A stretch of DNA of 63,355 bases, the filler included, from Kipferlia bialata (taxonomy: Eukaryota): assembly GCA_003568945.1 (NCBI GenBank). It is 4 parts of 4 records of this genome, joined end to end, with 100 filler letters (N's around TTAATTAATTAA, not from the genome) between each part and the next. Parts side by side here need not be neighbours in the genome. Positions count along the whole stretch, not along the records: positions 11,177 to 39,542 come from BDIP01000151.1; 3 more parts are not named here. The stretch is one strand, 5' to 3'. The notes under the pieces were generated by a model. The model was not told the origin of the DNA. It ran no database searches and worked only from the letters and a program-made list of their open reading frames with translations. The position numbers were made by a program, and so were the translations under genes. Below are positions 1 to 63,355 of the stretch, one piece after another. Every line of letters starts with the position of its first letter. Positions within the stretch are counted from its first letter, which is position 1.

Positions 1-125
1 TAAGGAGTAGCGGAGTGGGGGGGGGGGGGGGGGGGGGGGGGGGGATAGAGTAGGGAGAGAGAGGGAGAGAGAGAGAGAGACAGACACAGACACAGACACA
101 GACAGAGATGGTATATGACACTCAC

Positions 126-837
126 CCTGAGGAGCAGCGTGAAGAGCCGCACGTAGAGCTTGGCAAAGTTGGGTTCGAGGCATGCCTTCTCGTATATCTC
201 CCTAGCCAGCTGGGAGAGGATGTCTCTCTTGTCTGCCAGGGAGACAGAGACAGTGTCATCTAAGAGAGACCGGTAGAGCTGCACCAGCTGATCCACAAAG
301 TGGGGGAGCGAGGATACAGTGATCTGAGGTGAATGGAGACTGAGAGGGGGAGCGGGAGGTGTACAGCAAGGAAACGGAAGTATATTCCACTATTATACCC
401 GATGATACCTTGTTCAGGACTTGGACAGTGTCTTGGCGGTACTGCTCCACGACACTCCCAGAGGCCTTGGCATGCAGTCTAGCGAGTGCTGGAATACCAA
501 GTAGATAGCTGGTATCGCCCACCTCTCCCTCCGCACACCCCATCATATAGCACTCAAGGGTGAAGGTGAGGGACTCTCTGGTGGCACTGTCCATGCTAGG
601 GGGCGGCAGGTGGCACTGCGGCAGGTCCTTGAGGCGCAGCAGCATGTCAATGGAGTACCGACGCTGCAGTGTGTTGGGCTTGTGTCTAGTGTTGGACTGA
701 GAGTTCTGGCGGGCTATCATGTTCTTCACCATGGAAAGCATGGCACTGGCATAGGCTTGTGACACATCACTAGACTCTTCTGGCAACTCTACATCCGAAT
801 GTGCGTCAATGACACTGGGGCTTATTGCTGAGGGCAT
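126..837 (-). CDS. eIF4G-like protein with an eIF4E-binding motif and the start of a MIF4G domain; 3'-partial; exons 837-409 and 323-126
   Basis: ATG at 837. Exon 1 carries YSIDMLL (YxxxxL-phi 4E-binding consensus). Removing the GT-AG intron 408-324 joins VQVLNK to ITVSSLPHFVDQL...LAREIYEKACLEPNFAKLYVRLF, matching the MIF4G hallmarks LNK(L/I)T and IFEKAxxEPxFxxLYA. The next donor GTGAG is at 125 and the gene runs off the window. Confidence 0.72.
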
Positions 838-1042
838 TGTTCGCCCTTGGTGAGAAGAAAGAGAGGTGAGAAACGGCACCGTCCAATGACACATCAGTGG
901 CACCGATTCAAGCTATGCGAGTTAATTATCGGTCACAAAAATTCCTCTCTAATCCAATGATTTCGTTCATATGCAATCAAATCCCATATGCACCAATCAA
1001 TAATTGATTGGTGGTCTCTCTTCAGCCACAGGCATTATCCAA
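838..1042. promoter_or_regulatory. Short divergent (bidirectional) promoter region with several CCAAT motifs and a CCAAT-containing palindrome
   Basis: About 205 bp lie between the divergent ATGs at 837 (-) and 1043 (+). CCAAT occurs near 883, 954 and 993. A perfect inverted repeat caccaatcaat-a-attgattggtg sits at 991-1013. Confidence 0.45.
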
Positions 1043-4000
1043 ATGAATCGTCCCACTACCCCTAGGGGAACCCCAATTCAGGCCGGAACACCAGGCCCCG
1101 CCACACCCACCACCCCCGGTATGTAAACGTTAAGCGTAACAGAATTTTTTTCACACTGACCGTATCAATGATACTCATACCTCACTCGTAGGCGCCAACC
1201 TGAAGACCGAGCCCATCGCCGAGTCCAGCTTCCACGTGTGCCACACCGCCCAGGATGACCACACTGAGTACCTCGCCGACCGCCTCGGCTTTGTCGCCGA
1301 CCCCGAGGAGCGCGATGCCCACGGCACTCTCCTCCAGGTATACAGTCACCCCCCCTCCCCCTCCCCCCTCTATCCTTCCTAGTCTCTCTGACCTGTATCT
1401 GGAGCTTACGCCAGGAGTCCGTCGCCCTCTCTCTGCAGGCCGCCGGTATCACCGTGCCCGCCACCCACCTCGGCGAGCAGCTCTCCGCCGTGTCCAAGGC
1501 CCTCCTGAAGCGCCTTGCCGCCCAGGGCGCCCAGCTTGAGACCAGGCACCCCCCCGCCGATGTGCGTATCCAGACCGCCCTCGAGTCCGCTCTCGAGGGC
1601 GTCACCGACAACGTGCCCACCCTCCCCACCAGCACCGTCTTCCTCGACAGGTACTCCAATCATGGCCGTATCTACTTTGTGTGACAGTAGTATCCTCCTG
1701 TATCTAGTGTATCCTTGTTCATATCTTGTATGCTTATACCAGGTGCGGCATGGCCCGTGTCCTTGCCCTCCCCCTCAAGGAGGACAGGTTCGAGAACGAG
1801 TACATGTCCGTCTACAGGACCGCCCAGGGTACGTCATGACTTCTTATTCATATAGCGTTGCATATATGTGCCTCTGATAGGCCACTATTCTTGTCTTACA
1901 GTACATATCTCCATGTCGGTGTCGGACCGCTCACTGACGTTTGTTGATTGATCTATTTGATTGGTCCAGTGTATGCCACCTCACCTCACCTTCAGGCGTT
2001 CTCGTCAACCCCGAGCACGATAGGCGCACCACCAAGGGTGTGTTCCACATCGTCGAGTCCGGCATCCCCGTCCCCTCCGACAAGATTGCCGTGCCCAAGG
2101 TCGCCTGGGCCAACCTCCTCCACCACGCCCTCAACCCCCCCGAGGAGCTCCTCCAGGTCCCCTACACCAGCTCTCTGCCCGGCCCTAAGGGCAAGGCCTG
2201 GGCCTCCCTCCTCCTGACCCCCTGCGTCTCCCCAGGCGTTTGGGGCTTCCAGGCTGAGAAGAAGATGGAGATCAGAGCCTTCGCCCCTGGCTCCCTCGTG
2301 TCCTGCCTCGACTTCATCGAGCACGTGTTCGGCAACGGCGGCGACCCCTGGCTGCCCGAGAACGATCTGATGCTCGACCCCATCCACTTTGCCGGCACCA
2401 CAGGCTGCATCATCTTCGCCCCCCACCTCCGCAAGATCACCAAGGTGCAGGCCGGCCTCCCCAAGTACGAGGACGCCCTCCCTGCCCAGCAGAGGTCCGG
2501 CATGTGCTACAAGGACGAGTCTGAGCTCTACCACAACGGCTCCCCCTTCAAGCTTGTCTACCGCGAGGGAGGCAGCATCATCACCATCATCGCCGACACC
2601 TACCTTGGATACGCCAAGAAGGAGTGCAAGGGCATGCTCTCCTACGCCGCCAACCGCCTCGGATTCTGCGAGGAGGAGCACGCCGGTGGAGCCATCGTTG
2701 AGTCCTCCCACATGCTCGGCCAGAACTTCTACGCCGACTCTAGGATCAGGCGCATCACCAAGCCATTCTCCAACACAAAGTGAGTATACTTCTCTCTCTA
2801 TCTCCCCCCCCCCCCATTTCCATATGTATCTCCTCTCACCCCAGGGCCATGCTGGGACCCATCATCGACTACGACGAGAAGCTCGGCTGCTGCTTCGACA
2901 AGAAGTACGGCAAGGCCATCTGCTACACCCCCGAGACCCTGCGCATGAGCATCGAGAACCGCTCTGCCAACTGGGTGCACCCCGTCACCGGGGAGCTTGT
3001 CGAGACCAAGCTGCGTGCCAACACCTGCTACATGATGCCCAACGGATACACCGTGGAGATGGTCAAGAACTCCAAGACCAAGGTCTGGCAGCTCATTGGC
3101 ACCAGCCCCAGAGCCCTCTTCTGCCACAAGCCAGCCACTGTGTCTGGCGGAGGCAAGTCTGAGATCTCCAAGCCCATCGAGGGCGCCATCGTGTACAGCT
3201 CCTACTACGTCAACGACTTCAAGGAGCTCATCGCCGACACCAAGGCCATCCTCGCCAAGGACTTCTACCCCAGGTTCAACGAGGGCTTCCGTCAGGACGA
3301 GCGCGAGAACAACCAGTCCCGCGCCATCCTCTCTGACGAGCGCTCCCTGGGTTCCGTCATCAAGCTGCTGACTGTCGACGAGATCAAGTACACCCCCGAG
3401 TACAACGACTGGCTGCGCTCCCTCTCCATCGAGGCCAGGACCTTCGTCCTCACCCTCAAGGCCCTGTACAAGAAGGACTGGGGCGCCAACTGGGAGGCCA
3501 AGTTCGGCGTTGACATTGTCAACGGCCAGCCTGGCCACCAGCTCCTCTACAAGTCCCGCCTGATGCGTGCCGGATACCTCCGTGTCGGCATCACCCCCGA
3601 TGGCTCCTGGAGGAACTTCCTCCTGAGGCCCGACTTCTCCCCCTCCCAGAAGCACCAGATGGAGGACGACATCTCCGCCACCATCACCGTGCCCGCCTGG
3701 TGCGACACCTCCGCCCACCCCTCCTCCATCGGCCACCCCGTGGCACTCAAGATGGTGTCCAACCCCGAGTTCAGGTTCTTCCAGAGGCCAGACGACGCCA
3801 TCGTGCCAGGCTTCGATGTGGAGGCTGAGCGCGACCTCTCCAACATCGGCGGCAACGCCCTGATCGCCAACTTCGAGCCCATCACCAAGGACGAGATGAA
3901 GGTGATGGCCCAGGACGTCATCAACGTGGACAAGTTCACCCCCCCTGTCCAGAAGCTCATTGCCCTCCAGGCATCCGAGGAGGCCACCGACGAGCTCTGC

Positions 4001-5158
4001 GTTGTCTCCAACAGGCCCCGTATCGTGGATGGAAAGCCCACCAAGAACGTGCGCTACCTCCAGAACAGGCCCGAGTGGACCAACCCCATGAAGACCTACC
4101 GCGCTGAGGTGTGCGGCCGTCTAGAGCGTGGAGTCACCCTCGACACCCCCCTCAACTGCCCTGTGGGTCTTGTGCTCCCAGGCCGTAGGCTGAACCCCTC
4201 TTCCGGTGGCAACCGCCCCCTTGCTGTGTACTCCGCTCTCCACTACCAGGAGCTGCCCGAGCTCTTTGCCGACATCATGGCCTCTCCCTCCGGCAAGTCT
4301 CCCTCCACCACCGGTGCCGGTATCGAGGGACCCCTCACCAAGGGCCCCTTCAACTGCATGCCTGCTGTGCTCGACCTCAACGCCGCCCTCCTCTCTCTCA
4401 TCATGACCGGCGACCCCTGCTACACCACTGCCGCCGGATACATCGGCTCCCAGTTCCGTGTCGACCACGACATCTCCCTCCTCATCCCTGAGGTGATGGC
4501 ACGTATGTCCGAGAAGGAGAGGCGCCCCGAGTTCCTCATCGACCACGGATACCTCGAGAAGATCGAGGACTTCGAGCACGAGGGCAAGCTCGTCAAGGCC
4601 TCCCGCCTTGGATACCGCATGACCCGCAAGATGGTCTCCGTCTTCTTCAGCCGTGTGTTCGCCAACACCGACGGCCTCTTCCCCGAGTCCGCCCTGCGCC
4701 CTGAGAAGCAGTCCATGGACGAGTTCATCGCCGGCCTCGAGCACGTCATTGAGTGCCAGGAGACCGTTGCCTCCCAGCTCCTCGAGAGCGGCGCTGTCTT
4801 TGACGCCATCGAGCCTCTCAAGGCCATCATCTACTGCGTGGCCACCGGCTCCTACAACGGCAAGACCATCGACCACCCCGAGATCAGGAAGCTGTTCACC
4901 AGGGACTACGTCATGGCCTCCGCCTGGTACCACGAGATGCTGGTTGCCAAGCAGAGGTTCGACGCCACCAGGCTGCAGGACGGCATGTCCTACCTCTCCT
5001 CCTTCATGGCTGGCAGCGGATGCGGCGCCACCTGCCAGAGGCTCAACCTCAAGAACAGGTACTCTGTGCTCAACAAGCGCCTGCAGCTCGTGAGGTCTCC
5101 CGAGTACGTGGACCTCATCAGAGGCACCACCGGTCTCTCTAAGGTGTCCCACCTCTAA
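1043..5158 (+). CDS. PEPCK: Pyrophosphate-dependent phosphoenolpyruvate carboxykinase (PPi-PEPCK / PEP carboxytransphosphorylase), about 1213 aa; exons 1043-1118, 1192-1337, 1415-1650, 1743-1828, 1996-2779, 2845-5158
   Basis: Five GT-AG introns give a continuous 3642-nt frame ending in TAA. Family motifs include DRRTTKGVFH, EEEHAGGA, CHKPATVSGGGKSEISK, QMEDDISATITVP, RFFQRPDDAI, HYQELPELF, GKSPSTTGAGIEGPLTKGPFN and RVDHDISLLIPE. Extreme C-ending codon bias suggests high expression. Confidence 0.92.
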
Positions 5159-5400
5159 GCACCCAGAGAATGCGGTGGAGAGAAGGCTCTCTCTGACGTC
5201 TGCAGTCGGTCAGGGAGACAGCAGTGTGTGTTGGTCGGCATGACCCAGTGTATCTATAACAAGAACCAAAGAATTTATTAAAGTCAGATTAAATGATGTG
5301 TTGCTATCTGTGTGTTGGTGTAGTGGTGTGATAGTGAATATATAGCAGTGGAAACCTGTATGAAATAGTCAACCAGTGGAGATAGAGGAGTAACGGCAGT

Positions 5401-7449
5401 CTATCTATTCAGCCAATGCAGGTCGGATGCTGGTATCTCTCCCAGTGACAGAGAGTGCGATGCACCCATATATGTATCTGGCAGTATAGATGAGTTGGCA
5501 TCACTGTAATGTGCCAGTAGCGAGGTCTCATCAGAGAGAGTGCTCTCATCTGCGAGGGGCCCTGCATTGAGGCCCTCCCCCACCAGGAACTGGGCCCTGG
5601 CCCTATCGTACCTGGGCCACACCTCCCCTATAGACGGCTCATCCAGAGACTGCGAGACAGAGAGGGGGAGGGGGGGCTCCACATCTTGTGTCTGCTCAGG
5701 CTCCGACACGTGACTGGGCACCGGCTCAGGAGTGAGGCGGAGGGGTGGGGGGCATATGGGGGAGAGGCCGATGGAGTGGGCCGAGGGAGGGGAGGAGCAC
5801 GGGAGGGCAACGGGGATGGGCGAGATGGACCTCTCTCTGGGTACCCTCCTGGGCTCCCTCACCAGCTGGGTCACTGTGACATGCGAGTAGGGCGTGGGTT
5901 CCTCCACAACCATCTGGGTGGCAACCTCAGTCCTTGCGGGTGCCTTTCTGGGCTCTGGTCTGGCCAGTACCCTAATCTCTGTGGCAGCTGGAGGGGGAGG
6001 GGAGAGAGGGGTACTGACACGCACAGGGGACGGGACTCTGTGGGGGGACAGAGCCACAGACACAGTAGTGACAGCAGGTGGGGGAGTGGGGGAGGGGGAG
6101 GGGGAGCGGAAGACCAGGGGCTGGGGTCTCTGGGGGTGTGGGGACAACGCCACCGAGTGTGACAGGACCCTAGGTGCAGTGACGACTGGGGTGGCAGGGA
6201 TGTCACCAGCTGCAATCATCTCAACAGGCACCGCAGTCTCCTCCCTCACCTCCTCCTCCACAGGTGTCTCTGCAAGCATGGCCTGTAACCGCTGCATGAC
6301 ACGCACCCGCATGGCCTCCTCCCTTAGCTTCTCCCGCACCCTCTCCTCCAACAGATGCATGAACCCAGAGTCGTCCTCGGGCTCATGCTCAGGCTCAGGC
6401 TGACTCTGGACAGGAGCAGACACCTGGTTGACAGAAGGGGGCATGCTCAGGCGGGTGAGGGGGGGTGGGGCGACAGAGGGGGAGCGGCGAGGGGGCAGGG
6501 GCTGGGCATGGGCGTGAAAGACACACCGTGGGCACAGTTCGTATCTGACTCGCCGGGTGCTCCTAGGGGGGGATACACGCGGGGGAACCACTCTCCTAGG
6601 TGCAGTGACCACCTCTGTCTCCTGCGTCACCTGGGTGCCCGCATCTGTGTGGACCACCTCCTCTCTCTCCTCTCTCTGACTCTCTATCTCTGGCCTAGGG
6701 GGGGTGTATGTGGCAGTGGCCTCCGACACCTGCTGGGGGGGTATCTGGGGGGATACAGTGGAGGCCCGAGGGGTAACAGAGGCCTCAACATGTCTCTCGT
6801 GGGGTGAGAGGGCCACGGAGTGCATAGCACGGGGGGTGGGGGCACCTATTCCCCTAGAGACCAAAGAATGGACGTTGTGGGGTGAGAGTGCTACATCCAG
6901 ACGTGGGATGGGGGATATGGACGGACGCCTAGGGGGGGAGGCTCGGGTAACAGACTGTAACCGTGGAACAGGCGGTGACACACGCTTGGGAGATCGGGTG
7001 GCACTCCGGGAAGGAACCCGCCTCTGCACTGGCTTGGGCTGTGGTCTAGGAGACACCTTAGGCTTGGCCTTAGGACGTGTGTTCTCAGCACGCCTTGGCT
7101 GAGGCTTAGTAGTCCTCAACCTAGGCTTAGGATGTGTCTCCTGGGGGCGCAATATGGGCACAGCGTACCCTGGGTCAGGCACAGGGGGTGCGGCAGCTAG
7201 GAGAGACCCAATATTCACTGCTGGAGTGTATCGGGAGGGGGGGACCTGCAAGGGGGTGGGCACGTCCACTGCAGTATCATACTGAGTGGCAACCCGGTGC
7301 CCTGCGTCAGGGTTTCTAGGCTCCGGCGCCACTTCGATATTGTCCAAGTCGAGGTCTGGGAATACAATGGGCGCAAAGGTGATCTCCTCCTGCTTCGAGA
7401 AATCAATCACATCCGGAAGATGCGACTTCCCAAGCTGCTCGCGAGGCAT
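5401..7449 (-). CDS. Intronless Pro/Ser/Arg-rich, largely disordered protein (682 aa) with a short central coiled coil
   Basis: Long ORF from ATG to TAG with a repeated (H)SVALSPH motif, a LEERVREKLREEAMRVRVMQRLQAML helix and an acidic C-terminus. Confidence 0.75.
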   Translation of the reverse strand: MPREQLGKSHLPDVIDFSKQEEITFAPIVFPDLDLDNIEVAPEPRNPDAGHRVATQYDTAVDVPTPLQVPPSRYTPAVNIGSLLAAAPPVPDPGYAVPILRPQETHPKPRLRTTKPQPRRAENTRPKAKPKVSPRPQPKPVQRRVPSRSATRSPKRVSPPVPRLQSVTRASPPRRPSISPIPRLDVALSPHNVHSLVSRGIGAPTPRAMHSVALSPHERHVEASVTPRASTVSPQIPPQQVSEATATYTPPRPEIESQREEREEVVHTDAGTQVTQETEVVTAPRRVVPPRVSPPRSTRRVRYELCPRCVFHAHAQPLPPRRSPSVAPPPLTRLSMPPSVNQVSAPVQSQPEPEHEPEDDSGFMHLLEERVREKLREEAMRVRVMQRLQAMLAETPVEEEVREETAVPVEMIAAGDIPATPVVTAPRVLSHSVALSPHPQRPQPLVFRSPSPSPTPPPAVTTVSVALSPHRVPSPVRVSTPLSPPPPAATEIRVLARPEPRKAPARTEVATQMVVEEPTPYSHVTVTQLVREPRRVPRERSISPIPVALPCSSPPSAHSIGLSPICPPPLRLTPEPVPSHVSEPEQTQDVEPPLPLSVSQSLDEPSIGEVWPRYDRARAQFLVGEGLNAGPLADESTLSDETSLLAHYSDANSSILPDTYMGASHSLSLGEIPASDLHWLNR

Positions 7450-7674
7450 AGCAACTCAAACCTGCACCAGTCACAAGGTAGGCCTTCACAGGTGCACCAC
7501 AAGTGAGAGAGCGCCAATGGAGCAAGCCATAAATCGGGTCGTTGTTTTTGTTTCCTACCTGGGATCTGCACCCCTTAGTCATTAGAAGAGAGGCATCTGG
7601 ACACATGCTGTTTTGAAGTGCACACAGGGAGAGAGACTGCTTGTGGATAGGGAACTCTGCGTTGATCTTGTGGC

Positions 7675-10600
7675 ATGCCACGATCACAAGTGGACGAGCC
7701 GCTGCCGTCCGTTCCCGCTGCACTTGATCTAGAAGAGGCGACTGCTGCAGTCAAGGCCCTGGATGCCGAGACGCTTCGACGCCCAGACGACGACCTGTTC
7801 ACGGACGCTGACCTTGCGGCAGTGGTAGCTGAGTGGAAGACCTCCGAGGGCAACGTTTGGTTCGCTCAGGGGCTTGTACCACCTATTCAGGTAGTGTATG
7901 AGATAGCATTCACGATATGTATCTGTGACTGTATTCATGCTTGTGTTGTCCTTGAATACCAACGCCGATGTTTGATTCTTCCTCTATTTGCTTGGCTTTG
8001 GACTATATCTCTATACTGGTGCACCTAGCTGCACATGGGATTGATACCCTGGGTCATTATATTAAGCCAGTCTCACCTCAGGGTGCCGTCGATGTGCTCA
8101 CCAGCAAACACAAGGAGGCCAGTGATGCAGATGGAGGCCCACTAGTGTTCATCATCTTGGAGACAGATAGGTATCCCCCCCCCCCCTCCTCACTAGCATA
8201 CTTGTGTTTATGTATAGTATTTATGTAGAGTCCAGCCTTCCTCACCTTTAGGCATGTGGCAGCAGCCAGTACTCTCATGCCTGGGTATGTGGACCTAGTG
8301 TCCGCAGTGTCCCCAAGTGGTGAGCTCTCCGAGGGCATTACCGCCGTGCTCATATCCGAGCAGAGGGCCTGGGCCCATGGGGCCGAGTATCTCACAGGCC
8401 TCTACTGCCACCTCTTTGTGAGGTACAAGGGTATCAGGGCATTCGGGGGCCTCCTCGCCTTCCAGAACTGCGACCCCCCTGACTTCCTCCTCCGCCCCTT
8501 CGCCCGCTTCTTCTGCAAGTACCCCTCAGAGCTCACCAAGTGGGGCGTGGCCGGGAGGTCTGCTGTCGACTGCAAGATTGGGGTCTGGCTGATGTCGCGG
8601 GCGCTGTGCGTGGGAGTGCCCCCTCCCGCTGCCGAGGCCCGGCCTGTGTACAGGGTGCACCACGGGGTCGAGTTCCTCCCCTCCCCCACACGCATACCGA
8701 CCATGGTGATGGACATCCAGCCCGCAGTGTACACCAAGGAGAGGTCGCTGGTGGTGCTGATAGTGCCCGAGATGAACTGTGGGGAGCTGCAGGAGCTGAA
8801 CAGGTGCATCACGCTCCTGTCCCTCCTCCCCATCACCATCAACGAGGGCCTGGCCGACTGGGACCAGACCATAGGGGAGTATCTGACGGAGAACACCCCC
8901 AACGTGGTCCTACTGGACGTGCCTCTCGACGTCTGCAGGACGGAGGGGGTCGCTCTAGACATATTCAACCAGTTCTGGGCCTGGTGTGCCACAGAGAGAG
9001 GGGACAATGCAGTGAGTGTGGTGTGTCTCAGCCAGACCAGGGGGACTGGTAGGCAGGGGGGCCTGCTAGGTTCAGCCCTCCATAGAGATATGGACCAGAT
9101 TATAGGCATGCTGGCATACGTCAGAGAGCACTGGAAGGGGTCCAAGCCCCTCTTCCTGGGGTCGGGTACCAATGTGCCCGAGGGGTCTATCCCCTGTGAC
9201 TATCACCCCACCATGTCCCACTGGCACGACCCCCATGGGTCAGGGACAGGGACAGAGGCAGGGCATGCATTGGAGGTGGTGGGGGAGGGAGCCGGGGCTG
9301 AGATGTGTGAGACGTGCATCGAGGCCTATCGCAAGGCATCCTCCCACTCCTACACACTGCCAGAGCTGGCCCTGGTGCTGATATGGGCCGAGAGTGATCA
9401 CAAGCACGACTACGCCTCTGAGCTCGTTGCAGAGATTGACTGTCTGGCCAACATGCTCACAGTCCTGACCCCTAGGGTGCTGTACACCGCTGCGGATGTC
9501 ACTGCTGTTGTGCGGGGGTGGCTGACCAACCACGGGTACTGCTGGCACGTTGCCAGTGCCACACCGGCCATCCAGGCCATAGTGAATGTGCTAGAGGGTA
9601 GGGTCAAGGCCCTAGCTAGGCCAGAGACCCCCTCCCCCGTCTTCATCCTCCTGGAGTCAGACAGGCACGTCGCTGCAGCCCACCAGATTGACCCCACCCT
9701 CAAGCCTCTGCACACGGGTCTCGTGTGCTCTAGCATCGCCCCTGGTACCAACGGCATCCTTATCTCCATGGAGAGCGTCGACAGGAACCCCAAGCAGTAC
9801 CTGGAGCTCATGTACTCGCTTGTCACGCTGAGGCGGGAGGTACCAGACTGGTATGGGGGTCTGATGGTGTCTGGCTGTGCCTCCATCTCCTACCCTGTCC
9901 TGAGGTGCTTCCGGATGCTTCTGCGGCGGTTCCCTGTCCTGAGGCCCCTTCTGGCAGTGCACATGGAGAGCGCCGCTGCCTGCCACGCCGTCCTCATGCC
10001 CCTCTCTGCCTATCTGCTGGAGACCCCCTACCTACAGGACTGCCCCCCTGAGCGCAGGGTGCGGTGGGTGCTGGATGACGTCAGTGAGAGACTGGGTCTC
10101 ATGGTGTCTGACATGTTCACCCTGAGGCCTGAGACTGCCAGAGAGGAGGTGGCACTGAGAGGGGGAGACACCGCCGCAGATGGCGTCACAACCCACCCCT
10201 CCGTCGCCCTCTACTTCGTCGGCGACCTGGGCCCCAGCACCATCAGGAGCATGGGCAATGCTATGACAGGCCACGGCATATCGAGTGTGGTCACTGAGAG
10301 CTATGGCAGCCAGACCACCGGAGGCGAGGCTGCAGTTGAGAGGCTCAAGGGCGTACTCAATGCACACAGGACGGATGTGATTCTGTGCTCATACTCTCTG
10401 GGTGGCGCTATGGGGGAGGTGGACTCCAGACTCACTAGGGTCCTGTGGGAGTGGCTGGCGGAGAAGAGGATGAACGTGCACGTCGGGTACATCACCCCCC
10501 ACACCTACACACACAACATGCCTCTGTCCTTGACCAAGCGTCTCGGCAACCTGTCCACCTACCTCCCTCCCGTACTAGAGGACCTAGTTGTGGTGCCGGC

Positions 10601-10991
10601 TCAGTGTGTGGAAGACAGGGTGGCAGAGAGAGAGTGGGTGGGAGAGGGCAAGGACCCCTCGGACAGAGTGAGGCTCAAGGGCATGGCAAGTGGGGCCCAC
10701 CTGCGGGAGCTCTCCAAGCTCTGCTACGTGCAGCGCTACACCCCGGAGTGTCTTGCCTGGCTTCCCCTCCCACCCCCCTTGGGAGAGGGGGCGTCCTCTC
10801 TGCCTAGGGTGTTCTGCCACCCCTCAGGGTCTGTGTACAGGCACATCAGGGTACCCTGTAGAGAGAACATGCTCGCTGCCTCTAGGATCAACAGGATGCC
10901 AGTGGAGCCCCCCCTGGATGATAGGGCCCTGGCCTCTGTGCTGGCCAAGCTGTGCCTAGAGAGACAGCTCACCCTCCCGCAGAAGTACTCG
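7675..10991 (+). CDS. Hypothetical protein (>1000 aa, 3'-partial) built from two diverged tandem copies of a roughly 500-aa unit; exons 7675-7890, 8082-8170, 8252-10991
   Basis: GT-AG introns preserve the frame. FTDADLAAVVAEW...PPIQGAVDVL...PLVFIILETDRHVAAA aligns with YTAADVTAVVRGW...PAIQAIVNVL...PVFILLESDRHVAAA. A donor GTGCGT at 10992 precedes the contig end. Confidence 0.75.
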
Positions 10992-11027
10992 GTGCGTACT
11001 ATTTATATATACCACACAATATATAAC

Positions 11028-11076
<49 letters not shown>

Positions 11077-11176
11077 NNNNNNNNNNNNNNNNNNNNNNNN
11101 NNNNNNNNNNNNNNNNNNNNTTAATTAATTAANNNNNNNNNNNNNNNNNNNNNNNNNNNNNNNNNNNNNNNNNNNN
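11077..11176. other. Artificial contig-joining spacer
   Basis: N44-TTAATTAATTAA-N44, with stops in all six frames; identical to the other two spacers. Confidence 0.97.
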
Positions 11177-11259
11177 CTTAGGGAGTGTGTTTTCTCCCCC
11201 CCCCCCCCCCCCCCCCCCCCCGCTTTCGCGACCAGTTCTGTTACTGATACTCACCCCAG

Positions 11260-14200
11260 CCATACCCTGGTCTGACCAGTCCCCCGAGAGAGGGGGCCAA
11301 GGGCACAACATCAGAGACGGTATGTACCTATAGCCAACATCTGGAGTGGTGTAGTGTGGTGTATCTCGTGGAGGTTTGATGTCTGCCAGTATACTGGTGT
11401 TCTCTCTCCTTGGGTACCAACCGCCCCCACTCTTTCATTTACTAGATATTACTAGCCCTATTTGGCGACCACTCACTGTCTCCTACTACTGCATGACACC
11501 TAACGACCCATCCTCGCTAATCACAGTGTATGGTCTGCCACTCACCCCATGGTCTAAGCATTCTCGCACCCAATTGATATACTGTAGACATTTACAGTGG
11601 ACATCTATCTCCCTCTCCATGTTGCTGAGTATATCCACCCTCTGGGACTCACTCTCAGGATATTGTCTGGGATGTTGACTTGCCCTCGTTCCTCGCAATC
11701 AACCAGGCTTTCAAGGAGGCCCAACCACGCTTCCAGGAGCTCATCCCATTACTAGGTGTGTGCTCGTTTCTATATAGGGATACAAACCTGTTTTTCCACA
11801 TATTTAGTATTCCATTTTTGTATACTTTACGCTTCAAGGAGCTCATCCCCTTACTAGGTATGTGGACGTGTCTGTATACTGTATAGTATATACATATACA
11901 TACATTAGCATTAATATATACTACTCCTTATACATTGACTCCAGACGGACAGGGCCAAGCATCAGTTGCTGGGTATGTCGAGGAGATCGAGTCCATTGGG
12001 GTGCGTCTGAGCATTCCTCTGGCTGTCTCCAAGGAGAGCCATCTGCAGGTATGTTGCAGTCTCTTAGCATTCAATACACTGGGGTGGATGGGTCTTAACA
12101 CTGCTGCCTACAGAAGACTACTGTCTATAGTACCCAGTAATACCCCGACCGTTCCTAGGCCACACATACAGTGTCTCACCATAACTATGATACATTTCCA
12201 CTATTAGATTCTAACTGTCAGCAAGCCCTGGCGGTAGTGATGGGGTCGACCCTCCACAGGATTGATGACCTCATTGACAAGATTGCAAGCACAGTGCTGG
12301 AGCATGGAATAGGTGAGAGTGTCTTATTCGGTATATCAACAAGGTAGTCTCTTCGGTCAGGTCGCAACACTAATGATGTCTCTCTCTTGCCCTCCCACCA
12401 AAGATAGCGGGGCCTGTGAGGCCTTTGTGCAAATCACAGGGACATTTCGGGACCTTCTCCAGAACACCCGGACTGTGAAGAGCATCATGGTAAGTAGACT
12501 TAAAGATATACATTATATAGATGTCCTGTATACCATATTGTTGTATATGGAATATATGTAAATAGTATATGTATTCTTACACTACTGCGTATTAGTTGAA
12601 GTGCCTTTGTGATAGAATCTCTTACCCCAGGCAACTATTGATCCTTGTGAGGTTCACACGAATGCAGCGCGTGTCAGGGAGTGGGAGAGAAGGGCTGCCG
12701 CAGAGAAGGATCTGGTGACGGGTGGGAAGAAGACTGGAACACACTCCAAGAGCGTACAGCAGGTACAGTACAAGCTATGTGCATCTATTGACAGTATCGT
12801 CAGTACTGAGTCTTCCATACTTGAGTGATGAATGTGTACATCCCGTTTACTGTTTATGGTTCTACTTCCGATAGAGATTTCATACACAACAACGGAGTCA
12901 TGCCACTACATACTGTAAACGTATATCTCAGCTACACCCGGTCCTAGCTCTCACTACAATTTCATTTGTTACTGAGTGTACATACTGCTACCAACTCTCA
13001 CCTTAGGTGCAGAGTAGCGCACATGATGTGAGGGAGGATAGGGAGCCAATGAGAGAGCAGATGAGGTCTAAGAGAGAGAGGGGTCTCGTGAGGGGTGAGG
13101 ATGACAGGAGAGTACACTCCAAGTCACTGCAGCAGGTACAATCGTAGCCGATTTTATATGTCTATCAATTAGTGGTATATTGTTTCTCATTTACGTCTAT
13201 AGTGGATTAGTAGGCGCCAACGCCACGTCAGATCTCATGTATCCATACTGAATCATTCCACTACATAGAACTCAAGCAGACCTCCATACTTATCCCCCCA
13301 GTTATGCCCCGGTCCCAGCTCACCCTACAGTGGATGGACAAGAGAGGCTCCAAACCTCTACAGAGAGAGTCAGGTATGTCTCTACAGATCAGTACAAGGT
13401 ACCGCTCCCTAAGTGAGTTGATGCAGATACCGGATATCAGTGATATTCTATGTATGTTTAGCACTCTTAACAGCGATCATCGCTGAGCGATGTATAGATT
13501 CAACATATAGTCCATTTTCCTCTACCTACGGTCACGTACTTGTATCTCTTACCACAGCTCGCTAGACTTGCCCCTCCTGATGTAGCCACACTGGCACCCA
13601 GGGAGATTGAGAAGAGGGTGAGGGGAGTGCCTGCCAAGCACAAGGTGAAGACCGTGGAGAGGAAGAGGAGAGCCCCAGAGCCACACAGGCCTGAGGTGCA
13701 CAAGGTAACTACACGTATGTTCATATATTGTAGGGGATTCTGTTTGTCTGACTCATTTGTGCATGCGTGTCGTTTCCGTGTGCAATGGTGTGGAGCATAT
13801 GTATACATGTGTGTAGGAACCATACAATGGGATTCGTTGATGTGTTATATGTCGAGACATGTCCACACCATCACTATACTGATATTGAACGTCGTGGATG
13901 TCTATCTCACCCCAGCGTCCCACAGACCCTCCTGCTGTAGCCCCTGGCACTCACCAGGCCCCGGTTACCCGCAAGCCCCAGGATACTAGTGTGGTCACAG
14001 AGGGTGGGACCAAGCCCAAGGTGACGGGACACGCCAAGGGAGAGAGAGGCAAGGTCAAGAAGGCAGGGAGACAGCCAGTGGCAGTGACTGGTTTCGGGCC
14101 GCAGGTAGTACTATACAGTGATTATACACCATGCCATACTGGTCTGTATTAGCACACTTTAGTCGTCTACCATCCGTGCATGTTACACGTAGTATGGAGA

Positions 14201-17200
14201 CATCTCCCTATTGTACTTTCTATCATTATGTATGCTGACCATGGATGTATGCGTGTGTTAGGGACACCAGGTTTGGACACAGAACAATGGCATTGACCTA
14301 TATTTATCATCTATCTCTCTTCTGATGACCTGTATATCCCAGTGGTATTATCTCACAACAGGGAGGGATTCAGCCTCCTGTCCTTCCACAGCAGACTGCT
14401 GGTGCCACTAGCACCACTCAGGCACCACCACCAGGTCCTTGCAACGTCATCTCAGCCAACTCCAGAGAGGGGAAGAAGGGTGTTGAGAGGCAGGAGAGAC
14501 AGGTCAAGAGAGAGAGAAGAGAACTGAAGGAGAAGGTCAAGGTGGAGAGGGAGAGGCAGGCTGACATTGCTCCAGTCAAGGCAGAGATGCAGCAGGTACC
14601 TACTATAGTGTATATATGAGTAGAGTCTATATCATCATGAACGGGGTAGGTATCAGCATTTCATTTCTCTCGTCTTCACATTATCTCTATCTCACCATAG
14701 GTAGCCGCACCCCCAGGTGGTGATACACAACCCACTGTAGCCTCCCACACTAGTCAGGCCGAGACTTCAGACGGCCAGCAGGCTGACGTGCACCACACAC
14801 TTGACTCCAAGGTGAGACGTTATGGACTCAATACCATGTGTATGTGAGTATATACGTTGCGGTTCTGTTGTGTCTCTAACCCTCAGTTCCCAGACTTCAA
14901 CCAGCTTGTACAGACTGTTGTAGGGGTGAATGTGCGCTTAGACGCTACCATTGTCCGGATCGGAGAGGAGCCATTCCGTTCCCTAGGTAAGACACATTAT
15001 CTCTATCTATTATGACTGGTATACTTAGTTCGAGGTCTGCTTATACATCGTGCAGTAGCCTTACAGGCCCATTCATCCTGTCAATCTTAACAACTCCAGG
15101 CTCTGACGCACGAAAGGAGATCCAGGAGAAGCTCACCACACTGGAGGGACTGCCACTGTGCCTCAGATTCCCACTAATAGTGGACCCCATATATCCCGCC
15201 TTCCAGGTATGTATAGTGTTCAATCCTAATGTGGTGAACTATTTCATTGGAGGGGTAAAGAGACTTCACTTCTAATGTCCAGATGGGTCTTGTGTATTCC
15301 CTGGTGTACGAGACTAGTGTCGTGGCATTGCGCACACTCACAGAGATCACCAACATATGTCTTCCAGGTGGGTCTAGTGAGTATAACACATATATACGCA
15401 TGTATATACTTCTATATATACAAGTATTGACATACGTGTATACAAATTTATACTCTATTATACCAAGACGGAGGGTACCCCGTCGGAACGAGGCAATACT
15501 ATTCCATATTGATTCCCAGACAAGAACGCCACCTACTTTTGCAGCATTGTCCTTCAGCCGATGATGCGAGAGCTAATGGACAACCCCACACTAGTGTCAT
15601 GTCAGGTTGGTGGCCAAACCTACTACATTTGTAATATATTCTTTACTATATACTCATGGATGATACTTTCCAATGTAATACATATGCTTACACATAGTTA
15701 ATGTAATGCTTACATCCAGGAGTTCATAGCGCAGGATAGGGGAGTGGTCTCACCCAAGCAGGTACATCATAGTAACACATGAAACTGTCCTTGAGTTACA
15801 TACATATGTGATATGATGTGGGCAGTGCTAGACTAGCACTGCTAGTTCTCTTTGCAGTACGAGTCGCAATGACATATTTGAGAGCGATGTATGGTGACAT
15901 TCCTTGCATATGAGTCTCATCTCCAGCTGCCTTTCCCCAAACGCATGGCGTCTCTGATGGTCATCAATGACACCATATCTGATGTCTCCACCATTATCGC
16001 AGGGGATTCCGTCCTGGGCCAAGGTATGTGTCTTATTTATCATCAGAAATGCCCTCTTTCCACTATGAACTGCGCCATTAGCTATTATGACTCATATATG
16101 GTTGGTCATACTCCTGAATATACTGGATATACAGTATTGGTGGATCATCTCATAGCCCAGACGCCGGGTTCTGTGAGATGGTCGAGGAGCTTGGGAATCA
16201 GGCTGACCTGCTCAGGACAGTCTTCAAGTATACCGGTACCCGGACACCCCAGCAACAGGTATGTGGTATAGTGTGTTGGAAGTCCTTTTCAGGTCCAGTC
16301 ACTTCAGTACTACTGAGGTCTTCAGTAGTAACAATAAGTATACACTCTAATCACCAGGAGAAGATTGCAGATGGCATAGCAAGCACTCTCCTTGATATGA
16401 CGCCACTCATGGATACCATCCTGGCTACCTACAAGGAGGGTGAGACAACGTCCATGATTCAATAGCTAATTGCATTATACCCTAGGGAATACCATACCAC
16501 AATATCTGTTCCTTCCCACCCCAGACGCTCGTGTCTTCCCACTCTGCCACGCTCTCTTCGACCCCATCTATTGCATGATCCAGGGGGACTTCTCCGTTGT
16601 GGCATACAAGGCCAAGGTCAGTAGATATTACTCATCTGTTGTATCCACACTGCCACAGTTCTCCTATACGTATCCTTGAAGGTGTATATTTCTCATATTC
16701 ACACATATTCACACATCTTAGTGCGGCTAAATCAGTGAGAAGAGGCCATTTAGGAGGAATCTAATTCCTCTCTTCATTATTCCAACTGATACAACACGGA
16801 CACTATCATTGTCTTCACCCATGACTCAGTTGACAACCAGGCAGAGATACATGCGTACCCGTACCCTCCCAACCCAGCTGCCTTTGTCTCCCCTGTCCTC
16901 GATGACACTCTCGAGGGTGTAGAGAGCAGTGAGGAGGAGGGCACACTGGGGTATGAGGTACGTGGTTACAGTTACTATTTCATTCTATATCCATGCTATT
17001 TGGGGCCACTCTCTTCTGGACATTACCCTCTGGAAGTATGGTTAGTATCTCATTAGTGTCAACACATTAGTATTTCATCTGAACCAGGCACAGGTCCTGC
17101 ATGACTTCATCGGCATCCAAGAGATCCTAGAGGCACAGGAGCACGCCAATGGGGCTCTGGGTGGGGACCCATTCACAGACATTGGTAAGGTTTCAATAAT

Positions 17201-20200
17201 GCTACAGATCCCCGTACAATACTACGTGTCACGAACTGTACGGACACCCACCGCTGTTTCTGCATTTTGTGTTTTATGCCTCATCTAAACGCATCCTATA
17301 GTACTCTTAGACCTCTCACTCCAGATGAGATGACGTCTGATATCCTGCGGCAGGCCATGGAGTGGCAGTGTGAGGACCTCCCCCCAGCCCTCTACAACTA
17401 CCTGGTAAGTGAGTTGTCGAGTATATGACATGTACACTGTATTGGTACCCATGTCAAAGTCTTATTTTCCCTGTAACCTTCAGAAATGTCAATAGCAGGA
17501 GAGCATTAGGGCCACCAGATATGTGTATTTAGTAGTACACTATAGAGGTACAATGTAGCCCCACTAACACTAGGAGAGGGTCAGGGCCAGCCTCTGTGAC
17601 ACCATCCTAGCTAGACACGACTACTTCCTCGGACACTTCGACGTTAGAGAGGCAGAAGGTAACATTCGTGATAACATCACACCTAAGTTCCAGATTCACT
17701 GACATTAGAGTCATTTTCCGTGCCTGCTTTGACTCTGTGACACACACTCTTCCTCACCTCAGCCAGACTTCGTGCGAATGGGTACTTCAGCCTGATTGCC
17801 ACAAGTGAGGCCCTCAAGAGGCACAGAGATCACCTGCTGGTACGTGTGACACAATACTACATACTCCTGTGATATTCTGGTCCCATTATATATATACGGC
17901 GGTGAGTACTATCTCTCAAGTATGTAATAGTCGCTCTCGAGAAAGAGTCTCACTTCAGACTGCAGACTATGTGACACCCGTCCACAGTGCTATGGGCAAC
18001 AACCCAACCCACTCTGCCACTCAGAGTAAGGGCCGTACAGCCACCCAGTCACAGGTAATACTCAGACGTCTGAAAACTACACATGCTATCTCATGGACAT
18101 TACTGATATAGGACACAGGTAAGCTTAGTGCCTATTTACGCCCCACATACATAATGTTTTTGCTGGCCAGTCTTATACTCATGTTCTCTTCTCTTATCTC
18201 CAGAGAGGGGTCCCAGAGCACACTACTGTCCAGCCTACAGCCACCTTCCAGGAGGCAGAGAGTGAGACCACTGCCCCACCTCCTCAGGGCCCATACATAG
18301 ACCCCATCTTCCGCCAGGGGGGACCAGCTATGCAGGTCTGGTCTACACTGACCCCGGCAGAGAAGGTAGGCACATATATAGATGAAATGATGATGAATGT
18401 GTATATGAATGTGTATTTGTATTATAATATGAGTGTGTATACAATTGACTCGTTGGTACTGATGCTTTTACTGATACACGTTCTCACGTTAGGATAGAGA
18501 GCTTCAGATGATGGGGACAGCCCACATTGACGCATACAACAAGAACACTGAGTTGGCCTCCCAGGCTGCACCAAGAGGTTTGGATATTCCTCTGTACATC
18601 TCAGTATTTGTCACAGCAGTTCCCCGCAACACATGAGTAAATATGTTACGGTATAAGTATCGATAGTCTCATGGGGACTCTCACCCACAGACTACACGAC
18701 TCTGTATGCTCTCTATGAGAGTCAGAACTATCACCGTACAGTGTGTAGCTCCAGCAGGATTCCCATCCTCACGTCGGTATGTATGTGAATACAGTGTATA
18801 CTTTACACCATATGCTTGGATACTCCTACACACTGCTCTCACTGTCAGCTGCCTGAGCCTGAGGAGCCAGTTGCGATCCCACCCCCAAAGAATGAGAGCC
18901 AGGTCAGCATTCGGCAATATCTTGTTATTTGTGGCAATATGTGTTCAACTCCTGCCTCTGCTTACGGTGATATGTTCAGGTGTATTCTTCGTCTGTGACT
19001 CCTAACGATAGGAGCAGTTCATCCACCGTATCCGCAGTGCGGTTGCCGCTGGCACTGGTGTCGCCATGCACGAGTTGGTATGTGATATATATGTGTATGT
19101 GTATTTAAGAATAGTGTATATGGCAATACAATATATGCGTTGTGACAACTCCTTGTATGACAGCTACTAGCTGTCAGCTAGTCCTTGATCTCATTCCCAG
19201 AAGGAGGCTGTGCTTGTGATGGGTCCTGGCTATGACAGCAGTCTGCAGCAGACACATGCAGATGCTCAGGCTAGGCCTAAGCACTCCCAGGCAGCCCGGA
19301 CAAAGACTGTGGCTACTATGGCTCCTGTGCCCCGCCCTGTTGTCAGCAGGAGACACCAGCCAGCGGCTCAGCCTGCTAGGCAGCAGCCTGTCCAGGTGCA
19401 GAGTGTCACTGCCGTAGCTGTTACTGTACAGACGCAGGCTGAGAACACTGCTGCAGAGGAGGTCCTCGACTTCACAGAGGCAGTGCCTGCCCCAGCACCT
19501 GCAAGGTACCATTTGGAATGAGTCTCTTACATACGTTCTTGATACTCGTCCATGGTTGCTAATCCTAGAACCCAGACAGCTGCAGGACCTGCAAGAGGTG
19601 CATCCAGACAGAGAGCTGCCACTGTTTCATCAGGTATAGTAGTGGCAGTTGTGGCACTCTTCAAATCATACGGGAGTACTCTAACTGTACTTTGAGTACA
19701 TGCTAATTTGGCATGATGCTAACACCTCAGGGCGCCTTGGCGATATGATTGAGAAGCTTACTACCACCCGTGACTCACTTGTTACCGACTACATCCAGAA
19801 GTACCCAGGAGCCATCCCAGCTGCACACCTGACCAGAGGTGAGTGCTTCCTTCAATATGCTGATACCTTACAATGCATACCAAGCACTACCATTCAACAT
19901 CTCTGTGTCCTGACTCATCTAGGTGTGTACAGTAAGATGAAGTTGAGAGTCCAGAAGACCGAGAAGATCTGCGTTGATGCACATGACCTTGTGGATCGTG
20001 CACAGCCTGGCACAGTCAAGGAGGAGCTAGTTGAGCTTCTTGCGGAGGTGGTACGTCGAATGCTAGAAATCACCAATTATATGCGGATATATATATATAT
20101 ATATACGGGTGAGGAGTAGCAATCTATATATGAGTTCTGTGCGATACGGTTATATAGATATTCCAACTGCCAGGACGGTCACCGGATCCGACTCAAGGAG

Positions 20201-20493
20201 CTTGCTGCACAGTGCGAGGCAGGCCTTCCCAAGAGGACGAAGAAAAGTACGTGGAGTATATAGCTACCGTGTATAGTAATGCTTCTATATCCAGATGCCG
20301 AAATATTCAGTGTGTACATAGTTTCTTCTCATTAACAGAGGCTTCGGCAGGAGGAATACAAGAATGTGTTGCATATATATACATGTATAACTAGTGTGTA
20401 TATAACAGTATGTGCACACGTGTTTATATATCCAGATTCTACAGTTTACTTTGTGTTCATGGTCTCTTCTCATTTACAGAGGCCGCGTGGTGA
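11260..20493 (+). CDS. Large multi-exon hypothetical protein (about 35 short exons, 5'-partial); helical segments alternate with low-complexity charged or Pro/Gln-rich linkers
   Basis: A regular series of 50-300 bp GC-richer exons bounded by CTYAC..YAG acceptors and GTA/GTG donors, e.g. GSDARKEIQEKLTTLEGLPLCLRFPLIVDPIYPAFQ and EKIADGIASTLLDMTPLMDTILATYKE. The terminal exon KAAW-TGA is at 20480-20493. It could be more than one gene. Confidence 0.6.
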
Positions 20494-21379
20494 ACAGAAG
20501 TATGCCTTGAGAGCCACGGGTATCTATGTGTCCCTGTGGAGTGTTTTCTGTTGGGCACTGGGCAGTTGGATGCTGTGTGTCCCCACTCGAGTGAAGGACG
20601 GACTCTGAGTGAGAGAGAGCATCTAGATATGGTGCCTCTGTTGGCAGTAGTTGCTGCCTGAGTTTTGTGTTGGTATGATCGATGGGCCGATCCCAGTATA
20701 TAAATATCGTTGTTTTGCGACTTCCTGCTAGGTCACACTCAATACGTTTTCGGTACCATGCGCATACTGTATACTGTAATGAACTGCCGTACTGTAGAGA
20801 GAGGCAGTTGAGGGGGGTATGGTAGGGATGTCTACATACTGTATACTACAGTGACTGTAACAGCCGGTAGACCATCCACACTGTATACCCTCTACAGTTA
20901 CAAACCAAGACCATCACATATACAGTAGAGCCAGTGAAAGTACTACTGTATTCCTCTGTCTCTCTACCTTCAACTATCCACCTTGAAGTCTAAGGCTTGA
21001 ACGGTTACGGATATACATCTAAACCACTTTAGCCTACCGCCAGAGAAGAAATAGTTACTTGAGTGGTCTGATTGCTGTGTTGTGGATCAAGAGCTGCCCT
21101 CTTCTTCCCTTCTGCACAGGGCAGGTCTACACACGTTCTTGTCAAAAACTAGCTCTAGAGCAGTTGTATGGTGAGTGTCTGTCCGGCCTAGTGTGGTATT
21201 TAACGTCGACATACTTAAGTGTTGGGGTTGCCTCATATTGACTCTTATATCATTTTCACATAGTGTATACGGCAAGCTGAACCCGAGTTTACGATACAAT
21301 TTATAGTATTACTGGTACCAGATTTGCTGGGTATTTCCGTGTAACTAACACCACCTTTGATATCCTGACTGACATACCA

Positions 21380-24300
21380 GGAGCACCCAGACAGGACTGG
21401 TCCCCCAGGAGGTGGCATCCACCATGTACCAGGGGGACAGGTAAGTGACAACTAGAAAGATGCTGACACCCGATCTCTCTGTGCTAATGGTAGTGTAGCA
21501 TGTATTACACTGCCGTGGCATTTACGTGACAGTTGCGTACTCACGCCAAATGCTGTAGCAGTAGTCCATTCTTATCCTAGTCTAACCTTCTTCTTCTTAT
21601 CTCACAAGGAGGAGTCGTTGCTCCGCCTCAACTTCGAGCTTGGCATGTTCTGTGGAGGGTTGGGCATCAGTGAGGCGCCCCTAGGTATGTATCTGTCCCT
21701 ATACTGCATTTATCCAGTTATTCTTTGATTGGTTTATCAAAAGAAGGAAAATAGTTACGAGACGAACTGCGTATAGTGTACTTACACCAGACACCAAGAC
21801 AAAAGAGAAGTTGAAGGAGCTGACAAAACGTATCTCCCAGAATCGGGTGAAACCATCTAGAAGGAGGCTTGGCCTACCAGAAGACCCAATGAGGACACAA
21901 CGGATATTGGATGGAATCTGCTGGTCCACAAGGGTCCTTAGACGCATCCTCAGGATATGCGGGAGAGGCATGACCCCACTTACATTTTCAGTTACTGTAT
22001 CTGCTCCATTTATTATAGTTTAAGGTACTTGATTGTATTTGCCAACCAGAGTCCGCTTACCACAGAGCCCCTAGCCACAGTTACCATCCGTGATAGAGTG
22101 GGCGCTATTGTGAGTCTGATCGAAAGCACACCCGCAATCAGGGCCTATCAGGTGTCGGGAGTTCTCCATATGGAGTATGTATGACACATACATATAACAT
22201 ATACAGTATATGCGTCTGACAAATCACTTTATCTTTGGACCTCTGACCCCAGCGTCAACTAGTCAGGGAAGAAGAGGCCGATCCCCTTGAGTATGACATC
22301 GCTGAAGACTCCGATGAGCAACGTAGAATCGCCTGGGATAGAGAGAGACAGAGACAGATTGAGTTTGCAAGACTGGGGGACGATCTGTTTGGGGAGCCTA
22401 CACCTCATGGGACTCTCTTCCAGACGCAACAAGAGCCAGCGGATTCCCGTAGAGTCACGGATCCCACATGGGAGAGACAGACAAATCAGACCATGGGCAA
22501 GAGAGAGAGAGAGAGAACTGGAGAGAGAGAGAGAAAGGCCAAGAGGAAGCCAGAAGTAAGTGTCTATTCTTCTCCTACTTAAAACAAATATCGTGGAATA
22601 TGCGATTGCCATCTCTAGTGCCCTAAAGGTAGACTATATATACACCATGGTATTGTGACAATGTCTTTGTCCTATATCAGGGAGAGCCTCCACTCCGGAG
22701 AGTTCTGACAGAGGAGATAGAAGTGGAAGTGAGTAATAATGTTCGACAATCGTAACGTTGTATATCGGTATGAGTATACTCTGGCGATTGAGACTGCTGA
22801 ATATAATCAGTGCACACTAAACATCTAGGAGGTGTGTGAATATCTCATATATAGCGGGCAGTGGTCAGTGAACACTGTTCTTCACACCGTAGTACTTGGA
22901 TCTTTGTTGGACCTCTTGTTAGTATGAGTGAGACACTGACTCTAAGGGGGAACCGGCCGCCAATCTCGAGAAGGTTGAGAGAGAGAGAGAGCCAGTGGCT
23001 GACGACACTGAGGAGACTGGTCCTTTCTGCATGAACGGACCTCTGATGCAGCAGTGGTTCTCTCTCTCCCCCACAGAGCAGGTGAGCAACGTACTGAATA
23101 ATGTTTCTATTATAGGAGCCTCGCAATTCCCATGCAGAGCAGGAAATGAATATCTTGCATACTGATGTTGCTATGCGTTTCTAGAGAAGTATATACATAT
23201 GACTGCATCTCATTCCCTGACACACAGGTAAGCAACATAGTGAATAGCGGTTCTATTATACGTGCAAAGCTGTTCTCATCTGCCAGTGGTGGTGTGGTGG
23301 GGATGAGTATCAGAGAGTATGATTCAGAGTTAGATATAGGGATGAATTCACTCTTGCCGGAACGATTAAACTACTCTTCTCACACAAGGCCAAGGAGGTT
23401 CAGAGGCTGGGGAATGCCCACGTTGAGACCTTCAACAAGCTACGGGACCTGGCTTCCCAGTCTTCTCCTTTAGGTTAGTCTTCCCTATCCATGCGTCATA
23501 CATCAGTATGAACACTCTGCAATTAGAAGTTTTCTCATGCACTTATGATGGAGTCATCTACTCCCCTAGATCTTCTATTTTCTGACTGTGAACCTCTTTG
23601 GACCAACCACAGACACCACAACTCAACATGCCTTGTATGAGGGTCAGAACTACCAGCGCACAGTCTGCAGCCGTAGCAGATTACTACGCATGCATCAGGT
23701 GCCCTAAATATCTTTGACGCCATACCTGATCACTATAGAGCATTGTGCAGATATACTAACTCATTATCAGCTACCTGAGCCAGAGCTCCCAGAACTGATC
23801 CCACCACCCAAGAAGGAGACCCAGGTAGAGGCACACTCCCATCACAACTAGTCCTGTACACACTACAGCACTTCTACCTGTTGGTGGTAATATATGTACT
23901 ACTAGAACAGTGGAAGAGACTAGTGGTACAGTAACACTGGTACTGACCATTGATAGTGTACCCCAGTATAGTGCTAGTGTATTTTTCGTATGTCCCTCCT
24001 AACAACAGGAGCAGTATATCCAGCGCATTCGCAGTGCAGTAGAGGCTGGCACTGATGTCTCAATGCAGGAGCTGGTGTGTGATTCAGTAAATATATGAAT
24101 ATGTCTACTTATGTCTTTTCAATGTTGTGACTTGTTGTATGGCAGATAGGCTTTGATCTTATCTCCAGCAGGATGCTGTGATTCTTATGGGTCCTGGCTA
24201 TGACAGCAGTCTGCAGCAGACTCAGACAGAGGCTGAGTCTGAGCCTAACCACCCACAGCCTAACCAGCCAGAGCCCGCTGTGTCCTACTCTGACAGTGAG

Positions 24301-25286
24301 AGCAGTCAGCCAGTGGCTCAGGCTGAGAGCCCACACCCTATCCCACTGGAGACTGCAGCTGCAGCGGCAGAGGAGGTCATAGACTTCACCCAGCCAGACC
24401 CTACCTCAGCACTTGCCAGGTACGACTATTGACGAGTACCATCTGTAGGTTCTTCACACTATAGTATCAGCTACAATGGTATAGTGACTATACCATTGTA
24501 GCTGATCCAAGGAGACAAGCAGCTGCAGATGCGTAAAGGAAGAGAGTTGCCAAAGACTTATCAGGTATATTTCAGGCAGCTGTGGTGTTCTTCAAATCAT
24601 ACGAGAGTAGACTGGAAGTGTACTGTGATTATGTAATGGCGAAGAGTCTATATACTGACACTTCAGACAGCCTTGGCCTTATGATTAAGAGGCTGTCCAC
24701 CTCCCGTGACCCACTGCTTACGGACTACATCGAGAAGTACCCACGAGGCATCCCCAAAGCACACCTGACCAGAGGTGAGTGCTTCCTTCAATATGCTGAT
24801 ACCTTACAATGTAGTCCAAACACTCCCATTCAACACCTCAGTGTCCTGACTCATCTAGGTGTGTACAGCGACATGCTGCTGAGAGTCAAGGAGACCAAGA
24901 AGATGTGCGTTGATGCCCGTGCCCTACTGGATCAGCTGCAGCCTAGCACAGAGAGGGAGGAGCTATCTGGTCTTGTCACCCAAGTGGTACGTACCATAGA
25001 CAAGATATCAAATTGTACATTACTATTGTATTGCTACTGCAGTATCCCATAGGAGTGGAAGCAAGTCTTCTTCAAGAGATATGTGCGTTCCGGTTCTATG
25101 GATCTTCCCACACCCAGCAGCGTCACGTGCCCAGACTCGAGGAGTTAGTTGTAGAATGCGACGCCGGCATCCCTAGGAGGGAGAAGAGACGTAAGTTAAC
25201 GACTATATATAAGCACGTTGGCTTCGGTTTTCTCTAGTGCTATATGTCTACCTAGGTTCTGCTCACATACAGAGCCCTCTTGGTGA
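21380..25286 (+). pseudogene. Multi-exon partial paralog of the preceding gene sharing its last 7-8 exons; in-frame TAA at 24534-24536 (truncated gene or pseudogene); 5' end uncertain
   Basis: Exons from about 23772-25286 align with 18850-20493 (IPPPKxExQ, EQxIxRIRSAVxAGTxVxMxEL, VMGPGYDSSLQQT, DYIxKYPxxIPxAHLTRG), as do some introns and the 3' flank. GCG TAA AGG aligns with GCA TCC AGA of the paralog. Confidence 0.45.
24466..24506. repeat. Perfect 20-bp inverted repeat with a 1-nt loop at the 3' end of an intron
   Basis: atcagctacaatggtatagt-g-actataccattgtagctgat. Confidence 0.9.
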
Positions 25287-26214
25287 TCAGAAGAAGCCCT
25301 TGAGAGACGGGTGTATCTATGGATCCCTGGCCCATGTACTCTGGGGAGTGCTATGTGTTTGGAACCTGAACAGTGGATTGTTTGGAGTCACGCTCCGAGT
25401 ACAAGATGGACTCTGAGTGAGAGAGAGTAATTTGATATGTTGCCACTCTTGGCAGTCATTGCTGTCTGAGTTGTATGTTGGTATGATCGATGGGTCGGTA
25501 CCAGAACATAAACATCATAGTTATGCGACGTCTGGCTATTACAGTGTCATACTCAGATTTCAATGTCGATATCAAACGCATACTGTACACTGTATGTGAC
25601 TGCGTTACTGTTGCGACAGACAGTTGAGTGGAGGTATATGTGGGTTGTCCTTTCATAGATTCCCAAAGCCGGAGACAATCTCGAAGCTGAACCTGTTGTA
25701 TAGAACCTGAAAACAGTATATTACTGACTGTCAGTAATTTACTGACAGACTCAAATATATTCTTTCGAACAACTCTCAAACATATACCAGATCACCCATA
25801 CTCCACTACACACCTGTGGTAGTCTCTGCCTCCTATCATAAATCCCTCACTCACCATATACACTCAATACGCTCCATGAACCGTACTCCATCTACAGCTT
25901 GCATGGTGTGACACCATGATGGTGCCCCATCTGTAGCCCGAGACACTCTGGGGGTGAGATAGAAGTGACACAGATATCCCATATCTATACGTCCATTACA
26001 ATGCCAAAGTTGTCAGGTACGACTACAACAAGAGACTCTTGTATTAAGAGTAGAAAGAAGCCTTCTCACATCCACAGTATAAACACTCAGTCAGATAAGT
26101 ATGTATCCATGATTTTTGTGTTATACCTCCGCTATGGGATACAGACCGTGAGAGTATCAGTGATACTGTGTCATATGTCACTGTTGTATGTACCTTTGTA
26201 GCAGTGAGTGGAAT

Positions 26215-27560
26215 TCAGTGTGCATCTGTAAACCTCTCAAACAGCTGTGGGTCTAGCTCCAGCACCAGTGTCCTTTCCTCCTGTAACACTAGCATAGTGG
26301 TGGGGTTGAGCATACACGCAGCCAAAACCTCATTTGGAAACGTTAGGGGCTCATGGAGAGTGTAGTCACCAGACACTTGGTCAAACATGTATACGCAGTG
26401 GGTCCTGACATCATCTGCTTCTGCGGTGTCTTGTGTCTCCCATCCAAACAGACATATGTAGGCGCCCATGTTGACCGCTACCTCAAAGCCAATGTGTATT
26501 GACCGGCCAGGAACAAGTGCTTTGTCAGTAAACACTCCATCTGTCAAAGAGGTTTGGCCCCGCAGCGACACTATCCTAGCAAGCGACTCCAAATGAGAGA
26601 GGTCCAATGGGTCAGAACCAAAGAATGTCCCAAGGGAGTTTCCAACGGTGCATATAGCCTTTTTGCAGCCAAACACCGAAGGATCCTCTGTGGGCCATTG
26701 CTGTTTCATGGACACTCTTCTCCAGGTCTCTCCGATGTCTACGTTGTGCATATCCAAACACCAGATATCAAGAGGGAAGCGGTATTGAGGTATAGGGTCA
26801 TTAGTTGGGTTCCCAACGTAGTAGAATCCCCCCAAAACCACAAGTGTCTCATCAACTACCACAGCGCTAAATCTGCGCCTTTGTAGGGGCCCGACAGAGT
26901 CTTGTGTGAACTCTAGGTGTCTGTGTAGCCCAGTGTCCGGGTAGAAGACGTACACGCCCAGTGGTGATGGTCTGTAGTCTCCGTCCTCTCTTGCATGCAT
27001 GCCAATCATTTCTAAATTGGACACCAGCACTGTCTGATTGACATCACTGACAAGAACTGGGATCACCATGGTGTCTGTGTCCACACTTAGTCCCAGTAAC
27101 TGTGCATGTTCAGTGATTGCAAGAGTGGTGGGGTCTACAGTGAACCTGGATTAGGGTTTGAACGAACATCTCTACCAAGAATTCAACGTACTACACGACA
27201 ATGTACACTATGATATTAACACTTTTACACAACATGACAGTGTTCAGAACCTACACGGGAAACAGATAGCTTCAACAACACACAGGAAGACTTCGGGTAA
27301 AGTGACTGTCATACCTCTCAACCCGGCCCTCAAGGTCAGCTGCAAGGATAGTGTTGTGGCAGAATGAGGCAACCGACACGTAACACTTTAACCTTCTACG
27401 CAGCTCTGCTGGGTTATCCAGCTGGATCTCTCTACAGCTGAGGTACCACTTCTTGGGTGTCATAGTGAAGAGTGGATGGGGCACAGAGGGGTTGTACTGT
27501 ATCTCTGGTAGGTATGTGTCGTATATGGTAGCTTGGACTCTGCTACTAGTGTAGTGTGTC
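26215..27560 (-). CDS. Divergent kelch-like beta-propeller protein; main exon includes 26215-27084, upstream exons approximate
   Basis: 289-aa ORF with kelch-type strands (AVVVDETLVVLGG, DIWCLDM..ETWRRV, GAYICLFG, VYMFDQVSGDY). A probable upstream exon lies at about 27372-27560. Confidence 0.6.
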
Positions 27561-28409
27561 TAAAGGGTGAGTGAAAGAGAGAGCAAACAGCGCCCAATAC
27601 GGTTAACATCTGTTGATACCCCAACGTAGAGACCTTCTTTCACAGAGAGAGAGGGTATGTAGTGACCTGAAGATACAGTACAGTAGACACGGGATCGAAT
27701 CTCCCATTGAGGCCTGCAACCTGAGAGGAATCACTGACTGAATAGGTATCTGTTCTCAGCGTGCCTATATGTGCGATTGCTGTTGATACTACCTGGTCCA
27801 GAAGAGATATACTATACGGATAAATGCGCCATACTATGGAAAATATCCCTCCTCTAACCATCGTACCCACATGTATCACAACACATCAGACTATTTATGG
27901 GATACCTCCACAGTGTGGAGTCCACACTCTCTAATGGAGACTCCTTATGCGTTACTAATATCACCGTTGCCCGTGTAACTTAGAGTCTCTAACTTAGAGT
28001 ACTTCCCATGAGTGCGATTATCGCACTGTGGGATACTCCTATCTGCATGAACTTGGGTTATGTACTCACTTTTGTATTGTAGAAATAGACTGTGCTCTTT
28101 CGGTTTCTAGGTGACACTGCTTGATGTAACGGTTATGGTGGATTCCTTACGCTAGTTGACCTCCCTTTCTTAAGTTCAGGATATAGTTACTATATCATTT
28201 AGTAGTATAAAGAATGAGCACTCCCGCAATGTAAAGTAGAACATATATCATGCTGCCCCGTTTTTCTCTATCAGAAAATCTGAACAATGCTATCGCTATC
28301 GGTATCAGACATCACACAACCAATAGATATTGACATATATATTACGACATCTCTCTCCCACAACCGAACCAGTCTCACACACTCCACCTATACACTTTCG
28401 CGGTATCAG

Positions 28410-28615
28410 AGACATACTTCCGCACCCCCACCCACCCAACCTGTCTACAGCGTCCACCCTATACTCAAGTCTCTGCATGTACCATCCACCTTCTACAGCT
28501 TGTGAGTTACAGGGACATACTTCCTCACCCCCTCCCAACCAATCTACACTGTAGACTAGCGTCCAACCTGCAATACTCCAATGTATGTCCACCCTCTACA
28601 GCTTGAATGGTGTCC
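28410..28615. repeat. Degenerate tandem duplication of about 100 bp (intergenic)
   Basis: gacatacttcc..cacccc..cccaacc..tctaca..agcgtcca..atactc..tccacc.tctacagcttg occurs twice. Confidence 0.6.
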
Positions 28616-28906
28616 CATGGGTAGCCCGAGACACACTTGGATGAGAGAGAAGTATATACAGATAAGTCCATAGTCATATACATATACGAGTAGAGAGACA
28701 CCTACATAGTATACACAATGGACTCGCCATCCGAGATAGACACAAACACCACACTGCATATACCAATATTCCCACACATACGTCTGTATACATTGAGAAA
28801 CACATTGTATTTAAACAATGTATATACTGAGAAGCTCAGCATCAATAGTAGTGAACACCAATGTGTATATACATCAATGTGATACTAGTACTATGCTTAC
28901 CTCCAC

Positions 28907-29582
28907 CTAGGTGTCCCCTGGCTCATCCGCCTGCCACCTGGGTATGAGAAGAGATTCTGTCAATACAGTAAAGCAGTCATATGGCACTCTCAGACACAAG
29001 CCGCAATAGGGAATACGAAGGAGTATATAGTTAAGGATATGGGTGATTACACAGTGAGGTCTACACTCACCCTGGCTCATGCCGCCCTGACACATCACTC
29101 TCTGTCTGCCTCTCACCCTCGTGAGAAGGCTGTCCAGTCTGTCCCTGGTGTCACCCTAGGGTGAGTGTAGGGCCATTGAAATAGAATATATATACATTAC
29201 ATAGATACACTACACCGTTATAGGAGGCTGTCCAGTCTGTCCCTGGTCACACACTGAGGTGAGCATAGGGTTAGTATATATATATATATATATATTAATA
29301 TACATATTAATTACACACAAACACTACACGAATATCGTGGTCTCACGCTGGGGTGAGTATAGGAGAATAAATATATGTATATACATATATATATATATAT
29401 ATATTCATATTACACAAGTACACTTCACCGCTATCCCTGGTCTCACATTGGAGTGAATATAGGGACAATGTATATATATACACTAATATATGTATATATA
29501 TATATTAATTACACAGATACACTATACCACTATCCCGGGTCTCACGCTGGGGTGAGTATAGGGCCAATATTTATATATATAT

Positions 29583-29615
<33 letters not shown>

Positions 29616-30951
29616 CATATTACATAGATACACTATACCACTATCCAGGGTCTCACGCTGGGGTGAGTATAAAGAGCACAGTGACACAAAACCCAATTGA
29701 TGACATGTATAGTAAGTGATACACATACACTATAACATACACTATCTACAGTATATACATGTACAATTCTATATGTACAATTGTATATATAATAATATAT
29801 GTATGTGTGTGTATCACTCACCAGCTGCTGAGCGTAGTCTCTGGCACCCTGGCCAAGGCGTGTCCCACAGAGGTGTGTGCCACTCCCACAGAGAGATAGA
29901 AGGTCCTCTAGCTGCTGGACCCACCCAGCAATGTAGACTGGGGGTGAGGTGTATACATATATATATATATATATATTAATTGTTGTATAATAGCATAATA
30001 GTATGGGTGTCGGTTAACTATATACATAATAATAGCACTCACCCTCAGTGCACTGCAGTGTGTCCACATCATAATGTATGTATCATAATGTATATATCAT
30101 AATGTATATAGTAGCACGGCTCACAGGTATGTATGTGTATGTATAATGCATATAGCATGAATTAGTATTAGTAACACCCTTACCCTCAGTGCACTGCACA
30201 GTGTCTATAGACCCAAGCTCCTGTAGGAGGACTCTCGTGTGTGTAGAATATATATATACATATATATATATATGTCACGACTACAAATTGTAGTACACAT
30301 ACCCTCAGTGCACTGCAGAGTGTCTATAGCATATTGCATTTAATATCACTTCCATGTTTGTAGAATATATATATAGTAGTTCGATGCTATATATATACAT
30401 CACACTCACCCTCAGTGCACTGTATGGTGTCTATAGACCCAAGCTCCTGTAGGAGGACCACTCTCTGCAGATAGTCTGGTATGTGTGAGAGGGACTGGAG
30501 GTGGGCGAGGCCGGCCTGTGCTCTGGCAGCCACTGGGGGTGAGAATAGTAATTATGTGTATAAATACTACACGCTATGTGTATATATATATATTCATATT
30601 AAGATTGACGAATCGTGACGCATGTATGTGTACATGTGTGTGAATCTATACACTATGTACAAGTGTGATAGAATGTATACTTACTACTCACCATATGAAT
30701 ACATACATACATATAGACATACATATATACATGCGTGTTGAAAAGCATGGTATGTACGAATTCATACACACTCACCGATGTCCTTCATGGTGGCAGGGTC
30801 AGAAGAGGGCCTGGAGTGAGTAACACATTACCCACATATATATACACACACAGGGTACACATGTACCTGTGAGAGGCAAGAGATTATGGAGCAAAGAGAG
30901 CGGTGTGGACACGATCATATACCACCGCTCCCATACAAGGAAAGCATTGTG

Positions 30952-30988
<37 letters not shown>

Positions 30989-32117
30989 ACATAAGTATGT
31001 AAAAGAGAAACAGTGGTATAGAGTGGTGGTGGTGCACATATGGTGTGTACATATATATATATATAGTATACCTGATGATATATAGAACTACATATATAGT
31101 ATATATATAGTATCTATACTTATATAGTATGGTATACCTGATGACAGGAGCAGGTAGTGCACATATGATAAAACATATATATAGTATAGTATACTGTATG
31201 ATATATATAACTACACATATAGTATATATATATAGTATATATACTTATATAATATACATAGAACATATATATAGTATACCTGATGACAGGAGCAGGGAGT
31301 GCAGTGTGTATCATGGCTCTGTACACCCTCCCAGTCCGTCTCACACTCTCTCTGGACGTTAAGACAGTGTGTAAACAGTGAATATACATAAAGACAAAGA
31401 TACATGTCTCACTGGTGGTTATAGTTTTCTCTCTCTCTGGTGTTAAGACAATGCATGTACAATGCCAGAACACAGAGACACACACAAAACATGTTTCACC
31501 GTTGGTTAGAAAACAATAATATATATATACATTATACATATACATACATACATTTATATATATATATACCCCACCTCCTCCTGGAGATTGGCCAGTATCA
31601 GTTTATCAGGTATATGTGTATATATATACATACATGTACATATATATGCCCCACCTCCTCCTGTAGATTGGTCCCCGAGTGGGAGTGGTGGGAGAGTGGG
31701 ATGGAATGACCACACTGCTGCGGAGTCGGGAGGAGCATGTCAGGTCTCTTCCTGATGTAAGACAACATTGTAGTAACTGGTCATGAATAAAACTAATGTA
31801 TTATACACACATGTATTATACACACGCCCCCTCACTGTCAAGTCTCTACCTTGGATAAGAAAGAAGTATATACTTATGAAGTGGTGGAGAGAGAGACCGG
31901 GATATAGAGAGAAACCAGATCGAGTTGTAAGGAGAAATCACCGTGACTGTTAATAGTGTTGTGCCTTACAAGAACAGCGGCTCTAGAACTGGTACCAACA
32001 CTGCAAGTATATATAGAGTATCACACTCATATATATAGTACCGTACCCCTTTCCACTCGCATGGCAAGTGCCTCCTCTGCCTTGGACAGACCAGTGCTGG
32101 AGTGAGATAGTGTTATC

Positions 32118-32152
<35 letters not shown>

Positions 32153-35100
32153 ATATATATATATATATCTGTGTTGAATGTAGCAAGTGCCTCCTCTGCC
32201 TTGGACAGGCCAGTGCTACAGTGAGATAGTGCATCTACATATATATACATACACATATATATATATAAACACACACACATATATATACACACACACACAT
32301 GTATATATATATATATATATGACAGGTATATATCAAGTGCTTACGCTGCCTTGGACAGGCCAGAGCTAGGGTAAGAAAGGTAATGTATATAGATACATAT
32401 ACATATATGTATATAGTGACACAACGTATACTTATGCATACATATACAGTGACATATATAAGTATTCGAATGTGGTATGTAATCAGTGTACTATTACTGG
32501 AGTCAGAGAGGATGTAACTACATACACTTACACTAGTATGTAGGAGTAATAATAGTACGGAGGTTATCATATGTCTGTACTGGAGTGAGCGCAAGTGGGA
32601 TGTATATATGTGTATATGTAAGGATTATGTCCAGTAAATAGACATGACAATAGGTGTCTATGTACCTCACTATGAAGCTGTGCTTCTGGGAGAAGAACCT
32701 CTGCGATTGGGGAGACCCCTTAGTAGGGGTGGACCTCTCTCTCTCCCTCACCATCTTGAAGCGGCCCATGGTGTCCTGAAGAGAGGGTGTACCCGGAGAG
32801 TACCTGTCGTCAGGTAGAACACATACTATTGTCATTATTACTATACACATATGTATACTGTATCATTATCAGTGTAATATGTATATGCGACAATGAAAGA
32901 GAGTGTACCGGAGAAATACCTATAGTTAGCACGAGGGTACAATGAGAGATATAGTAGTGGAGAAACATATATAGAGAGAGGGAGAGAGCGAGAGATGAGA
33001 CGTACATGGGAAGTCACGGTATCTAGAGATATGTATCTGAATGTAGTGGTAACATGTGATTGGGGAAGAGAGTTGGATGAATTAGGCAGCTACACACAGA
33101 CACACACAGACACACATATATACATATATACTATATCATACATGGTAAGGAACATATGTATATATGGTATTGGGCTACACGTAGTCATGTACATATATAT
33201 ATAGTGGTACCTAGCCATTGTCTGACTGATCACAGACACTCACACACACACATATATATATACTATATCATGAAAAGTAAGGAACAACTCTATATATGGT
33301 ATTGAGCGTCAAGTAACATAGTAGTGTATATATATATAGAGAGAGTGATACCTGGCCATTGTCTGACTGATGGTCTCCACTGTCTCTCTCCCCCTCTCTC
33401 TGCCCCTCTCTCTCCCTCTCACTTCCACATAACGAACAGGGGGAAAACTGCATGTTAATATGGTGAAAACAGAGACGTAGTGGCGAGGGTATAACTGTAT
33501 GATAGTATGTGTAAAGACAGACATACCAACAGGAGAACATGCAAGAGACGATAGTACAGGAGATACAACGGGATATTGATATATTGCATAGCCTGGAGTG
33601 AAACAGACAGAGAGAGAGATATATCTGTCAACGATTGCTAAGTAAGAGCATACATATACTGTATCCCCCTGGTATATAAGGAGAGAACTTATATGATAGA
33701 GAAGCAACACCTCGACGTAGCATATATATATATATATATATGTATATAATTACATATATATTGCTCCCTCGTACATATAGCAGAGAGAGCCGGAAGATGA
33801 GGAAGGCAGAGAATATTAGATAGACAGCTGTACCTGAGATCTCCCTGTGAGCGCAAAATCTCTGTATCCCTCTTGTACTGTGCCATCACTTCCCGCCCTA
33901 TTGCAATGACATCGCCGTGGGACAGCCTTCGCTTCATGGGGAATCCTGGGGAATCCTGGGGAATCCTGGGGAATCCTGGGGACAGCCTTCTCTTCCCGGG
34001 GGACACGACTGTCGGCGTCTCTCTCCTTGACTGACCTGACGTTAGACATTAATATATACATATAGATATATGTATATAGATACGGGCATGTACATGTTGT
34101 GTGGATATGTATATACATAAATATATATATATATATATATATATGTCGGATGTATATACATGACTGTTGGTGTCTCTCTCCTTGCACCTGACGTCAGATA
34201 CACCTGTGTAGCATCTACACATATATCCTAGTTACACATATGAATGTATATACAAATGGGACAAATATGTATAGCAGGAACTTCCATGTTCAGATACACA
34301 CAACGTGAGTACACACATCTCCCCACCTGGTGGCTGCTTCCCGGTGCCTGTCAGGGTAGAAGGGGTCTCATTGAGCCTGAGAGTCAGTCGGAGTAGGGGG
34401 GGGTACGCTACACGAGGAGATACATAGGGAGAGGGAGATGGAGAGAGTGTCTGGGTAACGGGGGCGGAGGGGGGCGGAGGGGGGGGGGGGGGGGGGAAAA
34501 AAGGGAAAAAAAGAAAAAAAAAAAAAAGAGGGGGGGGGGGGGGGGGAAACAATCTTCTTGTAGACCCTAGCATGAGTATACAGCAGTATCTATATAGTAT
34601 TCAAAATAGCAGTATACTATATACATATATACTAAACATTATAACTATGAGTATGCATACTGATATACCTTAATTTTGAAGTACTGTATGTACATCTGGG
34701 ATACATATTGTATATATACTGATACCACTATGTTCTATGCTATATATATATAGTGTATATATATAGTATATATAGTATATATAGTATATATACTATCTGC
34801 TATACCTTGTGAAGCACTGTGTGTACATCTGGGGCTGTCTGACCTTGACCATGGCTAGCAGGGTGCCTGTAATTAGAGAGAGAGAGAGAGAGAGGGAGGG
34901 AGAGAGAGAAAGGTATGCCTTGAACATGGCTAGCAGGGTGCCTGGGGTGAAATATATACATACACACTCACACTCACACATATGAATATAAATATATACG
35001 GAGACAGAGAGAGAGGGAGAGAGATGCCTTGACCATGGCTAGAAGGGTGCCCAATGAGAGAGAGAGAGAGAGAGAGAGGAAGAGGTCAAGAGATGGTACG

Positions 35101-35965
35101 AGCATATATAATAATATACCCAAATGCATAGAGTAGATATCCATGCATATGCATACCTAGCTCGTGCATGTGGTATGATCACACACACACATATGTATAT
35201 ATAGGAGATATCCATGTATATGCATACCTAGCTCGTGCATGTGGTGCGAGCCAATATATATACACACATATATTATTAGAGTAGATATCCATGTATATCC
35301 GTACCTAGCTCGTGCATGTGGTGGGGGGCTGCCTCCATGTCACACAGACACCTGAGGGTGAGGGGTAGACAATAGATATGTGTATATATATATATATATA
35401 TACATATAGATTGATAGATAGGTAGATACTACCACTGGTACTATACAGCCTCCATGTCACACAGACACCTGGGGGTGAGGGGCAGACAATAGATTAATTA
35501 TAATACAACGAATATATGCGTGTACTACTACTAGTACCCTACCTATCAACGAGGTCGTCTGACTGCACAGCACAGCAGAAAGAGTATACAAATATATATA
35601 AATATATATGAATACATATATACTATATATACTATAGTATAGTATACTATGTATGTACTCCTATCAATCAGGTAGTCTATCATCTGCCGTGACTGCACTG
35701 CCATGCACAGCACATATACATATATATATACATACATATATACAATACTATATATATAATGTATGGTATATGATACATACCTATCTATGAGGTCATCGAT
35801 CATCTGCCGTGACTGCACTGCCATGCACAGCACAGCAGACAGGGAACGCCTTGAACGGCCTGGCTATGAGGGGAAGACACACACACACACACGCATATAA
35901 AAATATATATGGATAGACACTGACAGGGAACGGCGGGAACGGCCTGGATATGAGGGGGATATATG

Positions 35966-35996
<31 letters not shown>

Positions 35997-37162
35997 ATGT
36001 ATGTATAGGTACTGATACAGACAGGGAGCGGCGGGAGCGGCCTGGATATGAGGGGAAGATGTATATATAAATGCATAGATACTGACAGGGAACGGCGGGA
36101 GCGGCCTGGAGGTGAGAAGCAGAAGTAGATAGATAGATATATATGTATATATATATATATGAATCAGTATGTATCAGTATGTGTATCAGTATGTATTTAT
36201 ATATACCTGACGCTGTACTTAGGGCAGATGACATGGCCCCCAGGATGTGCTTCTCCCAACATATATACACTATTACACTATATAGTATATTTATATAATA
36301 AGTATATATATATATATAATAAATATATAATAGGTATATATCCACCTGATGCAGTACTTAGGGCAGATGGCATGGCCCCCAGGATGTGCTTCTCACCCAT
36401 ATATATATATATATATATATCCATATATACACTATAATATATATATATATATATATTACCACTATGAGTATATCTATATATCACTATACCTGACGCTGTG
36501 CTCAATGCCGATGGCATGGCCCCCAGGATGTGCTTCTCCCCCACATCCCGCCTGACCTTCTGGGCAGAGGACAGGAACACAACCTGGGGTTAGAAACATA
36601 CATATATGCATATATATATGTAATATTGTTAACACTGATGTAATATTTTAGAGTGTTGATCGAAAGTAGTGAATCTGGGCAGAGGACAGAAACACAACCA
36701 AGAGGGTAAGATACACATTAGGGTATTTATATGTATACATATGCATATGTATACAAGTATATATGACTCCAAGTATATATGCATTGATGGCATTTGGACA
36801 GAGGACAGAAACACAACCTGGAGACTGGTATACCTGGAGTTAGGTAGATGTACATACATTATCTGATATGACAACACAAGCATATACGCATGTAAAGCAC
36901 TTGGACAGAGGACAATACAACCACCCATACCTTCTCTGCCTTGCCGAGTGTCCTCTTGCACTTGGAGTGGTACCGTCTATCTATATATATATCTATATAT
37001 ATCTGTATACATATATATATATATATATATGTATGTATCTATACACACCTTCTCTGCCTTGCCGAGTGTCCTCTTGCACTTGGAGTGCAGCAGAATGACG
37101 TTGTCGTTGTCCCGCTGGGCATCAGTACAGAGAGACTAGTATATATGCATACACTAGACTTG

Positions 37163-37199
<37 letters not shown>

Positions 37200-38868
37200 G
37201 TAGCAGGATGACACTGTCACTATTACTACCTGCAGTGCCTGGTTGCACTATACAATATATATATAAATATATGTATCTACCTGCAGTGCCTGGTTGTCCT
37301 ATATAATATATATATATATATATATACATGTACATATATATATTTGTATCTACCTGCAGTGCCTGGTTGTCTGGGTCCAGCTTGGCTGCGGCATCCAGCT
37401 GGATGAGGACATGGGACGTGGCCTGGGTGAGTATATACATGTACAGGGAGAGGGGGGGGAGGAGAGAGAGAGAGAGAGAGAGAGAGAGGATCAGGACATG
37501 GGAGGTGTCTTGGGTCAGAGTACAAAATACATACAAGAAAGTAAGAGAGACAGATGGTGTTGATATACTATACTGATACAGACACATACATATATATGCA
37601 TTCACATACGTTGATTGCCCTGTGGAGGTGTCCGAATATCAGTGTATATACCTCAGACTATATAGTATATATATATCTATATATCTATATAATAGTATGC
37701 ATTCACATACGTTGATTGCCCTGTGGAGGTGCCCGAATATCCTTCTGACACTCAGCTGGTCTAGACAGAAGTATATATGTATATATATATACATACATAT
37801 ATAAACTATTACTTACATTGATAGCCCTGTGCAGGTGTCCGAATATCCTTCTGACACTCAGCTGGTCTGGGAGGGAAGAGGGGAACAGGGTCTTCTTCTT
37901 GAGAGGGGACTGGAGGTGAGTCATATAGTCAATGGTTATACTCAATATAATAGTCAATTACATATTATCACTTAATACCAGTTCTTCTTGCGAGGGGGTG
38001 AGACATAGCCAATAGATTCATTCATATTCATAATGCCATACAATGCATACATGCTCACATGTCAATAGATATCTCTATACACATCCCACCTCCCCAGCCA
38101 CTGTGTCCAGGCCAGACAATCCATCTCTCTCTGTCTCTATATATATATATGTGTATATGTAGTAATGTATCTATATACATATACCTCCCCAGCCACTGTG
38201 TCCAGGCCAGACAGACACTCGGTCAGAGCGAGGAAGGCACTCAGGATCCTAGAGGGTTAGGAGACGTATATTTATACATGTACCACTATATATATATATA
38301 TATATATATGATGTACTATAGACATATATATGCTGTGTCAGAGCAAGGAAGGCACTCAGGATCCTAGAGGGTGAGGGTGAGGGTGAAGGAATATTAATGT
38401 ATATAAATACTTATGTAATATACCTTGCCACTAGTTTGTGTGTAGGCAGCTATTCTACTATACACATTATATACCTAGCCACCAGTCTATGTGTGGGTAG
38501 TTCCTTGGCCATCTCCACCAGTGCCAGGATGACTGGGAGGAGGGTGACATCGGTGTTCTTGGTGTGGAGGAGGCATACAGTGGCCCTGAAGACAGCCCTA
38601 GAGTTTAGGTATATGCTAGTATATACTAGTATATATATATAGAGAGAGCTAGAGAGAGAGAGACTGGTACATGAGGCATACAGTGGCCCCGAACTGCTCT
38701 GGGGGGCATGGTACGCAATAGTACACTAATAGTATACACACATATATATACATATACTATACCTACTGCTCTTTGCCAGCCTGGGTATGTCCATGACATC
38801 TGACTGGGGCATCACATTGCCCCTCATCTTACCAAAGCACACCACAAACTGGGTGCGAAACCTAGGTC

Positions 38869-38900
<32 letters not shown>

Positions 38901-38942
38901 CACACCACAAACTGGGTAGGGAACCTGATAGTAAGCGTGTAG

Positions 38943-38984
<42 letters not shown>

Positions 38985-39420
38985 CTCAGACTGATGTCCA
39001 CCACATCTGGGTCGTATGAGTGACTAGTATGCAGATTATAAATATATAAGTATATATTTATATACACAGGTTAATAATACCTTCTAGTACACTATTGTCA
39101 TATATTATATGTATATAAGTATATATACCTGAGACTGATGTCCACCACATCTGGGTCGTATGAGTGACTGGCATGCAGAATGCAGTTCTGGATACGGATC
39201 ATGTCGTTCCATCCCATGCGCCTCTGGAGGATCAGTATCAGTATATATATATATACAGTTATCATTAGTATAAGTATATATGTATACATATCGGTGCGAC
39301 TACTGCACACACTGGCCTAGACTCTCCATAAATGTGATTCACTACAAACCTGCTCTAGCAGTATCTCTGGTGTGGATGGGTTCTCCAGCAATGCCTTGAC
39401 ACACTCAAAGTAGTATGCAC
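28907..39420 (-). CDS. Multi-exon hypothetical protein (about 20 exons of 35-190 bp, 5'-partial) with long introns filled with microsatellites and exon-edge copies
   Basis: Full exons splice in frame: AYYFECVKALLENPSTPEILLEQ|RRMGWNDMIRIQNCILHASHSYDPDVVDISLR|FRTQFVVCFGKMRGNVMPQSDVMDIPRLAKSSR|AVFRATVCLLHTKNTDVTLLPVILALVEMAKELPTHRLVAR|ILSAFLALTECLSGLDTVAGE|SPLKKKTLFPSSLPDQLSVRRIFGHLHRAIN|ATSHVLIQLDAAAKLDPDNQALQ|SLCTDAQRDNDNVILLHSKCKRTLGKAEK|VVFLSSAQKVRRDVGEKHILGAMPSALSTASG and onward. The phases of the 3' exons are less certain. Confidence 0.7.
29125..39035 (-). repeat. Arrays of intronic partial copies of adjacent exon termini (with splice site), separated by (TA)n/(GA)n/(CA)n-rich spacers
   Basis: Counts include the full exon: ccctcagtgcactg x4 (30037-30422), caagtgc..ctgccttggacag x3 (32084-32360), cctagctcgtgcatgtggt x3 (35156-35322), catggcccccaggatgtgcttctc x3 (36232-36538), cctgcagtgcctggttg x3 (37229-37369), ttgat.gccctgtg.aggtg x3 (37611-37837). 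Confidence 0.9.
33941..33980. repeat. 10-bp tandem repeat (gaatcctggg)x4 inside a predicted exon
   Basis: Four perfect units flanked by the direct repeat gggacagccttc. Confidence 0.9.
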
Positions 39421-39542
39421 CTGACAGTAAGTATATAAGTAATGAGTATATGAACTTGACAAAAAGAGAGATGGAGGGAGTGAGAGTAATAGGGGAGGGA
39501 GCAGGGGGGGGGGGGGGGGGAAAGGAAGACTGTAAGAAAAAA

Positions 39543-39642
39543 NNNNNNNNNNNNNNNNNNNNNNNNNNNNNNNNNNNNNNNNNNNNTTAATTAATTAANN
39601 NNNNNNNNNNNNNNNNNNNNNNNNNNNNNNNNNNNNNNNNNN
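39543..39642. other. Artificial contig-joining spacer
   Basis: N44-TTAATTAATTAA-N44. Confidence 0.97.
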
Positions 39643-40669
39643 GTTAGACAGCCAGGTAATCCGTCTGGGGTTACTTGGTTGCCTGAGCGTGCGTACAAGT
39701 CTGTTTATTAAGCATGTGTGTTGGTTATGGGGTTCGGATGAGTATGGGTATTGGATACCCTGGCAAGACACTCGGCGGTTATCTTGTCGGTAATAGGCTA
39801 TTACAAATAGCTGAGTCAGGGACTCCCCCCTACTCACTCATTCACAAAGCCCTGTAAGAAGTCGTAGTCAAAGGACCATCATTCCATGCCTTCCGGCTCT
39901 ATACCTATGTGACAGTGTCTGAACCTCCACCCATATATCTATTCCACAAGCAAAAGAAGGCAAGGCACTGGGTTTCGTCCTGTCATGGTCCCCAACATGT
40001 GACAGTGGATAGCCTGTGTGCACAGGGTTACAAATAGATATGGTACTGATATTGATAAGGGCGGTTTCCGAAGAGAGTGGGTGATTATCCGATCCCAACC
40101 CGCCCACTGTTGAACCTCCCATCCTCTCTCTCTACCCCACTGCTGCACAGGGAGTCTGCACAGATGGCAAGGCGCAACGTCGTGATTGACTCAGGTAGGG
40201 GACTTGGTGCATGAGCTGAGCTGTGGGTTGGGTTGTGCGTGGCATGGTGTCAGACTGCATGTAGCGTACCATAAGTGACTGTAACGTCATGGCATGACAT
40301 GTCAACATATACCCCACACATATGGTATATACTACTATGCTGCAGTGTATAGTGGCTGGTGGTGCTTAGTGAAGTGTGTGTGCATGGTGTGTGGCGGTGA
40401 CAGTTGCAGTATTGATACCGGTACCGGTACCGGTACCAAATGTGTGCTCATCTCTATACGCCTGTGTACTACCCTATTCAACTACGCACATTTCTAATCA
40501 TGGTCATAGTCGTAGTATAACACTTCTGGGTGTGAAGTGGTGTCATTTAGCTTGTCTATGTACCCATGCACGTGTTCGAGTTGACAGGCCCTGTTTACAG
40601 ACTCTCCCATCAATCCTACTGTCTCCCCCTCCCCCCCACTCTCTTTCCCTCCACCCCCTTATTCCCCAG

Positions 40670-43494
40670 ATGAGGAGTCTGCGGAGGAGTCCACAATGCT
40701 CCTGGACGAGGAGGAGGCCAAGTGAGTAGCATACACTACTATATACAATATACTATATACTGTACTATACATACTATACATACAATGCTCCTGGACGAGG
40801 AGGAGGTGTCTGTCTCTCTCTCTGTATACCCCTCACTATCTCTTCTTTATATGCTGAGTCCACTGTGTCTTCCTCTCATACTCTCTGCAGAGAGTTACAC
40901 ATGCAGAGATGAAGTTCTTTCGTATCCCCCCCCCCCCCCCCCCCCCCACCCCCCCCCCCTTTTTTTTCTCCCCCCCCCCCCCCCCCCCCCCCCCTCTCTC
41001 TCTCTCTACCCATACACATATATAGCTTCCTATATTCATCCCACCCCCAGCCATGTCCATGTCCATGTCCCTGTCTGTGCTGCTCTCTCTCTCTCTCTCT
41101 CTATCTCTCTCTATTATTATACATATACATCTACACACACCCCAGCCATGTCCCTGTCTGTCCTGCTCTACCTGACCCTGAGCCTCACAGCCATATACAA
41201 CAACATGGTGGTGTCCATACAGACATGGGAGGACTTCTATGCATACATGGTCCCAAGTGCAGGTACCTAGCTAGTGTGTGAGGGGTGTTTGTTGCTGCAG
41301 AATGGAGATACTCACTCTGTCTGTACAGTGCTCTATTCCATATAGTTACTGTATCATACATGGTGCGCAGGGCAGGTACAGAGTGTGTGGAGATGTATCA
41401 TAATGTGACTGGCATTGTATAGTATTTCGTTGTATTAGTACATACCTCTATAACATGATTCTGATACTGACACATACTTCTGTATTATACTCTTCAGAGT
41501 TTGCCGTTCTGCTCATTCTCCTCCTCCCAGTATAACCTACGTCTGTGCTAAGCTGACTCGATACATATGAATACTGACATTGGAGTCACCTGCCGTGTAT
41601 GTCCATATACTGGAGTCTAATACATAAGTATGGCATTTCAGACTGACCTTAGCTGTTGCTGCCAACTATTAATACCCACTCTGTATATTCGCTCTGCTGT
41701 CCACTGAAACCTGCTTCATATATACTATATCCCTCCACTGACCCCAGCCGTAGTGGCTGCCAACTGGGCCTCCCACACCCTGGAGACAGTGGTGCTGACA
41801 CTGGTGTATGTGCAGGTGGGTGGCATACTGCGCAATTATATATATAATGTCTGGTGTTCGTAATAATAGTTGACGGCTGAGCTCTGTAAGGGTGGAGACA
41901 AAGCCTGTATACTATGAATAGAGGACGTAGCATAAGTGAAGAAGAAGTACCTGGATTTGTGTGCATGTGGGTGTACATATACATATTGCACCCCCCACCC
42001 CCAGGTGTTCAGAGGTGTCATCAGACCTCAGACATTCAGAAGGGTCCACAGAATATGCGTGGGGGTTGGGGTACTGTTAGGTAAGAGGGTGTATATTGAT
42101 TAGTATGGAATGATGCAAATTCAGCCACTACTAGTCACGTCTTCTATCCCCCTCCTCCACTCCGTCTACTCTTCCCCCAGCCTGCCTTCTAGTGGCAGTG
42201 CATATCACAGACACAGTCTATACCAGGGCACTGTACGCCAAGGGGATAGACTACCTGGTGAACACAGGGTATGTATGTATGAATAGGTGTATGTACACAT
42301 AGAGTTATGACAATATGCGTTTTATTGGGAAGTCTGTTACCTTCTTTTATAGAAATACTAACTAGAATCGTGCTATGTAACATGAAATTGAGTAGTTATA
42401 TGCCTCACCCGCAGAATCACTGAGTACATCCGTGAGAGGGAGTATGTGACCCAGGCCTACCTCTGTCTAGACCTGTGTGCCATAGTACTGATGACACTGG
42501 TGGTGGTGGCACTGGCATACATGCGGAAGGTGCACACTGTGAGCGTATATACAGAGAAATATTTACCTGTATGGTGCATGACAGATGGCACCAATGTACG
42601 GGGAGGAAGGCTGTGTATGAGAGTCCAGTCGGGACAGCTATTTGTCCCGGTTACGGGTGTCACTAATTCTCTTGTTGTAATTATCTAGCGTTGCGCTATT
42701 GGTCTCTCTCACCTTCAGGCCGTCAGCGGTGCCTCTTCGAACATCAAGAGCAGCCAGCACAACACAAGGAGAGAGATTAAGAAGATTGACGTGCTGCCAG
42801 TGGTGTATCTACTGGATGCCCTGTCGATGTCAGTGTTATGGGTGGTGACACAGGTGTATCTATATATGTATATATATATATATAGAGAGAGAGAGGTATG
42901 TACATGCTCTGGGTGGTGACACAGGATGTGTTTATATATGTATATATATATATATATATAGAGAGAGAGGTATGTACATGCTCTGGGTGGTGACACAGGT
43001 GTATATGTATGTATATATGTATGTATGTACATGGGTGTGTATAGTGGTTACGTATAGACTGACACATATGCCACTGTTGTCAACCCATGCCTCTAACTGA
43101 CAGAGCTACAATGGTGACATGTCCAAATGGCAGGCATCGTACACAAAGTGAGTGAGTGAATCAGTGACTCAATGTGGTGTGTGCTGATAAGGAACCAAAC
43201 TCAGCTTATTGCGCTGCACATAGCAAAGCGGTATCCTTTACCCCCAGGCTCACCTTCATCTTTGCCTCTACCATGGGGTGTGTCTGTCTCTGCACTGTCC
43301 TGTACCCAGCCTCCCAGGGCAGGAAGGGGAGGGGACCAGCAAAGTATGCACCAGCTAGAGGTATTCATGTGGTTATCTATTTGTATTCTTTTGTACCTAC
43401 TTGACACTTTGTGTACATAGCCTTGCAAGCTACTGATCACCCTAGAAGCACAGAGACACTTCCATCATGGCAACACCATCAACGGAATGACTGA
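40670..43494 (+). CDS. Multi-exon multi-pass membrane protein (start uncertain)
   Basis: Spliced exons give several hydrophobic helices: SLSVLLYLTLSLTAIY, RVHRICVGVGVLL, AYLCLDLCAIVLMTLVVVALAYMRK, VLPVVYLLDALSMSVLWVVTQ and LTFIFASTMGCVCLCTVLYP. The terminal exon ends in TGA at 43494. Confidence 0.55.
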
Positions 43495-43715
43495 GGTATC
43501 ATGCGTGTGAGATGTATACCACGACTCGGTTTGACTGGCAGACAAAGGAGACAATAGCCATCATACTTGGTTGTGTCCAACGGACCTTTGCCACTTAGAT
43601 TTGTCGAGTTCCGAGAAAGAGTCCATAGAACACGCTGAGAGAAAAACACTGAAGTCTAATTGTGTTCACCTAAGTATGGATTTGAGGTCCTCAACTCTAA
43701 GTGCATCACTGCCAT

Positions 43716-46700
43716 TCATATCAACTTGATACCCTGGTACACCATGAATACCACCAAGTATGGCATCATTCTTCCAGCGTTGGTTTCCCGTATCTGCACT
43801 GTATATGTGACTGGGACGTATGGCTGGTCCCACCTGTCCTGCTCCGTCATCATAACATAGACAGAGTCCCCGTTCTCATTGGAGGCCAGGTTGATCAAGT
43901 GTGAGACTGTACTCTGGTATTCAGGCATAGAAGTTTACGTTCGTACTATGAACAACCGACAATTAGACACCGTAGTCCCTACCTCTTTCTCGCCCTGGTG
44001 ATACTCCCCACTAAGGGTGTTGTAGTGTGCAATGGGGGTAATTCCGTGGGACTTGTACCTACGTGCCGATGCACACCAGGGTATGTGCTCTGGCACCACA
44101 GTCTCCCCCTCCACCACCTCTACTGGCCAGTATGGCCCATACTGTATGGGGAGTAACCACTGAGGAACCCAGTGGGTTCTGAGACTATGACCTCAGTTGA
44201 CTCAGGTGCAGCACCAACCTTGCCGTCACCACTTATATGCCGTGGAGACTCAGTGACCCACTGACCCGAGAGGGAAAGAGAGCAGTGGTGGAAGTCTCTC
44301 TCCCTTGTGCTGTAGAATACATGGAGGGTGTCCCCTATCAGCACACTGCCACGGGTATCACTCCGACCCCAGGGGTGGTCGGGCCACCGCATCCACTCCT
44401 AGTGCATCAGTACATACATGAATGGATCAATGGCATCAGTACATACATGAATGGATCATTCGTCTACATACTACAAGCAAACATATCCAATATATAAACA
44501 ACACTTATTACCAGCGCATCCACTCCTGAGACATCAGTGTATAGTGTGTACTACACACACACATATATGTATACTCATACATAACAAGTATGTCAAGCCA
44601 TATCGTACCAATGCAACAATTCCAGTTGGAATGGTGAGTATGGTACCGATGAGATATGAGTGTACACCAGGTGTGATAATACACCATGAAGTCGCCATGG
44701 TGTTCTAGACAGATAACACCCATATGTTCATACGTACAAACGTGTGATTTACCTTCTCCTCTGTGTCGTATGCCCAGGTGTGGTGCTGCTCCGTTGTCAC
44801 AACTAGGTACCCCGGGAGGCGGTTCAGATCAATTTTGGTGTTGTAACCTTTGTTATCGATGATGTCCGGTACAAAAGAGGCACTCCACTCCCTCGACCCA
44901 GTGTCTAGAACGTGTAGAGTAGTTCGGGACTGATGTGGGCAGTGCAGGATGTACACATGGCTGTAGTCACTTGTGCACTTCACGTATGGGTGGGGGTACC
45001 CCCTCTGGGTGGCTGATGCCTCAGGTATGGTAGGGGCACCTGGCAAGCGTTCGACAGTGAGCCCCAACACGCTATCGGTGGCGATACAGTCAGACACTCT
45101 GGTGCACACGTACCAGTGCTCATCGATGAGGACCAGTGTCTCTGCAGCGGTCATAGGACATGACATCCATATGTCACCAGAGGGTAGGTTGTGAGGCCTC
45201 TCGTGATATTCCAACTGCAGGTGGGGGGCACTTGTGAGTAGTGGTAGTCTTTGTAAGTTGCGTAGTGGATGAGACTTAGCGACCCTGTGGCCCTGTGGAG
45301 CTCTTGCTGCCTGACACACAATCGTCTGTATGGACTTTGGACATGTGTGGTCTAATAGCACCCTTGTCACAGAGAGTGTGTTACAACAGTGTAGAAGGGG
45401 CAACATGTGGTGGAGATTCAATGCAGTGATGTTCACTCCCCTCAGGTCAAGGCCTCCCCCGTATCTAGCTCTCAAGTCATCACCTGGAAGACACTCACAG
45501 AGAGTCTGGATGTTGTCAACAGTGACTGACTCAAGCCCCACTGCTATCTTACAGAGACATGCCAGAAGACTTGATGGATCTATAGCAGGCGGGGGAACAT
45601 GTGCAAGTGATGCCTCCCGTCCATCGTCTCCTAGGTGTTGGACACTGGCCACGTCACTTAGGGGTACAGATGGTGCAGGTACTCTGTTTAGGACAGATAG
45701 TGGGTGGAGACCCCCGGTGAGACTACCCAAGAGGTGAGGTAGAGGGGTAGTGGGGTCAGAGGTCAGTAGCATTCTGGCTGCCTTCGCACACATATACACT
45801 AACCAGGGGGCAGACAGTTGGTACCTCTCGAAGGCCCTTAGCACACAGTCACTTAGAGGAGAGCCTGGACACTCTGCTGCAACAAGGAGTAGCTGAATAG
45901 GGGTACTCGAGTGCTGGTAGGACCTTGCATCCACTAAGTACCGACCAGTAGCCTCCTCTATGGTGGCCACTGTTCTCTGCAGGTGACTGAGGATGTAACT
46001 CTGGTGGTTGGGCAGCCCCTGATACAGCTTGTACAACTCCATGCTGTAGAGTCGGCAACAGTACAGGCTGCTCACGACGGTCTCCAGAGTAGACTCGATG
46101 ACACCTGCCAGCAGACTGTGTGTCTGGGGGTACATGCACAAGACCTCGCGTGTCTGTGAGAGAGATGCCTGGGGCCTTCCATGCTCTGCCTCATGCGATG
46201 GTATCCCGTGCCTATCAGAGGCCGACACCAGTATGTCAAGCAGGTCTAACAGAGTGGACGCACAGGACACTGTCGACCCCTCCAAGAGTGTGTGAACTGC
46301 ATGTGTCACACGTGACAGGCCTAGACTGCACAGACTGAGCATAACGGGTATGAGTAGCCTTTGCGGCTCTTCAGAGCTCAGTATCTGCCCCACAACATGT
46401 ACAGCAGCTTCCATCGGGGATGTATGGGTCAGATTACAGATGCCGGACAGAGTCTGAGTGGAACGCAGGTGCTGGACGCATAGGAAGTGAGAGAGACGGA
46501 CAGTGATGTCGTACTCGTTGGTGTATGCAGTAGTGACCATAGCACTGCGTGGCCCTGTCTGCTGGCACAGCAGAAACTGATGACAAAGATGCGAGCCAAC
46601 GGTGTCTTCTGACACTCTGTAGTACAAGCCCGTGCCGGTGTGATACCTCACAAGGGGGCAAGAGCCAAAGAGTCCAAACATATAGATCCAGTCCCCTGCC

Positions 46701-47785
46701 TGCATTGCTAGACCAACCGCAAACGGGGTGTCCGGATGTAGTTTCCATGCGCCACTGGGTGAGAGAGAGACATGAGACGGGGATCCCAAAGTGCCAAACA
46801 CGTGCAGTGTGTCCCCGACCCACACAGTCTGGCATCTGAAGTTACACCATGGGGTGGTTCCAGCAAACGACAGAGGGCTCAGCTCATCCCAGCTGTCGGT
46901 TTCAGTGTCGTAGCGCCACGAGTTAGGTTGTCTGACGTGTTTTCCGTCTTCTTTCCAGAAGCCACCGAGCACGTATATATAGGGTCCCCGTGACTCCGTG
47001 ACAGTATCACTCTGGCAGGTGGGGTGTGGGCCGGTCCCACCACGCCCCACAACTGCCCAAGCATCTGTACGGAGGTCTAGATGAAGCAGGGAGAGAGGGG
47101 TGTCATCTGCTTCAGGGGTAGAGAAGCACGGGTAGTACACAGAGTGCCCCACAGCTGCACCCTTAGGGTGGGTGTCAATGACATGATATGGTGTGAATGT
47201 CATTGTAATGCTAATTGCAGAGAATAGAGTGGGACTTGAGTTGTATTCTTGAATAGTGTAACGATATCAGTCTCAAGTTACCTTTAGTGAGATGGACAGG
47301 TTTCTGCGTATGCCCTCAGGGACCTGTCTAACCCTCCTCCACTCCCAAGTCACACTTCCATCCCCGATCCTTCGTCTACCCACATAGCGTGATGTGATAT
47401 CATTGCCAGCATATGGAGCACTCAGTGTAATTATCATCCTATCTAGACCTATCACAGTTATGGCACTCGTGTGGGGCTGGGCGTCGTCTGGACGAGGTAG
47501 GCCAGGCAGCCACCTATGGGGCATGCCTAGGTGGTCAAGCTCTGGCCCCAGTCTGACACCAGCCAGAGCTGGATGGACATCATTGACACTCTGGTGTCAC
47601 TAACACTATCTCTACCATGGATGTCTGATTCATTGTACAGAGACTGTCAGGAGGGGTATACAGCTCTACAGGATGGTGTGGTAGGAATCCTATGGTATTG
47701 TACAATCCCTATGTGTCGTCACTCGCATTGATCCTACCTTGATTGTACTGAGAAGAGGGGAGACTGTGAGCTCGGGGGGATCCAT
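43716..47785 (-). CDS. Kelch-like protein with N- and C-terminal beta-propeller regions flanking a helical middle; main exon within 44752-47203
   Basis: 832-aa ORF with kelch motifs (GPYIYVLGG, RYDTETDSWDELSPL, VGDTLHVFG, GDWIYMFG; later LHVLDTGSREW, WAYDTEEK). A downstream exon reads EWMRWPDHPW..LIGDTLHVF. The putative first exon MDPPELTVSPLLSTIK is at 47785-47738. Outer boundaries are approximate. Confidence 0.65.
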
Positions 47786-48321
47786 GGTGTGGCACAGAAG
47801 CTATGGAAAGGAAGGGGGGTCCCCAGTAGCCAAATACTGTAACTGTAAGTGATGGCCTCACTGAGGCCTTCACTATGATCGCTAATGGAGCTGTATATGT
47901 ATGTCACTGTAGACATTTCTCTTTGTAGCCTCATACAAGTACAGGACATCGTGTTGAAGGAAGCTCATTGCTAGCCCTAGTGCCTTTCGAGCGTGACCAA
48001 CCGTATGGGTGAGTTCGACCACTTCCGATACAGTCATATATGGAGCAGAGGGCTAAGTGGTTGCATACACTGCTCTGATAACGAAATCTATATACCCTTC
48101 AGCCTCAAATGGTCCCTTGCTGGCTCTATATCCTTCGTATTAGAATACTTTGGGTTGAGAGTGGGCCATAGAGAGTTGAAGAGTTCCAAGAACAAATTCA
48201 AAAATCTCTGTCTATTTCAAGACAGTCCCGTCCAAGAACATGCAATCCAACCTGATCTGACTTCATCGCTCACACCGCACTCCAAACAGTATTGCCCCTC
48301 TGTATCCACATCTGACCCTTA

Positions 48322-51300
48322 TCAGATGTCTCCTGCCTCTACCTCCACGCATTCCTCGTCTTCAGTGGCCTGTATGCCATCGAGTATGGACAGGAATATG
48401 TCCTCGAGAGAGGGGTGCTTCAGATGGTACCCTAGTATGTGGCCCTGGAAGTGAGTGGGGCGCGCCGAAACACTACGCGATATAAAAAGACCTGACACAC
48501 ACCTGCATCCTGAGCTCTGAGAGAGCCCCAAAGAGCCGGTGGTAGATGAGGGGTGAGTGGAAGACGACCTCGATCTTCTCGTATGTCACCCCCTTCTGCT
48601 GTCTGTGTGTGGACACCCTCATATGTCTGAGAGGGACCTCCAACTCTACACTCAGACTGCAGTGAGCACAAGGGCCAAGGGTGGAGTGTGTACACTAATA
48701 GTATGTATGACCATACCCTTCGACTATTGTCAGGGCCCTCTCAGTCCGTCTGTCCTCCACATCTCTCTCTTGCTCAACTTGGTCAGGACTGACTGGCCCT
48801 ACGGCTCTCCTACTGATGAGACCCGGTACATCTATATATAGCACTGTGTCGACAGTGCCAAGACTGCAATATATAACACCATGTACCTGTTGACATGCAG
48901 TAGCGGCACACTCAGGGTCAGAGTGGCATTCCCTCTGTATGCCCTCTGTAGTGTCACTAGGGATCCAGAATGCACCAAGGCACCATCGTGCATGATGCCA
49001 ACGTGGCTGGGGATTAGGCGAAGCGTCTATACTACAACAAAGACATCAACCTTAGCTGGTTCTACTAGACAGTTTGGAGTGTATGATGCCCACCTTGAGA
49101 CAGCCTCAGCCTCCTCCAGCGAGTGTGTGCTCATCAGCACTGTGCTGTGGGTGCGGATGCCTTCTAAGAGTTTCCAGATGTGGTGCTTGGTGCCTATGCG
49201 TGAGAGTATCACGGATGAGTGAGGCTTCTAGTTGATAATCTCCAAGCCTACCTGGGTCAAGACCGGAGCTAGGCTCGTCCGCCAGTATGACATCTGGAGA
49301 TCCTATGAGAGCAATGCCTAGCGCTAAGCGACGCCTCATGCCCCCTGACAACTGGTCACCCCGGCGACTGGTGTGAGAGAAGGTATTTCGTGTGCAACAC
49401 CTATGAACCAATTGACATAATCCAAATGTTTCCACATCAGGTCCTGTTGGAGTTGTAAATCTTACCTAGCAGCGGCAGAGAGGCCTAGATGGGTCATGTA
49501 GCTGCTAGCGTCGCTGGTTGCCTGTAAAGTCAGTCAGATCCGGTGAACTATTCTGAGCGACAAAAGACGTGCACTCACCTGTTCCAGTGACAATCCAGCG
49601 AGTCTAGCAAACAGGATTAGGTGCTCCGACACACTCATGTTGGGCCAGTAGGCAGCAAACTGAGGGCAACTGCCTGCGGTTAGGGGTGAGACCCTAGGAT
49701 CTTACAGGTGGTCTTGTAGCAGGTGACACCGGTGGGCTGCCGGGAGATATCGAGTGGTAGCCACATTTCCAAATAGTTAGATATACCTATTCTTCGTCTG
49801 GCTTCTGTCCTCTCTGTGACAATGTCAGCACCCCCAATCCTGGGGTTGAGAGACACTAATGTGGCATAGCTACTATACAGTCATCTGCATGTGCAGTGTT
49901 GTACCTAGCTGTCCCCCTGCTCGGCCTCATGTAGCCAGACAGGATGGAGAGGAGGGTGGTCTTGCCTGCCCCAGAGACCCCGAGGAGGGAGTATATGCTG
50001 TGCTTGGGTTGGGCCAGAGAGACGGCCTTGCATCCTAATGGTCAGACACACTTCAGAACTAAAGAGGTGTCAAACCATGTATTTACCCAACCACACACTC
50101 TGATGCACATACCTACCACCCTGGAGGAGTATGCGTGGCAGAGGTTGTCCACCACCAGCACATCCCTGCCCGTGGTGGACTTCTCTCTCTCCCTCAGCCT
50201 CTGGAGCCCCTTTCTCCCAACAGGAGTGCTTGCCATGTTGCTGCGGATACTCAGTCTAGAAGGATTCGAGGTCTCTGTCCCAGTAGCAGTCATAGAGTCT
50301 GACGGTCAATCCCGTAAAGCAAGAGGAGATCTAATGCATATGGAGCTCGTGTTTAAGCAGTACCTTCAGATTCTTCCCCAATGCGTAGCCGGTGCCTGTT
50401 TCCCTTATCAATGGCACGTCTGATACGCCATGACACAGTCTTTCCCTTCTTGGGAGACAGCATGTGGTGGTCTGGACATCAGTGTGAGGAAGTATCAAGA
50501 CATGAAAATGGTGTAGAGAGTGTGTGTCTATGCATACACACCTATATGTGTATATTATATATATATATCGGTAGCTATATACATACCTAAATATCTATAT
50601 ACATCTATACATACCTATCAGCACTGTCAGAAGCAGCCACACTAGTGAGGAGCCTACTCCGGACACCAGATACCCATTGATCTTGCTGGACCCGTGGATG
50701 GTTCTGTATGCAGCGCGGGAGCCTGGTAGTTAACATCTATTCATATGACGCACTGATATACATGAAGACCAAAGAAACCAAGGGGAAGTCTTAGTAATCA
50801 CTTACCGTTAGTGACTAAGTTGTTGATGATCCTGAACCAAGACACAGGTGGAAACAGCCACGACGACACCCTGATGAGGGACGATGTCTCACCGCTGAAC
50901 TGGGGTCAATGAGGCAATCACACTTTATCAATACTGCATAGATCTTGCGTGACTATCCCACCTGGGCCACTGCAAATTGAACAAAGGAACAGAGGGTGAT
51001 GGCCACCACAGTGTATCCGACCTGGGAGTGAGATGGGAAGAGGGTAGCATATAAAGCAACTGACTGGAGTGAATAGAGAGAATAGAGAGGGCGGTACCGT
51101 GCGTGTCTTCCTGGCGACTGCACCGACTGCAAATGCCACAGCAATTGCTGAAATCTGGGACAAAACCCAGTAGGAGAAACACACTGCAAGGGGGAACACC
51201 CAGTCGCCTAGGGGTGAGAGTGATCACACATATATAGACAGAACCTCAAGCTCACATGTATTAGAGAGCAGTGCACCATAATGGCATATGATATCCCTGA

Positions 51301-54300
51301 CTTACCTATGCCCAGGGCGTATGTGACAACCCATCCCATAGACTCAGGTAGAGACTCTGGGACAGTCTGAGATAAGGCATATAGGAACGACGAAAGATGT
51401 CAAATGATGCCACATGTCCGGCACAAACTATATATACTCTACATCTCTGAGAGTGTCTCACCTGTCCGAAGGGAGGAACCCCCACAAACACACATATGAC
51501 ACTCACAATGCCGCATATCCTCAGGGTGTATGTCATGTTTGCATGGAAGAGCGACCCCCAGTACTCCAATGAAGACACATTGCCCACTATCCCAATGAAT
51601 CTGACGTAAGGTATTGAGAGCAGTTTTGAAGCCACTTGCGGTCACAACCGAAGATCATGGTAGAGAAGATAGTACAACCGCATACCGTCGCTGTCCATTC
51701 TCCCTGTCCCTCACTACCGTTGCGGCATAGAAGAAGATTGACACACTGGTAGCGATAGAGAGTAGCTGGGGTTAGGGGGAACACTTGATCCATACACTAC
51801 AAATAAGTGAGTGTAGACGACGCAGCCACAGTAGAGCTGCTAGGATACCTGTGGCACTACGACGGCGTTGATAACACTCGATGTGAAGTAGGGGTCTGTG
51901 TCAGCGGTGTGGGGGAGAGGAATCGACTGCGCCCTCACAGTCACGTTGGCTAGTGTCTCGTAGGGTACAGAGGATAGGTCGTATCCCGCAGCGTTTACGG
52001 CATCCTGTCTCAACTGCTGGAGGGTAAGACAGCAAAAGGGAGAGTAGGAGTGACATTTCCTGCGATAACTAAACTCAGTAGCAGTCTCAATCTCGACTGG
52101 ACGTACCAAGAAACGAGTACAGAAGGCAGAGATTGATTACCTGTGTCAAAGAGTATCGCAGAGCACTGGTACTGATTCTGGCAATGACGTCATTTGCCAT
52201 TGTGATGAAGCGTCGCCTCTCGGCATGAGGCATTGCCCGCTCTTCCTCACTATCGAAGTACTTGGCTGATGTTAGTAGAGGAGAGATACAAATATGTGTG
52301 TACATGTACACTTGTCATGGCACTTCGCACTGTGTGAATATATACATAGAAAGAGGTAGAATCATCCAACCTGCATTTGAGGCCAGGACCCGATTGTGGT
52401 ACTTGTTGTGGGACACCGGATACACCTTGGTGCACCTAGAGGCTAGGGTTCTGTCTTCATACTCTGGATGACTGCTGTTGTACATGACTACACCCTCATC
52501 GGTGGAAGAGTAGGCCCTGGAGTCAGACACAGGTATGAAGAAAGGGACAAGAGGTGTCGCCCAAGTGGATAGAGAAATAGGAGAGAGAGAGGTAGACACT
52601 CACTCATATATAGATACTTCTCAGTTCATAACAAATCTCTCACGTATAGCTGACAGGACAGTAGAAGACATAAAGAGGTGACCGTGTGTACCTGTGGGGC
52701 AGGTTGAGGACTGGGGGGAAGAAGGAGTGCATCGTGTAGGAAAGGATGTCGTGGGTATCTGGCACCTCAGGGAACGGGGTGCCACTGCCCTTGGAGTACA
52801 TGTCTAGCGAGGTGGTCACAGTCCCAACAGTCTCTACACGGTAGGGGTGAAACTCCAGGGATGCCGTTGGATATATCTGGGAGGTCGTGTTACGCATGAT
52901 GCTCAGTTCCTATGGGGTGAGGGGTTGTGTCACTACTATTGATGTAGGCATTCCTGTGTACACGATTACCTCAACACCACATATATACACTGCATAGTAC
53001 CTTGTACCCGCACCCGACGGCGTCATACCCACCCCAGTCCTGATGCTTCTCGATGGTGGCATACACTGTGTCTGAAAGTGAGTATCACTCAGACCACCAG
53101 TATGTGCCTCTTAGCAATAAAACGGAAGAGTACACCGACACCGATTTGCCGTACCTATGTCTGACACGTACATAGATGTGTGACTGGCCATAACCATGTC
53201 CCCTGGGTACTCCCGTCTGGCCTCTGGGATACACTTCTTGTACTTGCACCGCTGCTTGGTGTAGGAGTATGCTGACTGGGTGTCGTTGGCCATGGGGAAC
53301 TCTCTCTTCTCCCAGCACTGATGGTAGCAAGACACACATAGAAGTGAATGTGTAGAGTAGGAGAACGCAATGTCTACGCGATAGCCTCACCTCCACCATG
53401 CACTGGTATATGTCCTCGTACTGGTCCCATCTGTTCTGCACGTGGTAGTGGTAGGGGAAGTAGGCCATGAGGGTTGTACCCTCATCCACACTATGCAGGA
53501 GAGGGCTGGCAGCCACCCCCTCCTCCTCGAAGTATGCGTCCCGAATGGCATCATACACATCGCTGTCAGACTCCCTGGGGTGTTGGTACTCTGGACCTGT
53601 GGGTGGAGGGAAAGGGAGAGGGGGAAAAACACTTAACCAGGGGAGCCGCTTTTGACGGATAAACACTAAAGTGTATATATATATGACATTACATCTCGCT
53701 GCAAGTACTGAGCTAGGGTGTATTAACCTGAGGTGATTCTCTTCATCCGCTTGGACGTGTGCCCCAAGAACCCATCAGGGGGTAGGGCCCCAATCCTCTC
53801 TCTGTCTCCAGCCGAGGTGTCTACCACGGCTAGCACTGCAGTGCTACCATACGAAGATCCTGCTGAGGGTCAGTAACCCATATATGATGCAACCTCATAC
53901 TAAGAGAGTCGTGACTGCTACATAGAGAGGTGTGCCTGGTGTGTATCCCTCCATCTGGGTCATGGTGAAGACAGCAGGTGAAACAGTGTCAAGTCTCTCC
54001 CCGCCCTCGATCGGCATGCCTGGTCGGTTAGTCGTTTTCTAGAGCAACATTCTGTGCCAGTAATGAGTATATACATTAGTAGTCTGACCAGAGGAGAGAG
54101 GCTGTTCTGTACCTAGATAGTGCATGGCGGCCTGACAGTTTCCCATAGGACGGTTGGCCTTCTTCTCATCCAGGAAGCCCCAGCATCTCTCGGACTGGGG
54201 TGAGAGACGCTAATCGTGTTATGATATGTGAGAGGAGACTCGTGTAAGTGTAATAATGAGTACACCCTGGCGACACGTCAATAATTCCCTTCTTTCCACC

Positions 54301-57300
54301 ATTGGTGTATTGTCAAAGATTGCCCGAGCAAGGTGAAATGCACCGTATAACTGATACAGAATTTTCGTATCAGAATCAGTTTCAGTATCCCACGTACCTG
54401 GTAGAGGTTGCACAGTTGGAACATCTCGGAGTCCGTCAGGGTGCCTGGGGTTGAGACAGAGGGACATAGCAAAAGGAGAGTGGGTCAGAGGAGATCGTTA
54501 TACATCAAAATATGACAAATCGATCCATGTGTATGTCCCAACCTGTGACGTTCCAGTTCCCCTCTTCCATATCCTCCTGACAGCATGTGTGGCACCCAGA
54601 CACGTACTTGGCCTGGCCGGCTTGCCACTTGAGTTCTATGGCGTCTCCGAAGGCCTTGGACGTCAGTGACACTAACACACTCACAGCCACACACACTGGG
54701 GTGAGGGTGCAGGATAAGAAGGGTATGCACTGCTATGTTTTGTATACATGTGGGTACCTATGAGGAGGGGTAGCATTCTGACACACATGGGTGAGAGTCT
54801 CCCAGTAGAGGCCTCTTCCACCTTGATGGTCTTGTCGGACAGGACCCGGAACCTACGCGTTAGCAATACCCACTCCATGGGCTGAGATGGTGACAAGCTG
54901 GTCAAACTGCATACACGATACCTTCCGAGGCATGACTGGCGCATATGCCTCTGACTCCGCCTGTGGAGGGACACCTGGGGGTGACAAGGTACCAACATCA
55001 TACTACTCAGAATAGAGAGTAACCATACTCTTAACCCAGAGACCCATGCATATGAATTACAGTCACATGTAGACGGGGTTACCTGGACAGCCGCTGCGGC
55101 ACTACGACTCCGAGCTGCCTCTCTCCCCTTTCCGGCGCCACTGGACCTGAGTGTGAGAAGACTTATCACCTCAACCCCAGAAGCGTACTTCCTACACAAC
55201 AGCACCTGTTGTTTGTGTTGTCCACCCCGTGGAAGAGTGACTCCAGCCCAGGGGTGTCTACTACAAAGGTATCTACTAGAGAGGAGGCAGCCAGGTTCTC
55301 TCTGTTGGCATGGGAGAAGGAGAGGGAAGAACGGCGCGAGTGGTGACCTAACAGTCAGAGAAGGCAGTAGGGTATATTGAATACATTGCACATATATTGC
55401 TATATATATTGTATATTGTGTCTCTGCCTGTAAGAGAATAGGACCATCTGCTGTCCAGCTCTTCACCAGGTCATAAACAACTCATACTCAACTAACACGT
55501 ACCTCTTGCAGTCAGGGAGTGGGACCCCTCTGCATAGTCGGTATCTGTACTGCCGGCCTGCGAGTATCCAAAGCTCACATCTGCGTCAGAGCATAGGCCT
55601 ATGGAGTCTTAAAGAGAGAGGTATATATGACATATACTTAAGACTGACACGTACCATCTGCCATGTGTATCTGCTGCACTATCGTGCCCTCCAGGATACC
55701 AGCCACCACCTCTGCCCCTGGGTCTGCATCCCCTGGCACATACACATGGATACACTGTGCCACCTGGGGGTCACGGTTCTGGAATCTATCGTGTAGAGAT
55801 ATATGCAGGATACCTGGCTAACTATCTGTGCATCTGGTGCTGATGACAGAATGATCCTCTTGAGACAGGATGCATCCCTGGCAGAGTGACATACTACCCT
55901 AAACACCTGCCCTGCATTGAGGGTCAGCTGTCCCACTGTACTGTCTGTCACAACCTGTCCATATGCCATGCACACTACGTGCTTGCACAGGACCTGTGGT
56001 TGGTGGTCAGTAACCAAATAGTAGGCTCCCCGTCGGATCAATATTTATGTATGTATGTGTGTGTATTGTTACCTCGATTTCTTCCATGTTATGTGTCGTG
56101 AAGAGCACCGTCCCCCCACCCTCTCCTATGCCTCTCAGGGCAGTCCAGAGGGTACGCCTTGTGAGGGGGTCAAGTCCTAGGGTGAGGAGTAGACAACTGT
56201 ATGGAGAAACAAATACCACAGAGTGCATGTGTTTACTCCACCTGGAGCCTATGAGAGAGGCCTTATCTCACATGGAGACTCGGACGTCAATGTATAGAGA
56301 TACAGAGGTTGCACCCACCTGTGGAAGGTTCGTCTAGGAGGGTGACGCTCTTGCCCTGTATGATTGCCATACCGGTGCTCAGACGCCGCTTCATGCCGCC
56401 ACTCAGCTCCTTGACGGTGTCCAGGGCCTTGGACTGCAGACCTGGGTGTCACTCATTATCATGTATATATATATATGTGTGTGTGTATGTTATTACATAT
56501 GGTGGCAGTTAGTGGTACTCATACACTATGAATCACCTAGTGTCTGTAGCATCTGTCGTGCAGCCTTGGATGCACCCCTGAAGGTGCCACCGCCCACCCT
56601 GGGGTGAGAACCCAAGTGTACGTAACTAGAGTATACGCGCGTGTTAACCACTACATTATGAGTATTAATCAGGTAATGTACCTATATGCCATCTCCAGAT
56701 GGTCCAGGACAGTGAGGTCCGGTATCAGTAGCTCGTCGTGCTGGATGTCAGTTTATATTTATATAGTATATATATAGTGTCACACACCGACAGAGAGTGA
56801 TGTTGTATGATAGGTACTTCAGCAGTTTCGCATTCTGAAACATACCTGGGGGGATACTGCCACTGTGCGTCTCAGCAGGCCTCTGTTGAATGGACATGTC
56901 ACTGATATACCCGCTATGTCGACGTCTCCCCGCATGCTGCACTTGTCTCTGCCGGATATCAGCTGTCCGGTCAGGCCTCTGAAGAGAGTGGTCTTGCCTG
57001 GGGTGAGGGTGGTTGAAGGAAAGGAGCGTGTAGGTTAATATGTACCTGCGCCGTTGTGTCCTATTAGTCCCACACAGGACTTGCTCTCAACAGTGAACGA
57101 GCATCCATCGAGTGCCTTGACACTGCCACCAAACTCTACCTCTAGACCCCTGCGGTTAGAGATGGTGAGTCTAGAGGTATATGTACACTAGGATACACAT
57201 CTACACTTGGTTACCTGATACATACAGACATATCTGTAGAGACACCCTCTGATACAGGGAACAGGGGGGGACGGTCGGGACCCTCCTGCCTGACAGGACT

Positions 57301-59644
57301 CTTAGGACTAGCAGATGCACTATCATGAGTGGGGATAACTGCAGGGATATCATAATAATAGACCAGGTACCTAAGCCGCTTCTTATCCACGTCTCTCCTA
57401 TAGAACCTAGGGTGGCAGCAGAATAGAGCAGGGAGGCCACCCAGGTCGGAGGGTATCTGGGACCCATAGCAGAAGAGGAGGGTGAAGAGCAGGAGCTGCT
57501 TGCCCATGACCTGGAGGGGTGAGAGCTACGGCTGGAAGTGTTGTTGTGTGCATATATATGCATATATATGCATATATATGCAAATGTCTAATCGCTACTA
57601 AAATCAATATTTTTAGTCAAATACAATTAATACACCAAGGCGATACCTTAAGTTCCTGAGCCAGTGGCGGTACTTGGTACAGACAGAGCACGTCTGGGTG
57701 AGAGATGACATAGAGGGAGCGAGGGGTAGTGGATAGGTAGAGTGTGACCCTAACCTGCATACTCCTCCAGCAGCTGATCGTATGTCATGTCACCACTCTC
57801 CACGTCCTTGAGCTGATCCTTGATGGCTGAAGTGTCCTGTCGCATGCACAGACGGACATCACTCTGGGGGGAGCAAGAAGAGAGAGATACCGAAGGAGAA
57901 GGGAAATGCATAGCCCGGATATGGATATAGATCTCTAACCCAGAATAGTATATATAGAGGAATAGGGCCAGTACCTGGTACCCATCGCAGTCGTCCCAGA
58001 GACAGGCGAAGGAGAGTGTGAGGTGGGCATCTACCTCGTCCTCAGTGTATATCCCCTCATCCTCACTATCCTCACCCCCTTCCTCCCCCTCCCCCTCTCC
58101 CTCCCCCTCCCCCTCCCCATCGGTGTCTGTGAGGGATGTGGGGGCTGAGGTGTCACTCATGTAGGGCATGGCAATCGAGAATATCCTGGGATTGAGAATG
58201 ACAGGTTGATCTACATACAGTATGCTAGATATATCAATGATACCATTGCAGACCTGAAGAACGGCCTGAATGGATTGACCCAGCTGAGTACCTCCCCGGC
58301 CACTCTGTTAGAGAGAGAGGGGTCAAAGACAGCGGACTCAGAGGTGGACAGGTAGAACACATATGCACAGACAGCAGATAGACAGAGACCAGTGGACACG
58401 GCCAGGGCTGTGAACTGGGACCTCATCACAGTCGACACGGCATGGGCTAGGAGGCAGAGGGAGAGAGAGAGGACGCCCCAGTAGAAGAAGGTCAGCCGGG
58501 GCTCTGCTGCCAAACTGATTGGATCATCGAGTAGGTAACAGACACACACGGACAGGCAGGTACCGACGACTGATACAACCGAGTAGAATACGGCAGAGGT
58601 CAGATACACCAGCAGGGGGGAGGCGCCCATGAGAGTGAGGGCCGAGACACTGGGTCTGGAGGAGACGAGGTGGCCGAGCAAGGCGGAGAAGGGCACGACG
58701 AAGACAAACGCGTAGATTACCACAACCTGTTAATGAATGAATGAGGGTGGACTGAGAGAGAGAGATCGAGAGGGAAAGGGCCTTTGAGCCGCAACGAGTA
58801 GATTAGAGTCGCACCAGGGATGGCTCGAGCAGCACTGAATTGTCCAGCATCACTGAGGGATATGCACTTAGGGACAGATCCACGCCTCCCCAGGCTCCTA
58901 AGGCACTATGGTTAGGTGGAAGGGAGAGAGAGAAAGAGGAATCCAGTACCGCATAATGACTTAGTCAAGAGAGAGACGAGAGAGGGTAGTGGGAGGGAGA
59001 GAGAGAGCCCTACCGCATGATGGCTGAGTCCAGGGCCTGTTGGTACGAGAAGCACACCCCGCTGTAGTAGTCTGCACCCCCAAAGAAGGATGCCACTGGG
59101 TCTCGGCCTGAGGATTCATCGTACTAGGGTGAGAGCATGGCAATAGGATAGGGTATGAGGACAAGTAGTAGTGGTGAGAGGGGGAGTATAGTATCGTATA
59201 GTATATGGGACAGACGTACAGACGGGTGAGAAAGATAGTATACTGGAAGTGGGGTGGTTCCTGCATCAGTATCACCAGCAGTGTCAGCATGGCATAGGAT
59301 AAGTATAGAGGGGCAAAGGGAGAGAGGGAGACCCTACCTTCCTGTCCACAGTTGTCTTGTTGTACATCATGGTGTATGTGATGTCGACAGGGAATGGGGT
59401 AGACTGTCCGTGTATGTCTCTGGCTGTCACCTCTGTGACATTGAACCCCACACCCATGTATAAAGGGGGCAGAGAGGTGCCAGATAGCATGGACACCGCA
59501 TCTGGTATAAGAAGGGGGAGAGACTCTGAGAGACAGGGCATGGGGGGTGGGGTAGGGGAAGCATAGAAGGGAGGACATGTCTACGTATATACACCCACCG
59601 TCTGTGTCGCCTGTGCCTGTGAGCATCATAGCAAGGGCACTGCT
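48322..59644 (-). CDS. ABCA: ABC transporter, subfamily A (full-size, two NBDs), multi-exon, 5'-partial
   Basis: NBD1: [14 protein letters not shown] (about 57075-56975), [38 protein letters not shown] (about 56410-56075). NBD2: [17 protein letters not shown] (about 49985-49935), [46 protein letters not shown]. The C-terminal PSLEDIFL motif is typical of ABCA. TM exons lie at about 58211-58723 and 50600-51700. Confidence 0.88.
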
Positions 59645-59692
59645 CTAGGGGTGAAGGGGGGGGGGGGGGGGGGTATATTTATATGGGGGGGG

Positions 59693-59792
59693 NNNNNNNN
59701 NNNNNNNNNNNNNNNNNNNNNNNNNNNNNNNNNNNNTTAATTAATTAANNNNNNNNNNNNNNNNNNNNNNNNNNNNNNNNNNNNNNNNNNNN
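59693..59792. other. Artificial contig-joining spacer
   Basis: N44-TTAATTAATTAA-N44. Confidence 0.97.
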
Positions 59793-59842
59793 TTTTTTTT
59801 TTTTTTTTTTTTTATTTCCCCCCCCCCCCCCCCTGACCCCAG

Positions 59843-60608
59843 GGCCCCCTAGATGTGGATGCCCCTTCCTGCCCAGTGTGGCACTTTGTGCCAGAGGCAG
59901 CCACAATAGGTATGTATATGGATATATATGCATATATAGATACACGTAGTAGGTATTAGATAGCAGAGGCAGCCACAGTAGGTATCATATATACACAGCT
60001 ATATAGTATGCCTCTCTCACTCTCTGTCTCTGGTTTCTCAGGTCTGTCTGGCCTTGACTTCATGAGTGTGTAGACCTATCTCTCTCTCTCTCTTCGTCTA
60101 TCTCTCTCTCTTATCTCTGACCCCTATATGATACTGATATTGATACTGATACCAGGTCTGTCTGGCCTTGAGTTCATGAGTATGTGTATCATTCTCTCTC
60201 TCAGTATATATGTCTGTGTATATACCTTCCCTTACCCCAGGTCTGTCTGGCCTTGAGTTCATGAGCGTGCTGTCCATTGTACTCCTGCTAGTCATACTGG
60301 GCCTGGATGCATGGGTCGGGGTCAGGTATATATCACACTCTATACTACTATACTATACACTATATACTATAGAGTATGGTGCTGGTCATACTGGGCCTTG
60401 ACGCAATGGGTCGGGGTCAGGTGCGGCACTCATAGAGTGTATATAAAATAAGAAGCAGTATGGAGTGCTCCCCCTCACCCCCAGGCGCTACCTCGCCCTG
60501 CACAAGAACGACTACATAGAGATTGTGTCCAAGGACAGGGCCAGGAAGAGGGCCCAGAGAGGGAGGGACGAGGAGGAGTCGTCAGAGCTAGACAGGGGCG
60601 AGGCATAG
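59843..60608 (+). CDS. 3' end of a membrane protein with a C-terminal TM helix and charged tail; exons 59843-59909, 60241-60325, 60485-60608
   Basis: In-frame splice: GPLDVDAPSCPVWHFVPEAATIG|LSGLEFMSVLSIVLLLVILGLDAWVGVR|RYLALHKNDYIEIVSKDRARKRAQRGRDEEESSELDRGEA-TAG. Confidence 0.65.
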
Positions 60609-61571
60609 ACAGATAGGCCGGAGGAATAGATCAATTAATGACAACTCTACACCCTTTGTCATTTCTGAACGAAGGTTGTGTCTCGCGGCATCTTCTCAGA
60701 GAAGTTCTCTTCGTGTCACTCAATCCATCTCTATCTGTCTTCCTATGCCCTGGGGGGACACAGGGAGTCAGGCTAGTGTAGCGATACCCTCTGCCCTGAA
60801 AGGTGTCGTGTATGGCACCAGTGATGATCTTGTCTCAGCTGTAGAGGCATCGACAGACAGACAGTGGAGGTTGTCAGGTATGGGGTAGATATACACGTCA
60901 ATAACTAAGTACAGTCCAGTAGCCTTGGTGTAAGTGAGCTGTGGCATAATTGTCGGTTGTGTAGTGGTCTATACTGATGGGATTCTTGACTATCGTGTCT
61001 GGTCAAGATATGGTCATACGTTTGATACCGATGTGATTATAGGTCTCTCAGATGATACTGGTTATTTGACTGAGTAATACCTACTAGTATTACACACACT
61101 TATTCCCTTTAATACTCGGCTGGTGAAGGTTCTCTAATAAAGAATCTCTATGTATCCTTTTCACCTTGGGTTCTTCTTGTTATTCTCTCTCTCTCTCTCT
61201 CTCTCTCCTCCCAATCCACTTCCCCTCATGCCCAGAGGACTCCCTCTCCCTGCAGTGTGTCACCCTCGGTGATACCTATGGCTGTGGGCGCTGTGTTCCT
61301 GTCTCATCCTCTATCGATGGCTGGTGTCTACAGTCTGTGTCACCGCATGAGACAGGGTGCCGTGAGGTCGTGTCTCACTCCCGTGCGTGTAACGCCATGG
61401 TGAGAACTGTATTTAGTCTAGCTCTGGCTCTTTGGTATCACGGTAACAATCATGCACTTCTTTACACATGATTGTCATGCTTTACAATTGATACTATTCT
61501 CTTGTCACATTGGGTCACTAGCAGGAGACACCACATTTAGTCTCATCCTCCAGTCCCGCTTGCCTCTACGC

Positions 61572-62697
61572 ATGCAGCAGTTCCCTGTCAAGTGCCCTCA
61601 TTCCTCCCCCTGCGAGTGCATTGATCCCCTGTACATTGATGAGTCCTACCGCGGTGTGGCCTACCTCTCTCCATCTGAGGTGCTATGTCAGCAGCCTGCT
61701 CAGCAGGGAGGGGAGGGTGCAATGTGTATACTGACCCTACCAGATGGGAGAATAGGGTCAGACACAACCCAGGGGCATGCATGTACAGTACAGTGGGTGG
61801 ATAGGCCAGGCGGTGACTGTGACTCTGATGGGTGGAGGTGGACGGTGCAGGTATGGAGACTAAATATTCATACATATGGGTGTATGACTATACTTCCCAA
61901 TTATCTCATCTTTCCTCCAGAGTCCTCACCCCCAGGTTGTTGGCTCCGATGTCTATGCCCTACACGTCCCAGACCTAGGCACCTGCCTCCATGTACACAT
62001 GTACAACAGAGAGACCAGGGGGTGGATACCCATGGGGGATGGGGAGGGAGACGAAGCAGACCGGGTGGAGCTGGATACAGACATCGACCTGGGTCTCTGC
62101 TTCTCCATAGGGGACAGGGTCTATGGGATATCCCTGGACCCTTGCTGTCATTCAGATGCCATCATATGGAGCTACCACCCTGAGACTAGGGTGCTAGAGA
62201 CCTCTCCCTTCACTGCCAGTGACACCCATCCAGAGTGGTCATCCCTTGCGAGTGTGGTTGCAGTATCGTCTACCACCGCATATCTAGAACAAGAGGGAGA
62301 GATGTACTCATACACACCTAGTGACAGCGGTATAGTGGGAGGCCATTGGAGGAGTGAGGGAGCCATACCCGGTGGTATCACCGAGGATAACATCATACCC
62401 TTAGGCCCCTATCTGCTGTGTCTCCCCACTTGGTACAGTGTGGTGGGTGTGTATGATACGGTGTCTGGAGAGTGGGTGCTTGACACCAAGGGTATTACGA
62501 CCATGGTGGGGGAGAGAGAGAGAGATGGTGTAGAGTATGCCAACCCATGCGCTCTGTATAGTAGTGGTATGCCCATGACCCTGGGTGACACAGACACTCC
62601 ACTTGTCCTCATAGGGGATAGTGGGTATGCCCAGGTCATGGTGGTAGATACCCTCACTCCGCTAGGTGGGGGAGGCTCGCGGTATGACCTGACATAG
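61572..62697 (+). CDS. Divergent kelch-like beta-propeller protein, about 346 aa; exons 61572-61850 and 61936-62697
   Basis: The phase-0 GT-AG intron 61851-61935 joins two ORFs. Motifs: VVGSDVYAL, MYNRETRGW, IGDRVYGI, WSYHPET, LGPYLLCL, VYDTVSGEW. Confidence 0.68.
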
Positions 62698-63071
62698 TCG
62701 CATACTAGGCCGCTTAGTAACACAAGGCCCTACTAGTGGTGTGTGCCCCACCAGTTCTAGTGGGATTCAACCCTATCTTAGTCCGGGATACTACCCCATA
62801 CATACTACTACTTCGTATGTAAAAGATATCTATATTTATATCTAGCTAGCAGTTCCTATGGCTGCTATAGTGATAATCCTTGGACCCTATACATCTGTAC
62901 ACAGCGAATACGGTATTAGACCAAGGCTTGCAACCATCATACTGCTATGCTTGCATCTATTCACGAGTGCAATAAATAATAATAAAACCACTACGAGACA
63001 ACACGAACCATGACAATCCCTCTACACAGAAAGGGGGGGTCTACAAACAACTGCGCAATGCTTTGACGTCA

Positions 63072-63106
<35 letters not shown>

Positions 63107-63108
63107 TC

Positions 63109-63304
63109 TTAAATCTTGGTCAGGAGGTCGAGGGTGGCCCTGGCGTCAGTGGAGGGAGAAACACTAGTTGATTATATATAAATATATATACAATATACAT
63201 ACACTATATATATGTATGTATACCTGGCGTGCTTCCAGTGGCCTGGGAGGATGGACCTGTTCAGGGCCACAGAGCGCACATCGATGTGGGAGGCAGACAC
63301 AAAC
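63109..63304 (-). CDS. Last two exons of an unidentified gene (5'-partial)
   Basis: ctcactgtcag|FVSASHIDVRSVALNRSILPGHWKHAR|gtatac, then ctgacgccag|ATLDLLTKI-TAA. Confidence 0.45.
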
Positions 63305-63355
63305 CTGACAGTGAGGGAGGAGGAGGGGGGGGGGGGGGGGGGGGGGGGAGGGAGG

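Follow-up and report, generated by a model that had tools for sequence, protein, structure and literature searches.

The window, a stretch of 63,355 nucleotides from Kipferlia bialata in which four parts of the assembly are joined with filler, carries on its minus strand a gene that we modelled from 39420 to 28596 as 25 exons in an open frame, separated by GT-AG introns of 126-666 nt (Table 1). RNA supports exon 4 together with its junctions to exon 3 on one side and exon 5 on the other, the remaining exons being modelled only, and a homopolymer stretch within exon 13 (~34460-34550) was excluded from the model as junk. No Pfam family was found with the five exons searched, single-exon searches with exons 4 and 14 returned no homologue, an Atlas search with exon 4 gave no usable match, and no ORF of at least 200 aa lies within the region described below. 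A representatives search with exon 21 yielded three matches, all to repeat-rich proteins scored over several stretches, which we judged to be chance. A metagenome scan with exon 14 gave a single 42% match, in GC-rich DNA lacking the structure of the host gene, and was discarded. One of the window's other contigs gives a 100% match to a K. bialata protein.

The introns of this gene contain partial copies of the neighbouring exon ends together with their splice sites, which we call echoes. A position-blind, ungapped scan anchored at the splice sites of the 48 exon ends detected 37 echoes of 16-57 nt, occupying 1083 of the 8533 intron bases, and confirms that the architecture is real. The initial annotation had assigned the full pattern to most introns and re-copying to most exon ends. 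At least one echo is indeed present in 18 of the 24 introns and at 26 of the 48 ends, just over half, but only eight introns carry both 3´ and 5´ echoes; in all eight, the 3´ echoes come before the 5´ echoes. The strict polarity it described stands, all 37 echoes lying on the expected side. Scans of non-adjacent introns or the reverse strand attained the threshold in 6 of 2257 cases and wrong-side scans in 1 of 47, this being the exon-11 5´ echo read through. Each echoed end has one to three scored copies; the spacers are diverged, the nearest unit measures 51-155 nt, and each copy covers one exon end only, never a whole exon with both splice sites. GT is retained in 18/20 donor echoes and AG in 11/17 acceptor echoes, the other six acceptors having no AG as aligned. 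Further decayed echoes, with indels and a stop, are present below the ungapped threshold. Echo number rises with the proportion of the intron made up of repeats (rho 0.48, p 0.018).

Table 1. Positions of the host-gene exons, of the exon-end echoes and of a second locus in the window.
Feature	Position	Strand	Basis or remark
Host gene, 25 modelled exons	28596..39420	(-)	5´ end truncated by contig end
Exons 1-9	39420-39350, 39223-39129, 38861-38763, 38597-38475, 38248-38185, 37909-37817, 37422-37354, 37114-37049, 36583-36490	(-)	Open frame, GT-AG
Exons 10-17	35859-35781, 35351-35305, 34866-34806, 34566-34327 (junk interior), 34035-33834, 33447-33352, 32803-32666, 32096-32047	(-)	Open frame, GT-AG
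Exons 18-25	31751-31655, 31351-31280, 30810-30776, 30532-30410, 29937-29822, 29155-29071, 28937-28901, 28635-28596	(-)	Open frame, GT-AG
Exon 4, confirmed in spliced RNA, no other letters	38475..38597	(-)	RNA contig
Exon 2 3´ echo, 51 nt, GT retained	38985..39035	(-)	Anchored scan
Exon 3 5´ echo	38899..38924	(-)	Anchored scan
Exon 4 5´ echo, mis-registered through an indel	38673..38700	(-)	Anchored scan, alignment
Exon 4 3´ echo, 26 nt, 5 of its 6 differences silent; not covered by the RNA contig	38424..38449	(-)	Scan, RNA
Exon 5 5´ echo, acceptor looks intact; RNA has the real exon-5 letter	38337..38363	(-)	Scan, RNA
Exon 5 3´ echo, identical over 29 nt	38090..38118	(-)	Anchored scan
Exon 6 5´ echo, decayed	37982..37998	(-)	Anchored scan
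Exon 6 3´ echoes, two (37762-37711, 37640-37610), 7/7 differences silent	37610..37762	(-)	Anchored scan
Exon 7 5´ echo	37488..37509	(-)	Anchored scan
Exon 7 3´ echoes, two, identical (37298-37281, 37245-37230)	37230..37298	(-)	Anchored scan
Exon 8 3´ echo, identity 39/39, intron flank differs	36931..36969	(-)	Scan, flank comparison
Exon 9 5´ echoes (36817-36795, 36698-36674; decayed 36921-36902)	36674..36921	(-)	Anchored scan, alignment
Exon 9 3´ echoes, two: 36402-36346 (8 silent, 1 replacement), 36257-36207 (5 silent, 1 replacement)	36207..36402	(-)	Scan
Exon 10 5´ echoes, three (36105-36084, 36041-36018, 35943-35922), zero amino-acid differences from exon	35922..36105	(-)	Scan
Exon 10 3´ echo (35714-35661, GT lost) and a farther second, internally deleted	35545..35714	(-)	Scan, alignment
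Exon 11 5´ echo, identical	35448..35468	(-)	Anchored scan
Exon 11 3´ echoes, two, identical, intron flanks closely related (young tandem units)	35157..35246	(-)	Scan, flanks
Exon 12 5´ echoes, two	34918..35050	(-)	Anchored scan
Exon 12 3´ echo, decayed, three replacements	34673..34700	(-)	Anchored scan
Exon 14 5´ echo, 3-nt offset	34158..34190	(-)	Anchored scan
Exon 15 3´ echo, heads a ~140-nt tandem unit	33211..33230	(-)	Anchored scan
Exon 17 5´ echoes, two, stop codon in the far one	32183..32365	(-)	Anchored scan
Exon 18 3´ echo	31575..31591	(-)	Anchored scan
Exon 19 3´ echo	31138..31161	(-)	Anchored scan
Exon 21 3´ echoes, three (30329-30303, 30232-30184, 30064-30043), exon Ile vs echoes Leu/Val/Leu; flanks all different	30043..30329	(-)	Scan, flanks
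Exon 23 5´ echo (29253-29222) and four further decayed tandem copies upstream	29222..29665	(-)	Scan, alignment
Intron of 84 nt with short exon flanks in another gene, 92% identical to its paralogue's (24759-24868)	19823..19932	(+)	Likely conversion tract

A 3760-nt contig from a public RNA run shows which splice sites are used at the one intron tested: the real ends of exons 4 and 5 are joined, and not the echoes, which lends no support to the suggestion in the initial annotation that the echoes might serve in RNA processing. No piece of the contig lies on the exon-4 3´ echo, and exon 4 is present without other letters, although contigs drop variants. The run (X2) is counted as RNA from its spliced contig, RNA not being listed in its record, and both it and the DNA run come from one sample. 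An apparent joint at 38362-38474 was considered as use of an echo acceptor and rejected, the real exon 5 lying outside the mapped stretch (38312-38612); the piece is one letter off the echo and its loose end continues into the real exon 5. Most donor echoes have an AG before their GT, as recursive splice sites do behind a branch point, but exon-like sequence sits upstream, and the donor-echo arrays of exons 6 and 21 have no AG end; splicing intermediates would not show in contigs. Pointer-type DNA elimination of the ciliate kind was considered and set aside, since the spliced RNA is what ordinary introns would give.

Differences between echo and exon fall mainly at third codon positions (22/364, 16/361 and 66/358 at positions 1, 2 and 3), with pS 0.25, pN 0.05 and dN/dS 0.17-0.20, all from one gene in which echoes inside one array are not independent. 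Conservative replacements (Ile/Leu/Val, Arg/Lys) occur among the rest, and the LHRAIN, LPTHRLVAR and MIDDLIDR examples given in the initial annotation agree with our alignments. In the model frame, 54 changed codons are silent and 29 are replacements, compared with 6/75 and 7/71 (silent/replacement) in the two wrong frames. When only the nearest echo per end is taken, 35 of 57 changed codons (0.61) are silent, above both the 0.25 expected under pure neutral decay and an expectation of 0.40 (p 0.0009). A null model combining silent drift of the exon with decay of the echo gives 0.38-0.44 and attains the observed share in 6 of 900 simulations. Since the silent share exceeds both expectations, the data support a largely coding history for the echoes, as had been proposed. 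In the nine arrays with multiple echoes, sites at which the exon differs from every echo are silent in 13 of 14 cases and outnumber the changes private to each echo, and the echo-only sites are mixed, with 6 replacements among 14 and 7-8 of 14 silent. Five of the 37 echoes are mis-registered by indels; they were excluded from the multi-echo, gradient and flank counts and included in the silent-share tests.

The differences are also polar. At third positions they number 21/87, 19/84 and 13/67 within the first 24 nt from the splice site, and 2/35, 0/17 and 2/26 beyond it; with one long echo per end at six ends, 17/48 third positions differ in the last 24 nt and 2/47 further in (p 0.0002). Ends vary more than a single rate allows, with 4-6 of the 8 third positions changed at some of them and not one at others (chi2 46.8, 20 df, p 0.0006), as expected if young cis copies are mixed with distant donors. 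The intronic flanks of the echoes are related to their own real flanks (identity 0.51 on the donor and 0.57 on the acceptor side; background 0.34), and the exonic parts are far more alike (0.93 and 0.91). By gapped score, the flanks are clearly related in 7 of 32 echoes, many others being too diverged to call, and flank divergence is weakly linked to silent divergence (rho -0.27, p 0.14, n 32). It may be a poor clock, because TA-rich flanks may turn over fast by slippage.

Whole exons duplicated within introns and used in a mutually exclusive manner also provide paralogous coding copies with silent differences, each with both splice sites; the echoes, in contrast, are one-sided fragments that cannot splice in as exons. 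The initial annotation regarded the architecture as undescribed, but the layout is of a known kind, that of tandem repeats that span a junction and carry silent pseudo-sites. Such minisatellites are described for human F7 intron 7 (a 37-bp VNTR), CBS intron 13, 6-16 intron 2, LMNB2 and PDGF (PMC1557585). As in F7, the tandem unit straddles the end of the exon and places a further copy of the splice site within the intron; the pseudo-sites are silent and the outermost real donor is used, which was checked at one intron here (PMC1557585). That report describes F7 as one locus with 5-25 copies of a single donor-side unit, whereas the host gene has its one to three copies on donor and acceptor sides of many exons. 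These copies include 16-57 exon bases, and in place of many near-identical units the gene shows spacers that have diverged and a silent, polar divergence. The mobile self-splicing introns of fungal mitochondria, for which exon co-conversion and flanking SNP gradients are reported, resemble the host gene in mostly silent differences that rise towards the intron, in their case within ~20 nt, a gradient ascribed to co-conversion from outside donors or to mutagenic repair (10.1101/092585). Those introns belong to groups I/II and come with endonucleases; the portion of that source available here makes no mention of a former exon end remaining within an intron, and it reports no such gradient for yeast nuclear spliceosomal introns (10.1101/092585). 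The host gene, by contrast, has GT-AG introns, and its exon is compared with an echo inside one sequence. New in the host gene are the third-position crowding in the last 24 nt and the nearly always silent changes private to the exon.

We think it about an even chance that each echo is a tandem copy of a 50-155-base unit across one splice site, skipped at the single intron examined in RNA, and that the silent differences probably come from break repair in which a diverged allele or gene copy served to overwrite the last ~24 bases of the exon end. A unit (exon end, GT and intron start, or intron end, AG and exon start) would be duplicated in place, a cause that we read from the observed layout, and survival would be limited to copies that keep a single exon whole. 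Selection by itself accounts for the polarity, which calls for no special mechanism, because any tandem duplication of one splice site that spares the intact exon has the same geometry. If splicing picks the sites bounding the whole exon elsewhere as it does at the intron seen in RNA, the echoes would be neutral decoys and therefore decay slowly. A break in the TA-rich spacer might then be resected back to the nearest good homology, an exon end or a long echo, and the resected end could invade a diverged homologue, so that the tip received donor letters and part of the donor intron was copied, the inner part, copied in cis, remaining identical. The new letters would be mostly silent because the donor was coding. 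Of the duplication and recombination routes originally put forward, we prefer recombination or conversion; the microsatellite assistance is not borne out as microhomology at the echo junctions, where no enrichment of dinucleotide repeats relative to other spacer DNA was found (p 0.71).

Several observations favour such repair. For break-induced replication in yeast, the uptake of donor mismatches is described as polar and as extending up to ~40 nt from the invading end, a reach that resembles the 24-nt zone, although those data come from a Rad51-dependent assay in yeast and the host is a fornicate (PMC9477423). Metamonads are reported to be without Ku, with Dmc1 replacing Rad51 in fornicates (PMC8516963), and Dmc1 is reported to stabilise mismatched joints (PMC6719624). 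Within the window, one intron is 92% identical between two paralogues, and the exon sequence adjoining it matches over 16 and 10 bases; four other intron pairs are 36-68% and five exon pairs 68-80% identical. From these identities, the shared intron is likely a conversion tract and offers a precedent. In this pair, the counts for an exon-end gradient are 37/126 against 11/53 (p 0.27), with some exon pairs mis-called. A second allele, a paralogue or a related lineage could have been the donor; it would have to differ at about one third of third positions, a large divergence for alleles, and it did not turn up when single exons were searched against proteins and metagenomes, which are weak tests. 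More tentatively, and with doubt prevailing, nuclear spliceosomal introns with ~24 bases of each flanking exon may, in the absence of Ku and Rad51, swap as cassettes between deeply diverged alleles. The echoes would then be exchange scars and landing sites refreshed from working alleles and able to regain coding use, such that the introns of one haplotype record the allelic diversity of the species.

In-place tandem duplication on its own, with the echo decaying neutrally and silent changes building up in the exon end at a higher rate than mutations in the echo, for instance through error-prone repair at working junctions, would account for the many identical or near-identical echoes with related flanks (exons 7, 11 and 15) and for the excess of silent, exon-only changes. 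Elsewhere in the window, a hand count for echoes of other genes shows a weaker bias, with 5 codons silent and 5 replaced, and also fits it, and mutagenic repair is one of the two routes proposed for exon-end diversity at mobile introns (10.1101/092585). We nevertheless consider this account unlikely. Equal rates in exon and echo fall short of the observed silent share, as the simulations show; by arithmetic, the exon would need ~4-8 times the mutation rate of an echo 100 bases away, although spacers flank the echo on both sides; and the echo-only sites are themselves silent more often than neutral decay allows. Selection on spare exon ends, in which a spacer break is healed by annealing of exon end and echo, the spacer is lost, the echo becomes the exon end and echoes bearing replacements are purged, agrees with the low dN/dS, the retained GTs and the conservative changes, and single-strand annealing is reported to be available in metamonads (PMC8516963). 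Decayed echoes with a stop, indels or a lost AG are common, however, and the 24-nt gradient is not predicted. Swapping within a lineage would also keep dN/dS at or above ~0.5 unless drop-out were frequent, in which case echoes would be lost before they could diverge. We regard this reading as quite improbable.

Use at the RNA level, with echoes acting as alternative, recursive or switched splice sites whose letters enter the mRNA, had been raised in the initial annotation and now seems very improbable. Many echoes have full splice signals (6/17 acceptor echoes with a branch-point-like motif and AG), and the share of sampled words found in the RNA run is 0.10, compared with 0.13-0.15 predicted by the exon model; the gap could come from errors in that model or from the junk stretch. 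The spliced contig, however, has real exon-4 and exon-5 letters, an open, in-frame extension would result at just 4 of the 37 echo splice sites, and more than a third of the acceptors show no AG in the alignment. It is slighter still a prospect that the arrays are false, arising from collapsed haplotypes or paralogues. The assembly is imperfect here, given the homopolymer junk in exon 13 and an RNA contig that extends ~1 kb further past exon 4 than the model (3056 vs 2027 nt), but the public DNA run contains 0.95 of 1038 sampled 31-letter words, with the inner junction words of echoes making up 7.7% of the stretch. This run is possibly the window's own source and amounts to read support at best, not an independent sample; over 38312-38612 it gave no contigs, which can be a filter effect and weighs neither way. 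Moreover, the decay of the echoes is graded, and joins of spacer to mid-exon, present in neither haplotype, should be impossible from a collapsed bubble.

If the repair reading is true, one assembly records conversion tracts, their lengths and donor divergence at dozens of splice sites, homologous repair becomes directly measurable in a lineage reported to have Dmc1 without Rad51 or Ku, and a route to intron growth is revealed. Whatever the origin of the echoes, the K. bialata spliceosome, reported as reduced to 87 of 174 searched proteins (PMC6679479), skips an inner donor and acceptor that look intact and takes the outer pair at the one intron seen. This choice points to exon definition, for which the echoes are natural decoy substrates, and the same decoys are a trap for gene prediction.

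The initial annotation had described exon ends copied with their splice sites into neighbouring introns, and a scan anchored at every splice site and ignoring codon position bears this out: the host gene holds 37 such copies (echoes) at 26 of its 48 exon ends, while the threshold was reached in 6 of 2257 control scans. Its strict polarity also holds, as the sole match in 47 wrong-side scans was a 5´ (acceptor-end) echo read through. The proposal that most introns carry the full order of 3´ (donor-end) then 5´ echoes goes too far: echoes occur in 18 of 24 introns and both kinds in 8, where 3´ echoes always come before 5´ echoes. Echoes are 16-57 nt long, and the nearest unit measures 51-155 nt. 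Most still carry their splice dinucleotide: GT in 18 of the 20 copied donors, AG in 11 of the 17 copied acceptors. Decay is genuine, with a stop codon, indels and lost AGs present, and the sequence beside an echo resembles that beside the corresponding real splice site, yet is far more diverged than the echo. In the clearest in-place duplications, at exons 11 and 15, the intron part can be aligned along the whole tandem unit. The public DNA run X1 contains 0.95 of the words sampled from this stretch, and words crossing echo junctions make up 7.7% of the stretch; this argues against invented junctions, although the window may itself derive from X1.

The polarity results from filtering by selection: a duplication spanning a donor leaves the intact exon in front with the fragment downstream of it, and an acceptor-spanning duplication does the reverse. 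The layout has precedents in human F7 intron 7 and in four further human genes, where oriented scanning picks the most upstream donor (PMC1557585). The suggestion that the architecture was undescribed therefore falls for the junction layout. For the gene-wide, two-sided form with silent polar divergence, a search of paper listings and abstracts, few of them from subscription journals, returned no description in this species or another. A 3760-nt spliced RNA contig from run X2, of the same sample, has exon-3 letters, then exon 4 without variant letters, then the real exon 5, skipping both the inner donor and the inner acceptor. For this one intron, we infer, the skipping suggests exon definition, and it disfavours the use of echoes in mRNA that had been raised. 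X2 contains 0.10 of the sampled words versus 0.13-0.15 expected, a gap that errors in the exon model or the junk stretch in exon 13 could explain.

Exon and echo differ mostly at third positions, as first noted (22, 16 and 66 differences at codon positions 1, 2 and 3; dN/dS 0.17-0.20). Among 334 codons, 54 changed silently and 29 by replacement, whereas differences scattered at random under the same substitution spectrum gave a silent share of 0.25 (maximum 0.40 in 2000 runs) and the wrong frames gave 6/75 and 7/71 silent/replacement codons. The bias against neutral decay is thus real, but that null was too easy, because the exon also drifts silently after duplication, for a predicted share of ~0.40. 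When only the nearest echo per end was counted (26 ends, mis-registered ones kept), 35 of 57 changed codons were silent (p 0.0009), a count matched in 6 of 900 simulations of plain duplication. Therefore, either coding constraint acted on exon and echo alike through most of their history after the split, or mutation runs several-fold faster at the exon end than in the echo.

Several features, like the flank divergence and decay, go beyond the initial annotation. Third-position differences reach 19-24% at ≤24 nt from the splice site and 0-8% further in; with one long echo per end (6 ends), the counts are 17/48 and 2/47. Differences are over-dispersed across 21 ends, four having 4-6 of 8 terminal third positions changed and seven none. 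Exon and echo are also asymmetric: in nine multi-echo arrays, sites separating the exon from every echo are silent in 13 of 14 cases, and echo-only sites include 6 replacements in 14. Echo junctions have no excess of dinucleotide repeats over other spacer DNA, so a role of microsatellites at the junction in the duplication is not supported.

The most likely source of the silent, polar divergence is overwriting from a diverged homologue, be it an allele, a related lineage or a paralogue. A break in the spacer would be resected until the exon end or a long echo is reached; this end would then invade the homologue and take up its letters in a polar manner, near the invading end. This would account for inner parts that are identical, outer parts that differ silently, flanks particular to each echo, and the coexistence of identical and distant ends. 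Yeast takes up donor mismatches in a polar way with a reach of up to ~40 nt (PMC9477423), metamonads are without Ku, with Rad51A lost and two Dmc1 kept in all examined fornicates (PMC8516963), and the recombinase Dmc1 stabilises joints that contain mismatches (PMC6719624). Mobile mitochondrial introns show a related, adjacent gradient, argued to require out-of-population donors or mutagenic repair (10.1101/092585), and the same choice applies here. Single-exon searches, all weak tests, found no donor for the proposed overwriting. Swapping between exon and echo inside one lineage alone cannot, by our reasoning, bring dN/dS below ~0.5; the earlier idea of a reservoir of interchangeable exon termini therefore requires alleles or direct selection.

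Three contigs carry echo-like copies in further genes, far more sparsely than in the host gene. There, a hand count gave 5 silent and 5 replacement codons and one 1-nt insertion, which speaks against silent bias as a general rule. A window-wide scan found zero echoes in a gene with many introns and presumed ABC-transporter-like motifs; echo density therefore differs strongly from gene to gene. A pair of tandem paralogues shares an 84-nt intron that is 92% identical, with 16 and 10 adjoining identical exon bases; identity drops to 36-68% in four further intron pairs. Judged from sequence, the shared intron is likely an ectopic conversion tract, an example of transfer within the window; in either copy it can be read through in frame without a stop, and so it may instead be retained.

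Features of the window
Feature	Position	Strand	Observation
Host gene, 25 exons	39420 to 28596	-	open frame; GT-AG introns of 126-666 nt
In-place duplications	35128-35323 (exon 11), 33090-33351 (exon 15)	-
Exon 13 interior	34460-34550	-	runs of G, A, C
Exon 14 repeat	33939-33978	-	10-nt unit, four copies
Diverged repeat	28407-28605		~100 nt, behind stop codon
58-nt match	25919-25976 and 28607-28664		81%; overlaps modelled last exon
Exon-end echoes outside the host gene	11829-11857, 40782-40806, 41052-41080, 41355-41375, 42899-42998, 59964-59981, 60042-60180, 60380-60420	+	same polarity, lower density
Tandem paralogues	18205-20520 and ~23390-25300	+	exons 68-80% identical
Paralogues' 84-nt intron	19839-19922 / 24775-24858	+
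Many-intron gene	~48300-57700	-	motifs read by eye
Long intron-free ORFs	26215-27150 (-), 44705-47266 (-), 61888-62697 (+)		by eye, presumably beta-propeller (Kelch-like)
PPi-type PEP carboxykinase	~1938-5158	+	long ORF, first contig; PF26300

The modelled exons of the host gene link up within the end part of the second contig, the most TA-rich portion of the window. The homopolymer junk inside exon 13 is probably a sequencing or joining fault. From exon 4 onward the X2 contig runs to 3056 nt versus 2027 nt in the model (~1 kb longer), and exons or untranslated sequence are therefore absent from the model. Single-exon searches, all weak tests, gave the host protein no family and no relative. 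The exon 14 unit may really be present in another copy number, and the modelled frame would then shift.

The four contigs, joined by N-linkers in the window, are all assumed to belong to Kipferlia bialata, a free-living fornicate with 124,912 GT-AG introns (PMC5874029). The PEP carboxykinase matches a protein named as Kipferlia bialata at 100% identity over its full length. Its contig is GC-rich with few introns, and the best of its listed matches outside Kipferlia are to bacterial or unnamed sequences, at 44-47%.

Follow-up and report, generated by a model that had tools for sequence, protein, structure and literature searches.

Thirty-eight copies of exon edges lie in 18 of the 24 introns of one gene of Kipferlia bialata, a presence far beyond chance, and their differences from the exons are predominantly silent. 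The gene is part of the 63,355-nucleotide stretch of DNA analysed here (the window), which consists of four contig pieces with N linkers between them, the gene lying on the second. The silent bias falls under the floor expected of dead duplicates, which gives a direct handle on the origin of exon-boundary repeats and points to exchange between diverged alleles. The three truncated copies of the end of exon 21 are likely untranslated today and likely derive from working exon ends of diverged alleles, moved into the intron by unequal recombination. The host gene was modelled by hand without a homologue; all of its introns obey AG/GT, and one junction is backed by RNA. The features around exon 21 are as follows.

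28596–39420, minus strand: host gene, hand-built model with 25 exons and 700 open codons to the stop; the 5′ part lies past the contig end
30410–30532, minus strand: working exon 21 of the hand-built model, 123 nt, frame continuous with exons 20 and 22
30301–30329, minus strand: copy 1, the last 27 of the 123 exon 21 bases with ACT CTG (Leu), plus GT donor (alignment; DNA contig 30280–30456)
30182–30232, minus strand: copy 2, the last 49 of the 123 bases with ACT GTG (Val), plus GT donor (alignment; DNA contig 29987–30230)
30041–30064, minus strand: copy 3, the last 22 of the 123 bases with ACA CTG (Leu), plus GT donor (alignment; DNA contig 29987–30230)
29938–30409, minus strand: intron 21, 472 nt, with four GT-starting, TA-rich spacers of little mutual similarity and a single acceptor at 29938
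29822–29937, minus strand: exon 22, its end joined to exon 23 in one RNA-type contig (run X2)
29156–29821, minus strand: intron 22, with an acceptor-copy array of about 99-nt period at 29240–29671, skipped in the single spliced contig

On the minus strand, exon 21 ends TCT ATA GAC ACC ATA CAG TGC ACT GAG G|gtgagt, which encodes SIDTIQCTE. An earlier, sequence-only reading had described this D-T-I-Q-C-T-E end followed by three copies that read L, V and L, each with a GT donor, and both the sequence and the DNA contigs bear it out. The positions it gave for the copies (about 30302, 30182 and 30037) lie within 1–6 bases of the copy ends and donors at 30303 |gtatgt, 30184 |gtaagg and 30043 |gtgagt. 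Copy 2 has 6 more matching bases past a possible 3-base gap. The copies have neither an acceptor nor an exon body of their own, and their first 12 intron bases are 50–58% identical to those of the real donor. The spacers of the four versions measure 70–118 nt and are unlike each other. Parsimony reduces the four versions to 5 changes, and the probability that all of these are silent or conservative (BLOSUM at least 1) is 0.035; a value of 0.002 is obtained only if the 9 pairwise differences are taken as independent, which they are not. A chance origin of the conservative pattern is thus modestly unlikely on the array by itself, which has a pN/pS of 0.28 and is weak evidence. Since the exon 21 array alone is weak, the inference of selection needs the rest of the host gene.

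The gene-wide count was obtained by aligning each exon to both flanking introns at a score of at least 26, which 5 of 552 control pairs reach. A junction-anchored test gave 31 matches in 48 tests versus 1 in 1152 control tests; in an anchor control with other dinucleotides, any dinucleotide within a repeat scores. Donor copies lie at the 5′ end of the intron and acceptor copies at the 3′ end, donor before acceptor in all 8 introns that have both. Donor copies extend to the exon end, with an internal deletion in 1 of 21, and acceptor copies start at the exon start or at most 7 bases from it. The splice dinucleotides are in register in most copies (GT in 18 of 21 donor copies, AG in 11 of 17 acceptor copies). 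The exon-like parts are 77–100% identical to the exon (93% for donor copies, 91% for acceptor copies), and 7 of the 38 copies are fully identical to it. Over the first 12 intron bases, compared without gaps, identity to the real site is 50% for donors and 57% for acceptors, against 33% and 38% for unrelated sites. Dinucleotide runs of at least 6 adjoin 76% of the 38 copy breakpoints versus 49% of the background, and TA tracts occupy 332–356 bases per 4 kb in 28001–40000 versus 0–62 elsewhere in the window. The copies are concentrated in this TA-dense part, and a scan of the window found none between 12000 and 28000, although multi-exon genes are present there. Both the gene-wide spread and the geometry, which is that of a described repeat type (the mirages of amphioxus), were missing from the sequence-only reading. 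Three further sets of copies in the host gene are as follows.

36207–36402, minus strand: two donor copies of exon 9; in the 57-nt copy 8 codons differ, 7 of them silently
35922–36105, minus strand: three acceptor copies of exon 10, every codon change silent, including AGG to CGC
38424–38449, minus strand: donor copy of exon 4, 26 nt with 6 changes, of which 5 are silent and the sixth turns Arg into Lys

Homology searches with exons 21 and 14 against longer proteins, and with exon 4 in the Atlas, gave no homologue of the host gene, and 13 exons gave no match in Pfam; the queries were short, and both results are weak evidence. Modelled exon 14 contains a perfect 10-base repeat (4.6 copies, 33937–33982) in which three added units keep the frame. 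The last exon with its acceptor (28540–28650, minus strand) has a diverged copy at about 25850–25960 (minus strand), about 2.7 kb downstream and beyond a kelch-like ORF at 26215–27150. That ORF and another at 44705–47266, both long, single-exon and on the minus strand, have kelch or beta-propeller matches. A pair of diverged copies, each a few hundred bases long, was seen by eye at about 20480–20760 and 25270–25620 (both minus strand), about 4.8 kb apart, and is possibly a duplicated gene end. The neighbouring plus-strand multi-exon gene on the same contig (about 11260–19500) has one clear exon-edge copy (11829–11857) versus the 38 of the host gene. It also holds older, exon-scale repeats at about 12730–13340 (plus strand), with similar ends near 12762 and 13134 and similar starts near 12930 and 13302, again by eye. 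Two genes on other contigs (40670–42998 and 59877–60420, both plus strand) contain copies of donor and of acceptor edges whose changes are silent or conservative, together with one 1-base insertion. The remaining gene noted in the window is a PPi-type PEP carboxykinase (1938–5158, plus strand), whose ORF is 100% identical to a Kipferlia bialata protein, nearly intron-free and about 60% GC; it belongs to a bacterial-like family, with best non-self matches at 44–47% identity, and the species has a paralogue of it at 72%.

Comparison of all 38 copies with their exons gave a pN/pS of 0.143, with 16, 10 and 60 changes at codon positions 1, 2 and 3. When each change is counted once, the positions stand at 12, 10 and 44, and 43 of the 66 unique changes are silent versus 23 replacements; pN/pS is then 0.174 (95% CI 0.11–0.30, bootstrap over 26 junctions). 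Shifted reading frames give 2.2 and 2.3. A spectrum-matched neutral null yields a mean of 18.9 silent changes and a maximum of 35 in 20,000 runs, against the 43 observed. A dead-from-birth null, in which a dead copy is compared with an exon that accepts only silent changes, expects 29.4 (P = 6e-4), and restriction to the nearest copy at each of the 26 junctions leaves 37 silent changes against 18 replacements (P = 6e-4). For exons 15 and 18 the reading frame was chosen partly by reference to their copies; with exons 15, 18 and 21 omitted, the all-copy pN/pS is 0.127. Double silent changes are present (AGG to CGC, TTG to CTA, TTA to CTC). In three other genes, six hand-picked exons with ten copies show a weaker pattern (codon positions 4, 2 and 12; 10 silent to 8; ratio about 0.28). 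The ancestry under purifying selection proposed in the sequence-only reading is therefore supported by the whole gene (43 of 66 silent, against 18.9 and 29.4), although not by the exon 21 array alone.

The further claim that each copy had passed through selection is overstated. The exon 21 copies are 1–2 changes apart from one another and have one base common to all three against the exon; at other exons, decay is plain in some copies, with one stop, one frameshift and lost GT or AG. Replacements, several of them radical, occur in 20 of 59 unique codon changes, and in the exon 12 copy all 3 changes are replacements. At 13 sites every copy of a junction stands against the exon; at 15 sites the copies disagree with one another. 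No clear gradient of decay with distance from the exon was found (pN 0.032 for the nearest copies, 0.041 farther away).

The ratio itself bears on when the copies lost their function. Where a copy escapes selection from the moment it arises, neutral evolution fills half of the time that separates it from the exon, and pN/pS cannot then drop far below 0.5; a lower value would require both sequences to have been working exon for most of their separation, as different alleles or homologues. In the origin proposed here, the TA-microsatellite-rich introns of the host gene would diverge fast, and because of this the exon edges would be the sole homology left between alleles. A first duplication across a junction would arise when the DNA breaks or a template switch occurs close to a TA tract. 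Misaligned exchange between different alleles, inside the exon-like part, would then convert a working end and its own intron start into an intronic copy, which could return to use only while it still coded properly. The spliceosome would take the site adjoining the exon body, so that splicing would tolerate the copies, which would later decay. Past each GT, the spacers resemble one another far less than the exon-like parts do, in agreement with an allele origin; the low spacer identity, measured without gaps, may alternatively reflect microsatellite slippage.

A toy simulation run forward with 150 chromosomes and 14 seeds for each setting, used as a consistency check and not as a fit, gave pooled pN/pS values of 0.64, 0.57 and 0.53 with sister-only exchange (seeds 0.37–1.01); where alleles could exchange with one another, the values were 0.35, 0.16 and 0.09 (seeds 0.04–0.66), one of these settings having a pS of 0.15 at a ratio of 0.16. 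The lowest sister-only seed, 0.26, came from a noisy earlier simulation with one seed per setting. The observed ratio is matched in the toy simulation only with exchange between alleles. Metamonads are reported to lack Ku/NHEJ or DNA-PKcs, and fornicates to lack Rad51A while having two Dmc1 (PMC8516963); mismatched heteroduplex joints are described as stabilised by Dmc1 (PMC6719624). The repair kit of the lineage thus fits exchange between diverged alleles. The observed ratio would imply that the copies arose recently compared with the age of the alleles, and the allele model predicts a silent diversity of about 0.15–0.2 among wild alleles of the host gene. A silent diversity near 0.2 is very high, which counts against the model.

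Allele demotion and a later replacement of the exon both need recombination between diverged working sequences. Under replacement, the main rival reading, the copies would be frozen same-chromosome duplicates, and the exon would have been overwritten afterwards by gene conversion from a diverged allele, a hybrid partner or a lost paralogue, so that silent changes would fall only on the exon branch. To judge from the sequences, the long exon branch would fit this course as well as it fits allele demotion: of the 13 sites at which all copies stand against the exon, 11 are third positions and the other 2 belong to silent double changes. Replacement is nevertheless unlikely, as the differences between copies are still at third positions in 9 of 15 cases, the spacers of the four exon 21 versions are unlike each other, and no other long exon 21 match occurs among the X1 pieces listed.

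A classic neutral mirage, in which a clonal line would gain copies through tandem duplication or exchange between sisters and the copies, never functional, would decay randomly, is quite improbable. Its geometry would suit any tandem duplication over a junction, and the 7 identical copies and the clearly decayed ones would be expected of it, but it predicts a pN/pS of at least 0.5, which 2 of 10,000 bootstrap samples reach, and the sister-only simulation remained at 0.53–0.64 against the 0.174 found. Equally improbable is the idea that the copies are repair templates under selection, where breaks in TA spacers would be mended by annealing of exon end and copy, and a copy that often becomes the working end must stay coding-equivalent. 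The proportions of GT and AG in register, 18 of 21 and 11 of 17, and the reported dependence of the lineage on homologous repair (PMC8516963) speak for it. A pop-out rate high enough to be selectable would, however, probably delete copies before they reached 20% silent divergence, and high-rate sister-only runs gave a pS of 0.02–0.04 at ratios of 0.53–0.57.

Working alternative splicing, in which the copies serve as alternative exon ends yielding I, L or V proteins, is highly improbable. The coding conservation and the intact donors would suit it, but splicing at the inner donors of exon 21 would lengthen the message by 107, 226 or 367 bases, each a frameshift with stops, and alternative 5′ splice sites that keep an open frame were rejected for this reason. 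Over 37 copies, the added lengths fall 13, 14 and 10 across the three frames, and 4 are in frame and open; the AG|GT that would allow a splice to swap the exon edge for the copy is present in 0 of 37. The copies therefore cannot be used by productive splicing. The single spliced contig also takes the last acceptor of intron 22: it belongs to run X2, taken as RNA by guess, has a depth of 3.9, leaves exon 22 at 29821 and resumes with the start letters of exon 23, skipping the acceptor copies of intron 22. The X2 contigs do not cover exon 21 and are no evidence there either way.

The DNA run X1 consists of contigs, not long reads, and is possibly the source of the assembly itself. Copies 3 and 2 lie together in contig 29987–30230 (0 other letters, depth 397), copy 1 lies with the end of exon 21 in contig 30280–30456 (no other letters, depth 404), and contig 30429–30930 likewise has no other letters (depth 376). 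The TA tract at 30232–30279 was skipped as a repeat, so that no X1 contig bridges copies 1 and 2. No second allele appears in X1 across 29700–30930, and metagenome scans for other isolates gave no matches, which says little; the earlier description of an allelic series is the best reading here too, although neither source shows a second allele. An assembly artefact, in which the haplotypes of a mixed culture were placed one after another, would draw on the short-read data, the TA repeats between units and the unbridged link, but it has the faintest probability of all, since single contigs join a TA spacer straight to mid-exon and contain two successive versions at exon depth (376–404), whereas stacking of an allele would leave an entire exon at reduced depth.

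On the preferred reading, namely demotion of the ends of diverged alleles, the process may extend beyond this gene. A Ku-less, Dmc1-only recombination acting genome-wide could copy the exon edges of strongly diverged homologues into introns and occasionally promote them back, so that introns would be a working reservoir of tested alleles; we regard this wider version as rather doubtful. If it were true, one cultured clone would be a readable sample of the polymorphism of the species as well as a proof of inter-lineage recombination, and the same process would account for mirages in hyperpolymorphic animals. If the pattern is genome-wide, the genome of a single free-living fornicate would give evidence of inter-lineage recombination together with an estimate of allelic diversity, would show one route of intron growth, and would supply natural experiments by the hundred on how splice sites are chosen when donors and acceptors are nearly identical. 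Exon-edge copies can also lead gene models and dN/dS scans astray.

Tandem exon duplication with mutually exclusive splicing likewise yields duplicated coding sequence that lies within a gene and is under purifying selection, but as whole exons with acceptor and donor. The units described here are half-exons, with the donor copies ahead of the acceptor copies in all 8 introns that contain both kinds. Mutually exclusive exons were rejected, as the exon 21 copies comprise 22–49 of 123 bases and are not whole exons with both splice sites. In the Rogers model, introns are gained by duplication of an AG|GT proto-splice site (as cited in PMC3087553). This is likewise a local coding duplication beside splice signals; here no new intron was formed, and Rogers-type gain was rejected because 0 of 37 copies contain AG|GT. 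The human F7 intron 7 carries a 37-bp minisatellite in which the real donor is followed by silent pseudo-donors, the most upstream site being used exclusively (PMC1557585). As far as that source describes it, F7 is a single locus with sequence-identical pseudo-sites and no coding signature, unlike the Kipferlia bialata copies.

The closest known system is the mirages of amphioxus, described at Adh3, the globins BflGb6 and BflGb9, troponin C and PGBD5 as tandem copies of exon–intron boundaries on the donor and acceptor sides, many of which keep GT/AG (PMC3087553, PMC3902484). Their units are 81–100% alike in BflGb6, normal splicing is apparently unaffected, and length instability is reported; unequal crossing-over was proposed, with the mechanism called unclear (PMC3087553). 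Amphioxus is highly polymorphic, with a heterozygosity of 3.2–4.2% (PMC10013865), which by analogy would be as the allele model would want. The Kipferlia bialata copies likewise span exon–intron boundaries on both sides, and many units have GT or AG. They differ in that homogeneous whole-length units are absent: the exon-like parts are 77–100% identical and the next 12 intron bases about 50%. In contrast to the amphioxus minisatellites, a protist gene here has copies in 18 of 24 introns, as 1–5 units with unlike, TA-rich spacers, although in introns 11 and 22 a few arrays have a period-like arrangement. The silent bias measured here is unreported in the available parts of the two mirage papers (PMC3087553, PMC3902484). 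A literature search, with subscription papers, supplements and the original Adh3 paper outside it, found no report of such copies in Kipferlia bialata or any protist and none of a silent bias in mirages, and the main text of the Kipferlia bialata draft-genome paper, as available, has 0 matches for "duplicat" and "tandem" (PMC5874029). The geometry is thus already known from mirages; what is new is the protist host, the density of the copies, their unrelated spacers and the measured silent bias.

Follow-up and report, generated by a model that had tools for sequence, protein, structure and literature searches.

The question raised by this locus is why an intron of Kipferlia bialata should contain repeated copies of the end of the preceding exon, and why these copies should deviate from the exon mainly at silent positions. 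The window, i.e. the whole stretch of 63,355 nt that was analysed, is made of pieces joined by N-linkers and harbors the host gene on its minus strand together with exon 9 and its copies (termed echoes in the following), and all coordinates count along the whole stretch. The gene model was built by hand, its RNA support comprising the two junctions of exon 9 only. Exon 4 (40 amino acids) has no match among longer proteins or cluster representatives, no Pfam family was found in 11 single exons, and the region 35700-37200 is free of Rfam matches. The gene and the elements around the end of exon 9 are as follows.

28901..39420, minus strand: host gene model with 24 exons and GT-AG introns throughout, open over 686 amino acids, 5' end beyond the contig edge
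36490..36583, minus strand: working exon 9 of the 24-exon model, 94 nt, VVFLSSAQKVRRDVGEKHILGAMPSALSTAS plus g, supported by a probable-RNA contig
36403..36489, minus strand: used donor gtatag and TA-rich spacer 1, terminating in a (TA)n run
36346..36402, minus strand: echo 1, copy of the last 57 nt of exon 9, seven silent codons and one boundary replacement
36258..36345, minus strand: TA-rich spacer 2
36207..36257, minus strand: echo 2, repeating the final 51 nt of exon 9, four silent codons common to echo 1 and a private P>S
36106..36206, minus strand: innermost stretch of 101 nt with canonical donor and branch-point acceptor

Both donor echoes of exon 9 begin abruptly after TA-rich DNA and end at a GT, the copied part in intron 9 being the 3' half of exon 9 plus the donor (n = 2). 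Echo 1 is followed by the unused donor gtggat and has no acceptor of its own; after echo 2 comes the unused donor gtatat. The exon 9 copies follow each other at a spacing of 144 and 139 nt, of which only 51-57 nt align, and on the intron side the identity of the two donor echoes is 0.30 and 0.50. Near its end spacer 2 contains a 13-nt motif common to spacer 1 (by eye), and echo and spacer were therefore probably duplicated as one unit. The innermost stretch likely represents the intron as it stood before the duplications.

Exon 9 ends with cca tcg gca ttg agc aca gcg tca g/gt at 36490, echo 1 with cca tct gcc cta agt act gca tca g/gt at 36346 and echo 2 with tca tct gcc cta agt aca gcg tca g/gt at 36207 (all minus strand, the slash marking the boundary); on re-reading the sequence, these strings are exactly those given in an earlier, sequence-only reading of the locus. 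Likewise, echo 1 carries the seven base changes over six consecutive codons described there, every one silent. Upstream of this block an eighth silent change (ggg>ggt) is found, whereas the sole replacement, gtg>atg, sits at the eroded edge meeting the (TA)n run. The comparison of silent and replacement changes which that reading had proposed yields 8:1 base changes for echo 1 alone. A neutral echo as the null gives P=1e-4 to 4e-4, and setting a constrained exon next to that neutral echo gives P=0.004 to 0.011, all of these values being post hoc as echo 1 is the most diverged echo by change count. Seven of its 17 codons are changed, and a run of at least six among them has P=0.0025.

Echo 2 agrees with echo 1 at four silent codons and is exon-like at the next two; its P>S was already contained in the codons quoted earlier, without comment there. 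This mosaic, formerly taken to point to recombination or conversion between echo and exon, is a real pattern, but it does not force recombination: codons private to one copy number four in the exon, three in echo 1 and one in echo 2, and any three sequences fit a tree, so a three-copy tree accommodates echo 2 as it stands. The block order of the private codons has P=7/35=0.2 (hand count). Unequal exchange would produce just such a pattern, and the two spacers have a motif in common. Recombination is still the best explanation of the data as a whole, with echo 2 no proof of it and stronger evidence coming from the clock of echo decay described below. Among the four copies of exon 10 all four combinations occur at two positions, a weak sign with one position at an echo edge.

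Transcripts, which the sequence-only reading had suggested searching for joined echoes, were inspected in run X2, which is RNA by guess (no run is recorded as RNA), though its contig is spliced at both exon 9 junctions. This contig (3760 nt, depth 162) spans 36489-36585 with no other letters; it is the exon 9 copy throughout, and the mRNA is thus not built from both copies. Beyond this span its loose ends correspond to the last part of exon 8 and, from 35859 on, to the beginning of exon 10, in the form that the exon has (by eye). Since the contig joins exon 9 to the exon 10 start at 35859, the outermost sites of intron 9 are used, and the main mRNA therefore employs the first donor and the last acceptor and skips two donor and three acceptor echoes. 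The own donor of exon 8 is indistinguishable from its identical echo in this contig. An echo-type form is absent from the one X2 contig examined, rare variants being dropped in contigs and hence invisible there. As for a second allele or transcript, a search at 80% likeness gave only one contig in X2 and none in X1, and the stretch was met with in no other strain among the runs searched. A branch-point motif before a nearby AG was found in none of the 19 donor echoes, and echo 1, if spliced as an exon, would be 46 nt long and frame-shifting. The possibility that the echoes are exons of an allele with extra introns was considered and discarded: an AG at the start is lacking in most donor echoes, and a branch point in all of them. 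At 36105 (minus strand), the acceptor that is skipped possesses a canonical branch-point motif, and the used acceptor at 35859 is missed by the branch-point pattern.

The echoes are real and extend over the whole host gene, which contains 38 of them at 26 of its 46 splice sites. Those neighboring intron 9 are given below.

35781..35859, minus strand: working exon 10, matched by the loose end of the RNA contig
36105-36084, 36041-36018 and 35943-35922 (within 35922..36105), minus strand: three acceptor echoes of exon 10
36817-36795 and 36698-36674 (the latter with its AG lost), minus strand: two acceptor echoes of exon 9
36931..36969, minus strand: exon 8 donor echo, matching the exon at all 39 nt, with background similarity on the intron side

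All three acceptor echoes of exon 10 keep the peptide of the exon, with two to four silent codons each, including agg>cgc. A frame-blind search of exon ends against introns, anchored at GT or AG, detected 30 echoes in the 46 adjacent site-intron pairs and none in 1058 other pairs. Without anchoring, 36 of 37 exon-to-intron matches fell on the tandem side in the intron next to the exon, 34 being at most 3 nt from the exon end, and eight echoes were added to the 30 anchored ones. Seven of the latter are identical to the exon and several have decayed. Echoes accumulate replacements; one contains a stop (32365), and an echo of a different gene has a frameshift (~60404). Before exon 23, five successive acceptor echoes are found about 100 nt apart (29657-29155, minus strand), their decay rising with distance. 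Within predicted exon 14 a 10-nt unit is repeated about four times (33940-33980, minus strand).

A second gene (59843-60577, plus strand) has echoes of both kinds, donor and acceptor, at exons 1 and 2, one donor echo showing three silent changes, one replacement and a 1-nt insertion. In two other genes the ungapped echoes amount to only two silent and three replacement codons, too few for a test, and beyond a gap there are three more silent changes and one replacement (by eye); of the gene at 11.6-12.3 kb, whose model loses frame at the third exon, exons 1-2 only were used. Additional short tandem duplicates lie at 11727-11878, 40693-40806, 41045-41169, 42839-43029 and 44384-44538, and splice sites are the location of at least some of them. 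A GC-rich, echo-free region carries a PPi-type phosphoenolpyruvate carboxykinase (PF26300; 2744-5158, plus strand). This open reading frame aligns over 96% of its length with K. bialata KIPB_001128 at 100% identity, a second K. bialata paralogue being 72% identical and the other listed matches, prokaryotic or unnamed, 44-47%. Long C/T or G homopolymer tracts of low-quality look occur at 34480-34550, at 40930-41000 and at contig ends near 11080, 39540 and 59800; one such tract falls in intron 12 of the host gene model.

In order to judge the silent excess beyond echo 1, all 38 echoes were compared with their exons, the resulting statistics describing one gene with non-independent copies. pS is 0.23-0.26 and pN 0.04, thus pN/pS 0.15-0.17 (bootstrap 0.10-0.26). 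Leaving out the two donor echoes of exon 9 gives 0.17-0.20, with P=4e-6 to 5e-5 against a free-echo null in which the echo is unconstrained, the exon is constrained and a ratio of at least about 0.5 is expected. When one echo per site is counted and the exon 9 finding is excluded, 25 silent and 12 replacement changes are left (P=4e-4 to 7e-3). For the 30 anchored echoes, silent and replacement codons stand at 45:17 in the true frame as compared to 6:58 and 2:63 in the wrong frames, and differences at the three codon positions are 16/292, 6/290 and 53/287. The eight echoes from the unanchored search only are not significant by themselves (10:7, P=0.08-0.12), replacements show no excess of conservative changes over chance (BLOSUM62, n = 16, P=0.25), nearest and farther echoes differ as a trend only (15:2 versus 17:6), and the changes have no GC3 direction (17 versus 12, P=0.46). 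The pN/pS values and the count of one echo per site support protein-level constraint on the echo lineage throughout the host gene.

The constraint claimed earlier from echo 1 is therefore borne out gene-wide, but as past rather than present constraint. For the timing, 10 sites with at least two echoes (79 codons) were used and changes were assigned by parsimony. Changes private to an echo comprise eight silent and nine replacement changes, one of the latter a stop (neutral silent share 0.27, P=0.06), whereas the exon differs from all echoes of a site by 12 silent changes and no replacement; these 12 stem from six sites, and four of them from the exon 9 finding. The clock given by echo decay, about 0.024 per site, predicts 1.6 silent exon-versus-all-echo differences, or 5.0 at the upper limits, so that the 12 observed have P=1e-7, or 0.005 at the upper limits. 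This 12:0 ratio against near-neutral private changes places the constraint in the past, in line with a main mRNA that skips the exon 9 echoes and with donor echoes devoid of branch-point motifs. The ancestors of the echoes thus appear to have been working exon ends on a lineage apart from today's exon, which have been drifting since; the weak silent excess among the private changes may reflect some present constraint. On the intron side the flanks are 52-59% identical against a background of 34-35%, which suggests that they are related, yet too diverged for young copies on the same chromosome, and TA-repeat slippage may add to this divergence.

On balance we consider it probable, by a modest degree, that the echoes, as tandem copies of exon ends and splice sites that are not used, descend from the working exon ends of highly diverged alleles, which would be why they deviate from the exon at silent sites. 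Such an origin would begin with duplications of about 70-150 nt in a gene rich in TA microsatellites; while their anatomy is visible in the array, their cause would probably be slippage or break repair at (TA)n runs. Duplications across one splice site would be harmless since first donor and last acceptor are used, as probable RNA demonstrates for exon 9 and as we presume elsewhere. Crossover or conversion between alleles, or exchange out of register that pairs an echo with the exon on the homologous chromosome, would then set the exon end of one allele beside the echoes of another, both lineages having been purified as coding sequence during their divergence. The stranded echoes finally decay nearly neutrally, as the private changes show. 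This model would require a silent diversity of about 0.2 plus recombination, either within the species itself or within an ancestor that was a hybrid; diversity of this order occurs in a few hyperdiverse eukaryotes.

The sufficiency of this scheme, and no more than that, was explored by toy Wright-Fisher simulations (N 150-200, 3-5 runs, settings picked after seeing the data). Exon-echo conversion within a chromosome, with no recombination, gave pN/pS 0.52-0.72 in all eight settings. Exchange between chromosomes, be it out of register or by ordinary crossover, gave 0.08-0.20 when rates were high and 0.21-0.52 when they were low. The observed pS was matched only for theta 0.2-0.3, where a high exchange rate gave pS 0.17-0.28 and pN 0.02-0.04, allelic silent diversity being about 0.2. 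In these toy simulations it takes exchange between chromosomes to reproduce the observed numbers. The gene that is rich in echoes coincides with the part of the window that is rich in TA: between 27000 and 39000 the density of (TA)n is about 20 times that of the rest, with 49 runs of (TA)5 or longer in 27-39 kb against 10 in the remaining 51 kb, and GC drops to 0.38-0.41. TA runs as the source of the duplications are hence plausible, for one gene. NHEJ is reported to be missing in metamonads, which are said to depend on homologous recombination, and fornicates are reported to have lost Rad51A and retained two Dmc1 paralogues (PMC8516963, section 8); the gene set as stated there fits homology-based repair and does not test it.

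An identical silent-only signature would arise if the echo version had been donated by a diverged working paralogue, homeologue or introgressed copy, repair from which left exon ends behind. Such a donor would explain near-saturated local tracts (six of six codons) better than average polymorphism does, and the reported reliance of metamonads on homologous recombination in place of NHEJ (PMC8516963) would suit it. However, no second transcript contig is seen at 80% likeness, the copies stand strictly in tandem position, and exon 10 presents several silent versions of one peptide, too many for one donor; we regard this origin as unlikely. The echoes might instead be fossils of the same allele, the exon having moved faster at silent sites through selection to differ (splicing signals) or a higher mutation rate. 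All 12 exon-versus-all-echo differences are silent and could indeed sit on the exon branch, and the exon 9 differences cluster near the splice site. This would demand about eight times the rate permitted by echo decay, though, and it is at odds with changes that lack a base direction, with intron flanks more diverged than silent sites and with echoes that differ silently among themselves as well (8/17), which makes it quite improbable.

Present use of the echoes as minor alternative exon ends or micro-exons under direct selection would account for the low pN/pS and, because contigs lose rare forms, would stay hidden there; moreover, some donor echoes have an AG giving a length divisible by three, and the exon 10 echoes are followed by a GT. 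The missing branch-point motifs (0/19 donor echoes), the 46-nt frame-shifting exon that echo 1 would form, the stop and frameshift found in echoes and a main mRNA that skips them render such use very unlikely. That the echoes are plain neutral tandem duplicates, with echo 1 the lucky extreme of many, gains some color from its choice as the most striking case, from the 7 of 30 anchored echoes still identical to the exon and from the several decayed ones. It is rejected for the host gene, where a ratio of at least 0.5 would be expected and the silent excess survives both removal of the finding and the one-echo-per-site count, and we give it hardly any weight. The sequence-only reading had itself named an assembly artefact, in which pieces of a second haplotype's exon are stitched into the intron. 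The assembly is fragmented, a low-quality C/T tract lies at ~34480-34550, and no DNA contig of X1 matched on exon 9 (an absence that itself proves nothing). But exact repeats reach at most 29 nt within the array and at most 41 nt within the gene, so that short reads cross every copy, and both lengths are below 55, the largest default k of SPAdes. X1 contains 0.96 of 504 sampled 31-mers of 34600-39500, with the proviso that it may be the source sample and not independent; runs X3-X19, in which only 0.05 of the sampled 31-mers are present, were left out. A second haplotype would furthermore contribute a whole exon and not a truncated piece fused to a TA run, and up to three echoes occur per site. 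An artefact thus appears very unlikely.

Gene conversion between a gene and a non-functional copy is familiar, as is the concerted evolution of tandem copies: exchange keeps the copies alike while selection acts only on the working one. Contrary to conversion on one chromosome, for which the simulated pN/pS is at least 0.5, the Kipferlia data require exchange between working alleles that have diverged. A study of a potato RdRp has reportedly described the gain of an intron through tandem genomic duplication. Here, too, a segment with splice signals is doubled and one copy is intronic, but no new intron arises at exon 9; an existing one is lengthened. Unlike duplicated alternative or mutually exclusive exons, the donor echoes have no branch-point acceptor of their own (0/19), and echo 1 breaks the frame.

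The closest likeness is with intron 7 (IVS7) of human F7, where the first unit of a 37-bp VNTR is described as lying across the exon-intron boundary, the downstream donor copies as silent and the most upstream donor as used (PMC1557585). Similarly, the first unit at Kipferlia exon 9 spans the boundary, and the pseudo-donors of intron 9 are silent with the most upstream donor in use, as judged from the main contig only. The near-identical, fixed-length head-to-tail units described for F7 differ from the Kipferlia units of ~140 nt with unalignable spacers in two to four copies; the latter, moreover, are found at 26/46 splice sites of one gene, at acceptors too, and with a silent excess. In human segmental duplications, internal tandem repeats at exon-intron boundaries are reported to alter gene structure, with unequal crossing-over and slippage named as sources; the word 'synonymous' is absent from the main text of that report (PMC2812944). 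Such human repeats can yield new introns or alternative transcripts, whereas the Kipferlia mRNA retains the intact exon. A literature search, judged by titles and the openings of abstracts and with most subscription journals outside it, retrieved no report of Kipferlia echoes or of a silent imprint from other alleles. The published K. bialata draft is a short-read SPAdes assembly with 124,912 GT-AG introns, and the main text of the paper does not contain 'duplicat', 'heterozyg' or 'ploid' (PMC5874029).

The echoes illustrate a route of intron growth, as well as splicing that selects the outermost among several good-looking sites, and they advise caution in that a low dN/dS of an intronic exon copy is no proof of its use. 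In a wider and more tentative form, which we hold possible without calling it probable, Kipferlia introns grow by stranded exon ends of other alleles, and one assembly archives about 20% silent variation and proves recombination between diverged chromosomes. In the boldest form the echoes may also be a reservoir that returns tested variants to the exons, in the manner of silent cassettes. Sex and population diversity are hard to demonstrate in uncultured or single-strain protists. If the echoes carry exon ends of other alleles, exon-versus-echo pN/pS and pS would provide a recombination test and an estimate of silent diversity from a single genome, and such a test could be extended to the 124,912 introns reported in the K. 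bialata genome paper (PMC5874029). For Kipferlia, a free-living protist of the fornicates, the echoes would then be a record of genetic exchange that is legible in one genome.
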